Source of the DNA: Eledone cirrhosa
Taxonomy: Eukaryota
Direction: 5' to 3'
Length of the DNA stretch: 64,000 nucleotides
NCBI GenBank assembly: GCA_964016885.1
Contig: OZ024743.1
Span: 310,062,001-310,126,000 of the forward strand
Shown here: in pieces, positions 1 to 64,000 of the stretch
Position numbering within the stretch: the first letter of the stretch is position 1
How the letters are laid out: the number at the start of each line of letters is the position of its first letter
Notes under the pieces: generated by a model
What the model saw: the letters and a program-made list of their open reading frames with translations, nothing else
What the model was told of the DNA's origin: nothing
Databases searched by the model: none
Position numbers and translations under genes: made by a program

Positions 1-624
1 GAAATAACCATCTTTATAGTATTGATATCTTTATCATGGAAATAATTTGTTATTCGTTTCATGTTTACCAGGATTTTCTTTATACATTTTAATCAATTAT
101 ATGCAAAAATATTTTATATGGTTGTATTTGTTTGACCAATCTTAACATTCCTATCATATATGTATAGTTTTCATCATCTGCCTTCTTTATAGATACTATG
201 ATTTGCTATATTGTCGTAAATATCGATCAGTTCTTTATAGAAATACCACATTTGTAAATTACAATTTTATGTGCATTCATTTTTTCATCCTATATAATCC
301 TATTTCACATAATTTACGATGTACAGCTTCAGCCAAAATAAATGGCTTTGAGTTCCTGACGGGGTCATTAGGGCTTGCGGCAAGGTTAAGATTCTGAGTT
401 AAAATAAATTTACTTCAGTAACAATTTTGCAAACATCATTAATGCTCTATAAAATAAATTATCTACAAATCAATTTCTGTTGCCATGCAGTAAGTTTTAT
501 GATTAATGATCGATTCTGGAATCGGAAGCTCCACATATATGTGTTAACATGTAGACTCGCGTCTACGGACGCAATTAATTTGCTCCTTTAATACCTATAT
601 ACATATATAGGCACAATCAAGTTT

Positions 625-935
625 GTTGTGTTGTTGAAAAGTTCGTTTCGCAACCATGTGATTTCGCATTATAGTTTCAATGTATGTCAACATTGTTCGA
701 TGCTTTGTGGAATACGGTGACTCTGCGGAAATAGGTCGTATTGGTAATAATGTTCCATCCTTTACTAGAGTTAATGTTCTGTAACGTACCCATTAAAAAC
801 AAAGAGATTGATGAAAGAAAGTCAATACCAGTCTGAAATATTTGTATCGGTTGGATATTATCAACCAATTCGGGCGTTGCCCAAGCATGGTGACAGTCCT
901 ATGACTGAAACAAGTAAAATGTAAAAGGGTAAAAT
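625..935 (+). mobile_element. Degenerate SINE with a LINE-type 3' tail
   Basis: Ends in CCAAGCATGGTGACAGTCCTATGACTGAAACAAGTAAAATG-TAAAA repeats; the same tail motif recurs at 50205-50270. Confidence 0.5.
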
Positions 936-2339
936 ATGATATGGTTATATATCTATAATCTCTGTAACGTTAGCTCTACGATTATTCTTTAGGTATCTAT
1001 AACCATAATTTCAATAACTTTATTTTACTCTGCTCCTGTTGTTTCAATTCTGATACCAATGTATTAATAAATTTCACATAATTGTAAATGTTTGAAATGT
1101 TTCACCTGTAATTGTACTGGCAAACTACTAAAGTTGAATGTCAATAACTAAGCTAATATTTCACTCACGATCAGAGGCAATGCATGGTAAACTCGCTTGA
1201 ATTAAACAGCCAGAAACGCCCCTTCATTCAGATCTGTTAATTTAGTAACTTTATATATTGATTATTCGTTGCGACAGAATTACCAATACATTTCATTAAA
1301 CAAGTTGTATGGTATTATGTTTCGGCATCATTATAATATCCATGCATGTATCTGCATATCCATCTATATTATACTTCTTTATTCATATATTCATAATTGT
1401 GATACATCTGTATCAAACGATCATTTCAGTAATATCGTGGCAGAAATAGACATAATAGGTGAATATTATTCCTTTACTAACTACATTAACACCCTGTTGG
1501 CATACAATATGTAACCATACTGTCTACGTTTCTGGGATCTTATATTCAGTATTAATTCATACAGCATGTTCACGCTTATTCTAACCCAGTTGTGCGAACG
1601 TTGAAAGAAATTATATGCAGATAATATTTCATTAAAACGTTTCTTTTGTCGTTACTCTAACGGTATCTGGCCATCTTAAGAGGTCAATCTGCATATGCCT
1701 TTGACCTTTACTCTCTTGATATCCGTAACTCATTTCCCATCTATATTACTCTTTGTTACCATTATTACTGCACTTTGTACATACATTTCCTCTCAGAAAT
1801 GTAACGTACTGGAACCTACATTCTTGCCTTATTCTTCTTCTGTTTACAAGTTTTCAAACTGAGTAGTTAACATATCAACTCTACCTGTCTCCGGGCATCT
1901 AAATATTATATTGGAACTACCTTTCATCCAATGATTAATTTTCTAATTATTCACATTATAGCCAGGCTCCTTTGTTGTATTGTTGACTTACTAACAAAAT
2001 TAAAAAATGCTACTATATTTATGATGAAATAAATTCTTTTTTGTGTGGAATCAATATATTTTTCTTACAAAGGCACACAAAGCAAACATCACCAGTAATC
2101 CGAAAATGAGGTTACCGACACACGATAACAAAGCAAAAATCTAATATCCATTCAAAAGACAATGTTAAAATATGTAATACGAACATATTGGAATATTGGA
2201 ATTCTTTAGTATGTATCAACTTTGAATTATACATCAGTATCGTCTAAATGCATATAGGAAACATAAGTAAAGCTATATAGACACATTTCTTACACTGCGC
2301 CTTTATGCAAATATTTCATAGATTGGTAAGTTTAGTATT

Positions 2340-2830
2340 CAGACAGTCTGGTAGCCAAAACGTCTGTCTGGTTCGCTCTATCGTGCCAAAACATTTTCCA
2401 TACCTACACGCATAACTTTACTATTCGTCCTTGTATTGAGTACTGTTGCCACATTTGGTCTAGTGTTTCTACCATGAACCTTGAAAGTTTAGATAAGATC
2501 AAACGAAAAATCTTCAACATAATTGGTCCTGACTTATCATGTCAGCTTCAAAATGTTGCATCACTGTACCTTTCCTATTAATATTTTCATGGGAATTGTT
2601 CTGATTAACTTTCGTCTTTGTTGCATCAACTTCACAAGTTTAAACGAAACACAATTGGCGGCTAGGTCACATCTATTTACTGTTGAAATTCCTAAATGCA
2701 ATCAGAAAATCTATTCTGATAATTTCTGTCTTCGCACATCTCGCCTATGGAATTCTCCTCCACCTGCTTTGATTCCTGGCCACTAGAATTTGCAAAACTT
2801 CAAATGCAATATCAGTTATCATTTTCTCTC
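2340..2830 (+). pseudogene. CR1/L2/Jockey-group LINE ORF2 C-terminal remnant
   Basis: Translates to IRPCIEYCCHIWS and FTVEIPKC...YSDNFCLRTSRLWNSPP, typical of the post-RT region; frame broken. Confidence 0.7.
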
Positions 2831-3369
2831 TCTTTGAATTAGATTCTCTCTGTCATGTCATTTATCGTTTTCGGTAACCACTTGCATTTTAATGGCTTTA
2901 TTTCCTTGCTTGAGGAGAGCAAAAATAAAAGCCCCCCTCCTCCAAAAAGAAAAGAACCGATTGCCTTTCGCACAACAAAGAATAATTGCATTATATATCC
3001 ACTTTTTCAGTAGATTCCTGAAGAGCAACAAAACCACTCATTTTCACCTGTTAAAACATTATGTACTTCTGCATTTGCTTTAACAATTGTTTAATAAAAT
3101 GATGAATCATCTGTAAGATCTGGTAGTGTTATGGCCGAATATAATATGCTATAATGCTTTGCCACAAATTTCTTTTGAATGTTTGTATTAGTTTTCTTAT
3201 TCTAATACATTTCAAGGTCAAGATTTTAGAAAATAATCTGACTTGTCAGTTATTTGATTTTTTTTTCATTTATTTTTATAGTTTAACATTAAATCACTGC
3301 TAGGAAATTGTTTTAAGACCAGTTGCTTGTCTTTAAATGTTTAAAATACGTCTCGATTTAAGAGTACTT

Positions 3370-3565
3370 GACTTCCTCCTAGACACGGTGCCAGTCCATC
3401 GCAGGATTAAACCCGCAGCTATTACTGGTACTCATTTTTTTATAGCTAAGTATACTGAAGTAACGTGAAATAAAGTGTTTTGCTCAAACACACAACCCAA
3501 TCCAGGAGTCGAACCCACGACATTATAAATCCAACACCCCTACTACTAGACCACGCTCCTCCACT
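3370..3565 (-). mobile_element. SINE copy (family B)
   Basis: CCAGTCCATCGCAGG...TACTGGTACTCATTTT...GTGAAATAAAGTG shared with 13820-14120 and 23905-24110. Confidence 0.65.
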
Positions 3566-3904
3566 GTCTATATACATAAGTCATGGACGTTTTGTTATAC
3601 ATTAACAGATTGTGTACTATTTAAGTACCTGGTCACCTCTCTACCGAAATTCACCATATTTTTAACCGTTTGGATTGAAGTGCTGCCGACCTCTCTGTAT
3701 AGAAGAACAACCAACAACAGCCACATCAACCACATCTTGTCTATATAAAAGGTAAACCACCGCACGCCTACATCAATATCCTCACATTTTAAAATTATAT
3801 ATGAAGTGTATTTCGTTAAAAGATTTGATTATGATGATTCAGTGTCTTTGTTTAATAAAAAAAAATTCAGTTAAAGTTATTCAACTTGTTTTCGCCATCC
3901 TGCA

Positions 3905-4200
3905 TTAGAGGTAGACTGCAGTCTAAACTGTAAAGAGTGAAGTATATCACACACTGAACTCTAAATAGTCAGGTAGATCACACAAAGAACTGTAAATTAG
4001 CAGGTAGATCACACAATGAACTGTATATGGTTAGGTAGATTGCATACTGAAATGTTAATGGTCAGGCAGGACTGCACACTGAACTGTATACAGGTAAGCC
4101 GCACGCTAATGTAGCACTGAAAGGTTTTCAATAGAAACTTTCCAGTGGCGTAATTGAACTGAACGCCGCAGGCTAACCAGCCCCGCGTCAAATGAACAAC
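3905..4200. repeat. Degenerate ~31-38 bp minisatellite
   Basis: Recurring AGGTAGATCACAC..GAACTGTAAAT unit. Confidence 0.55.
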
Positions 4201-5469
4201 ATCCACAAGTGAAGAGAACGCCTTCTACTCATTTGATAACCATTCAACTTTAATTTTCTTGAAATATTTACATCTTCGCCTGGTCACAGAAATACTATAA
4301 GAAGAGAAACACGAACCCTTGCTTCGTTGTTCACTGCCACACTGGAATTTATAAACAAGGAAAATCACTTTTATGGCCGATATCTGTGTCAAATAATTAT
4401 AAGTGGAATGTGTAAATGTGTAAACAGACATTCAAAACCTCCACTATTCACGGATCATTAAAACCTGTCTATATTCATCCCAGCAGATAGTGTCATCTCA
4501 CACTATAAAACGTAGAAAAATTCGAATCAAATAGAGAAAAAATATATATGAAGCAATTTCTAAATAAATTCCTAAAATCAAACGTTTTTGATAAATCTCT
4601 TAAGCCTGTTTGAAATCCATAAATATATAATAGTTGAAATACAACTGCAATTAATATCCCAGAAATTCAACGAATACAATTTCTATGATTTTGGACATCT
4701 CTTTTTTTCTGTGTTTATCTTGAGAAAATATTTTGAGGGAAATCTTAGACGTAAATACTTTTTAAACAAAAGCAATTAAATTATTGACATATTAATAGAT
4801 ATCGATTTCGATTTCCGATAATACACATCAATTGAATGGAATGGCAGTAGAAGAATGTTTTATAGTTATGCAGACGAGAAGCTTCTTCATCCACAAAGTT
4901 CTGAATATAGCCAATACCAAAGTATTTGAATTGGAGATTGAAGGTCTATAGAATTTTGAATAAGAAATCGCAGTTATCAACAAACTTTATCTCCTCAGTA
5001 GCGAACACAGTATAAAGGATTCCATTTACTGTTTAATACAAAATCAATACGGTTAAAAAGATAAATATTTATTCATTGTACGCGCTAGGGTGATAAATAT
5101 ATTCAATCGATTGGATTCTGATGATGAGAGGCATGTGCTAATGCATGAGCAGTCCTATTAACTCAGTTAGAAAGATATGAGGTTTAACTTTAATACCTTT
5201 CCCAAGAGGCATTAGTGTTCTGAAATGAAATAGCTACAAACGAAGCTAAAATCGGGTCGTCAATTCGCTTCGCTATAAGTGTAATCTCTACTATATAACA
5301 TTTATCGTGTAAAGTGTGTGCAGTTATTAATCATAACATTTTGTCAGATATATCGCATACACGCCCATATTAAGCTTTACGATCATCAATACAGGTGTCT
5401 TGTACGCAAGCACAAACGTATGTATGCATATATGTATGTATGCATATATATATATATATGTATTATGTA

Positions 5470-5529
<60 letters not shown>

Positions 5530-5533
<4 letters not shown>

Positions 5534-5940
5534 GAGGTTATATTTAATTTGTTGGGATTCTTTTTCTCTCTCTTTCAATATTTTTTCTCTCCCTCTCAAT
5601 ATTTTCCCTCTCACTATTTTATCTCACCCCCTTTTACATCTCCTCTTCTTCCAACAGTTTAATTTAAATATACCGTTGTATTTTCAATTTTTCGAACACT
5701 CATTTGCATAGTCACTCATAACTTTGTATTACCCTCAATCAAATATCATCTCCACTATCCAGGAAGCTTCAACCGTTAAGGTTGTCTTTTTTCCGGGTAT
5801 GTCAATATTTATTTATAAAACAAATCTGTATTTTACCTGATGAAAGCGCACCATAATTTGCCTTGGTTGCCCTTGAAATATATATAATAAAATAATTCTG
5901 GTTTTATAAATATAGTTTCCATTTATTAATATATTGTGGA
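5530..5940 (+). mobile_element. Solo PLE pseudo-LTR, diverged copy
   Basis: Similar to 25325-25950 and 49340-49690; contains an HHR; bounded by (TA)n. Confidence 0.7.
5829..5894 (+). ncRNA. Type I hammerhead ribozyme
   Basis: TATTTTAC-CTGATGA-stem II-GAAA-TATATA-TA-ATAAAATA. Confidence 0.7.
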
Positions 5941-6044
5941 TATATATATATATGTTAGGTGTGTAAGAACAGTATGTAGAGTGTATATATATGTATATAT
6001 ATATATAAAATTAGAATCAGTATTAATGTTCGATATAACCCATA

Positions 6045-6101
<57 letters not shown>

Positions 6102-6125
6102 GTGTGTATGTGTGTATGTATGTAA

Positions 6126-6168
<43 letters not shown>

Positions 6169-6503
6169 GTGTGTATGTATGTATGTATAGTTACATATAT
6201 ATATATATATATATAGGATTTTCTTACGAAACATTCTCTCCGAGTTTGTACGTATGTGATATATAGTTATAAAGGAGGGTTCTCTCATTTTAATTTATAT
6301 TTTTTAATTATAATGTATCAGCCTCACCTTTCTTAATTTATAGGTTCCATACACTAGTGCTATTCCCTGTAAGTTGACAACACACACTTTCTCTAGTGTG
6401 TTTTCTTCCCTATATTATATTTGAAGAGCCCGGGATTCATTTTCCTTTGAGCTCATGAATTACAGGGACTAATACGAGTTTCTGACTCCGTTACTTCAAT
6501 TTA

Positions 6504-6555
<52 letters not shown>

Positions 6556-6558
<3 letters not shown>

Positions 6559-7940
6559 AACGGCCCGTCCGGATGGCGTCAGGTTAGGTATACCGGCGTT
6601 TTATATTTTCAGGAATACCCCTACACTACAGTGCAAAGATACCGCACGCCCTCTCGAGTCAGCGAGGTGGGGGAGTTAACGTGCTCTGATGTTGGGTTTT
6701 AGGATTCCCCAGTTCAGCAGCCAGTACGTTAAAGAAAATTGATAGTTACAACAATAAAGGCTGAACAGAGAACAAATCTTTTAACAAACAATAATTTGTA
6801 CAACCATAATGGAAATTCAAAGTAACAGAGAATATTTAAATTACATTGTCAGAGCCTCAGAGTATACAATAATTTTTATTCGGCCATCTGGAGCATAGAC
6901 TAAGAGATTGTTTGGCGAGCTCTCTCTAGAGCATCCTACATACAATAGACCATGGGAGAATCACTGATTTCGTAGCTCGCCTCGCGGAGAAGCTCTGTAG
7001 ACGTTGAAATCTGGACACTCCTGTCAGGAGCAGGTAAACTGTAGTGACTTAGAGGCCTACCACCAATCTCCAGGACACTGTTTTCAAGACAAATGAGCGC
7101 CTCATTGAAAACGACATCGTATATTACGTTTGGATTGTGTCTGCGTGTGCGGTGGAGGATCTCCTCAGCTAGACTTTCACGGTGATTGTTCCAAAGTGCG
7201 AGGTCGGCGGGATCGCAGTTGTGCAGCATAATAGCAAAAAGTGTTCGCATCTGAGAGGGGACTTTAGCAGTAGCTGCTTCTTGCAGGGTGAGGTGGCTGT
7301 CATCGTGTAACATACCACGCATCTGGCAAGCCAAGCGGTAAGTGGAACATGATGGCCATTGATGGGTTTCAGATCTTGGAAAGACTGTGTGCCTCTGACC
7401 TCAAACAGTAACAGTGACGATAAGCCGTCTGTGCTTTCGTGAAATAAATAGGTTTTTGTTTTTGTGTATGCAAAAATATCTGTACACGAATATATATATT
7501 AAAATAACAGATTAAAGTTTAAGCAAAGAATTGCTGCTTTCACCCTTAACGGGGTCTTCTGAAACTAAAAAAATCATTCTGTGAACGCAGAAGTAAATAT
7601 TTCGAAAAACGTTATCTAATGCAGACGGTCAGACATAGAGAGACATATTATAAAGGTGCTACGTTATAGCTATGTATCTATCAGACAGACTAAAAAAAGA
7701 GGGGAATGTTGTGCGACATCATAAGAAAAAGTGAGGAATGATGTATAACCGGAAGTGTTGACATTTGGAATTTTAAAGAAGTGAATATTTAAATAATGTC
7801 TTTAATTTTTAACAAAATTCAGTAGACAAAAATACCCTCACTTTTTTACTTGGAAACAGTTACATCTATGGTGCAAATTCGGTGGAGTTGGGTCCAGCCG
7901 TTTGGCGGAAAGTTTGTTACCTGCAGCTTTATAGCATAGA
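6556..7940 (-). mobile_element. Helitron/Helentron-derived element
   Basis: Carries a Rep/helicase fragment; 7437-7800 is shared with HINE-like copies at 28-30 kb; ends in GCTTTATAGCATAGAT. Confidence 0.65.
6936..7420 (-). pseudogene. Helitron RepHel fragment upstream of the PIF1-like helicase
   Basis: LACQMRGMLHDD...LQEAA...PSQMRTLFAIML..C.PAD..LW...NEALICLE..V...G..L..YSLP.P matches Helitron RepHel. Confidence 0.85.
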
Positions 7941-8037
7941 TATATATAATAAGAATGTTGAGAAATGACAAATGAGTTGATATATACAATAGTAAAAAGA
8001 AAAGAAAACAGTAGAAAATGCTCATGGGGTTTGCTCA

Positions 8038-8430
8038 TATAATAACAGCAAAACATTTATTCATAAAGAAGAAATTTATCGTACCGGTTTCAGCCACGTG
8101 GGCATCTTCATACTACAGAAGTATATAACAACAATGTATTTAAGTTTATATTAATAAGAATGTGTTATAAAGAAACATGGTTTACATACATATGCCATTG
8201 TTGCAATTATAATCCACACCAACAAAGAGAAAAAGCGTTACACATAAATATGAAGTCTGCTATATATATATATATATGTAAACGATATTTCTTTATAACA
8301 TATTCTTATTAATATACAACTTAAATGCATTATAAATGTTATTATAAATTCCCGTAGTATGAAGATGCCCACGTGGCTGAAACCAGTACGATAAAATTCT
8401 TCTTTATAAATAAATGTTTTGCTGTTATTA
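8038..8430. repeat. Inverted repeat of a pseudo-LTR-like segment with an HHR-like motif
   Basis: 8038-8170 is the reverse complement of 8285-8430; each arm has ATGAAGA-T-GCC-loop-GGC-T-GAAA-CC(G/A)G-TA. Confidence 0.7.
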
Positions 8431-8487
8431 AGTGAGAAAATCCCATTACCATTTTCTAATCCTTTTTACTATTATATATATATATAC

Positions 8488-8520
<33 letters not shown>

Positions 8521-8767
8521 TATTTTGTTTTGCGAGTTTTTTTATATGAAATCGTGTGTCGAAACAATTATTGTTATACTTGGGGAGGGTCATATTGTTG
8601 TAATAATATTGCCAGAAATAATAACTGAACACACTCACTGTTTGGTTGGTTTTCGCTTCTGCATCTTTTATATCTCCATAGTTAATTCATTTGACCATCA
8701 ATGTTTGTCATTGACTGACCAACGGTCAAAAATACAGATATAAATATATATATATATATATAGTCTA

Positions 8768-8808
8768 ACAAAGTTCTTTCGTTGCAGATCTGCAACATCA
8801 TCAGTGGT
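8768..8808 (-). ncRNA. Minimal type I hammerhead ribozyme
   Basis: CA-CTGATGA-T-GTTGCA-GATC-TGCAAC-GAAA-GAAC-TT-TG. Confidence 0.75.
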
Positions 8809-9226
8809 ACTATTATTATGTTTCCTCCTTTTGTGTTGTGTTTACGCCATTTTTATTTTATTAAATTAATTAATTTATTTTTGTCTCCGTCTCTGCACAT
8901 GCGCTTGCGTGTGTGTATAATGTTTGGTGTGTGTGTTTGCGTTTGGGTGTATGTGTTTTGGTTTTTGTATTCTATTTTTGTTTATTAGTGCGTTGTTATT
9001 GTACCTTTGTATATATATATATATATATATATTTATTTATTTATTTATATTTCTCTTAAGTCAGTATTGTTTGTTTGAGTATGGTTGTTGTTGTTATTCC
9101 ATTCATTTCTTTCTGTTTAGCTTTGGCTTTCTAAGCTCTATTTCGCTCGCTTCTCTGATTTGCCTACCTGTTGGGGCATTTCTATGTTTAGATATTATTT
9201 TAATTTCTATGTTGTCTATGTTACCG

Positions 9227-10420
9227 TCATATTTTTGTCTGGCGTGTTCGTATAGTACTGAACCATTTTTTTTGTCCTTTTGATTCTCCCCAGTGTTTGT
9301 CTATTCTTTCTCCTATGCTTCGAGCTGACTCACCTATGTATGTTGTTGTCATGTTTCTGCAGGTACGCCCTGTACATCTGATGCTATAGACTACATTTCT
9401 AATTTTACAGTTTATGTAGGGGTACACTTTACATATAACACATTTCTTATTAGTACAGTGGGTTTTCTTAAAGGGGTATGTTTTGCTGATCAGGGATTTT
9501 ATGGCAGTTCCTGGCTTTTCTACTACTTTAATCTTTAAGTGGGTCTTTCTTAGGGCCTTTCTACATCGGTTAGCTAATTTCACTCCAGGGGTAGCATCCA
9601 TGAACATGACGCTCTGATATCTCTCGTTGTCGTAACATGAGGTGGCTTTCCCTATCTTGTGTTTAGTCCTATCTAAGCTATTCCATGATTTGCTCCTGTA
9701 TAATGGGCAAATTCCTTTCATGTCCACTTCTATGAGGCTCTTATACTTCTCCGTGGCTCCTTTGTATACTCTGATTCTGTCTCTTTGGTTGTAGTCAGAG
9801 AACTGCATTGGTTGATGAAGTGTTGGATGTGTCTTTCCATTTCTGATGAGTTGCACATTCGGGACACGTTCTTCATCACTCGTACCAAGTCTGCGATCTG
9901 AATAATAAACTTAGCACTACTGGACATTGCTGAGCTTTTGAGTATCAGGTATTTGGAGGCCATGGGTTTAGCATAGTGTGAGTGGAGAATTTGGGCCCTC
10001 TCGTCTATAGCATTAATCAAAAGTTCCGTGTCTAATACAGGTAGTCTATTGTTAGGGTGTTTGGAAGGGTAGTCAACAGTTACAGTTATACTCTGGTGTA
10101 TGGAGTTAGCTATCTGCTGGATGCTTTCCATTGTGCTATATTCTAAAATATGTTCGTTAGTAGTCTCTTGTGGGGATGTCCTTATTACTATATTAATATC
10201 GTCTACGTAACAATAGTACATGATGAGGTCTATGGAGTTCTATTCAAGGGGATCTTTGAGTCGCCTTTCCCACCATGCCATAAATAGACTGTCAACATCA
10301 CCAGCTATGCTGACGCCGCCAGTGGCTGCTGTCTCATTTTGGGTGTAGATCTTCTCATTGAATTTGAATATATGGCCCTTTCGGGTAGTTTTAATACTAG
10401 CCCCTATTGAATGCGCAATA
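9227..10420 (-). pseudogene. PLE RT C-terminal half plus GIY-YIG endonuclease, frameshifted
   Basis: YYCYVDDINI (YxDD), LPVLDT, HYAKPMAS, Cys linker CTNKKCVIC, NVVYSIRC...YIGESARS. Confidence 0.9.
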
Positions 10421-10439
10421 TATATATATATAATTGTTT

Positions 10440-10605
10440 ATACTTTTGGCACAAAGCCAGCAATAACCCCAGTGCATTACTGGTGCTTTATTTTATCGAC
10501 TCCGTAAGGATGAAAGGCAAAGTTAACCTCAGAGTGATTTGAACTCAGAACGCAAAGGGACATAACTCTATGCTTCAAAGCATGGTGTCTGAAGCTCTAC
10601 CGATA
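10440..10605 (-). mobile_element. SINE copy (family A)
   Basis: TTTATCGACTCCGTAAGGATGAAAGGCAAAGTTAACCTC...GAACTCAGAACG; further copies at 13115-13280, 19485-19870, 34440-34660, 35995-36200. Confidence 0.75.
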
Positions 10606-10609
10606 TATA

Positions 10610-11090
10610 ATATTCGGTAATCAGAAGACGGAGAGTAGACGTGAAAGACAAACTAGCTATCTTCAAATCGGTATTCCTGCCAATCCTTACCCATGGTCAT
10701 GAATCTCGGGTAGTGACCAAAAGGATACGATCGCGAATACAAGTCGCCGAATTCGGGATGCTCCGAAGGGCCTTTGGTGTAACGTTACTCGATAGAGTGC
10801 GCAGCTTGGAGATCAGTGAGTTACTCCAAGTAGGGCTGCTATTTCTCTGAATTGAGAGACCACAGCTCCGATACATGGGCATGTTGTTAGAATGTCTCGG
10901 GAAAGAATCACTGGACAGTTTGTATGGGCAAACCCAACCTGTAGGAGACCCAGAGGTAGACCCTCAGCATGATAGTTGAATAACATCCATGAGGTTGGCT
11001 GGTCTATCTTGGAGATCCGGCCGGATCAGTTGGAGAGGGTTATTTGTGACTGGACCCTCTCAGGAATAAAGGGTCGAAGACGAAGTAGAA
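10610..11090 (+). pseudogene. RTE-clade LINE 3' fragment
   Basis: KLAIFKSVFLPILTHGHES.VVTKRIRSRIQ.AE.GMLRR..GVTLLDRVRS, followed by RRPRGRP. Confidence 0.85.
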
Positions 11091-11329
11091 TATATATATA
11101 TATATATATATTGTTATACTTGGGGAGGGTCATATTTGCGTAATATTGCCAGAATTAATAACAGAACACACTCACTGTTTGGTTGGTTTTCGCTTCTCGC
11201 TGTCTTTTATTATATCTGCGATCTAACTTACTCGGTCCTCAATGTTGCCATTGACTGACCGGTGGTCAAAAAATAATACAGATACAATATAGACACAAAC
11301 ACATATATATATATATAGTTTACATAATT

Positions 11330-11372
11330 TACATAAATCTTTCGTTGCACATCTGCAACATCGTCAGTGGTG
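11330..11372 (-). ncRNA. Minimal type I hammerhead ribozyme
   Basis: CTGACGA-T-GTTGCA-GATG-TGCAAC-GAAA; paralogue of 8768-8808. Confidence 0.65.
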
Positions 11373-11472
11373 TTATATTCATTGTTCCTCCTGTTGTGTT
11401 GTATGCCTACGCCCTCCCCAAGTATAACAATATCTGTTTCGACACACGATTTCATATAAAAAAACCTCGCAA

Positions 11473-11536
<64 letters not shown>

Positions 11537-11538
<2 letters not shown>

Positions 11539-11780
11539 AAGGCGGGTAAAATTCCCGAGATCCATGGACGAGTTCTCTCCAGCGGTCTCTGTCCCTCATT
11601 ATCGCTGCCATGTCCTGCATCTCCAACAGACCAGTATCTGTCCTTAGGGCATCAACATACGTTAACCTTGGTCTTCCTCTTCTAGTGTGTCCATGTAGGG
11701 GCTCCCAAAGGAGCACTGAGTGCAATGTCAACTCTGGATGTCGGTGAACATGTCCAACCAACCTCAATCTCCTCTGTATA
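11537..11780 (-). pseudogene. RTE/RTE-X LINE 3' end
   Basis: RLRLVGHVHRH...VLLWEP.HG..RRGRPRLTYVD.L..DTG...M.DRDRWR. Confidence 0.8.
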
Positions 11781-11791
11781 AATATATATAT

Positions 11792-12115
11792 ATAGTTTTA
11801 ATATAGATGAGATTCTACAGGACTAGAACTGTTTCATTCTTTAGGCTTTCCAAAATATATTTTGGAAAGCCAGATTCCTGATCATTTCTAAAGAGAGAAA
11901 CTGTTCTAGTCCTGTAGAATCTCATCTATATTAAAACTTTTATAGTCTGTTATGTATTGAGTACCTTACTTACTGTGGTTACCTCCGATTCAACCCGTAA
12001 TAACTTGCCTATATATATATAAGCAAAAATAAACGGAGGAGAAAGCAATTCATTTAAAAACAAGGGTAAATCTTGTTTTTAAATGTATTGCCTACTCCAT
12101 TTATTTTTGCTTATA
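11792..12115. repeat. Two short palindromes of pseudo-LTR-like sequence
   Basis: 11792-11940 and 12018-12115 are imperfect hairpins; related sequence at 14150-14200, 22715-22765 and 37375-37430. Confidence 0.6.
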
Positions 12116-12749
12116 CCTGCTCTGCTTACCTTCTGGGATTAACTCTCATTAAATATTAAGCTCACTATGATATTTAACATTGAATCTCTAAGTAGTGAGC
12201 GCACTTCGCTTTAGCTACAGGCATCTAATATACTATATCATAGTTCTTTCTCTTCTATTCTTATAATATATGCCTCTTTATTTTATATATATACATATAT
12301 AAGAGTGTAGCTGCAAGAAACATCGTCATCATGAAATCTGAACAGGTGATTACAAGTATGTGTGCAACTACTTACAGTATTCCTCCTTGCAAAGAAGCAT
12401 TGATACCAATAAGGATTGACCAGGGGTTTATGACCCGCATTGTCGTATGATCGCCCTACGTTGTCCATGCAGACACCACAACAAACTTGCTACAGCTGTA
12501 ACCCCTCCCACCATGCACCAGTTATTATAATTTACTTTTCCCGAAGGTCAGATATATGTTACAAGATTTAGTCTTTAATTTTAGTGTACATCTGTCATCA
12601 AGGAGGAAATATTTTCTGTTTCTCAATTCAGTTCATGAACCACAATTCTACTGGCCATCTGACAGGTAGGACACAATTGATCTAGTTCCGGCTCCCGAAA
12701 TACCACATACAATGGACGCAGCTACATATTAACTGCAGTTAAATCTAGC

Positions 12750-12960
12750 ATGTGACCAAACAAAAGGAAACCAATCCAAACCAAACTAGTAGGACCTTCC
12801 GGGAACATCCTTCTATTTTTATATACATGTTTGTATTATTTAATCTTTTTAAAGATTTGCTAAATTCTTATGTTGGTCACAACACAAATGAACTGTCGTT
12901 TAAAACATCAGGTGCCATGGGCAGGCCAGTCCTCTCTCAAATTTACCTCAAATAACCCTC
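12750..12960 (+). pseudogene. Highly degenerate PLE-type RT fragment
   Basis: FKTSGAMGRPVLSQIYL resembles RT motif B (QxxGxAMG.P.S). Confidence 0.35.
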
Positions 12961-13114
12961 AAAAGCTGGTAAATACTGATCGATTAGATTTCATGTCACT
13001 CTAAGTTAAGTGTACTGTAGATAAACGCAGAGAAACGTTTATTAGTGGGATTTGCAAGCTTATAGTAGAGATAGTATGTATATAACTTATGTTTTTCTGT
13101 TTTCATTATTACAT

Positions 13115-13280
13115 TATAGACACCATGCTTTGCAGCATAGAGATATAGCCCTTTTACGTTCTGAGTCCAAATCCCGCCAGGTTAACTTTGCCTTTCATCC
13201 TTACGGGGTCGATAAAATAAAGTACCAGTAATGAACTGGGGTAATTGCTGGCCTTGTGCAAAAAGTAGAAAGAATTATAA
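13115..13280 (+). mobile_element. SINE copy (family A)
   Basis: TTAACTTTGCCTTTCATCCTTACGGGGTCGATAAAATAAAGTACCAGT. Confidence 0.75.
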
Positions 13281-13819
13281 TATAAATTTTAACCAACAGA
13301 AAGAGAGAGAGGGTGTTTCTAACATAGAAAGAAGACTCTTTCATTGGAATTTACACAGCATCAACTAGGTAAATATGCGTGTATTTATGTGTTTGTGAAA
13401 CGTGTGTAATTATGGATGTTATTGCATGTGTGGTTCTGTATGTTTTGAGTTATATGCGGACACGTGCGTATGTTTCTGCTCTATACATGTGTATATGCAG
13501 TCAATGCATGCTGATTTTCAGAAATGTTTTACACATTTTTACAGTTCCCTTAATGGACTGCACTTGCAAATTCCTAACTAGCAGTATGTATGTATGTATG
13601 TTATCTCTTTCTGAATAATTTCGAGTATATTTTTTTGACCGGCCACCTTCCTGGTGGCAAGGTTGTAAAAGAAAAGAAATTGTCATCACTTAATGATGGG
13701 TATGAAGCTAGAGGTGTATCTTGGATACTGGATTTGTAAACTCCTATGTATGTATGTATGTATGTATGTATGTATGTATGAATATATGTATGTAATTATT
13801 TATGCATGCGTGTCTGTAC

Positions 13820-14120
13820 ATGAATATATGCGAGTGTTCCAGTCGATATAATCAACAGAACAGCCTGCTCGTGAAATTAACGTGCAAGTGACTGAGCATT
13901 CTACAGTTACACGTACCATTAACATAGTCCTCAGAAAGATTCGCCGTAACACAGAATGCGGCAAGGCTGGCCCTTCATAACTACAGACACTACTCATTTT
14001 TGTCGGCTGTGTGGACTTGAGCAACGTGAAATACAGTGTCTGGCTCAAGGACACAGTGCTCCACTGCGAATGGAAATCACGACCTTACGATCCTGAGCCA
14101 AATAACCTAACTACAAGACT
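13820..14120 (-). mobile_element. SINE copy (family B)
   Basis: Similar to 3370-3565 and 23905-24110. Confidence 0.6.
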
Positions 14121-14453
14121 AACTTCGTTCGTATCTATTTCATATAGAAATGACTACTAAGGGACTAGAACTGTTTCATTCGTATGAAATCATCATAATA
14201 AATAAAGCAATGAACCATTTAAATAGGAAATTGAAACTAATTTTTTTACATAGTAATGTTTACAGTTTTTAATTGATTATAGATTGGTTCGATTAGTATT
14301 ACTAGATAGTGTAGAGTATTTAAAAGTTTCTATGACATTATTCATAACAGAGTTTGTCTGCCATTCCATGTCCATTCCATCAGAATTCTGAGTAAATATT
14401 TTATCAAATGCATGCAAAGGCAATGATTAGAAAATAATTCATATAAATCTTCC

Positions 14454-14534
<81 letters not shown>

Positions 14535-14666
14535 GTAATAATAATAAATGTGAAGACTAAAGTCCAAAGAGGGCTCGATAAGGATAAATATATATCAAAT
14601 ATATAAGAACCCTAGAGCAAATATTTAAGGGTGAAAACAGCGATTCTTTTCTTAAGCTTTGATCTG

Positions 14667-14759
<93 letters not shown>

Positions 14760-14908
14760 GTATATGTATGTATGTGTGTATGTATATATGGATGTTCTTC
14801 TGGTTTTATAATTTCACAGCCGTTTTCTGACACAGATACAAGACTCTCTCATTGGAATTTAAATAAAATAAGTAAGTCAAACATGTTAAATTTGGGTTCG
14901 TTTATTAT

Positions 14909-14961
14909 CTGCTATATATATTTCGGTGGCAGCCATTATTGGCTGTGACCTCTTCAGGCAG
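14909..14961 (-). ncRNA. Type I hammerhead ribozyme
   Basis: CTGC-CTGAAGA-GGTCACAGCCA-loop-TGGCTGCCACC-GAAA-(TA)n-GCAG; paralogue at 18244. Confidence 0.75.
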
Positions 14962-15154
14962 TACGAATTAATGTAGTAGAAAGAACAGGTAAGCATGTTG
15001 TTGTCAATTCATCGATATGTCCAGCTCCTGGGTGGGTCTGTTGTTAGTCCTACGAGGAACTGGAATCATATGGGCTAGAACAAACGAATTTCAGCCACCG
15101 AAGACACGCTCGTACCCCATTGGTGAGTTGTCATACCACTCCCAAGCCGAAAGT

Positions 15155-15911
<757 letters not shown>

Positions 15912-15941
15912 TATATATATATTTATTATTACTATTATTAT

Positions 15942-16010
<69 letters not shown>

Positions 16011-16225
16011 TATATATGCATATATGTATGTGTATAATATGTATATATATATATATATATATGTGTAAGGATATATACATATAGCTATGTGTTTATGTAT
16101 GTGTATATATATGTATATATGTATATATATATATATAATGAAAAATTGAACAGGGACAGAACAGAGAGGCAGTACAATAAATGTTTATTAAATTCACGCT
16201 CAGGAGAGTGGGTGGTAGGTGGGGT

Positions 16226-16257
16226 ACGACGTTTCGGGCATAAGCCCTTCTTCAGGT
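16226..16257 (-). ncRNA. Minimal type I hammerhead ribozyme
   Basis: AC-CTGAAGA-A-GGGC-TTAT-GCCC-GAAA-CG-TC-GT; classic PLE GAAACGTC form. Confidence 0.85.
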
Positions 16258-17602
16258 GAGAAGTGTGTCGGAACAGAGTTCAAAAGGTGTGTAGGGGAGT
16301 GGTGGAGAGACATAGAGCGAAAGGAAACGGTGCGAATGAAAAATTAACAAATAAAGACAAAAAATATAATAAATAAAAATAAAGCATGATCAAAATACAA
16401 GGAATGAGAAAATTTAAAAATAAAGGCATGATCAAAATAAACTGAAATTAAGAGGGGGGGTAAACAGGTGGTGGAAGGGTGTGGGGTGAGTAGGGGTGGT
16501 GGCGGGTGGAGTGGGGAGAGGGAGACGGGGTGTCCGAGTGGGGAGGGCTGAAGGTGGTGTGTGTGGTTAGGTGTGCGTGTGTGTGTGTGTGTGTGTGAAA
16601 GTGAGGGTTGGGGGAAGAACGGGGTTGCATGTTCAGGAAGGTGTGTGTGGGGGGTGTTTTTGTGGGTCCGAGTGTCTGTGCGTGTGTGGATAGGGGGTGG
16701 GGGAGAGGAATCAGGAGGCTGAGGGTGTAAATATGTGGTGGGAAGCACGTGTGTGTGGTTTAAGCGTGTTGGGGGTGTGGGTGGCGTGTGGATAAACAAT
16801 TTTTTTTTTTGGGGGGGGGGGTGAGTTATATAGGTGATGGTGTAAGAGGATGGTTGAAAAGTTGGTAAGTTCCACGGATGTTTGGAGATTTGGTTAGAAG
16901 TCAATTTCGCGTGTGGGTAATCCAAGAAGCGGTGGTCGGTAGAGGAGAGATGTGGGGTGCGCGCGCAACAGGAAGTGGTCAGCAGTGGGAGTGCTGTGGT
17001 CAGTTGGTGCTGAGAGGTGGTCGAAAGGGCATAGCAGTAGTCGGCGGAATGGTAGGGTGGCGAGGATGGGTAGGTGTGAGAGTTGGAGTGAGGAGAGTGT
17101 GTGTGTGTGTATTAGTAGGGGTGTTAGTGGGATGAGTGAGTGTGGAGCGGGGAGAGAAGGGTGTGTGTGGTTCTATGGAGGGAGTGTGGTGTACTGGTGA
17201 GTGTGTAGTTTGGTGAAGAGGTGTTAGTGGGTGTTAGTATACGGGAGGTGGGGAGGGGTGGAATGCAGGTGTGAGTGGGGGTTAGTGGTGGTAGGGTGTG
17301 TAGAGTTGGTGGTGTACGAGGGTGTGTGGGTACGTGTGCGTGGGGTTGGGGGGGGGGTGTTAGTGATGTTAGTTGTGTGTGGGGTGGGTGGTGTACGTGG
17401 GTGCGTGTGTGCGTGTGATAAGGAGGGGGAGGAGGAGAAGAGGGGAGGGAAGGGATGTTAGTATGTTAGTTGGGGAAGGGTGGTCAGATGAGGGGTAGAG
17501 TGGAGGTGTTAGTATTGTTAGTGTGGGGTGGGCGGTGAAAATGAGGGGTGTGTTAGTGGTGTTAGTGGGGGATAAGTGTGGGGGGAGGGGGGCGGTCGAA
17601 CG

Positions 17603-17983
17603 CTAAAGGAATAAGGGTGGGGAGTTCAGGCCGGGGGGAGTGTGGGTCTGTAAGATGAAGATAGTGCGTTGTTCGACCGTAAGGCGATGGGCGGGTGTTC
17701 CGTGGCACTGGAGTAGGCCACAGACTGTGAGATGGCGTGCGGAGTGTCCAGGGCCACCAAAGTGGCGGGCGATGGGGGAACTGCCCTCGAGACGAATATC
17801 CCGTCTGTCCGACATAAGTCGCGCTGCACTCCGTGCAACGAAGTCCGTAGACTAGGTTGGAGGAGGTGCAGCGGAAGGCATGCCGGACCGAGAGAGAGTG
17901 GCCGTTGGGACCCTGGAAGGTGGTGGTGTTGGTGATGTGGGGACAGGTGTTGCAGCGGGGCCTAGAACAGGGGAAGGAACCGT
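17603..17983 (-). pseudogene. PLE GIY-YIG endonuclease with internal deletion/frameshift
   Basis: [12 protein letters not shown]...[24 protein letters not shown], then PIARHF...R...EQ..IF.LQT..PPGLN. Confidence 0.9.
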
Positions 17984-18040
17984 ATATATACATATATGTA
18001 TGTGTATATATATATATACATATATGTATGTGTATATATA

Positions 18041-18082
<42 letters not shown>

Positions 18083-18118
18083 AGTCTATATATATATATG
18101 TATGTGTATATATATGTA

Positions 18119-18194
<76 letters not shown>

Positions 18195-18243
18195 AAATAA
18201 AGTTAAATAAAAGTTAAATGATTAAAATTTAGCTTCGTTTATT

Positions 18244-18298
18244 ACTGCTATATATATTTCAGTGACAGCCATCTTTGGCTGTGACCTCTTCAGGCAGT
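18244..18298 (-). ncRNA. Type I hammerhead ribozyme
   Basis: ACTGC-CTGAAGA-GGTCACAGCCA-AAGA-TGGCTGTCACT-GAAA-TATATA-TA-GCAGT. Confidence 0.85.
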
Positions 18299-18464
18299 TT
18301 GAATTAGTGTGGTATAGACAAGTACATATGTTGTTGAGGTGTATAATATTGTCAATACTCTGATATGCCCAGTTCCTTGTTGGGTTGTTATTTCACTGAG
18401 GAGCGCACTTCGTCGAGTGCTCCAGCCTGCATACTGAGGTGTTGGTACACAACCAACATAAACT

Positions 18465-18509
<45 letters not shown>

Positions 18510-19484
18510 AGTATATATACATATATGTATGTGTGTATATATGTATATATATATATATATGTATGTTCTCTCTCTTAACGGACATGCGTTATTTAGTCGT
18601 CTATGAAACATAGGTGAATGAGGTGAATATTGCTGTGGGTATTCTTTGAAAAGCACCAATCCAGTAATTCTTTTCACTGAATTTTGCGAAACAGTTCTAC
18701 CCGTAAACTGTCCGGATAGTTATTATCATTTATCCTTTTGATTGGGTTCTGTGAACCTTACTATTTTAGTCAGTATTTTCTTCACCCTGGTGGTTTCTGT
18801 CCCTTGTGATTTGAACACATATAGTTATATAGCTGTTTTCGTTTCTCCATACTGTATTATATACATATATAGGAATTTTATATAACGATTTCTTTTTATA
18901 AATTACAATATTTCTATGACACTAAACGAAAGATATCAAATGTAAAACATTACAATGATTAAGTAGAAGCAGTAACTCTAACGTAATCAGCTTCTACGTC
19001 TTCTTCTTCTTCTTCTTCCGGGGGGGGGGGGGCATCAGGCTAGAACCCTCAAACACGCATTACAGCGGGCCCGTCTTCAATGAGCTTATCAAATAAAAAA
19101 GCACATTTTAAAAAAATGTTCAAAAAGATTCAGTATTATTAATACATTCATAGAATGAACATATTTGTTGATTAGTAATATTTGGTTTGTCTGTTTGCCA
19201 TTTTATTTCGGAGTACATTAATCACTGTAAATATCGATTCACTAAGATTATATAACTCACATCAAGTATTTATCGGTTTATCACTATTTACTATGTACAT
19301 ATCCAAGCAATATAAGATTTGAAAATTTGATTCTTATGAAGTTGTGAAATGTATGTTAACGTACATCAATTTATAATGTTATGAGATTAAATTCAATGTA
19401 AATGTTTGTGCCTCATGTATTAGCTCTGTCAGTAAAACATACATTGTTGACATTATTATTTACTCAGTTTATTTAACCATTTAA

Positions 19485-19870
19485 GGGCGGTGGATTGTTA
19501 TTATCAGTAGAGCGTTTGATAACAGGCTTTTGTGGTATATGGTTACATCCTTTTACGTTCTGAGTTTAAAACCTACCGAGGTTAGTTTTGCCTTCCATCC
19601 TTATGGGGTCGATAAAAGAAAGTACCAGTAACACACTGAGGTCTATTTAATCGACATTCCCCTCCTCCCAAATTGTTGGCCTTGTGCCTCAATCAGAAAC
19701 CATTATTTATCCATTTAGATGCCGAATTTCCAGATTCATTAAAACGTGGGATGGAATTTTTTGCGGTATTCTTTTCGGCTCTCTTCTCCCCTGATTTCAA
19801 ATCCTACAGTTGTCAACTTTGTCTTTCATCCATTCAAGGTTAATAAAAAAGTACTTCGCTGGTACTGAGG
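19485..19870 (+). mobile_element. Two adjacent family A SINE copies
   Basis: GCCTTCCATCCTTATGGGGTCGATAAAAGAAAGTACCAGT followed by a second degenerate copy. Confidence 0.6.
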
Positions 19871-21527
19871 ACGATTTTTCCTTTATTTCTCTTTCTCAGT
19901 TCTTCTCTCTCACTTTGTATTCTTCTTTGGAAGATATCTACTGTGTTCAGACCTGGAGAGGGATGGGCTCTGCTAGGCTTAAAATGCTAGAAACGCCGTA
20001 TGTCTATACAGTGCCCCTACGACTCCCTCGGGGGTTACACTCTTTAGGGTATATGCATGCATTTATGCATTTATAATATTCAATATTATGATCTCTCACT
20101 GTATTTTTTCATAAAATATTTACGTTTCTAGACGATTATTCGATAGATATATCAATGATTTTAAATTTGAATATGGTTATAGAAAAATGAAAATAATGAA
20201 ATATGTTTGTAAGGTAAATTGAAACACATGTTTCCGAATTTCATCCTGTTGTGATGCTATAATTCTTAGGAAAATAATATCTGGTGATGGATATGCAGAA
20301 TTGATAGAGCATTAGATAAAATGCCGGCTTGGTAATGTTCTGGTTCTTTACATTCTCATTTCACATATAACGGTGAATAAAATGTAGTAGCAGTCGTGTA
20401 CTGGGGTTGACTTAATCAACTTTGATTTCCCTCCAAATTGCTGGCGTTGTGCCTATATTAGAAAATAATATTATAAGCCAATTCATTGCATTCAGAGTTC
20501 AAATGTTTCCGAGGTCAACTTTAGTTTTCGTCCTTCCTAGTTCATTAGAAGAATATATCTGTCAGGTCCTAGATGGGTAGTAAGGAGTGGGGGTTCAATG
20601 GGCTATTGTCAGAAACTCACAATATTTAAAACACCCACAATAATGTTTTTTTCTTATAAATAACATATACCAATGAACAATGAGGGAAAAAAATCAAATA
20701 TATGAGTAGCAGAAAATGGTCAACGCAGAAGCCCTGATATAATATCTAGCGTCGATTTAATCGATTCCCCTCATTTAAACTGCTTCCCTATTATCTACAA
20801 TAGAAAGATTGCCTTTATTCTTTTGTAGATATTAACCGTTTCAGATAACAGTCATTTGAAGTGATGATTTTCTGCTAAACTTCATTAGGGTTTACTTATT
20901 AATTTACCGCAGAATACCTCGTTAAATACCATGATTTATTTTCCTTTTCACACCAATTCCCGTTAAAGTGTTGTCAATTATTTTTCAGTTATCCCTATTT
21001 CTATGCATTACTCTCTTAATGGGGCCTACGTTTCAGATTGTTGATTACTTTTGAATAGATATACATCACAATGTAATAAACTATCACAAGATTCAACATC
21101 ACTTACATAAATATGTCTCGATACGATATTTTTCCTCTTCAATAATTCTTCCTAAATATTTACATTTTAAGTAGTCGAAAGAATAACATGCGTTATCATT
21201 AAAGCCTTCTTATGATTTTCCAGTAGAGATGATGATTTCTATGCATATTCTGCCTTACTTTGTACTCCTTTTTAAATGTTCTAACAAAAGAACCTAAGTA
21301 TCTACTTTGTTTCAGGGTATAATGTAACCCTTTAATGACAACGCATTTCTTTCTTCTTCATACAGTTAATGTTAACATGATTCATTTAAATTTTGATAGA
21401 CTGAAATTAATCAACAATACACATATATATATATATATTAAACACACATATATATTAAAGCTCAAAATAATTTAATTACTTAAAATTGCACTGTGAGTAA
21501 TTAATATTTTTTCAGTTAAACATATGC

Positions 21528-21573
<46 letters not shown>

Positions 21574-21652
21574 TATATTATATTTTGAGAATAAACTCTC
21601 AGTCGTTTACAATAATCAAGCTCCAAGAAAAGGGGCATTTCCGAGCAGTTAA

Positions 21653-22482
21653 ATACATTAAAATATATGATAAACACAAAACGTGTTTGCATTGCAACAG
21701 ACAAAGTTAGCTATTAATGAAATAAACTAATTAAAGTGAATACAATTTGTCTGTCTCGATATAAGTCAATAAAGACAAGCTTATATTGGCAACGGCCATG
21801 ATTCCTGGACAGATTTAAATTTCAAAATCCAAACCTGTTCCGTAGACGAATTTGAACCTCGAAACCTAAATCCGTTTCGCAACGGTGGTATGTGAATTGA
21901 AAAATAAAGAGAATCGAAATGGAATTGAAATAAAAAGTGAAATATCCAAATCCTCTGTGCTTATCAACAGGAATCCAGTAAAATTAGTACATCTCACATC
22001 AAAAATTTTGCAGGTCTGACTACACGTGTGTAGCCAGGCCAAACTAGCCGTCCCGCATTCCCGGTGCTAGAAATAACAGCCGTTTATGCGGGATTACGGG
22101 ACGGCTAGTTTGGCCTGGCTACACACGTGTAGTCAGAGCTGCAAAATTTTTGATGTGAGATGTACTAATTTTACTGGATTCCTGTTGATAAGCACAGAAG
22201 ATTTGGATATTTCACTTTTTATTTCAATTCCATTCTCTTTATTTTTCAATTCACATACCACCGTTGCGAAACGGATTTAGGTTTCGAGGTTCAAATTCGT
22301 CTATGGATTTTGAAATTTAAATCTGTCCAGGAATCATGGCCGTTGCCAATAAAAGCTTGTCTTTATTGACTTATATCGAGACAGACAAACTGTATTCACT
22401 TTAATTAGTTTATTTCATTAATAGCTAACTTTGTCTGTTGCAATGCAAACACGTTTTGTGTTTATCATATATTTTAATGTAT
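21653..22482. repeat. ~830-bp near-perfect palindrome
   Basis: 21653-22063 is the reverse complement of 22089-22482, with a ~25-bp spacer. Confidence 0.9.
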
Positions 22483-22759
22483 ATATATATATATATATTA
22501 ATAATAATGATGATGATGATAATAATAATAAATGTGAATACTAAAATCTGAAGAGCGCTCGATAAGGATTATATATATATATAATCTATAGATAAACCCG
22601 TAGAGCAAATATTTATTATAAGAACAGATTAAAGAGTATAACCAAAGAATCGCTGCTTTCACCCTTAGGATCCCGTTAAGGCTAAAAGCAGCGATTCTTT
22701 GCTTAAACTTTACCCTCCCGAATGAAACAGTCCTAGTCTTGTAGACGTCATTTCTATAT

Positions 22760-22831
<72 letters not shown>

Positions 22832-23032
22832 TATGTACACGTACATACATATATGTATACAGACGTACAGTAGTATGTATATATATATACATACATGCAC
22901 ACATATATATATGTACGTATGGATTCACCGAACATTTATTATTATGCTCGGTGTGTTTGTAAACAAACATCCCGTATTAAGCCGTAGTGTCTAGCAACCA
23001 TCGTTGCTCGTTTGTTCAACACGGACAAAGGA

Positions 23033-23075
23033 ACGCTGTACTAGTTTCAAGCTTATTAGCTATCGTCAGCAACGT
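23033..23075 (-). ncRNA. Type I hammerhead ribozyme
   Basis: ACGTTG-CTGACGA-T-AGCT-AATA-AGCT-T-GAAA-CTAG-TA-CAGCGT. Confidence 0.88.
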
Positions 23076-23450
23076 ATACCTTCCTGCCAGATTGTTGAAC
23101 GTATATACTTACCTTATGCATATTAACGGCTGAGTAGCCCAATTTGCATATCGAGTGGTTAATCGGCCGGGTGCACCGAAAACGATAAACGGAAAAATGA
23201 AACGAAATTTCATTTCCCACTCTTAGTACGGCTGTTACTTAAATATAAGTATGTATACGTACATACATATATGTATACAGACGTACAGTAGTATGTATAT
23301 ATGTATACATACATGCACACATATATATATGTACGTATGGATTCGCCGAACATTTATTATAATGCTCGGTGTGTTTGTAAACAAACATCCCGTATTAAGC
23401 CGTAGTGTCTAGCAACCATCGTTGCTCGTTTGTTCAACACAGTCAAAGGA

Positions 23451-23493
23451 ACGCTGTACTAGTTTCAAGCTTATTAGCTATCGTCAGCAACGT
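23451..23493 (-). ncRNA. Type I hammerhead ribozyme
   Basis: Identical motif to 23033-23075, 418 bp away. Confidence 0.88.
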
Positions 23494-23549
23494 ATACTTT
23501 CCTGCCAGATTGTTGAACGTATATACTTACCAATCTGGCAGGAAGGTAT

Positions 23550-23592
23550 ACGTTGCTGACGATAGCTAATAAGCTTGAAACAAGTACAGCGT
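23550..23592 (+). ncRNA. Type I hammerhead ribozyme, inverted copy
   Basis: Same motif with stem III CAAG instead of CTAG. Confidence 0.8.
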
Positions 23593-23904
23593 TCCTTTGT
23601 CAGTGTTGAACAAACGAGCAACGATGGTTGCTAGACACTACGGCTTAATACGGGATGTTTGTTTACAAACACACCGAGCATTATAATAAATGTTCGGTGA
23701 ATCCATACGTACATATATATATATATATATGTGTGCATGTATGTATATATATATACATACTACTGTACGTCTGTATACATATATGTATGTACGTGTACAT
23801 ACTTATATTTAAGTAACAGCCGTACTAAGAGTGGGAAATGAAATTTCGTTTCATTTTTCCGTTTATATATATATATACATAAAAGTCTAAAGTCTGTCTT
23901 AAGC

Positions 23905-24110
23905 CAGAGAGTAGAAGACTTCCCCCTGGACAGGACATCAGTCCATCGCAGAGTTAAAACTCCAGCTACTGCTGGTACTCATTTTCAGCTGAGTATACTG
24001 GAGCATCGTGAAATTTAGTGTTTTGCTCAACCACACAACACGCAACCCAGGAAGCCAGGACATTATGATCGTAAGTCCAACATCGTTACAACTAAGCTAC
24101 ATGCCTCCAC
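23905..24110 (-). mobile_element. SINE copy (family B)
   Basis: GTCCATCGCAG...GCTGGTACTCATTTTCAGCTGAGT. Confidence 0.65.
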
Positions 24111-24139
24111 ACAGACACCCACACACACATCCACACACA

Positions 24140-24234
<95 letters not shown>

Positions 24235-24299
24235 CTGTGTGCGTGTGTGTGCGCATATGATGACTATCACTTCTTTACAGAAGAGGGCCTTCTATTCAA

Positions 24300-25165
24300 C
24301 GAATTCCCTGCTATCATGAACCACTGCCAACCGCAAACTACGGGTCAGTCTGATAATTGAACAGGGTTTGGTTAGGTCATCTTTTCTAGACCCTTCTCAT
24401 GACGCAATGCATCACAAAAAGCAGCTCAGGCCGAATCATGGTGCTGTTCAGGGTAACAATACAGCAACGTTAGTGTAAGACTTCAGCCGCCAGCAAGTAG
24501 ATTTGTGACTATGTGTTTCTAACCGGTATCCTTCACACTTCTTGAGCAGAAAGGACGAGGGGTTTAATGACAGAATAAATAGTATGACAGCGAGACTGTC
24601 TCCCTGAAATATACCCCTGTGATGTTCTATTTTATCAGTGAAAATAGAGTCCTCCTTCTCTGTCTTTAACTTTAGGATAGTAGCCCAAGAAGAAGACAGC
24701 TTCTCTGTGGCTCTGATAATAATGTCTGAGACTTTAACAAGTCAGAGGGCCTCTATTATCCAAGAGTGGGGAACAGAATCAAAAGCTTTCCTGTAGTCCA
24801 GCTCGACTGTAGTCATATTCCTCCTGAGTGGCGCACCTCCGACATCGCAGTTTTGTTGATTAGGAGTCGTTCAGTACACCCACGTGTACCTTTATTTCCA
24901 GCTGCTTGTTCATCTGTAATGATGTTATTATTTTCTTGGGGAAATAGGTTCATGCAGGCTGTGTACATCTTATACATCAGGTTCTGGCATGTAATGTGTC
25001 GGTAGGTTTTTGCCAAGTGGGCGTCTTTGTTCTTGGGGACCAGTATTGTTTGTGCTAATGCCAACCATTCTGGTATAAGTGTATCTCCCTTGAGAACTTG
25101 TTGGTAGAGGTCAGTAAGATACCTCCGATAGAATATCAGTTTTTTGTACCAGTAGCCGACAATCC
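24300..25165 (-). pseudogene. R4/Dong-like (RLE) non-LTR retrotransposon RT fragment
   Basis: [15 protein letters not shown]......YRHITCQNLMYKMYT...EQAAGNKGTRGCTERLLIN...WLDYRKAFDSVPHSW...GIFQGDSL. Confidence 0.85.
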
Positions 25166-25167
25166 TC

Positions 25168-25210
<43 letters not shown>

Positions 25211-25216
25211 GTGTGC

Positions 25217-25257
<41 letters not shown>

Positions 25258-25293
25258 TATACGTTCATATACATACTTATCTCTCTCTCTTTC

Positions 25294-25324
<31 letters not shown>

Positions 25325-25333
<9 letters not shown>

Positions 25334-25949
25334 CAATATATATATATTTAAAAAATGATTAATTTCTCATATTATATATGTATATTCCATTCATGATTAT
25401 TAACATTTCTAATTTTATTTATTCATTTCATCTCAATTGTTAAGTTAACTCAACAAGATATGACTTAGAGTTTTCGTTCTCTCCCCTTCTCTCTGTCTCC
25501 TCTCTCTATCTACATCTTTCTCTCTCTGTTGTTTTGGTATCTCTCTCTCTCGTTTCTCTCTTTTTTCTTTCTTTCTCTCTTTTTCTCTCTCTCCTTCTTT
25601 TTCTTTCTCTATAACCCAACGGCTTATTTTAAAAATAAAAATATCGAATACTAATAATAATATAAGTAAACAACTCCACTATCCGGGAGCTTCCAACAGT
25701 GATGGTTGCATTTTTTAAGGGTATGTCAATATTTATTTATAAAACTGATCTATATTATATTTCGTCTGATGAAAGCACACCATAATTTAACTTGGTGTCC
25801 TTGAAATATGTATAATGAAATAAATATGGTTTTATAAATATAGTTTCCATTTGTTAATATCGTATGTTTACTCCAAATACTTGTTGAGTGCTTTATATCA
25901 GTTATAAAAATATTTGCTTGTTGTATCCCAACAATTTAAATATAACTTT

Positions 25950-25950
<1 letters not shown>
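25325..25950 (+). mobile_element. Solo PLE pseudo-LTR
   Basis: Near-identical to the reverse complement of 46930-47470; HHR at 25758-25822; bounded by (TA)n. Confidence 0.8.
25758..25822 (+). ncRNA. Type I hammerhead ribozyme
   Basis: TATTTCGT-CTGATGA-AAGCACACCA-loop-TGGTGTCCTT-GAAA-TATGTA-TA-ATGAAATA. Confidence 0.8.
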
Positions 25951-26005
<55 letters not shown>

Positions 26006-26399
26006 GGTATGTGTGTATGAATTTATGTATTTTCTATTCAGAGAAATGTTTGGAGTGGTTGCGAATTCATTTGTTTATATACAGACTGTCTAGTGGTTCA
26101 GCTAGGAGATAGCAACTTTAAAGTAGTACTTAAATCCACTTGATAATCTGATTGTCGTATCGGTATTATCCACTGATCCACTTTGAGACGGGTTTGTTTC
26201 TTACATAGTTTCTTTTAGGAATATACATCTAAGACTGGAACAAATACATTTTACTCTTATCTTTGAAAGTCAACAGCCACCCTCAGATGCCACACGTACT
26301 ATATGTAAAAATAATGATTGCTTGTTTCAGTAAATTAATATTGATCTACACACACACACACACAACGAAAGCAGTCGCACATATGGTGTAGAAACTATT

Positions 26400-27340
26400 T
26401 ATTACATTTAAGATTAATACTATCTCCTCCAGCAATGTCACAACTACCAGACTGGTTAAAAATATTATTCTTCTGAAGACAGCTTTTATTTTAAGTCGTA
26501 GAAATATCTATGCAAATATTGAATTTGCTACAAACAACACAGCCAGTCACGGCAACATCAACAACACTGATCCGAAACAAAAACAGCAATTAGAAAGTCA
26601 AAAGAATATTTTTAGTTCTCATTACAGAAGGAACTGAAAATATAAATCACCTTAATCTTGGAAAAACGAACTCAATAACGACCAATTTACCAATTCAATT
26701 GCTATAAAATGGCAAAAAAAACTCTGTTGACTATATGAATAGAATGACTCTCCACCGGGACCAATGTCATTCAGACCTAAATTATTTTACAGCGAAACAA
26801 TTGTACTAACAAGCAACGTTCAAATGAAAGTGTGAAACCTCTACAAATAACAACACTAAGAGATCAGTCTCCTAGATCAGATATGCAATCAATATGTGCC
26901 ACAACATGCTGCCATACGTAATATGGAAGAATACTAGTGGAATGTTCTAGTCAAAACCCAAACAAAATACAAATATAACAGATCGTACATAGTTATATGG
27001 GAGAGAGAAAAGAAGGGAGGCACTGTAGTGGAAATCAGCTACCCAGCAGATTTCAATATGATGCTAAAGAACAAGGAAAAGAACGTTTATGTTGAACTAA
27101 TGACGAATCCGCAGATACTTCACTCTGACAGAAACTTCAGATTTGTATCTGCGATGACTGTGGCTCTGAAGTATGTTACTAACTGCCTAAGTACAAAACT
27201 TGAGAAGCTGCACTACACAGAACCAGAAAAGACACGCCTAGTTAAGAAATTGCAAGTATAGACCATTAATGGAATGTAAAAATATGTAAAACAGTTCAGA
27301 AATTCAGCATGTAACAACTGTATATAAACATGTATAAAAA
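26400..27340 (+). pseudogene. R4/Dong-like LINE remnant including the restriction-like endonuclease region
   Basis: KYKYNRSYIVIW.REK...TVVEISYPAD...K..EK..YVELM, a degenerate PD-(D/E)xK-type RLE. Confidence 0.65.
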
Positions 27341-27799
27341 GGGTCGACGCCATATGATCTGGCACCCTAGGCGAGGGTAGATTCTGCGCCCCCGCCTCAT
27401 TGAAAAACATCAATTACAAAATTTATAAATTATGAACTTAATAAATTATTTTTTCAACATTTGAGCACAGACCAAAGGTAATTTAAATAACAAATTACCC
27501 CTCTGTGCTCAAATATCCGGACCCCCCCTTCTCAAAAAAGCACTACTTGATACTATTTTATTTCCAAAATTAAGGCAAGAATAAACAAACATATAGATAG
27601 ACATTAGTGATGAACTAACAGCATAATGGACAGTTGAACGGCGGACGGACACTCAATACTAATCAGGGACAATGGAACTGGGGAGGGGTTGGTTTGGCTT
27701 GCCACCCCCACCCCAATAATTATATTTTTCTCCCCAAACTACCAAAAACACACATCTATTTGTATATGCGCTACAATTTATGCACATGTTATGTAGAGA

Positions 27800-28289
27800 C
27801 AAATGGGAGATATAGATATATAGAGGAGGAGAGTTTGGTGGTAATTGATATAGAGAGGAAAATTGGGAGAGAGTGCTGTCTGGTTGATGTAGAGAGGGGG
27901 AGAGTTTTCTGTATATGAAAAAAGTGAGAGGTTTGATAGAGATAAGTATTGATAAATTTAGAGAGGGAGAAAGTTTGGTAGTGATGGATAGAGTGAGAGA
28001 AAATGAGATGTTGTAAGGTAGATATAGAGAGGGGGATAGTTTGGTGATAATTGATATATAGGGGGGGGGATTATATAACAGTGTAGTAGATATAGAGAGG
28101 GGGGAGATTGGTGTTAATGAATATAGTGAGAACTAGCAGAATGGCCCGGCGTTGCTCGGGATTTGCTCTAGGGTTCTTATATATGGTATATATATTTATC
28201 CGTATCGAGCCTCGTGAAATAAATACATTTGTTTATAATTTGTTATTGTGTATGCAAAAATATCTGTAAATATTTCGAAAAACGTTACA

Positions 28290-28329
<40 letters not shown>

Positions 28330-29240
28330 TATATATACATATATATACACACACATATATAGCGTCATAATGTTGTAATGCAGACAGATAGATATTATAA
28401 GGGCGCATCGTTATATCTATTTATCTATCTAAAAAGAAAGACTAAGAATTATAGAGAGAGATCGCTAAATCGCCTAATGCGGTCCCTAGGGTCCTAGGGA
28501 CATGTGTAAAGTTTGAAAAAAATCGGTTGGGTGGTTCTCGAGTGGGAGTCAGACAGACAGACAGACATTCTCTGTTTTAGATATATAGATGATTGATAGG
28601 TATAGGTATTGTTAGATACAGAGAGGGGAGAGTTTGGTAGTGATGGGTCGAGTGAGAGGGAATGAGAGAGAGTTTTGTATGGTAGATATAGAGAGGGACA
28701 TTGGGAGAGAGTGTTGTATGATAGATATAGAAAGGGGGAGAGTTTGGTGTTAATTGATATAGAGAGGGGGATTGATAGATATAGTTATTGATAAATATAG
28801 ATAGGGGGAGTTTGGTAGTGATGGATAGAGTGGGAGAGAATGAGATAGAATGTTCTATGGTTGATATAGAGAGGTTGTTTGGGAGAGTGTGTTGTCGATT
28901 AGTTATATGGAGCGGGTATATTGATGTTTATTGATACAGTGAAAGGGGTTGGAAGAGAGTTCCGTGTAACAGATATAGAGCGGGGAAGAATTTGATGTTT
29001 ATTGATATAGAAAGGGGGATTGGAAGAGAGTACCATGGAGTAGATATAGCGAGGGGGAGAGTTTGCTGTAAATTGATATAGTGAGGGGTATTGTAAGAGT
29101 TCCGTGTCGATATAGAGAGGAGGAGTATTTAGTGGTTGTAGATATACACCGAGGGATAATAAGAGTGCCGGATAGTAGATATAGAGAGGGTGAGAATTCA
29201 GGAGTGTTTAATATACAAAGGGGGATTGGGAGAGATAATC
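27800..29240. repeat. Degenerate purine-rich minisatellite
   Basis: Repeated GATATAGAGAGGGGGAGAGTTTGGT...GATATAGAGAG units, interrupted by a HINE-like element. Confidence 0.75.
28131..28590. mobile_element. Non-autonomous Helitron/Helentron (HINE/DINE-like)
   Basis: Starts ACTAGCAGAATGGCCCGGCGTTGCTCGGG; ends (GACA)n...TTTTAGATATATAGAT. Confidence 0.7.
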
Positions 29241-29521
29241 TAAACTATAATAAAGCAAGGAATGCGGGACTGCGTACGGTTTATCATTTTTTTATCCCCT
29301 TAGTAAAATAAGTTGGATTACATGGAATAAATAATGATTGAATATTACATAAATTATCTCCTAAATTTCATTATTTTTGATTAAATATAAATAATATTGT
29401 TGCTTATTTTAAGATTCACTTCTTTAAAATCTTCAAATGTCAACACTTCCGGTTAGTGATCGCTTAAATAAACATGCATATATTTCCGTCACTAATTTTC
29501 TCCTAATGCAGTTTATATATA

Positions 29522-29668
29522 ACTAGGAGAATGGTCCGGCGTTGTTCGGGATTTGCTCTAGGGTTCTTATATATTTGATATATATTTATCGTTATCGAGC
29601 CTCGTGAAATAAATACGTTTGTTTATATTTTGTTATTGTGTATGCAAAAATATCTGTACACGAAAATA

Positions 29669-29709
<41 letters not shown>

Positions 29710-30797
29710 CAGTACAGAGAACTACGGAATACCTCGACCTCGGGGTGGTGTCTACATTTTGTGCTTATAAGAAAAATTCGTCATAGATTAACAGGGTTTT
29801 TTTCCGTGCGAAGAAAATCAATACTTTATCGCGAAATAAATACTTTTGTTTATATTTTGTTATTGTGTATGCAAAAATGATATATATTTATCCTTATCGA
29901 GCCTCATGTAATTAATACGTTTACTTATATTTTGTTATTGTGTATGCAATAATATCTGTAAACGAATATATAATTATATATATATATTAAAATAACAGAT
30001 TAAAGTTTAAGCAAAGAATCGCTGCTTTCACCCTTAACGGGATCTTCTGAAACTAAAATAAAAAAAAACAATCTGTGTAAATATTTCGAAAAATGTTGCA
30101 ACCGAAGGAAAACAGGAAGACGATACTTTGGTTCGTGAAGATGTTCCCTGGCATAAGAATATATATATACACACACCCGCACACACACTGATCTCGTCAT
30201 AATGTCATAATAGAGACAGTCAGGCATACAGACAGATATTATAAAGGCGCGACGTAATATTATGTATCTATCTAAAAAGAGAAAGACTAAGAGAGAGAGA
30301 AAGAGATCTCTAAATCGCCTAGGGCATTGACAATTTGAATTTTTTTTTGCTGAGAACACTCAATAGGACCATACGTATTATATGTGTAAAGTTTTAAAAC
30401 AATCGGTTGGGCGGTTCTCGAGTTTTAGTGATTGAACAAACAGACAGACAAACAGACGTTCTTTGTTTTAGTAATATAGATAATACGTCATCAATATTTG
30501 TCATAATGTCGAAATGCAGAGAGCCAGGCATACAGACAGATATTATAAGGGCACGACAGAGATCGTTAACCAGCGCCTAACACCCCTTTAACAACAGAAA
30601 ATAAAAAAATAAAAGCTTCAGTTAATATATTTAGACCGCAAGGAATAAATAAATGCAAGTTTGAAGTCAATCGGAGTAGAAATGTGGATTTGTATAGACT
30701 TTGCGAAAATGAGGGGACCCCCCCCCCCCACTCACACACACACACACATACACACACACACAAACACAACTACAGTTTTATATATATATGTATAGAT
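29522..30797. mobile_element. Non-autonomous Helitron/Helentron (HINE-like), compound with internal duplications
   Basis: Starts ACTAGGAGAATGGTCCGGCGTTGTTCGGG; end-like motifs at ~30481 (TTTTAGTAATATAGAT) and ~30797. Confidence 0.65.
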
Positions 30798-31541
30798 ATC
30801 GTCTTTTTTTAATGTATCATGGATTACGTTACTGATTACATAAGACAGTGTAACGCAGTCTTCGTTCAATTTCTGTGCATATTGTCAATTACTATTTTAT
30901 TTGATGTAGCATATCTACATGCATTTATATTTGCGTAAAATATCAATATGCACACTACACATGCTAGCAGAAAACTACCCGAAGGTAGAGAGGGGTCGAG
31001 ATTGGTTTCAGCAGATACAGAGAGGAGGGTTAAAAGAGCGTTTTATGTGACAGACAAATAATAGGAGGGGGGCTAATGGGGCGGAGCTTGGAAAATCATT
31101 AATTATATAGTGTACATTCTTAAATATGCGATTTCTTGTAATGTTCTTCTTTTGTCATATATGTGTTTTTAATGTAAAATAAAATAATTAGATTCTCCAG
31201 CTGCGTATCAATATGAAACAATAAAATTTCGCCGGAGTTAGATTCGCAAAATTTGATAAACGAGGCGTGGAGTCGATTATTCAAGACCTGAGAGTACGTG
31301 AATTATTGACAGACATAAGAATGAAAACTCAAAACCGAAATAGAGTTTAAATATTCATTTATTATGGCCAAGCCTTGTTACTCTGGAGACTCACCTGCGT
31401 ACTCACCAGGAAAGTCTGGTGATACTGTGAGTGCACTTGTAAAATACCAGTATTATACCATTCTCTTACCAAGTGCGAAGAAGCTCGATATATCAACGCC
31501 TTAGGAAAGGGCACAGAGCACAATTTTTAAAAAATGATATA

Positions 31542-32072
31542 CAGGGTGGAGCAGAAAGGTTGCCCCGATTTGAAAGGTTAATAAAAAACAAACACATGAT
31601 CATAAGAGAAATACCTTGTATTTATAATAAGTACATTACATGCCATTAATTTTCTGTTTCAGGTAGTACCCCACCACGACCTGGAGTGGAGATAATCGTG
31701 CATCTGTTGTAGAAGAGTTTCTTAAGAAGGGTGAGTACGTCGTAACGACGCAGCGTTCCTTTCGAAGACACTTTGCGCTTCGTCGTCATGATCCCGTACC
31801 GGATGAAAAAACAATTCATCTGTAGGTTTCTAACTTTAGACAAACATCATCGGCTTTAAAAAAGAAAAGTCCTGGCCGTCCTAGGACCACTAGAGGGCCA
31901 GAAAATGTAGCAGATGTGGCAGCTTCAATACAGCAGTCTCCCAGACGTTCCGCACGAAAACCACTTAAACCTCAATGGCATGTAATGTACTTATTATAAA
32001 TACAAAGTTTTTTCTTATCTGTTTGTTTTTTATTAACCTTTGAAATCGGGGCCATCTTTCTGCCCCACCCTG
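31542..32072 (+). mobile_element. Tc1/mariner-superfamily internal deletion derivative
   Basis: ~100-bp TIRs CAGGGTGG(A/G)GCAGAAAG...ACATGCCATT with TA on both sides; interior encodes an HTH-like transposase N-terminus (TQRSFRRHF...VPDEKTI...NFRQT...KKSPGRPRT..PENV..V...IQQSPRRSARK). Confidence 0.88.
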
Positions 32073-32078
32073 TATATA

Positions 32079-32280
32079 CAGTGACGGTGGACCTGGGGAG
32101 GGGTATCCCCCCTCCAATAATTATATTTTCTCCCAAACTACCAAAACACACATGGGTATGTTTAGAGCATATCGAAATTTTCAGACCATTTTAAAGTGCA
32201 AAGAGCTAAACTAATCACTATAACTAAATTTTCCAAATGTGTCCCCCATTCCCAATTCAGAAATGCTTCCACCACCCTTG
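32079..32280. mobile_element. Small hAT-like MITE
   Basis: Ends CAGTGACGGTGGA / TCCACCACCCTTG; left part similar to 27663-27755. Confidence 0.45.
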
Positions 32281-32989
32281 CTAGTACACATGAAACTAAA
32301 TTTGGTTGAGGGATAAATGCAGATAGAAAGGCAATTCAAAAACTCATTTTGTGTGCCTTTTTCACGGCAAAGTTTTAAACCAATTCAGCTAAACCAAGTG
32401 TTGAAGCCTGGACATGTTCAATTGATATAGTTGCCAAACCAACTAGTTTCTCTTGCAACATTGTAGAGTGAATGTAAGATTTTATAAGTTTGAGATTTGA
32501 GAAACTACTCTCACCACTTTTTGGCTTGTTCTGGTCAGACTCAATATACCCTGTTATTTGTCCCTGAATGAAATAAACCAGGATAAAAATCTACCCTCAA
32601 TAAAATTGAAACTTTCTTTTTTTCAAAATTGTTGTTGATATGGAGAAATGCGCCCCGTGAAATCAGTGCCCTAGGCGGCTACCTAGTTTCCCTATAGCGC
32701 CGTCACATGTACACATATAATTCAATACATACAGATCCACACATGCAATAACAACCATACCTACATACACGTTATACCAACACATACAGTTTACAGAATT
32801 ATATACCAAGCTGGTGTTGTCTAAATTCCAATGAAAGAGTCTTGTTGGTATGTTAGAAACCAGCGGTCTCTCAATAAGTGAAAATATATAAAATAATGAA
32901 ACCAGAAGAAAATACAAGCATGTTTTTACACACACACTTACACACATATCTATATATATGTAAATCTCTCTCATTTCTCGCTCCCCCCC

Positions 32990-33038
<49 letters not shown>

Positions 33039-33638
33039 GAGATATATAGAGGGGGGTTGTAACTAAGACTGTTTGATTGCCCCAAATTTAAATTACGTCC
33101 TTTCAGAATAAATCAATTCCAATCTCGAAACCCTATAGGTTCTTATTCAGGCACTATGCCGAAATTTAGCGTACACATCTAATATATGACAAAATAAAAA
33201 GACCATGAAACTAGATATAAATTCGCTGTAAACCTTACTTCAAACAAAAACAGAATAAAGCGATTCTGGAGAACGCGAAAATAATTGAAGGTAACTTGTA
33301 TCAGAAATATATTACACACCATACGACACAAAAACAAACATTTAAACTCGACACACAATTAAAAGGTTAAATTTGTTGAATGATATCAGCTTGAAAATAA
33401 AACTAAATACTATCTAAATAAATAAAATGAATATGTATATATACGCACTCAAATTAACACATGCTTGTTCGCAATCAGAGAGTGTTTGCAATTTGGTGTC
33501 GAAACGGTAAGAATTCAGCCGTAGTAACCCAAATATCTACTATATTGACACTCTCCTATCCCAAGTATCGTGTACTCTGCTGCAAAATGGTCTCACTAGT
33601 TTAAACTTATAAAATCCTGATTTATATCTATCTATCTA

Positions 33639-33671
<33 letters not shown>

Positions 33672-33836
33672 ATATATATATCTATATATCTATATATCTA
33701 TATATCTATATATATATCTATCTATCTATATATATATATTTATATCTATCTATCTATCTATATATATATATATATATATCTATATATATATATATATATC
33801 TATATGTATATATATCTATATATATATCTATCTATC

Positions 33837-33867
<31 letters not shown>

Positions 33868-33884
33868 ATAATATATATATAGAA

Positions 33885-34400
33885 ATAATAATAAATGTGA
33901 AGACTAAAATCCGAAGAGGGCTCGATAAGGATAAATATATATCAAATATCTAAGAACCCTAGAGCAAATATTTATTAAAATAACAGATTAAAGTTTAATC
34001 AAAGAATCGCTGCTTTGACCGTTAACGGGATCTTCTGAAACTAGAAAAATAATCTGTGAACGCAGAAGTAAATATTTCGAAAATCGTTGCAACCGAAGGA
34101 AAACAGGAAGACGATACTTTGGTTCGTGAAGACGTTCCCTGGCAACGAACGAAAAAAAGTGAAGATAATACGTCATTGTTTGGAGCGTCCAAAACAATTA
34201 AACGCAAGGACAAAACCACGTTTATGGTATAAATGAATTCGTAGACTAATATTCTATTAGGTGGTTCGTGGAGACGTTCTCTGGCAATGAACAAAAAACG
34301 AAGATAATACGTCGTTATGTGCTGCGTGAGAACAAATACACGCAAAGACAAAACCATGTTTATGGTATAAATGGAGCCATTAGGCTAATATTCTATTTAG
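33885..34400. repeat. Dispersed repeat shared with HINE interiors
   Basis: Matches 14540-14670, 22525-22710, 7500-7610 and 29985-30150. Confidence 0.7.
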
Positions 34401-34439
34401 GAAACCGAATGATTCTCGGCTTCTGAGTTAAGAATAATG

Positions 34440-34660
34440 GTTTCTTATTTAGGCACAAGGCCAGCAATTTTTTTTTTGGGGGGGGGGTCGATGAAATTGA
34501 CCCCTGTGCGTGACTGGTACTTTATTTTATCGACCTCGTAAGGATGAAAGGCAAAGTTAACCTTCACGGGATTTGAACTCAGATCATAAAGGGCCGTAAC
34601 ACTATGCGGCAAAGCATGGCGTCCGACTTTCTACCGATACTGCCAATCCTCCGCCTTTCT
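34440..34660 (-). mobile_element. SINE copy (family A)
   Basis: AGGCACAAGGCCAGCAATT...GGATGAAAGGCAAAGTTAACC...GAACTCAGA. Confidence 0.8.
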
Positions 34661-35797
34661 GAGTTAAGAATAATGTAAATAAATTAGTTGAACGAAAATG
34701 ATAGGTTATTAAAATCATAAAAGTAATTATAAGTAAATATATACAAACATACATGCACGTACACATAAACACGCGCACACATGCGTAAACCCGCGCGACA
34801 CATGTACCCGCACGCATACAAACGTGTACACCAAATACGCATATAAAAATATATGTGTGTGTATACATATAATTATATAAACGTATATATATATATGTGT
34901 ATTTGGTGTATCACTTTATTTAAGAGCTCAAGCCGTCGAAACGGCTTGAGCTCTGCCGTCGGGGTCTTGAATATTTTCCTATATACATATATATATATGT
35001 GGGGGGGGGGGCGACAATCAAATGTTCGCATCTAATTCTCCAATGGAAACTTTGCCGTTATTCTTTTGAATACGTGCGTCAATTTGAACTTTAATACTGC
35101 CCACTCCCTTTATAAATTTGGGTCTTATGTTTTATTACATATCAATCAAATTATTAAGGTTCTACCATTGTTTTAGTAAAACTTTCGAATTTATTATATA
35201 TACAATAGTTGAAAAGGCTGTTGAATCTATGAATACGAACGTCAGTCAAGACATACTAAACATGAATTACAGAAGTTTTCCTAAGTCTGATCAATAAGTA
35301 GACACCGACAATATTGAACTAAATTAAATATATCTAGGTATCTATCTAGCAACGATATACAATATTATAAATAATGAATCGGTAAATTTCCTTTAGTGTG
35401 AACAAATTGAATATCATGTTTTATATTAGTATTAAATACGTTAACTTATTGTTGTACATGTGTTACTATAATCATTTTATAAAAGTATATACGTTAACTT
35501 TTTTGCTACATAGTAAAAAGTTGAAAATCTATGTAGAAACTTGCATTTTCTATTTTTATGAAAAAGATATTTTATTTGAACCCCTCCTCGGAGTTTTTCT
35601 AACATACGAAGTAATGTTAAATATATTTAATGCGTTTAGTTTAGTTTAAATTATAATTTTACGGACATTTATGAATAAGTTTGTTTATTTCCATTTCTAA
35701 AACTGCTCATATCTGCAAAAGTATTATATTTTGTTCCAGCATTCGCTACCTTCAATCAAAACCAGACTTAATTAGATACCCAAAATAGTGTGCACAA

Positions 35798-35835
35798 GTT
35801 CTTCTGATGAAGGCCTTGCGTCCGAAACGTAAAGA
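35798..35835 (+). ncRNA. Minimal type I hammerhead ribozyme
   Basis: TCTT-CTGATGA-A-GG..CC-GAAA-CG-TA-AAGA. Confidence 0.75.
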
Positions 35836-35915
35836 CACTCTTCCTGCTATATTAAGCGTTAACCTTATATATTCCTTCCATATACTGTACCGGTTGTGTT
35901 GTTATTTCTGTTTAC

Positions 35916-35960
<45 letters not shown>

Positions 35961-35994
35961 ATATTTGAGGAGGGTCCTATTGTTATGATATTGG

Positions 35995-36200
35995 TTTCTT
36001 ATATAGGCACAAGGCCAGCAATTTGGGGGGAGGAGAAAGTCGATTAGATCGACCCCAGTGCGTGACTGGTACTTTATTTTATCGACCCTCAAGGATGAAA
36101 GGCAAAGTTAACCTCGGCGGGATTTGAACTCAGATCATAAAGGCCCGTAACTCTATGCTACAAAGCACGGTGTCCGACTCTCTACCGATACTGCCCTTCA
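35995..36200 (-). mobile_element. SINE copy (family A)
   Basis: Near-identical to 34440-34660. Confidence 0.8.
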
Positions 36201-36353
36201 TATTGTTATAATATTGACAGAAATAATAATAAAACACACTAATATATGCAGCTGGGAAGTATTTGACGTATTTTTCTATCTCATTCGCTTTACCTATTCT
36301 GATTATATATATATATTTCAGATAAAGAATCTTGCTAAACAAATTCAGAAACG

Positions 36354-36499
<146 letters not shown>

Positions 36500-36553
36500 C
36501 GTTTCTGAATTTGTTTAGCAAGATTCTTTATCTGAAATCGTATGTTGAAACCG

Positions 36554-36932
36554 ATATTGTTATACTTTGGGAGGGTCATGTTGCCAATAAGAAACACACG
36601 CACCAGTTGCTTTCACTTCAATTTAATTTATTAAATATTTATAAATTTACAAATTTATAAATTTCTGGTTGGTTGGTTGGTTCCACAACCAGATAGTTGT
36701 TTATATATATATAGTCATAGTTCTTTCGTCACACACTCTGTGACCTCTTCAGTGACTGGGGATTTCTTTCTTCGTTTCTGTGCCTTTCCTTTCTTCTATC
36801 CTACGCCATTTTGTTTGTGTGTGGGTTGCGTGGTCAGTTTGCGCATGCGCCACATCCGGGTGTCTGTGTGTGTTTGTGTTCATTTTTCTATTTTTCTATT
36901 TTTCTATTGGCAACATGACCCTCCCAAAGTAT

Positions 36933-36940
<8 letters not shown>
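36554..36940 (-). mobile_element. PLE pseudo-LTR-derived cassette with ~36-bp inverted ends
   Basis: ATATTGTTATACTTTGGGAGGGTCATGTTGCCAATA and its reverse complement flank an HHR. Confidence 0.75.
36713..36757 (-). ncRNA. Minimal type I hammerhead ribozyme
   Basis: AGTCA-CTGAAGA-G-GTCACA-GAGTG-TGTGAC-GAAA-GAAC-TA-TGACT. Confidence 0.88.
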
Positions 36941-36985
<45 letters not shown>

Positions 36986-37002
36986 TATATATATATATTA
37001 TA

Positions 37003-37062
<60 letters not shown>

Positions 37063-37199
37063 ATATATATATATATAGATATATATATATATATTATATA
37101 TATATATATAGATATATATATATATATTATATATATATTATATATATATATATAGATATATATATATATATTATATATATATTATATATATATATATAG

Positions 37200-37273
<74 letters not shown>

Positions 37274-37295
37274 TATATATATATTATATATGTAT

Positions 37296-37373
<78 letters not shown>

Positions 37374-37429
37374 CGTTATTCCGGGTTGAATCGGAGGTAA
37401 CCACAGAATCTCATCTATATTAAAACTAT

Positions 37430-37569
<140 letters not shown>

Positions 37570-38482
37570 ATATATATTATATATATATATATATTATATA
37601 TATAATATATATATATATATATTATATATATTACATATATATATTATATATATATTATATATATATTATATATATTATATATATTACATATATATTATAT
37701 ATATATTATATATATATATATGAGAATGAAAAATGGCGTGCTTCGTTGTTGCGAATAGGAACATATGAATAAAAATAGACCAAGAGATTAAATGTCGCTC
37801 ATCAGTAGTCTGCTGATTCTCGTTGGTATTTCTTCACATTAAAGACTAGATACCTAAAATCAGTGCGAGCGATAACTAAATTTAGTTATCGGGACAGAGG
37901 AAAAGAGAGGGAAGGAAACAAACAACATGGTAGTAATGCAACGTAAAGAGAGACAAGTCAATGAATCTTGTGGGCTTAAGTCCGATAAATCAAATTGACG
38001 AGAAGAAATAAACACGTCCGAATCACGAGAATATTGAGAGGGGAAAGAAATTCAAGCAGGTCAGACGGGAGGAAGTGAGAGAGGAGTAGCAGAGAGGGAG
38101 TGAGTGAAAGTGTGAGGAAGGGGCCAGCCTAGTGTAAGTGACCAGCAGCTGGAGTGGAGGAAGGTAAGAGGTGAAGGAGTAATTCATTGAAGTGTAGCAG
38201 ACATGGTACAGCGGACTGATACATGTCGTAAGAATTATGATGACGTAGACATCCAGCGGCCAATGACTGGACGCACGAAGAGGATGATAATTTTGACGGT
38301 ACTGGCCCAGAGGGTAGATACCCCAGTGAGAGAATATGCTCCGAAATCATTAGACGTGTCCGTCGAAACTGCGGGTCCAGAATCAAACAGATCCACACAA
38401 TTATCGCGTCTCGAGCTGTCCCCCGGCGAAACAATTGTAACACACAATAAATGGAGTTCATATGCATCACTGATTTTTCGTT

Positions 38483-38525
<43 letters not shown>

Positions 38526-38794
38526 GGGAGGGGGTATGTATATGTATTTCTTGTAGAATTGACTTCTACAGGTGTAGAATTATTCCCTCCCTTTGAAATC
38601 ATCATGAATATCCTGATGAGTTTAAACGAAAGAAACGGTTCCTGTCATGTAGAATAAAATTTAGTGCTGCGAAAACTGGGGCAGTCACATATAGGATGCA
38701 CAGTGCACCCTATATCTGAGTGGAGTTCCCGTATGATGGAGGGAAGGAGGCTGAATTGCAGAAGCTGGTGCAATAATGCGCGAGATTCAGCATT

Positions 38795-39060
38795 CGGTCA
38801 TCAGAAGAAGAAAAGTAGGTGTAAAACCAAGTTCATTCTCTTTAATTCGGTATTCGTGCTAACCCTTACCTATGATCATGAATTTTGGGTAATAATCGAC
38901 GGAATACGAACGCGAATACAAGCAACCGAAATGGGATTCATTCGGTGTCTTTGGAGTAGCGCTATTCGATAGTCTGCGTAGCACGGAGAGCAAGGAGTCG
39001 CTTTAGAGCCAGTACGCCTACCAATTGAGCTATCGCAGCTCTAATATGGTTAGAATATCT
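38795..39060 (+). pseudogene. RTE-clade LINE fragment
   Basis: KTKFILFNSVFVLTLTYDHEFWVI...IRTRIQATEMGFIR; homologous to 10641-10850. Confidence 0.75.
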
Positions 39061-39949
39061 TATAACGAACATGTGGTTAGAATATCTTATAATTGTTTCT
39101 ACTTTAGGCACAAGGCCAGCAATCACCCAGTGCATTACTGGTACTTTATTTTATATGTCTTATATATATTATATATATTATATATATATATATATTATAT
39201 ATATTATATATATTTTATATATATTATATATATTTTAGAATATCTTATAATGCAACAAACCTTAATAATTGAGAAGACATGGTTATTCGAGTACGACTCG
39301 TAAATCAAAGCTCAGTCGTTGCAATGCATCAAGAATACGTGCCTGAAAGACAAACAGCTACAAAGGGATTTTACTACGGTATCCTCTAATATCTTTGCAA
39401 GGGACTGGATCTTTGGACATCATAAAAAGAACACCGGCATCATAACAATTCCCTAGCTCATTTATTGCTGCTGATTCAATATTTCTTGTCAAACCAATGT
39501 ATTTCTTTCATTTGTCTGGCTCCCTATTCTCCAAACATGTCCCCTCCTGATTTCTGTTATTCCCCAAAACGACGAAGATGCCATTGGTGATTTTTCCCTG
39601 TTTGATTGATGGCGCACCATCGCTCTCTCTCTGGTGTGTTGTCTTCTCTACATATTGTATTATAAAGGGCACGGGATTCCTTCTCCTTTGAGTACATTAA
39701 TGACAGGGAATAGCGAGAGTCTGTGGCTCCGTTAATTTATCGTGATATTTCGTTCCTTATAACAGTATCTTCTCTCTCTCTATTTGATTGAGCACACTTC
39801 TCTGAGTGGTTTGGTCTGCCCTTTCTAGAAGCTCGTCCCTCAGAGTCCACTGGTTGCTGCCCTAGGCACTCTGTGAATTTCTCTCTACCACGTGTGGCTG
39901 GACGGTCGCTTTAGATTCTTTTAGTGTTGTCTGAAACGTATAGCCTTAC

Positions 39950-40013
39950 ACGCGCTGATGAACCATAGGCTAATCATTTCTGTCAACAAATTAGTTGGTG
40001 AAACAGATCCCGT
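39950..40013 (+). ncRNA. Degenerate hammerhead ribozyme
   Basis: CTGATGA-ACCA..CTAAT-loop-ATTAG.TGGT-GAAA-CAGA-TC. Confidence 0.55.
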
Positions 40014-40197
40014 TGGATGTGTACGTGTGTGTTAGATGGTTATCAAGGTACGTATTTGCACTGTGATTTATACTTTTAATTATTGTGTCTACTTTGCATT
40101 CAATGGGCTATAGATTCCATACACTGGTGATTTCTTCCTGTTTGACTGATGGCGCACCATCTCTCTCTCTGGTGTGTTATATTCTCTACATATTGTA

Positions 40198-40273
<76 letters not shown>

Positions 40274-40325
40274 CATATATATGTATATTATAAATATATA
40301 TGTATATTATAAATATATATTTATA

Positions 40326-40361
<36 letters not shown>

Positions 40362-40529
40362 AAAAAGTATGATCCCGACAGCAGAGCTCAAGCCGTTTCG
40401 ACGGCTATTTCTGGACTATTTAGTCCAGAAATAGCCGTCGAAACGGCTTGACCTCTGCCGTCGGAGTCATACTTTTTCTTATTTCCCACTCTACTACCCT
40501 AAGTATTGAGTATTCTGGTGCGTTATGGT

Positions 40530-40869
40530 TCATTTTTTTTTCAACACATCGTTTTCGGTATGCCTAACCGACTTAGCTCACTCGATATGCAAATTAGGCT
40601 GCTCAGCCGTTAATTTTCATAAGGAAAGTATATACTTTCGAACGTTCAACTATCTGGCAGATGGGTATACGGTGCTAATGATAGCTAACAAGCTTGAAAC
40701 TAGTACATCGTTCCTGTGTCAGTGTTGAACAAAAAGGTGACGTGGTTGCCTTAACACCGTACGGCATAAAAATTCAGGCTGTTCAGTTTGTTTACAAACG
40801 AACAAAGCGGCGTTATAATAAGCGTCTGCTAAACTGATACGTGCATATATGTATGTGTACCTGTATGTA

Positions 40870-40926
<57 letters not shown>

Positions 40927-41366
40927 GCATGCTACTGTACGTCTGTATACATATATGTATGTACGTATACACACATACTTACATTTAAGTAAGTGCCGTA
41001 CTAAGAGTGAGAAATGAAATTTCGGTTTCATTTTTTTTCAACTCATCGTTTTCGGTATGCCTGACCGACTTAGCTCACTCGATATGCAAATTAGGCTGCT
41101 CAGCCGTTAATTTTCATAAGGAAAGTATATACTTTCGAACGTTCAACTATCTGGCAGATGGGTATACGATGCTAATGATAGCTAACAAGCTTGAAACTAG
41201 TACATCGTTCCTGTGTCAGTGTTGAACAAAAAGGTGACGTGGTTGCCTTAACACCGTACGGCATAAAAATTCAGGCTGTTCAGTTTGTTTACAAACGAAC
41301 AAAGCGGCGTTATAATAAGCGTCTGCTAAACTGATACGTGCATATATGTATCTGTACCTGTATGTA

Positions 41367-41450
<84 letters not shown>

Positions 41451-41564
41451 TTCTACTGTACGTCTGTATACATATATGTATGTACGTATACACACATATT
41501 TACATTTAAGTAAGTGCCGTACTAAGAGTGAGAAATGAAATTTCGGTTTCATTTTTTTTTTCAA

Positions 41565-41565
<1 letters not shown>
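40530..41565 (+). repeat. Tandem (497-bp period) second subfamily of the HHR repeat
   Basis: Two units homologous to 22828-23865; HHR-like motifs at 40669-40711 and 41166-41208 with core CTAATGA. Confidence 0.85.
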
Positions 41566-41638
<73 letters not shown>

Positions 41639-41639
41639 A

Positions 41640-42175
41640 ATACGGCTCCATCTTTAACCGACACAAAGTTAAACTAGGATACTCCTGCGCTAAGAACATG
41701 AAGGCCCACATCACCAGCAGCCCTAGGAGCAACACCCCACCAGGGTACCCTTGCCGTAAGCGTGAAGCTTGCCCCCTTCAACAGCAATGCAACACACCAG
41801 CTGTAATCTATGAAGTAGTGGTCCCTTCCAACCGGCCAAACGAACCACAGGAGGTCAAATCCTATTATGTGGGCATGGGGAGGGCCGATTTAAGGAGCGT
41901 TTCCTGAACCATCAGTCTACCTTCAGATACCCGGACAGACGTTCCTCCACGAAACTCGCGAGCCACGTATGGTCCCTCAAGAATGAAGTATAGGCTACTC
42001 CATTCAATGAAAAGCCATCACTAAGTCCAAGCTATACGCAAGGGGAAATCCGACGTGTGGCTTATGTATTGACGAACGAATAACTATCCTAAAGAGATTA
42101 CGCAATATTGATTGCCTAAACACGAGAGTGAATTTTTCACACGTTGTCCACACGTTACCAAACATCTATTGCATA
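41640..42175 (+). pseudogene. Naiad-type PLE GIY-YIG remnant
   Basis: IFNRHKVKLGYSC...CRKREACPLQQQC...VIYE...YVG...CGLCIDE...RCPH. Confidence 0.8.
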
Positions 42176-42377
42176 ACTACAAGGCTCCGAACTGATTCTT
42201 TGTAATTTTATTTTTAATTTTTTTAATTTTATTTTCCACCTAAAAACTTTCAGGACTTTCGCAGTTATCTCCCTTACACCTCCCGCACGCAGTCTAGTAT
42301 TGCCTGTGTGAAGTGACCGAGTTTCTGCGCATGCGCTGCGTACGGTTTTCCTTCCTGTTCTTATAACCATACACATC

Positions 42378-42417
42378 CCGAGCTGAAGATCCGCGAAGAT
42401 GAAACAATTGTTCTCGG
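42378..42417 (+). ncRNA. Minimal type I hammerhead ribozyme
   Basis: CCGAG-CTGAAGA-weak stem II-GAAA-CAATTG-TT-CTCGG, downstream of the GIY-YIG remnant. Confidence 0.72.
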
Positions 42418-42966
42418 TATGGTGAACTAACTGTTGTGTGACCACATGTACCTAACTCGTCCCTTGGACTGAGTGCTCTACCACTACGGATATTCCACCA
42501 CTATATATATATATATATAGAAGAAGGTATGACCCCTACGACAGAGCTCAAGCCGTTTCGACGGCTATTTCTGGACTATTTCCCACTCTACTACCCTAAG
42601 TAATGAGTACTCTGGTGCGTTATGGTCCATCTGGTTCCTTACCACAATTCCTTTGTTATATATACATATATATATATATATAAAATATATAAGTTTACAT
42701 ATACATAAACTAGACAGAGCCATAGATATATAGATATATATCTGTGTTTTTGGTAACCATTCACGGTGTGGCTCCATGACGAATTAATTAATTAAATAAT
42801 CAACAATCAGAGCAATATATAAGAAAGTAAGTCCATAGAATCATTTGATAAAATATATACAGTATTTCTCCTACCAATCAGAATAATTAACCACACAAAA
42901 AATTAATTAAACGAGGCTATGAGTTTAAAACGTACGTATGAAGTAATAGATAAATAAATGAAGATT

Positions 42967-43058
<92 letters not shown>

Positions 43059-43174
43059 CTATAAATTAGGTCCATAGAATCAATAGATAAGATATATACA
43101 CCATTTCCTCTCCGAATTAGTATAATCAACGAGACAAAAAAACAATTAAACCAAGCTATGAGATTATGTTTTCA

Positions 43175-43796
43175 TTTTGTCCTTAATTGTAAGTAGTGAT
43201 GTTGCTATACCCTTCATGTTTTCTATTTAAATTTGGTTGGAGTTCATTTATGTTTATTGCCTCTGTGTTTTGTCGATATTGTTATGTTTTGGGAGGGTCA
43301 TGTTGCCAATATGTTGCCAATATATAAAAATCACAGAGGCAATAAACATAAATGAATTCCACCCTAAATTAAATAGAAAACATGAATGGAATAGCAACAT
43401 CACAACTTACAATTAACGACAAAATGAAAACACACACATAGAACAAACAACCAACCAGTAACATGTAAATAAACAATTATAAACACACACAGACACCCGG
43501 ATGTAACACATGCGCAAACTAAGCACATAACACACACAAAACCAAGATAGCGTAGGACAGAACAAAGGAGATGCACAAAAACAAAGAAAAGAATCCCCAG
43601 TCACTGAAGAGGTCACAGAATGTGTGCCGAAAGAAATTTGACAATATGTGAACAAACGTCCGGTTAAGGAACCAACCAACCAACCGGAAATTTATAAATT
43701 CTTGAATTTATAAATATAATTTATAATAAATTGTAGTGAAAGCGACTGGTGCGTGTGTTTCTTATTGGCAACATGACCCTCCAAAAGCATAACAAT
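43175..43796 (+). mobile_element. PLE pseudo-LTR with inverted 5' duplication
   Basis: Same family as 36554-36940; 43175-43270 is inverted versus 43330-43415. Confidence 0.75.
43600..43642 (+). ncRNA. Minimal type I hammerhead ribozyme
   Basis: GTCA-CTGAAGA-GGTCACA-GAA-TGTGTGCC-GAAA-GAAA-TT-TGAC. Confidence 0.7.
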
Positions 43797-43865
43797 AAAT
43801 ATATATTTATATATATATAAATATATATTTATATATATATATATATATATATATAAATATATATT

Positions 43866-43896
<31 letters not shown>

Positions 43897-44155
43897 CTAT
43901 TTATATATATTTATATATATATATATTTATATATATATTTATATATATATATATATATTTATATAAATATATATTTATATATATATATATATATTTATAT
44001 AAATATATATTTATATATATATATATATATTTATATATAGGTTGAAAAAAATGAAAACGAAATTTCATTTCTCACTCTTAGTATGGCACTTACTTAAATG
44101 TAAGTATGTATGTTTACGTACATACATATATGTATACAGACGTACAGTAGCATGC

Positions 44156-44290
<135 letters not shown>

Positions 44291-44291
44291 A

Positions 44292-44362
<71 letters not shown>

Positions 44363-44363
44363 A

Positions 44364-44398
<35 letters not shown>

Positions 44399-44399
44399 A

Positions 44400-44434
<35 letters not shown>

Positions 44435-44435
44435 A

Positions 44436-44470
<35 letters not shown>

Positions 44471-44504
44471 AATATATATATAAATATATATTTATATATA
44501 TATA

Positions 44505-44926
44505 TAAACGGAAAAAATGAAACGAAATTTCATTTACCACTCTTAGTGCGGCTGTTACTTAAATATAAGTATGTACACGTACATACATATATGTATACAG
44601 ACGTACAGTAGTATGTATATATATATACATACCAGCACATATATATATATGTACGTATGGATTCACCGAACATTTATTATAATGCTCTGTGTGTATGTAA
44701 ACAAACATCCCGTATTAAGCCGTAGTGTCCAGCAACCATCGTTGCTTGTTTATTCAACACTGACAAAGGAACGCTGTACTAGTTTCAAGCTTATTAGCCA
44801 TCGTCAGCAACGTATACCTTCCTGACAGATTGTTGAACGTATATACTTACCTTATGCATATTAACGGCTGAGTAGCCCAATTTGCATATCGAGTGGGTTA
44901 ATCGGCCGGGTGCACCGAAAACGATA
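44505..44926 (-). repeat. Single monomer of the 418-bp HHR repeat
   Basis: Near-identical to the 22828-23250 unit; HHR at 44771-44813; further fragments at 44040-44160 and 45298-45470. Confidence 0.85.
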
Positions 44927-45231
44927 ATAAAATTTATTTAGTTACCTTCCTAGCTATGTGTGGTTACATACTTGTAAAAATTATCTCCTGTGATTATTCA
45001 TGTTTATTTATATGTTAATCAATTTCTAGTTATTATAAAATGCTCGGACCAACGCGTTAGAATCTTAGAGCTTATTTTGCGGGTGATATGGCGCAGGTCT
45101 TTCTGGCATGACACCCATAATTTTGATTTAGATTAAATTCATTTGATTTAGATTAATTTTGGATATAGATATATAAATATATATATATATTTATATATAT
45201 ATATATATATATAAATATATATATATATATT

Positions 45232-45270
<39 letters not shown>

Positions 45271-45464
45271 ATTTATATGTATATATATATATATATTAGT
45301 ATGTACACGTACATACATATATGTATACAGACGTACAGTAGTATGTATATATATATACATACATGCACACATATATATGTGTACGTATGGATTCACTGAA
45401 CATACTTATATTTAAGTAACAACCGTACTAAGAGTGGGAAAGGAAATTTTGTTTCATTTTTTCC

Positions 45465-45589
<125 letters not shown>

Positions 45590-45645
45590 TATATATTTAT
45601 ATACATATATATTTATATACATATATATTTATATACATATATATT

Positions 45646-45684
<39 letters not shown>

Positions 45685-45709
45685 TTATATATATATATAT
45701 TTATATATT

Positions 45710-45746
<37 letters not shown>

Positions 45747-45789
45747 ATATATTTATATATTTATATATATATATTCATATATATATATT

Positions 45790-45885
<96 letters not shown>

Positions 45886-45922
45886 GATGTGAGAAAAACC
45901 ACAGACCCTCCATCTCAAATCA

Positions 45923-45960
45923 CCTTTTGAAAAGCAGAAGAACTGCGAAACCGGTAAAGG
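45923..45960 (+). ncRNA. Minimal hammerhead ribozyme, U3:A8 core variant
   Basis: CCTT-TTGAAAA-GCAG-AAGAA-CTGC-GAAA-CCGG-TA-AAGG; stems I and II perfectly paired. Confidence 0.8.
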
Positions 45961-46100
45961 AACCAAATAAATATATATATTTAAAAAAGAAATAAGACTT
46001 CAGTTGCATTTTCGATTTCATCTCTTTTTCTTTATACTTTCACTCGTGTAGGACACCTCGGTTATTTTTCATTTTGTAAAAAAAACCTCACTTTCTAATA

Positions 46101-46155
<55 letters not shown>

Positions 46156-46796
46156 CAATAACAGAGATAGTTTAAAGCTAAACTCTGACTGGTAACCATC
46201 TCACTCAACAAACATTAGGTTATATTAAAATATAAACCCAATTTAAGTGTTTGGGGTGCTAACAATATGTATAATGTGGAAAAACCAGTTGTATTATTTT
46301 ATGAGATATAATTAAAGTTAAAGTAAATCTCTCTTTCCAAACAATTGTTTCATTATAAGTTTTCTACAAGTTTGGGAGAATGTTTCCAGTTTATGTAGAA
46401 GCCTAATATATATTCATGTAAGAATATATTTAGGTGGGCACTTATAAATCATCAGTGGAAGCCCATTAAACATTGATATAAGAAAACAATTTCTTACCGC
46501 TGTCAAAAATCATGTCCGTAAAGTTGGTCTCTCCCACCTCGAATGACCGCTAAATTTGAAATTCCAGCAGTTTTTGACTGAGGAAGTATCATAGCGACAC
46601 GAAGCGGGAAGGGGAGACAACCCACACGAAATGAGGAAAAAAAATAATAATATACACGCGGGTTAATTAGTTTTTTTGAAAACATTATCAATCCAACTTG
46701 TTTAAGAACTCAATTGAAAATAAAAAATAAATATATGTTTGTATAAATTAAACACGCATATAGATATTTTCTTAGGCTAAAACATTTATATATATT

Positions 46797-46829
<33 letters not shown>

Positions 46830-46839
46830 TATATATCTT

Positions 46840-46926
<87 letters not shown>

Positions 46927-48636
46927 CATACGATATTGACAAATGGAAACTATATTTATAAAACCATATTTATTTCATTATACATATTTCAAGGACACCA
47001 AGTTAAATTATGATGTGCTTTCAACAGATAAAATATAATATAGAGCAGTTTTATAAATAAATATTGACATACCCTTAAAGAATGCAACCATTACTGTTGG
47101 AAGCTCCCGGATAGTGGAGTTATATTTATACTTATAGTATTAGGTAAGTTAGTATTGGATATTTTTAAATAAGCCGTTGGGTTACGGAGAAAGAGAAAGA
47201 GAGAGAGCAGAATAACAGCGAGAAAAAAAGAGAGAAAGAGAGAGAGAGAGAGAGCATAACAACAGAGAGAGAAAAGAAATAGAAATAGAAAAAAAGAAAG
47301 AGAGAGAGAGAGAGGAGAAAGGGATAGGAGAGAGAGAATGAAAACTCCAAGTCATATCTTGTTGATTTATCTTAACATTTGAAATGAAATGAATAAATAA
47401 AATTAGAAATGTTAATAATCCTGAATGGAATATACATATATAATATGAGAAATTTAACCATTGTTTAAATATGATTAAATGTTTAGTTAATCAGTTATAA
47501 TATTGAGATCAATACTTTAAAAATTGAGATCTATATATTAAGAAATCTATATATTATTATTAAGACTATATATTATAAGAATATAACACATATACATACG
47601 CAAAAATATAAATATATATACACACGTATAAAAATATATATATATATCTAACTACGTATATAATATATACATACAAAATATAAAGGATTTTTTTAATTTA
47701 AGATATAGGAAAACATATAAAATCAGAGAAAGTCTTTTCAATGTAATATCAAAGTAGCGTGAAGGAAAATTACGTTACTTAGTTAGATAGATGTTCCAAT
47801 TGTTAAGATATTAAAGGAATTGTTTTTTGTTATACACACTTTGTGTTATTATACAAAGTTTTATATAAGTTTTATAAGATTAACCTGTTATGTAGTTATG
47901 ACTGTTATTATATGTTTATTTGGCACGAACCTTGGGATAATCTCTATAAATAAGTGCAATCGAATTGTATGCGTATATATATATATATATATACATACAC
48001 AATTAACACATATACATATATATATATATACACATGTACCCACACGAATATGTAGATATGCATCACATACACATATACATACAAATAGACATACACCCAT
48101 AAAACATATGCATATGTATATCAATACACACATATCCATACACATACGCACATATATAGAGAGAATAATATATAAATATAGTACATAGTATAATTGAAGT
48201 ACATAAAATACAAAAGAATTATATTACGATTTGGAAATATAATTATAAGCAATATAACTTTAAAACAATATAATAATTTAAAAAATATTATAGAATATTT
48301 CAAGTTATAATTTTAAAATATGATATGTTTAATAAATTTAGTATAACAATTTTCTACGTATATTTAACTTAATTTACTTTTATATCCATAAGAGAAAGAA
48401 AAAGAAAAAGAAACTTTCAAAAGATAAACTTTCGAAAATAGGAGAAACTATCAAAAATTATTTTCCCCTTTTAAGAGCTTTCAGTATATTTCTCTAGAAG
48501 AATTTATTATGTTTATTTATATTTTGGAAGAAAAGTTTTTTTTACTTGAGTGTATAATCAGTCAAAAAAAATGAAAGAATCTAATGATTTATCGATAGGT
48601 TCAATATATTAATAAAATTAATTAATTAATTATATA

Positions 48637-49330
48637 TTACGTTTTAAATTTATATTTAAACGTTGAGTTCAATCTATGTCTACAGCAACTGAATAAATTG
48701 TTCCTTAGGTTCAGGGAATTTTTGGTCTTTAATATAAAGAATATTTCCTCTATACAAAGATCACAATTTTCTGAAGAGGAGTTAAAAGGAGTAGCTTTTG
48801 AAATAATATTCCAAATCAACGAATATTTAACATTCTTTAGTTTGAGGTATAATAAGCTAGATAAAGAAGTTGAAGATTTTTTGGGGGGATCTGTAAAAGA
48901 ATTTTTATGATTATTGAAGCGGGATTTAAACTCTGTGGAAGTGTATCCCACATAATTAAATGAATTTAAATTAGTTTTTACATTACAATTATATACTATA
49001 TTTTTAGCTAAGCAATTGTTATTTAACGGGCAGTTAGATTTAATTCTACAGTTACATTTATCAAATTGGATATTGCTTGGGTTATTAGTGGTATTTTGGT
49101 TAGGTTTTAAATTTCTATTATTAATTCTATTAATATTTTGCGCTAAGTTTTTGGTGGAAGAAGTTAATTTTATAGTATGTCTATTAAAAATTGAATAATA
49201 TCTATGTGTTCTAAGGAAGCATTTGTCAAGATCTTTAAACAATAGTTTAGCAATAGGGGTTTTAATATTTAATGAGAAAGGAGGAGCGAACCATAATATG
49301 TTCCTAGTTCTATATCTTTTTTTGTTTTCG
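48637..49330 (-). pseudogene. Naiad-type PLE GIY-YIG endonuclease region
   Basis: RNILWFAPPFS...IFNRHTIK...CNCRIKSNCPLNNNCLAKNIVY...NYVGYTSTEFKSRFNNH...CDLCIEE...LN.R..LFSCCRH. Confidence 0.9.
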
Positions 49331-49488
49331 GAATTATTGTAAGGTTTTCTTTTATTTAAAAATATCCAATACTAACTTACCTAATACTATAAGTATAAAT
49401 ATAACTCCACTATCCGGGAGCTTCCAACAGTAATGGTTGCATTCTTTATGTGTATGTCAGTATTTATTCATAAAACTGCTCTATATTA

Positions 49489-49553
49489 TATTTTATCTGA
49501 TGAAACCACACCATAATTTAACTTGGTGTTCTTGAAATATGTATAATGAAATA
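49489..49553 (+). ncRNA. Type I hammerhead ribozyme
   Basis: TATTTTAT-CTGATGA-stem II-GAAA-TATGTA-TA-ATGAAATA. Confidence 0.75.
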
Positions 49554-49707
49554 AATATGGTTTTATAAATATAGTTTCCATTTGTAAATATCGTATGTTT
49601 ACTCCAATTATTTGTTGAGTGCTTTATATCAGTTATAAAAATATTTGCTTATTGTATCCCAACAATTTAAATAGAACATTTGCATATATTTATATATATT
49701 TATTCAT

Positions 49708-49792
<85 letters not shown>

Positions 49793-49796
49793 TATT

Positions 49797-49827
<31 letters not shown>

Positions 49828-50050
49828 ATATATTTATGTATATATATATATACATATATATTTATATATATATATATTTATGTATATATATATACATATA
49901 TATTTATATATATATATATTTATATATATATACATATATATTTATACATATATATTTATATATATATATTTATATATTTATATATATTTATATATTTATA
50001 TGTATATATATTTATATATATTTATATATATACATATATATATATATATT

Positions 50051-50168
<118 letters not shown>

Positions 50169-50375
50169 TTTATATATATATTTTTATATATATATATATA
50201 TATAATCCAAGGGCGGTGCCCCAGCATGGCCTCAGCCGGATGGCTGAAACAGGTAAAAGAGTAAAAGAGTATATATATTTATAACGAAGGAAATGTGGTA
50301 AGAAACCAGTTGGACCATAACGCACCAAAGTACTCAATACTTAGTGTAGTAGAATGGGTAATAGGAACGAATAGG

Positions 50376-50470
50376 ACCCCGACGGCTGAGATTAAGCCGT
50401 TTCTACGGCTAATTCTGGACTAAATGAAAATTTTTATTCTGGTATTTGAATAGCCGAGCTTCTCAGGGGT
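50376..50470 (-). ncRNA. Hammerhead variant (core CTGAGAA, long stem II, real stem III)
   Basis: Inverted copy of 51097-51191. Confidence 0.6.
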
Positions 50471-51096
50471 AATTCCATATATGGTAAAAGTGATTGTCAC
50501 AAGGATTGGTCAAATTTTATTTATTTTTAGCACTGGGTGGTTGCTGGCCTTGTGCCTGGGGTAGAAACCTTTATTTCGTACTGGTGTCGGGACTCTGAAT
50601 TATTATTTCGTGGTAGTTTCTTTAGTATTTTGGCCCCCCACTTGTTGACCCGTCACCGTAAGATATATTCGGTGGTTTACTTATACCTCTTAAAAGGGTC
50701 TCTTTATAATTCCGTCCCACCTAGTAAACCTTTCTTTAGTCTAGCAGTTGCAGTGAGAGACTTGATAGCTGTCATTAGGTTATAGTAACCAGAAATTGTT
50801 TTTTTTACATTTAATTTTTTTTTTCACTCCCGGTATTTTTCTATATATTTACCCAATATTGTTTTACTTATTGTTTCGACTCCCCCCCCCCTAGTATATT
50901 ATTTGACCTCCTGCTCAGCTGTAGTTGGCACTATCAACGCAGCACGTCTGGGTTTCCTCCACCCCCTCTTCCTCTTTCTTCTACTGGCAGGTTCAGCTAC
51001 CCCTTCCCTCCACAAATTGCCATGATAGAATTATTAGTCTCAACAAGAAACTTTTGACCAATCCTTGTGACAATCACTTTTACCATAAATGGAATT

Positions 51097-51191
51097 ACCC
51101 CCTGAGAAGCTCGGCTATTCAAATACCAGGATAAACATTTTCTTTAGTCCAGAATTAGCCGTCGAAACGGCTTCGGCTCAGCCGTCGGGGT
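51097..51191 (+). ncRNA. Hammerhead variant (core CTGAGAA, long stem II, real stem III)
   Basis: ACCCC-CTGAGAA-G..CGGCTA...TAGCCGTC-GAAA-CGGCT-loop-AGCCG-TC-GGGGT. Confidence 0.65.
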
Positions 51192-51296
51192 CCTACTCGT
51201 TCCTAGGCCGGTGGAGGTGAATTGGTACTCACAAGGGAGCGGATGAAAAACCCAAGAACACGCAATGTTCGGAAACATAACCTTATTATGTAACAA

Positions 51297-51370
51297 GCTT
51301 TCTGATGATGACACGACACTCGCACACAGAACAGTGTGGCCAGTGTCGTCACTGAAATATATATCACAGC
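51297..51370 (+). ncRNA. Type I hammerhead ribozyme, long stem II
   Basis: CTGATGA-TGACACGACACT...AGTGTCGTCACT-GAAA-TATATA-TC-ACAGC. Confidence 0.75.
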
Positions 51371-52598
51371 ATTGTTATTAAAGGACTTGAACATCTGAAA
51401 CTACTTCGCTTTTCCTTATCCGATATTTACTCCGTCACTCCTATGTGGAAAAAGTACGTTGAGTGCTTGAATTGAATTGCATCAATGTTTACCCTAATAA
51501 TTTAGCTCCAATAGTTGAGCGCTTTACGATGTAACCGATATGGTGGAGAAGAGAGGAACCAACCATAAGCTACCCCGGAAATTCTCTCTACCATGGGTAT
51601 GGAAACCCCTTTCACTGGACGGACATAATAATAACTTTCGGCTGGATAAATACGCGGAAACAAATAATAGGATAAACCCCTATTTTCCTGCACCAAATCG
51701 CACTTGAACAGAGGCCCCCTCAATTCAATCTATACATGGACAGATGGACAATCATATGGATCATATATGTACTCTGTGTTTTTGCATTTATTCACTGTTG
51801 GTTCTGTTCTTTTCTTTTGTGTACTTTATGTCTGTTTTTCTTTGATTTTGTTGCATGTGATGGAAATTAGGACTGTACCAGATTCACTAATGCCTGGAGC
51901 CCTGTAGTTATAATGTACGACACCGTCGTTCAATATGTGGATAGAGTAACTGTGACACTAGAATCCCTCTCAGAACATATTACTTAAACACCTCTCTCCA
52001 TATTATTTACTCACTTCAGTCTATATTTTTACTCACCTCAATCCGAATTATCACCTGAAAAGAATGTTTTAATTCTTTTTTTAATTCTTTAATTTCTAAT
52101 TGTTAATTTCTTAATTGTTTAATTTATAATTTCTGATATTTGATTTAGGATTTTAATTTTTATTTCCAACTCTCACTCTTAACTTCCAACGTAAAACCAT
52201 GATACCTAGAATAAGTTTATTTTCCCTAATAAGGTGATAGTCAGTCGTACCGTCAACGCTTAGTGAGGGGTAGTATTATGACCTGTAAAAACTAACACTC
52301 TCCCATCCCCTCTGGCTCTCGGCTGACTGCCACAGCCGTGATGGGTAGCAGTAAAATATGGTACAGGCATTGGTGGGCCATTGTTTTGGATGACAGGGTG
52401 AACTGACTAAACAAATTTCGTTGAAGTCCGCGGTGGCGAATGGTCAACTTCCTTCGGACATGCGCTTGCGCAGGCCGGGGTGGGGGTGAATTGGTACTCA
52501 CAAGGTAGCGGATCAAAAACCCAAGAACACGCAATTCATCCGTTCCCTTGTCGATCCAATTTGGATTGCCTCGGAAACATAACCTTATTATGTAACAA

Positions 52599-52672
52599 GC
52601 TGTCTGATGATGAGACGACACTCGCACACAGAACAGTGTGGCCAGTGTCGTCACTGAAATATATATCACAGC
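52599..52672 (+). ncRNA. Type I hammerhead ribozyme, long stem II
   Basis: GCTGT-CTGATGA-...GACGACACT...AGTGTCGTC..-GAAA-TATATA-TC-ACAGC. Confidence 0.82.
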
Positions 52673-52857
52673 ATTATTATTAAAGGACATGAACATCTGA
52701 AACTACTTCGCTTTTCCTTATTCGATATTTACTCCGTCACTCCTATGTGGAAAAGGTAAGTTGAGTGCTTGAATTGAATTGCATCAATGTTTACCCTAAT
52801 ATATATATATAGAGAGAGAGAGATTACAGTAATCAAAGTTCAGTTTAAGTCATTTAT

Positions 52858-52906
52858 TTGCTTACAATTGTTTCCTCCAAACCGAGGTTTGGATTCTTCG
52901 GAGCAA
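52858..52906 (-). ncRNA. Hammerhead ribozyme, U4C core variant
   Basis: TTGCT-CCGAAGA-A-TCCAAAC-CTCG-GTTTGGA-G-GAAA-CAATTG-TA-AGCAA. Confidence 0.7.
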
Positions 52907-54429
52907 CTATTTATAACATACTTGACCTCCTTTTCAACCCAAGAGACACATAAAATATATGCGCATATTGATCAACAGTGGGGTGACATTCATCAAATGA
53001 TATAGCATGGCAATTTACATATAAATGTTACAGGATAAAAATAAAATAAAAACAAGAGTGAAAATAAAGATAAACATGAAGCGTTGGCAGTCTATGAAGA
53101 TAAAGCAAGAGGAAAGCTTAGAGTAGTCAGTGTATGAAACAATCTCCCGTGTAGCATGCACGCGTGTCTTATCTATACATGATTAGAGTGCGTCAGAATG
53201 ATATTTGCAGGGTCAGGCAGTTGAAGCAGGCAATCGATCTTATTATGTAGACTGAATTATTAAGTCATTTCTTCTCATACATCTGTATGATATACAGTCT
53301 CGGATGCGGGGAAACACCAAAATATCAAAAACCTTCAACATACTATAAACCTTATTGTATCGTAGGCAAGGCCGTACCACTATCCTTGCTCACACCACCA
53401 CTCACATAATCCATGAGACGCAATATATATATAGAGAACACGCGTCTATCGTATAATTCGCGGTGGTTCAGCATATAGTCAAGCTATAAACCGCATCCAG
53501 TCGGTTCTTAATTAATATATCATGCTGTCCAGATTCCGGAAGTGCCTGAATGACTAAGGGGAATTAATGCGTAAGGGGAGGTAACTAGCTAGTTATCTTA
53601 GTTACATTACTATCCTAAACTACAATAATGGTGATTCAAATACGTGCCTATCATGTGAAGTTATAACTAATATCTAGAGTATGTTACCCATTTATAGGTT
53701 AGAGAGTTGTCCATTAAGAAGTACAAGGGTGTATATATTAGGATGATTACCATCCATTAATTAAGTGGTGTTTTATCTGAACGTTCTATAAGAGGAGTCA
53801 GACTCTCAAGTCACTGCTCCATGCAAATGTAATTTAACAGTAGGACCTGGTATGGTCCCAATATTATATATGCCACCCGGTAGGCTCCGGGTCATTGCAT
53901 GCCTGCATCTCCAGTAAATCTTCGGTATGGTCCGGAGATCCAATCTCTCATATAAATGCACTAGTCTGGCCATCAAGCAATAGACAACCCCCGTCTTAAA
54001 TATAAATCAATTATGTATCACATCTACAAGCTAGAGTGGAGTCTATTAATAGGTACTAAAGGAGTTCACATCAAGATGATTACGTGCATAATTCATTGAA
54101 CTGATCGCTTACAGTATATATTCACTTAACAATACGATTATCTATCTAATCATCAATCTATCTCTTGGTGGTAATCCATGCACAGGACTATGTTATCGCA
54201 ACCAGTACCGTGTCCCCAATTTATGCTAATCTTATATTTGTGCAATGCAGAATAAGTAGTCCACGGTCGAGATATCAGTATTAGAGGTACAAGGGGGTAT
54301 TCCCAGGGTAGGTGGTACTAAAATACTGTCAGTATTATCTTTAGAGTATAGAGATGGGTGTGGATGTGAGGTGTAAGGTGAGGCTACTGATGTTAATTGC
54401 TAGGGGTGGTGCCGGTTCCAGTCTGACAT

Positions 54430-55310
54430 TATTATATATAGGGTTTAAAGTTTTGGAACGAGTGTCGGAAGCGGTGTTGGCAATTTGCGAACACTTCTGA
54501 TTTTTTATTAAGGAGATATGTTTAGAGAAGATGATAGTATGGGTCTCTAGTAGACAGAGGTTACAAAATTTATCAGGTGGTTTGTACGATGTTGCACTAC
54601 CTACCACTTCCCATTTAAGTGTATATATTTTAATTTTAGTTTTTAGATAGTGTATGTAGCTAGATAGTGAAGTGGAGTTGGCTAGACTGTGTTTTTTGAA
54701 AGAGTGGAGGTGCGAATTGTATCTAGTTTTGAAGCAGTTAGAAGTGGAGCCTATGTAGGTTTCAGAAGAGCTGTTAGTTGTGACTGTACATGAGTATATG
54801 ATATCCTTGGTTAAGCATTTTTTATCTAAAGGGCAGGTTCTACTTGATCTACAGTTACAATTACTCTGGGTGCTAGTCTGCCGGTTACTATGCTGTGTAG
54901 AAGTTTGGATGTTAGCTATAGGGTTATGGTTATGCGGGTTGTGGTACGCAGCGTTAATGTTTACACTAGTGCTATTACTATTATTTCCATTGATATTACG
55001 GTTATTTGTTATAATATTACTTTCACTGTTATTTTGAATGTTATTTTGAAGGTTTATCGACCGTTGTGATTTAGTTTATTGGAAGTAAGAATTAATTTTT
55101 CTTTTATTTGTACTAGCTATGTGTTATGCTAGGTTAGGCGTAGTAGAGTATGAGATCTTAATAGTGTTTTTGTTTAAAAGGCCGTGGTACCTGTGGCCGG
55201 ATGGGTAGTGTTTATCTAGTAGTGAGAAGAAAGCCCCAGGAAGGTTGGTAGAGACGTTTAAATTGAAAGGAGGGTTGAAAAATGTATTATTTCTTCTTCT
55301 ATTTCTGTTT
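54430..55310 (-). pseudogene. Naiad-type PLE GIY-YIG region, frameshifted
   Basis: RNNTFFNPPFNLNVSTN...LLDKHYP..HRYHGLLNKNTIKISYS...CNCRSSRTCPLDKKCL..DIIY...TYIGSTSNCFKTRYNSH...CNLCLLE. Confidence 0.88.
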
Positions 55311-55696
55311 TTTATGTCTGGTGATTTGTTTCCTTTAATGTTCCTATGGTCATTTCTGTGGTGCGGGTTACTCTTGTTGTTACAATCCCTATTAGTGTGT
55401 GTGCAGTTGCTGTAATACAGTTGTGTAATCTCTATATAACTGCTCCGTAAAACAACTGATGTTATTACATTGAGCTATTTATCTTACTGGTAATAGGATA
55501 GTAATTAATGACTATCTCTCACTATTTAGGGTTTGTGTATATATAATATATTACCATTAAAGGTTTTATTGCATACATAACCATAAATAGTACCCTTAAT
55601 ACTATATATATATATATATTTATATACATATATATATATATATATTTATATACATATATATATATATTTATATATATATATTTATATATATTTATA

Positions 55697-55780
<84 letters not shown>

Positions 55781-55840
55781 TATATATATATATTTATATA
55801 TTTATATATATTTATATATATTTATATATTTATATATATT

Positions 55841-55911
<71 letters not shown>

Positions 55912-55952
55912 ATATATTTATATATATTTATATATATTTATATATATATATT

Positions 55953-55987
<35 letters not shown>

Positions 55988-56029
55988 ATGTTAATACATA
56001 TATATTTATATATATATGTATATATGTTA

Positions 56030-56063
<34 letters not shown>

Positions 56064-56109
56064 ATATATGTTAATACATATATATTTATATATATATGTA
56101 TATATATTA

Positions 56110-56143
<34 letters not shown>

Positions 56144-56187
56144 ATATATGTTAATACATATATATTTATATATATATGTATATATAT

Positions 56188-56267
<80 letters not shown>

Positions 56268-56453
56268 AGATATATATATATATTTATATATATTTATATT
56301 TATATATATATATATGAAAAGTGTAAGTTTCTACACAAAACGAAGGTTATAGAGAAAATTGAGGTTGGTAATGGCACATGGAATATATAAGAGACAGAAT
56401 ACTTTTTTGTGAAAAAACATAATTTTATAAGGTAAGGAAAGAATAAAGGGTAT

Positions 56454-56503
56454 AACAAATGACCGGTTTCGATGGGTCTGCAAAAGCCATCTTTTCAAAT
56501 GTT
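56454..56503 (-). ncRNA. Hammerhead ribozyme, U3:A8 core variant
   Basis: AACAT-TTGAAAA-GATGG-loop-CCATC-GAAA-CCGG-TC-ATTTGTT. Confidence 0.75.
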
Positions 56504-57549
56504 GATTAATATTAAGAAAAATTAATAATAAGAAGGGTTAAAATTTGAGATTTGAAAATTCAAGTATAAAATTCAGTGTGGGATTTCATAGTAGTTTTCA
56601 TCTTGGTAGCAGCAAGTTGACTGCTGTGTGTCCCTTTCTGATAGTGAATGAGGAATTATTTGTGGGGAGTGGTTTTTTTTCAGGTCAGATTTAGCAATGG
56701 CCAGATGGCCAGCTGCTGGTCAGTGAGGGGGTGGAAGCAATATACATACATATATCTCCATGTGGTCGGTAGGAGAGGGGAGAGTGAGAGAAAGGGATTT
56801 AGTGCACTTACACCTATATATACACATACCCTCATCCACACACACATACATATAAATATACATACATATATATATATAAACACACACATACACACACACA
56901 CAAATACATATACATACACACATACACACACACATACACACACACACATATATACACATACACACACATATATATACACACACACACATATATATATACA
57001 TACACATACACACACACACATACATACACACACACATATATACATACACACATACAAACACACACACACATATATACACATACACACATATATATATACA
57101 CACACACATACATACACATACATACATCCACATGCACACACATACACTCACACACATACACATACATACACCCACACACATAGAGAAATGGCCTCCAAAT
57201 ATATATATATACATACATACACATATATTTTTTACATAATATAAGAAGTTAGAACAGTGAAATTAAAATACAAGTCATTATGATCACATTGAGTTCTTCA
57301 TGTAGATTGGGCCCCACAACCGACAGTGGTGAATTCTGTGTGCGCATATATATATAGATACATGTGTGTGCACGTTCAGGGTTTAACATGGATGCGTTGG
57401 TCACACAAAGGCATGTTCTGTCAACGAATAAACCTGAATCTACAGAATTGGTCTCTGGTCTTTAATAGTAGTGATAATTATATACATGCACACATACACA
57501 CACATATCTGTCACTCCGTGCGTATGTGTGTTTATATTTTATGACAATT

Positions 57550-60500
57550 CTATTGGGGTGATAACCCGTTTAGTTTTGGTTTACATTTGTTAAGGAATAG
57601 ATTTTCTTTTTTTATTCTTTGTTGCTGTGTGAACGAATCTGAGCACTTGTAGAAGGGGAAGATTTTAAAGTTGGGTTGTGTCATTCCTGCGCAGTTTGCA
57701 ATATGGCTGCTCAAGGGATTTTTCTTCTGTTAGCGTCCCGGATTTGTTGGCGGTGGATGGTCATTCTTTTGCATAATGAGGCGCCCGTCTGTCCTATGTA
57801 GTTGTGTTTGCACCCACCGCAAGTTATTGCGTAAATCAAGTTCTCCGAGTTGCAGGTGAAATTGTTTTTCACTGTAAATGTTTGGCCATCTTTAAATGTA
57901 AATTTGTGTCCTTCAGTGAGGTAGAGTCACGCTCCACAGTTTGTTCTACCACATTTGGTAACTGTAGGGTTGAGGATTGGTTTGAGTATATTTGGTCCAG
58001 TGAGAATGCGTTTTAGTGATTTGGGTTGTCTTTTACTTTTAAGGATCTTGTGTGTTTCAAGAATAAACTTCATTTTATATCTTTAAGTAGGATGGGGAGG
58101 TTTTTGTGTAGGTGATCAAACATTTCGGTATTTCTGGGGTTGAAAGTGGATACATATGGCAAGGTGTTGAGTGTGGTTTTCTGTTTTGGCTTGTTAATTT
58201 GATGGGGATTTAGGTGTTTTGCCATGTCTATTCCATTGTTGATTATTTCAAGTGGAAAGGCTCTTAAGATAAGGGTGTCTTTTAGTTCCTTTAGTCTTTG
58301 CTCCCGTTTAGGTGGATCTGATACTATGGTACATATACGTTTGGCCAAATTGTCAGGAATGTTAAGTTTTGTATGTTTTGGGTGACTTGATGTGAAAAAG
58401 AGGTATTGCTTGGAATCTGTGGGTTTATAGAATATATCTGTATCTAATTTCCCGTCTATTACAGAGATGAGAATATCCAAGAAGGCTAATTCCTTGGGAT
58501 TGGATTCCATTGTGAATTGTATGTTATTATCTATGTTGTTTATCATGTTTTTAAACATAGTAAGTGAGTTCATGTCTTCTTGCCATAGGATAAAGCAGTC
58601 GTCTAGATATCTTTTCCAATTAGCTTTGAGGTGTGTGTGGAAGGAGTCTCCAAATAAGAGAAGGGACTGACTGTATATTTGTTGTTCATGGAATCCCATG
58701 ACTAGGTTGGCCTATGTGGGTGCTACTTTCGTGCCCATTGCAGTACCTGATACTTGTCTGTATGTTGAACCATTGAATGTGAAATAGTTATTTTGTAAGA
58801 TAAAGCGGAGTCCGTCAGTGATAAAATCTTTCTTGATGCGTGTCGGTATTTCTGATGGGTGTGTGTTAAGCCAGTATTGGACTGCTGTTATTCCATAGTT
58901 GTGGGGTATGTTTGTGTATAGGTTTATTACGTCAAAGGAGACAATAATTGTATTTGCACTTACTGTTTTAGGGAGGTGTTTCAGCATGTCAAGGTCATCT
59001 CGTATGTAGCTCTGTATATGTTGTAGAAAGGGTTTCAGTAGGATGTCCAGAAAGTTGCTAAGTCTGTGGGTTTCACATGTAGGGCCTGCTATAATTGGCC
59101 TGAGTTTTAGGTCTTCTGGTGGTGTTAGTTCAATGTAATTGTTGGTTGAGGTGTCACATGCATCGTTTATGGGTTTACATTTGTGGAGTTTCGGTAAGCC
59201 GTAAAATGAGCTTGTATTGCATTTGAAGTGGCTTATATAGTTAAACTCTTTTGTGGTTAAGCTGTTGCGGTATTTATTCAGTAAGGTCAAAAGGTTCCCC
59301 ATTGTTTTGTTGTGTTTGTAGTTTTCTGTTTTTTCATAGTATGTGTTGTTTTCTAAAATGTTAAGTGCGAGGGTCCTATAGTAGTCCGTATTCATAATGA
59401 CAACAGTACTGCCTTTATCGGCTTCTTTGATGGTTATCTCAGGGTTGTTTCTAAGTGTGAATAATTCTTCCCATTCGTGTGTAGATAGGTTTGATTTCGT
59501 GTGTTTATTTGTAATTTTTTCATAGGGAAAGTTGGTGATGTGTTCGCAGTACGTGTCCAGTGCTTTATTTCTTCCCTTTTGTGGGCAGAAATTGCTTTTA
59601 TTTCTAACCAGTGATTCGTCTTCAGTGTTGGTGTCGTTGTGGAAGAATTCCGTTAGTCGCAGCTTTCGGCAGAATTCTATGATGTCATCCTTCATTTCGG
59701 GGAAGTTTGGTTTACGTGGTGTAGGTGTAAATTTCAGGCCCTTACTTAAAATGTTGATTTGTGTGTTGGTTAGAGGTGTCTTTGAGAGGTTGATTATTTT
59801 TGGTTTCTCCTGAGGGGGGAGGGGGCGCATCGAGTATCCTGGTATTTCAGGCTTTTCCCTAAAAAAGGAATGTAGTTTTGTGTGTGATTATATTTTGTTG
59901 GTCTGTTGCGTGTGGTTCTGTAGCTTGTTGTTTCATGAGGGTGAATGTGATGGTGGGGGTGGTATGTGTTGTGGTTGTTAATGAGCAAGGGTTCTGTTGT
60001 TGGTTCATGTGGTCTGGGTGCGATATTTCTGTGGTACAGAGTGTTGAGGTTGGGGGTTGTCTTTTGTTGGATTGAGGGTGATGTCTGGTGTGGTTGTGGG
60101 TAAGTTCTGTTGTGATTTCAAGTGGTCTGGGTGGGTTTCTTCTGAGGAATGTGGTGTGTGTGTTGTGAGTTGGATCTATGTTATTTCGTCGTTGGTTTAT
60201 GTAGGGGTATTTCTACTGAAACCTGTGTTGTGGTGGTTGGGTGTGTTTCTTTTGGTGTAGTTGGCCGTATTTGGTTTGTGTTGGTGGGGGATGTGCCTGT
60301 GGTTAGTGTGTGTTGGGTTTGGTGGTGTAAATGTGTCTGTTGTAGTTCTTGTTATGTTCAAATGCTTTATAAAGGAGTTACCTGTTTGGTGCGTCCTTTT
60401 AAAGTCTTCTTCATATTTGAGGAACCAGTTTTCGGATTTTTCCCACCCTATAAGGGAAATAATTTCTGCATTCTCGCAGTCCTGTTTCCACGATTTGATT

Positions 60501-61097
60501 AAATTTTGTAGGGTTGTTGCCTCGGCCTTTTTAGTGCATTCTTCCTCCATGTTTTCATCAGTATCATTATACTCTTGCACGTTGGAGGTGGCCCTTAATT
60601 TTAGGAGTTCTATTTCCATGTTTATCCTGTTGAGTGACATTTGTTCACGGAGTTTTCTTTCTGGTTCAGGTTCGTTTGTAATATGCTTTATTTGGAATTT
60701 ACGTGGTAAAACTATCGGTGTTGAGTTAATCCATTTCTGGTAAATTCCAGCTTTGTTGAGGTTTTTTATCATATTCCAGAAAGTGAATTTTCTGGTTTTT
60801 TATCATATTCCAGAAAGTGAATTTTCTGGTTTTTAGATGTTTTTTCCAGAGGTGTCCCATTTGGTTTTTGATATGGAGCAATGTTTTCTGTTCTGTTTTG
60901 GTATTCATAAGTTTTTCGATGGAGTTGCATACGTTTTGAACGTTTAAATAAATGTGGTTGTCAGTCAGTGTGGTGGTTTGGGGTATATCCTGTTTTTTTG
61001 TCAGAATGGTGAGTTTACCATTTATCTCTTTTAGAATTTTCAGGATTTCCTCATTTATATTGGAGTTTGAAGTTGTGTTGTCTTGTTCCAGTGCCAT
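57550..61097 (-). pseudogene. PLE polyprotein (N-terminal region, RT, GIY-YIG) with several frameshifts
   Basis: IINLS...LSKGLKF.PTP; KEADKGS.VV; FYGLPKLHK; LRPIIAG; VSFDVINLYTNIP; QVSGTAMGTKVAP; RYLDDCF; LAFLDI; YKPTDSKQYL; LIYAITCGGCKHNYIGQTG. Confidence 0.95.
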
Positions 61098-61266
61098 TTT
61101 CCGGATTTGCGTAGGTTAGTATATATGAAAAATGTAAGTTTCTACATAAAACGAAGGTTATAGAGAAAATTGAGGTTGGTAATGGCACATGGAATATATA
61201 AGAGACAGAATACTTTTTTGTGAAAAAACATAATTTTATAAGGTAAGGATAATTTATAAAGGGTAT

Positions 61267-61316
61267 AAAAAATGACCGGTTTCGATGGGTCTGCAAAAGC
61301 CATCTTTTCAAATGTT
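61267..61316 (-). ncRNA. Hammerhead ribozyme, U3:A8 core variant (upstream pseudo-LTR copy)
   Basis: Same TTGAAAA-GATGG...CCATC-GAAA-CCGG-TC motif, ~170 nt upstream of the ORF ATG at 61097. Confidence 0.75.
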
Positions 61317-61667
61317 GATTAATATTAAGAAAAATTAATAATAGGAAGAGTTAAAATTTGAGATTTGAAAATTCAAGTATAAAATTCAGTGTGGGATTTC
61401 ATAGTAGTTTTCATCTTGGTAGCAGCAAGTTGACTGCTGTGTGTCCCTTTCTGGTAGTGAATGAGGAATTATTTGTGGGAAGTGGTTTTTTTAAGGTCAG
61501 ATTTAGCAATCACCAGATGGCCAGCTGCTGGTCAGTGAGGGGGTGGAAGCAATATACATACATATATCTCCCTGTGGTCGGTAGGAGAGGGGAGAGTGAT
61601 AGAAAGGGATTTAGTGCACTTACACCTATATATACACATACACTGATCCATACACACATACATATAC

Positions 61668-61709
<42 letters not shown>

Positions 61710-62449
61710 CAAAATACACACACACACACACACACACATATATACACATATACACATACACACACATATATATGCATACACATACATCCAGATATACACA
61801 TACATACATATACATACACATATATATATATGTACATACACATATATATACACACACACATACATACACACGCACATATATACATACACACATACAAACA
61901 CACACACACACATATATACACATACACACACATATATATACACACACACACACATATATATACATACACATACATCCAGATACACACATACATACACACA
62001 CACACATATACATACACATACATACATCCACATGCACACACATACAAACACACATACACATACATATACACCCACACACATAGAGAAATGGCCTCCAAAT
62101 ATATATATATACATACATACACATATATTTTTTTCATAATATAAGAAGTTAGAACAGTGAAATTAAAATACAAGTCATTCTGATCACATTGAGTTCTTCA
62201 TGTAGATTGGGCCCCGGAACCGACAGTAGTGAATTCTGTGTGCGCATATATATAAAGATATATGTGTGTGCACGTCCAGGGTTTAACATGGATGCGTTGG
62301 TCACACAAAGGCATGGTCTGTCAACGAATAAACCTGATTCTACAGAATTGGTCTCTGGTCTTTAATAGTAGTGATAATTATATACATGCACACATACACA
62401 CACATATCTGTCACTCCGTGCGTATGTGTGTTTATATTTTATGATAATT

Positions 62450-62947
62450 CTATTGGGGTGATAACCCGTTTAGTTTTGGTTTAAATTTGTTAAGGAATAG
62501 ATTTTCTTTTTTTATTCTTTGTTGCTGTGTGAACGAATATGAGCACTTGTAGAAGGGGAAGATTTTAAAGTTGGGTAGTGTCATCCCTGCGCAGTTCGCA
62601 ATATGGCTGCTCAAGGGGATTTTTCTTGTGTTAGCGTCCCGGATTTGTTGGCGGTGGATGGTCATTCTTTTGCGTAATGAGGTGCCCGTCTGTCCTATGT
62701 AGTTGTGTTTGCACCCACCGCAAGTTATTGCGTAAATCAAGTTCTCCGAGTTGCAGGTGAAATTGTTTTCTACTGTAAATGTTTGGCCATCTTTAAATGT
62801 AAATTTTTGTCCTTCAGTGAGGTAGAGGCACGTTCCACAGTTTGTTCTACCACATTTGGTAACTGTAGGGCTGAGGATTGGTTTGGGTATATTTGGTCCA
62901 GTGAGAATGTGTTTTAGTGATTTGGGTTGTCTTTTACTTTTAAGGAT
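62450..62947 (-). pseudogene. Duplicate GIY-YIG coding segment in the upstream partial tandem copy
   Basis: KCGRTNCGTC linker; NLIYAITCGGCKHNYIGQTGTSLRKRMTIH...KFKPKLN. Confidence 0.9.
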
Positions 62948-63604
62948 CTATAATTATCACTACTATTAAAGACCAGAGACCAATTCTGTAGAATCAGGTT
63001 TATTCGTTGACAGACCATGCCTTTGTGTGACCAACACATCCATGTTAAACCCTGGACGTGCACACACATATATCTATATATATATGCGCACACAGAATTC
63101 ACTACTGTCGGTTCCGGGGCCCAATCTACATGAAGAACTCAATGTGATCAGAATGACTTGTATTTTAACTTCACTGTTCTAACCTGTTATATTATGTAAA
63201 AAATATATGTGTATGTATGTATATATATATATTTGGAGGCCATTTCTCTATGTGTGTGGGTGTATGTATGTGTATGTGTGTGTGTGTGTGTGCATGTGAA
63301 TGTATGTATGTGTATGTATATATGTGTGTGTGTGTGTGTATGTATGTGTGTATCTGGATGTATGTGTATGTGTATATATGTGTGTGTGTGTGTTTGTATG
63401 TGTGTATGTATATATGTGTGTGTGTATGTATGTGTGTATATATATATATATGTGTATGTACATATATATATATATATGTATGTATGTGTGTGTGTATGTG
63501 TATGTATATATATATGTGTGTGTATATATATATATGTGTGTGTGTATGTGTATATGTGTGTGTGTGTGTATGTGTGTATGCATATGTATGTGTGTGTGTA
63601 TGTA

Positions 63605-63635
<31 letters not shown>

Positions 63636-63956
63636 GTATGTATATGTATATGTATGTGTGTGTGGATGAGGGTATGTGTATATATAGGTGTAAGTTTACT
63701 AAATCCCTTTCTATCACTCTCCCCTCTCCTACCGACCACATGGAGATATATGTATGTATATTGCTTCCACCCCCTCACTGACCAGCAGCTGGCTGTCTGG
63801 CCATTGCTCAATTTGACCTTTAAAAAAACCACTCCCCACAAATAATTCTTCATTCACTACCAGAAAGGGACACACAGCAGTCAACTTGTTTCTCAGAAAC
63901 AAAATGGCGTAGGACAGAACAAAGGAGAGGCACAAAAACAAAGAAAAGAATCCCCA

Positions 63957-63999
63957 GTCACTGATGAGGTTACAGAATGTGTGACGAAAGAACTTTGAC
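63957..63999 (+). ncRNA. Minimal type I hammerhead ribozyme
   Basis: GTCA-CTGATGA-G-GTTACA-GAATG-TGTGAC-GAAA-GAAC-TT-TGAC; family of 36713 and 43600. Confidence 0.8.
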
Positions 64000-64000
64000 A

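Follow-up and report, generated by a model that had tools for sequence, protein, structure and literature searches.

The window (the whole 64-kb stretch of DNA that was analysed) contains, at 22828-23865, a repeat with a computed period of 418 bp. Read along the minus strand, which carries the hammerhead ribozymes (HHRs), the locus is composed of an inverted arm (23865-23532; 334 bp), unit A (23531-23186; 346 bp), the unit junction, unit B (23185-22828; 358 bp) and a (TA)n tract. A sequence-only reading of the same DNA had described two head-to-tail units, 418 bp apart, with an inverted copy directly adjoining them. The spacing was recovered both as the period and as the cut-to-cut distance (418 nt), and self-comparison of the sequence found the 334-bp arm at the place indicated; the head-to-tail arrangement was likewise recovered, but both units proved to be partial, the direct tandem amounting to 358 + 346 = 704 bp, i.e., 1.68 units. 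The following features were distinguished:

22828-23185 (minus strand): unit B, the 358-bp direct arm, without the last ~60 nt (the tail) and running into (TA)n
23186-23531 (minus strand): unit A, 346 bp, truncated 5' at the inversion junction, where ~72 nt of the unit are missing
23532-23865 (plus strand): inverted 5'-truncated copy, 334 bp, stopping at the full tail end and joined to TA
23186-23245 (minus strand): ~60-nt tail between two recurring 3' end sites, holding a hairpin; putative RT start region
23255-23338 (minus strand): internal self-complementary arm, rich in TA/CA, which belongs to the unit itself and is enlarged in a sister subfamily
23039-23456 (minus strand): predicted 418-nt cut-to-cut monomer, with the unit junction inside (271 + 147 nt)
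23154-23221 (minus strand): predicted junction-spanning helix; one of its pairs (23217/23158) shows a compensatory change in the sister subfamily, from G-C to A-U
23033-23075 (minus strand): type I HHR B, predicted cut between 23039 and 23038
23451-23493 (minus strand): type I HHR A, predicted cut between 23457 and 23456
23550-23592 (plus strand): HHR carried by the inverted arm, with a broken palindrome in stem III

In the HHR motif, stem I measures 6 bp and the core is intact; stem II (4 bp) is closed by a tetraloop and has a U.U mismatch at its base, and the loop of the 2-bp stem III is palindromic. The complete type I HHR that had been claimed for each unit is present in A and B, albeit with the U.U mismatch, which is predicted to weaken stem II (the catalytic fold lies 1.4 kcal/mol above the predicted MFE); the palindrome ascribed to stem III is likewise retained in the loops of A and B but lost in the inverted copy. 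Two consecutive units with a complete type I HHR (A and B, 418 apart), by which the preprint on animal retrozymes recognizes such repeats (10.64898/2026.07.22.740005), are thereby found at the main locus. A descriptor scan placed the family HHRs at 23069, 23487 and 44807 (minus strand) and 23556 (plus strand), which make up four of the seven matches in the window, against a mean of 0.025 matches in 40 block shuffles of the window. Stems I-III are 100% paired in six window copies of the HHR, one stem I pair appearing as UG, AU and GU, and covariation in this six-copy alignment does not go beyond that of shuffles. The Rfam search returned no hammerhead among the matches listed (150 of 165) and none at E<=10 on 22990-23190; its miRNA-precursor matches score below the gathering thresholds and are due to TA hairpins and to the inversion. 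HHR-like cores of other repeat families were observed at 11367, 16255 and 36752 (minus strand) and at 35804, 38613, 43604, 45927 and 63961 (plus strand); those at 36752, 45927 and 63961 pass the descriptor, and those at 36752, 43604 and 63961 belong to one family.

The 418-bp unit is ORF-free, as had been proposed, the longest stop-free frame within 22828-23865 encoding 61 aa. A profile made from 120 proteins of Penelope-like elements (PLEs) gave no match in or beside any copy of the repeat family within the window, which bears out the earlier statement that no RT or GIY-YIG coding sequence is attached to any of them. A single ORF combining RT and GIY-YIG, the hallmark of an autonomous EN+ PLE, is absent from the unit; instead, both forms of the repeat are short tandem units (418 and 497 bp), AT-rich (GC below the 50% applied to retrozymes) and devoid of coding capacity. 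A splice-donor-like site at the 23532 inversion junction of the 418-bp locus is not conserved in the sister subfamily.

Nine segments of the family are present in the 64-kb window. Besides the main locus, these include:

44505-44927 (minus strand): unit-length monomer, junction to junction, with an HHR at 44771-44813
45298-45470 (no single strand assigned): second direct + inverted composite, with a 106-bp tail-less direct arm and a 66-bp inverted arm with tail
40527-41567 (plus strand): dimer of the sister subfamily, 497-bp period, 2 units + ~20 nt, both HHRs carrying G5A (40677, 41174)
44047-44197 (minus strand): 3'-terminal fragment of the sister subfamily, stopping at the tail end in (TA)n

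The monomer had been reported as an exact copy (44505-44926); it is of unit length, but its identity to the units of the main locus is 94.5-96.4%. The fragments reported at 45298-45470 do belong to the family, and their structure is that of a small direct + inverted composite. The sister subfamily (497 bp, ~18% diverged, also tandem and ORF-free) was overlooked in the earlier reading; the alignment of its unit covers all 418 positions, 77 of which are substituted, and shows no inserted coding sequence. The sister dimer is young, with one difference in 194 columns between its units (99% identity), and the identical core change in both of them suggests that the template already carried G5A or that the duplication came after the mutation. 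G5 is an important position of the HHR core (hammerhead numbering is used here for core positions), and with G5A in both units the dimer lacks a complete HHR in two consecutive units. Both subfamilies show ORF-free head-to-tail junctions in the window, as do two public runs (X1 and X4), in which the contigs are short.

Beyond the 5' boundary of the monomer, which lies within 2 nt of the unit junction, there are 235 bp of non-TA sequence (44928-45162), followed by (TA)n; neither a long match in the rest of the window nor a match to the PLE profile was found for this segment. The 5' end of the sister dimer also joins non-TA DNA, which there is a different repeat family. Members of that family (40361-40526, 42519-42660, 50311-50514 and 51053-51205) form palindromic composites beside (TA)n and have a 12-mer in common with the tail of the 418-bp element; the member at 40361-40526 abuts the dimer via a 3-nt overlap. 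More long inverted-repeat composites, some of them abutting (TA)n, were observed at 7980-8481, 21650-22485, 31537-32077, 43167-43432 and 50362-51205, and are possibly further direct + inverted insertions.

In public sequence data, 7,663 contigs of run X1 match the unit, at depths that add up to ~10^6; this figure does not measure copy number, and the sample behind X1 may be the one from which the window was taken. Together with the nine window segments, this very high depth identifies a multi-copy family, as expected of retrozymes. Variants inside the HHR that reach at least 8% in X1 are confined to N7, loop 2 and a single pair of stem I (23036/23072). The core is free of them, which is compatible with constraint but, taken by itself, falls short of significance (P about 0.25 for 4 sites). 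The unit junction is bridged by 4 of the 8 X1 pieces listed and by two X4 contigs, one per subfamily. Runs X4 and X9, which bear other organism labels and match over 22914-23290, hold both subfamilies at trace depth (3-36), and their sister-type contigs have no change listed at 23067, the G5A site. These trace matches may equally reflect contamination, diet, close relatives or transfer, and no cross-species spread is claimed. Of the small-share runs X13-X20, X20, which is taken to be an RNA run, was the one compared with the unit, and none of its contigs matched; no RNA run was listed among those that contain the family either, and neither result bears on expression. Exact-pattern scans of metagenome, prokaryote genome and viral contigs gave no match to the unit, and three of its 12-14-nt motifs were not found in literature text.

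The cut-to-cut monomer is predicted to fold with a z score of -6.1 as a linear molecule and -6.9 as a circle (67% paired), and its antisense with -5.7. When the fold of the main family was tested on the sister subfamily, 7 compensatory pairs (double changes) were counted where 2.4 were expected (P 0.007), and the broken pairs numbered 18, compared with an expectation of 31. The excess of compensatory pairs held with the TA-rich arm left out; the reverse test, of the sister fold on the main family, gave 5 such pairs (P 0.03), and the antisense control 4 (P 0.19). The test compares two subfamilies, with a null that ignores clustering of substitutions. Compensated pairs are found, among other places, in stem I, its extension, a long-range arm and the helix spanning the unit junction. 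Since stem I, the long-range arm and the junction helix are among them, the ORF-free unit, including its junction, appears from these comparisons to have persisted through about 18% divergence. The monomer is predicted to be highly self-paired, and the compensatory excess indicates that its structure is conserved between the subfamilies, as in retrozymes. In a read-through transcript from the minus-strand flank, HHR A is predicted to pair with the 334-bp inverted arm, so the 22828-23865 locus would be a poor source of monomers and other copies are likelier sources. A motif which we take to be octamer-like occurs in both subfamilies ~40 nt past the junction (23142-23149 and 44880-44887 on the minus strand, 40587-40594 and 41084-41091 on the plus strand). 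Newt satellite 2 is described as using an snRNA-type promoter (PMC2220036). The motif was rejected as promoter evidence, 4 of its 9 window matches being these family copies and 6.1 matches being expected by chance.

All seven outer 3' ends of the family, which come from this one 64-kb window, abut (TA)n. Five of them lie at the tail end (23865, 44505, 45469, 41567 and 44047), and the other two (22828 and 45298), which are the direct arms of both direct + inverted composites, ~60 nt earlier (56-61, blurred by TA microhomology). The placement of all copies in (TA)n by the sequence-only reading is correct for the 3' ends but not for the 5' ends of the monomer and the 497-bp dimer, which abut non-TA sequence. 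Relative to the predicted cut, the tail end is located 271 nt and the second end site ~210 nt in the 3' direction, from which it follows that cleavage does not define the inserted unit. Six of six copies long enough to reach the cut site run through it and none ends there. A linear cut monomer could give only copies that end at that site, so the template is a circle or an uncleaved multimer. At two loci the 5' end falls close to a whole number of units (1.00 and about 2.04), which hints weakly at a circle.

PLEs are reported to form partial tandems flanked by an inverted copy with a truncated 5' end, to have a tail of 30-40 bp that is often confined to one end, and to insert with a bias toward microsatellites; the tail and the tandem/inverted structures are described as absent from TPRT of non-LTR elements (PMC8557442). 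In the family described here, a partial tandem with a 5' inverted copy and a one-sided tail is present in both composites (2 of 2), next to the microsatellite target at 7 of 7 outer 3' ends. As far as it can be read from these ends, the combination of tail end positions and 5' inversions is the tail/inversion footprint of PLEs. A Poseidon PLE protein is reported to cut AT-rich DNA in vitro, to extend both strands and to start at two internal sites bounding the tail; HHR mutations had no effect on insertion in that assay, in which unprocessed RNA was the dominant substrate (PMC11167929).

The window is rich in remnants of coding PLEs. A decayed RT + GIY-YIG element at 56316-63900 (minus strand) retains RT pieces at 58073-59887, with a stop, and GIY-YIG at 62453-62947 and 57553-58082; its layout (an upstream partial copy, a 5' inverted arm and a 3' end in (TA)n) is that of the 418-bp locus. 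It carries a U3-A8 variant HHR near 56480 and 61290, a long TG/TA tract inside its repeat, and a DKG motif and CX4CxxC linker of the Neptune/Nematis type, an assignment made by motifs. The best-scoring named homolog of the neighboring RT is a bivalve protein (45% identity). Further RT/endonuclease remnants lie at 8800-10437, 17565-18221, 48640-49371 and 54344-55075 (all minus strand); in the first, a PLE piece (9230-10437) is followed by a long-helix-II HHR-like motif at 8804 ending directly in (TA)n. Blastn found no similarity between the unit and the element at 56316-63900, and no partner PLE was matched within the window. Given this lack of nucleotide similarity and its different HHR, the element was ruled out as the parent; it shows the class of machinery and not the partner.

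Among known systems, animal non-LTR retrozymes are closest to the repeat (PMC7229834; 10.64898/2026.07.22.740005). As described there, these are short tandem repeats of low GC content and without ORFs, each unit carrying a single canonical type I HHR; they occur as monomers and dimers together with PLEs, and the unit size found here lies within the reported ranges (150-450 bp; 51-972 bp). The HHR resembles HHR_Amex2 of axolotl, with a U.U at the helix II base and a 2-bp helix III; this active retrozyme HHR reached 22% cleavage in monomeric form and more in dimeric form (PMC7229834). The geometry (6/4/2 bp, palindromic loop 3) is that of metazoan canonical HHRs (PMC4209133). What sets the repeat apart from these retrozymes is the PLE-type tail and inversion ends in (TA)n and the internal TA/CA-rich arm; expression, cleavage and circles are predictions for the 418-bp unit. 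EN+ PLEs such as Neptune and Poseidon likewise have partial tandems, inverted 5'-truncated copies, one-sided tails, microsatellite or AT-rich targets, an HHR in the repeat and 3' ends independent of the HHR cut (PMC8557442, PMC11167929, PMC4209133). In contrast to them, the unit has no RT/GIY-YIG ORF, measures 0.4-0.5 kb and carries a canonical-type HHR instead of a min-HHR, and its tail is ~60 nt long vs. the published 30-40 bp (PMC8557442). Non-autonomous Chlamys elements such as MRC1 are likewise PLE derivatives with pLTRs and head-to-tail insertions, but they come from a green alga, canonical HHRs are absent from most Chlamys elements, and their 3' ends are those of identified partners (PMC8557442), while here no partner was matched within the window.

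The link between animal retrozymes and PLEs has been proposed (PMC7229834) and argued by phylogeny (10.64898/2026.07.22.740005), the support cited in these texts being co-occurrence, common HHRs and pLTR phylogeny. The retrozyme class and its PLE link are already in print, and the repeat itself is ordinary: in those defining features that a sequence can reveal, it is a further member of the animal non-LTR retrozymes, non-autonomous PLE derivatives. What holds of the original proposal of a candidate retrozyme or circular RNA is a non-autonomous, HHR-bearing tandem unit of the retrozyme kind, with a conserved fold, two ORF-free subfamilies and PLE-type ends.

We propose that the ORF-free unit is a non-autonomous retrozyme copied in trans by a PLE protein, probably from a self-cleaved and re-ligated circular RNA, through the following steps: (i) tandem copies would be transcribed on the HHR strand; (ii) by analogy to tested retrozymes, two HHRs would cleave, probably as a dimer via the palindromic stem III, and release a 418-nt monomer to be closed by a host ligase; (iii) judging from the ends, the PLE protein would bind near the unit junction and nick (TA)n, and reverse transcription would start internally, at the tail end or ~60 nt upstream; (iv) it would proceed on a circular or uncleaved multimeric template, as indicated by the copies, which traverse an intact HHR and, in some cases, the junction; and (v) priming on both target strands would yield two cDNAs joined at their truncated ends, giving direct + inverted composites with a tail on one side only. 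PLE-type mobilization of a non-autonomous unit, i.e., steps (iii)-(v) with an internal RT start in (TA)n, a circular or multimeric template and two-strand priming, is in our judgment likely; it is the circle in step (ii) that lowers the confidence, and the complete statement is one toward which we only lean. Several observations speak against it: G5A is present in both HHRs of a young dimer, and the HHR is dispensable for PLE insertion in the cited assay (PMC11167929); from one subfamily to the other, 17-18 of the predicted pairs are broken, and the antisense folds well too (z -5.7 vs. -6.9); only one of nine Xenopus retrozyme dimers was reported to cleave (10.64898/2026.07.22.740005); no partner PLE is found within the window; and the Rfam matches listed include no HHR.

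Some of these observations would be accounted for by a non-autonomous mini-PLE copied from uncleaved tandem transcripts, with an inherited HHR that is weak or protein-assisted and with no need for a circle. All the end evidence fits such copying equally well, as do the G5A dimer, the dispensability of cleavage in vitro (PMC11167929) and the predicted weakness of stem II. We nevertheless consider it unlikely, as the core is unchanged among the family-wide variants and in the sister-type contigs of X4 and X9, the 5' ends at two loci lie near unit multiples, and comparable repeats are reported to yield circles in coral, mussel and axolotl (axolotl: PMC7229834).

It is less likely still that the unit belongs to a coding PLE as its 3' pseudo-LTR and that the copies are 5'-truncated debris, in which case 44928-45162 could be the parent's upstream 3' UTR. 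The monomer boundary close to the junction, with non-TA sequence beyond it, and the abundance of PLE remnants would suit this origin, and most min-HHRs in genomes are reported to sit in truncated PLEs (PMC4209133). However, ORF-less head-to-tail junctions recur in both subfamilies and two runs, 44928-45162 has neither a long match in the window nor a PLE-profile match, the non-TA DNA at the 5' end of the sister dimer is another repeat family, the HHR is of canonical type and not of the long-helix-II or U3-A8 types of coding PLEs in the window, and the share of X1 that runs on into unlike sequence is 0, although the pieces listed measure at most 163 nt. Finally, a satellite or foldback/MITE-like repeat that was amplified at the DNA level, through recombination at (TA)n, and whose HHR is incidental would suit the hairpins on both strands, the internal TA arm and the flanking inverted repeat, but is highly improbable in view of the fixed 3' and variable 5' ends, the compensatory changes that favor the HHR strand and an HHR descriptor match rate far above that of shuffles.

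For the trans-mobilized retrozyme that we favor, the added value lies in the end anatomy: the tail, the inversion and the targeting of (TA)n are visible on ORF-free units, and no report of tail/inversion footprints on retrozymes was found in the open papers and the main text of the preprint. This anatomy places the RT start sites to within a few bases, which makes the choice between a circular and an uncleaved template directly testable with a small RNA. More tentatively, the footprints may record two-ended PLE TPRT around a ligated 418-nt circle, with RT starting at the junction-spanning helix and producing unit-multiple cDNAs, a possibility that we regard as doubtful but worth stating. If true, the circle-to-genome step, which for animal retrozymes is so far a proposal, would have direct evidence, and an RNA of ~0.4 kb would be established as one mobilized in trans into (TA)n by a PLE protein.

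Follow-up and report, generated by a model that had tools for sequence, protein, structure and literature searches.

A minimal hammerhead with a U3-A8 core pair in both direct repeats of a decayed, putatively Neptune-type PLE from Eledone cirrhosa

Our analysis of a window of 64,000 nucleotides from Eledone cirrhosa revealed a Penelope-like element (PLE) that is nearly complete but dead for protein and that carries one minimal hammerhead in each of its direct repeats. The reading which we regard as probable is that of a decayed Neptune-type element whose hammerhead core is likely kept working by a U3-A8 pair and is predicted to cut slowly, through pairing of two motifs at ACCGGU and probably with the help of a protein.

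The two motifs are found on the - strand in the flanking PLE repeats, upstream at 61274-61311 (pattern and descriptor search) and downstream at 56461-56498. The first-pass annotation had reported the motif in both repeats on this strand and at the correct sites, although its spans included 5-7 flanking bases. Both copies match letter for letter over 38 nt (TTGAAAA-GATGG-(11-nt loop)-CCATC-GAAA-CCGG-TC) and differ only beyond these, the fifth base after the cut being G downstream and U upstream. The identity of the two 38-mers is however not evidence of selection, because it has a P of ~0.31 from background divergence alone. The upstream hammerhead reads U3 U4 G5 A6 A7 A8 A9, then stem II, G12 A13 A14, ACCGGU and C17, with the predicted cut between 61274 and 61273. 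In detail, U4 G5 A6, A9, G12 A13 A14, A15.1-U16.1 and H17 all match the minimal type I PLE hammerhead, and the Watson-Crick pair which the literature describes at 3-8 is present as U3-A8. Stem II has 5 bp (GAUGG/CCAUC) closed by G10.1-C11.1. Stem I consists of 2 adjacent Watson-Crick pairs next to the core, or 3.5-4.5 by bulge score, the usual range being ~3-5 bp, and no additional unpaired base, a common but not universal feature, stands between 9 and 10.1, nor does one in the close C3:G8 relatives L005, L006 and L081. Published hammerheads with a 2-bp stem I do exist, and some published rows likewise lack the additional base (PMC4209133 supplement). In the monomer CCGG forms no stem; ACCGGU is a self-complementary palindrome, closed by A15.1-U16.1, which permits a dimer as expected for stem III/loop 3.

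The motif pattern had 3 matches in the 64-kb window, namely the two copies and a site at 45927-45956 on the + strand, whereas none of 100 dinucleotide shuffles contained a match; this null overstates the rarity of the motif because the pattern was derived from the motif itself. A generic hammerhead descriptor gave 4 matches in the window against 0.1 per shuffled strand. As had been noted before, descriptor and pattern searches found no CTGANGA hammerhead inside the element; canonical hammerheads occur elsewhere in the window, on the - strand at 14957, 16255, 18293, 23069, 23487 and 44807 and on the + strand at 5837. Rfam at gathering threshold returned 0 matches in the 64 kb; descriptors demanding CUGANGA miss such motifs. 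The match at 45927 is a solo U3:A8 hammerhead inside a short insert flanked by (TA)n runs. It has the core and ACCGGT in common with the hammerhead of the element but differs in both stems (stem II GCAG/CUGC, stem I of 4 bp) and carries A17 instead of C17; BLAST of the insert against the element gave no match of at least 60 nt. It belongs to another family. The earlier comparison of the two motifs was thus right about the common core and CCGG and the differing stems, but not in treating CCGG as stem III of the monomer.

The downstream direct repeat (56309-58048, - strand) comprises the endonuclease region, a 3' UTR with a TG/TA microsatellite, the hammerhead and a 152-nt extension, and its 3' end adjoins a (TA)n array. 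The upstream repeat (61120-62949, - strand) is 5'-truncated and retains an open linker and GIY-YIG frame (Pfam GIY-YIG, E 8.5e-7). These copies, previously termed pseudo-LTRs, are indeed repeats, but they are actually partial tandem copies of ~1.8 kb which include the endonuclease coding region and share 91% identity with gaps counted. An inverted, 5'-truncated copy of the repeat adjoins them at 62949-63888 (+ strand) and lacks the hammerhead because it ends ~115 nt before the hammerhead position. Such a combination of a partial tandem and an inverted copy is that of an EN+ PLE and is described for PLEs in passages of Craig et al. 2021 (PMC8557442). In addition, the PLE-type RT (GxKF, DKG, YGLPK) is followed by a C-terminal GIY-YIG, as in EN+ PLEs, and Pfam detects RVT_1 and GIY-YIG domains in the element.

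ORF2 (57550-59887, - strand) codes for the RT (motifs GLKF, DKG and YLDD), a C-x4-C-x2-C linker and the GIY-YIG endonuclease. It is interrupted by stops at 58712-58714, 58070-58072 and 57927-57929 and by frameshifts near 58050 and 57715, so that the description as near-complete holds for the extent of the element but not for its proteins. A protein search with the RT gave matches of 55-60% to PLE-like RT-endonuclease proteins, most of them unnamed, the named ones being mostly molluscan with one labelled Octopus bimaculoides. In the upstream copy the next Cys follows the C-x4-C-x2-C linker after 24 residues, a length that by-eye comparison with the Fig. S2 rows places with Neptune rather than Nematis. 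Assignment to the Neptune type is a putative one made from motifs, the RT tree containing no named reference elements. Naiad, including the selenoprotein Naiads, was rejected since its endonuclease is N-terminal and that of the element C-terminal. Selenocysteine readthrough at 57927-57929 was also rejected, as the TGA found there is TGC in the upstream copy and Cys in relatives. The same applies to a non-LTR retrozyme, which is a short non-coding tandem of a few hundred bases, whereas the unit of the element has 4.8 kb and codes for an RT.

In this copy ORF1 (59794-61097, - strand) is disrupted: compared with other copies it has a short duplication and two single-base gaps. It is conserved, with 29-41% identity to ORF1 of the relatives L001, L002, L007 and L011 (E 3e-18 to 6e-30). 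A UUUUUUA heptamer at 59860-59866 (- strand) is predicted to act as a programmed -1 frameshift site leading from ORF1 into the RT frame; a UUUUUUR site in -1 phase joins these frames in the element and in 10 of 13 close relatives. Pseudoknot-free folding lent no support to a stimulatory structure 3' of the slippery site (z -0.33). No Pfam family above cut-off was obtained for the main ORF1 segment of the element or the ORF1s of four relatives, and ESM Atlas gave no usable match for ORF1, a result that implies neither absence nor novelty.

In the upstream monomer of the hammerhead a competing hairpin of 11 bp is predicted to bury the core, with a stem II probability of 0.0; stem II of the downstream copy reaches ~0.76, and stem I has 0.0 in both. 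Unconstrained dimer folding yielded no double hammerhead for either copy of the element but did so for the 45927 motif, and folding energies were no better than those of shuffles (z -0.9 and -0.35). The modelled competing fold and the weak stem I would suit a hammerhead that is catalytically impaired or dead and is retained near the priming site as a signal, either structural or for binding protein, or that is carried along as a passenger of the 3' end. Functions besides cleavage are indeed allowed for PLE hammerheads, along with the proposed role in precursor processing (PMC4209133), and in PAc of the green anole cleavage was dispensable for insertion in vitro (Frangieh et al. 2024, PMC11167929). 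We nevertheless consider this reading unlikely. None of the catalytic positions is damaged, and 5 further loci as well as the 45927 motif, all of which have stems of their own, show the 3-8 change in compensatory form, a pattern to be expected where selection acts on an active core. For the active core that we favour, two motifs would likely pair through the ACCGGU palindrome and cut slowly, and only as a pair, a protein probably assisting. Minimal PLE hammerheads are known to cleave weakly as dimers, at low rates (PMC4209133), and PAc, the one PLE tested in vitro, needed the PLE protein to cleave (PMC11167929).

The two cut sites are 4,813 nt apart, with 176 nt between the upstream one and the ATG at 61097, which bears out the unit of ~4.8 kb and the ~170 nt estimated earlier. 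Products of ribozyme cleavage carry no cap. Within cells, cleavage would release RNA of unit length (4,813 nt) from read-through or tandem transcripts; this RNA would have a 5'-OH end and no cap and may be circularised. The downstream repeat ends at 56309, ~150 nt past the downstream cut site. Across ~61140 the contig depth drops from 147,869 to 2,945 in run X1 and from 235,439 to 18,117 in run X5; run X2 has no depth step there. Separately, many reads of the RAD-seq run X15 fit only 61232-61336 and then diverge; they may stem from short solo copies or few loci.

The exact geometry could suggest that both sites are cut efficiently and that the linear 4.8-kb product, beginning 176 nt before the ATG, is working mRNA and template at once, since it would contain ORF1, ORF2 and the 3' UTR and since precursor processing is the role proposed in PMC4209133. 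This appears quite unlikely, however, as the copies reach ~150 nt beyond the downstream cut, a stretch absent from the 3' end of a doubly cut linear RNA, and such an RNA primed at its 3' end can therefore not be the template. Moreover, the leader contains three AUGs ahead of 61097, the ribozyme product would be uncapped, and hammerhead mutants of PAc insert normally, with no RNA-seq ends at the site (PMC11167929). New copies likely arise from RNA left uncut at the hammerhead, with priming ~135-150 nt beyond the cut site and with a circle, a multimer or an unprocessed transcript as candidate templates, which would account for an insertion longer than the unit. For PAc, internal priming on RNA that had not been processed has been demonstrated (PMC11167929).

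As to the core pair, ~700 raw reads showed no majority difference, among those listed, at positions 61311 and 61306, and because neither core base has a majority change the family of the element has U3:A8, and not the canonical C3:G8, as its majority form. The proposal that a lineage has fixed the non-canonical core is thereby upheld for this family, but not for a deeper lineage. In its relatives a sense-strand motif was detected at 23 of 87 loci (16 C3:G8, 5 U3:A8, 1 G:C and 1 A:U). Metagenome relatives were recovered by an alignment scan and none by a single-protein scan. The RT tree is a quick version with SH-aLRT support only; each motif was assigned to the RT lying close to it, 60 of the 82 rows fall outside both core groups, and L085 is a weak U3:A8 row. 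On this tree the distribution of U3:A8 needs 6 scattered changes, at least 5 of them forced by starred branches. It is not clustered, as all of 500 shuffles came out as low as these 6 changes, and C3:G8 predominates among the nearest relatives in which a motif was detected. A MAFFT alignment of ten motifs put the cores out of register and was set aside, as was the U3:A8/CCGG pattern in viral contigs, where the 40 loci mostly lack a folding stem II and are uninformative.

The presence of two different U3:A8 motifs with a common ACCGGU within one window, as well as that of the weak motif L085 in the starred 16-row clade of the element, might indicate that U3:A8 marks a single old PLE lineage including the element and the 45927 fragment. 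Yet the C3:G8 loci L005 and L081 share that clade, L005 being nearer than L085, L006 is also C3:G8, the four other U3:A8 loci sit on distant branches next to C3:G8 relatives, and the 45927 fragment, having no RT, cannot be placed, all of which makes a single lineage very unlikely in our view. PLE families have likely arrived at U3:A8 repeatedly, as a compensatory swap that is tolerated and does not mark one lineage.

The novelty implied for U3:A8 did not survive, given that this core pair is already in print for PLE hammerheads (PMC4209133), which makes the finding an ordinary one. The element is a further, cephalopod example of the published variant and of little weight as a discovery. There is some possibility, though a tentative one, that two points go further: the repeated flips between C3:G8 and U3:A8 (at least 5 in a small sample, nearly always with A7), and, in a mollusc-rich Neptune-type group, a ribozyme-carrying element with two ORFs which would express its RT-endonuclease from an unnamed ORF1 by a conserved -1 frameshift at UUUUUUR, a retrovirus-like scheme that has yet to be described explicitly for PLEs with an endonuclease. 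ORF1 and its frameshift may perhaps be the more useful lead on how Neptune proteins are produced, and the family is a natural system in which to ask if PLE hammerheads with U3:A8 cleave and if their cleavage is of importance for the copying of PLEs.

The closest known system is the Cercyon PLE of Schistosoma mansoni, whose U3-A8 hammerheads have ~1,300 matches and start with UUGAAAA (Cervera & De la Pena 2014, PMC4209133); a PLE-linked U3-A8 example, UUGAAAAA, is given in the supplement of that study. Like Cercyon, the element has a minimal type I hammerhead in both PLE repeats, with U3-A8, the UUGAAAA start, G10.1-C11.1, a palindromic stem III/loop 3 and many solo copies. Unlike Cercyon, it lacks an extra base between A9 and G10.1, its palindrome has 6 nt (ACCGGU) instead of 4, its 5-bp stem II carries a loop of 11 nt, its stem I is weaker and the hammerhead resides in a Neptune-type element of a cephalopod genome. 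Passages of the literature on octopus Penelope hammerheads contain nothing about this motif.

Natural hammerheads with the identical compensatory core pair have been proven active in vitro (Perreault et al. 2011, PMC3088659), although the relevant passages give neither rates nor a link to PLEs. The Neptune clade, as described in passages of Craig et al. 2021 (PMC8557442), resembles the element in its RT, CX2-5CxxC linker and C-terminal GIY-YIG, in the partial tandem with an inverted truncated copy, in the (TA)n target and in a hammerhead near the 3' end; the Fig. 1 legend mentions an ORF1 with a frameshift for some PLE types. Finally, PAc, a Poseidon element, also has its hammerhead near the junction of repeat and ORF, and its genomic 3' ends likewise lie past the cut, but it is C3:G8, has a single ORF and is cut inside this ORF, whereas the element would be cut ahead of the ATG (PMC11167929).

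Both direct repeats of the Neptune-type Penelope-like element (PLE) carry, on the minus strand, the same U3:A8 hammerhead motif, TTGAAAA GATGG (11-nt loop) CCATC GAAA CCGG TC, at 61274-61311 (upstream) and 56461-56498 (downstream), with complete identity over 38 nt, as the first-pass annotation had read it. In hammerhead numbering, the motif consists of U3 U4 G5 A6 A7 A8 A9, G12 A13 A14 and C17, with a stem II of 5 bp closed by G10.1-C11.1 and a stem III region of A15.1-CCGG-U16.1. A third motif at 45927-45956 (plus strand) shares core and palindrome and differs in its stems, again in agreement with that annotation, and has A17. A pattern derived from the motif matched three places in the window and none in 100 shuffles, and a generic hammerhead descriptor gave four matches against 0.1 per shuffled strand. 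Rfam at the gathering threshold gave no match in the window. The claim that the element's repeats lack a canonical CTGANGA hammerhead held as well, since neither the descriptor nor looser scans found a canonical core inside the element. Both core types are nevertheless present in the genome, because exact CUGANGA motifs occur outside the element at 5837, 14957, 16255, 18293, 23069, 23487 and 44807, in a looser scan of the window whose 19 rows include some duplicate or chance matches.

The element motif is therefore real and correctly read, and it belongs to a variant class that has already been published. Passages of PMC4209133 (Cervera & De la Pena 2014) describe minimal hammerheads of PLEs, the variant 'U3-A8 instead of C3-G8' in Cercyon elements of S. 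mansoni (~1,300 matches, mostly single motifs) and, in the supplement, a PLE-linked row beginning UUGAAAAA; they report no cleavage by monomers and weak cleavage by dimers. Natural U3-A8 with in vitro activity already proven is mentioned in a passage of PMC3088659 (Perreault 2011).

Other hammerheads lie elsewhere in the window. A solo insert of about 85 nt (45882-45970, plus strand) between (TA)n runs holds a U3:A8, A17 hammerhead. Repeats with periods of 418 and 497 nt and hammerhead-like motifs occupy 22822-23539, 44560-44859 and 40527-41323, with CUGACGA and ACUAGU at 23069, 23487 and 44807 (minus) and CUAAUGA variants at 40675 and 41172 (plus); these could be short ends of PLEs arranged in tandem, or units resembling retrozymes. 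Canonical-core hammerheads in which stem II is long and the palindrome is AUAUAU (14915-14957 and 18251-18293, minus; 5837-5884, plus) belong to further families, and 3' halves resembling theirs lie at 51354 and 52656 (plus). The region 16220-17900 (minus) is the 3' end of another PLE family; it has a GIY-YIG-like remnant recognized by eye, a C/A-rich tract of some length and, at 16255, a minimal hammerhead of the C3:G8 type.

Stem III cannot be stable in one element motif because only A15.1-U16.1 flanks CCGG; as in the published PLE dimer model, ACCGGU would allow two motifs to pair. The two folded sequences differ at a single base, the fifth after the cut, which is U upstream and G downstream. 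For the upstream motif the predicted fold is a hairpin of 11 bp in which the core is buried and stem II has a probability of 0.0; for the downstream motif stem II is predicted at 0.76. In neither copy are the two pairs of stem I beside the core predicted to form (probability 0.0). Unconstrained dimer folding of these motifs gave no double hammerhead, and the dimer of the 45927 motif folds as one in silico. The element hammerhead thus folds unfavourably unless helped, which makes slow, assisted cleavage likely. According to passages of PMC11167929 (Frangieh 2024), cleavage by a PLE hammerhead depends on the PLE protein, insertion in vitro proceeds without the hammerhead, priming occurs internally, and RNA-seq yielded no ends at the cleavage site.

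Cutting at both sites would yield an RNA of 4,813 nt with its 5' end 176 nt ahead of the ATG, in line with the first-pass annotation. As a template primed at its 3' end, however, such a doubly cut linear RNA does not fit: the downstream copy continues 152 nt beyond its cut site, to 56309, contig depth (a summed depth, not a copy number) falls near 61140 in the sequencing runs X1 (147,869 to 2,945) and X5 (235,439 to 18,117), though no such step is seen in X2, and the whole direct part (56309-62949) is, at 6.6 kb, longer than one unit. The copies extending past the cut and the depth drop suggest copying from RNA uncut at the downstream site, which the length of the direct part also supports. 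New copies would then start downstream of the cut site, and the template could be circular, multimeric or a transcript left unprocessed and primed internally.

The direct repeats (56309-58048 and 61120-62949; 91% with gaps) include the endonuclease region and are larger than the first-pass annotation implied. Sequence comparison identified an inverted, truncated copy at 62949-63888 (plus), a partial tandem and inversion layout that the element shares with PLEs as described in passages of Craig 2021 (PMC8557442). This copy ends abruptly, short of where the hammerhead would lie, and the sequence beyond it (63889-64000, plus) is unrelated, perhaps another insertion. The 3' end of the element adjoins (TA)n. 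Pfam recognized RVT_1 (E 2.2e-7) in the RT and GIY-YIG (E 8.5e-7) in the upstream copy, and the linker, C-x4-C-x2-C, is Neptune-like in length when compared with rows of the Craig 2021 supplement. In a search with the RT frame, in which one stop was entered as X, 1,521 of the 8,000 candidates scored were relatives at E<=1e-30 (best 55-60% identity), the named ones mostly molluscan and one labelled Octopus bimaculoides. Together with the richness of the DNA in (TA)n, these matches suggest a cephalopod host. With stops at 58712-58714, 58070-58072 and 57927-57929 as well as frameshifts, this copy is dead for protein; selenocysteine at 57927-57929 was ruled out, as the second copy reads TGC there and the stop is hence a mutation. 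Two 244-aa frames (48637-49371 and 54341-55075, minus; the latter with a weak GIY-YIG match, E 0.005) are possibly N-terminal-endonuclease (Naiad-like) fragments.

To what extent the U3:A8 core is fixed was followed in 87 related RT loci, with motifs paired to RTs by proximity. A strict scan (null: 0.2 per shuffled set) found sense-strand motifs in 23 of them, 16 C3:G8, five U3:A8 (L017, L035, L052, L076 in both repeats, and L085 with a weak motif), one G:C and one A:U, and antisense matches in four; when the criteria were loosened for 21 close loci, L006 proved to have C3:G8 as well. The RT tree (quick IQ-TREE, SH-aLRT only) comprised 82 rows, namely the window and 81 loci, six without a long enough match, including L006, being dropped; 60 rows fall outside both core-type groups. 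On it U3:A8 takes six changes, at least five of them forced by starred branches, and all 500 shuffles (mean 5.5) were as low as observed. The starred 16-row clade to which the window belongs includes two C3:G8 loci, L005 and L081, and one with a weak U3:A8 motif, L085. Position 7 is A (UUGAAAA) in all well-formed sense-strand U3:A8 motifs (L017, L035, L052, L076 and the window) and varies among the C3:G8 motifs in this small sample. L081-L087 lie within bacterial genome bins, likely through contamination from animal hosts.

Four of 17 listed runs were mapped on 59600-61600 at 80% likeness; those indexed contain 40-53% of the sampled words (X15 was not indexed) and may come from relatives of the host. 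Raw-read depth over the upstream motif is about 700 in X15 (RAD-seq), and among the 40 of 194 difference rows listed, majority differences stand at 61254 and 61389 with none between. A canonical C3:G8 consensus is consequently very unlikely for this family, although minority C3:G8 copies may exist. The proposed fixation of the non-canonical core therefore stands at the level of the family, where U3:A8 is fixed, and fails deeper in the tree: the absence of clustering and the C3:G8 neighbours within the clade indicate that the swap recurs across PLEs.

Upstream of the RT frame, and overlapping it, lies a conserved ORF1 (59794-61097, minus; ~420 aa, no Pfam family), whose segment 60200-60799 shows 29-41% likeness to upstream ORFs of L001, L002, L007 and L011. 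Contigs of X1 and X2 are without the 34-nt duplication present in the window at ~60760-60794 and have one additional base at 60203 and one at 60051. With these corrections, a UUUUUUA heptamer at 59860-59866 (minus) has the ATG at 61097 in its zero frame (1232-34+2 = 1200 nt), the four corrected segments stay open as far as 59796, and the RT is read in the -1 frame, from which a programmed -1 frameshift is predicted. Two points count against it: an AUG near 59830, in frame, could initiate ORF2 by itself, and folding after the heptamer shows no conspicuous stimulator. As to the predicted frameshift, 13 close loci extend far enough upstream; UUUUUUA or UUUUUUG precedes the RT start in 10 of them (L001, L002, L003, L006-L011 and L081; not found in L013, L050 and L079), each time in the -1 phase, counts which are not independent trials owing to shared ancestry; two more distant loci, L059 and L069, also have the heptamer. 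A UUUUUUR frameshift site was not found described in titles and passages on Neptune elements. According to the legend of Fig. 1 in Craig 2021, some types of PLE can have ORF1 set apart by a frameshift that involves a pseudoknot. A killifish Neptune is described in passages of PMC12602865 as having two ORFs, and frameshifting is not mentioned there.
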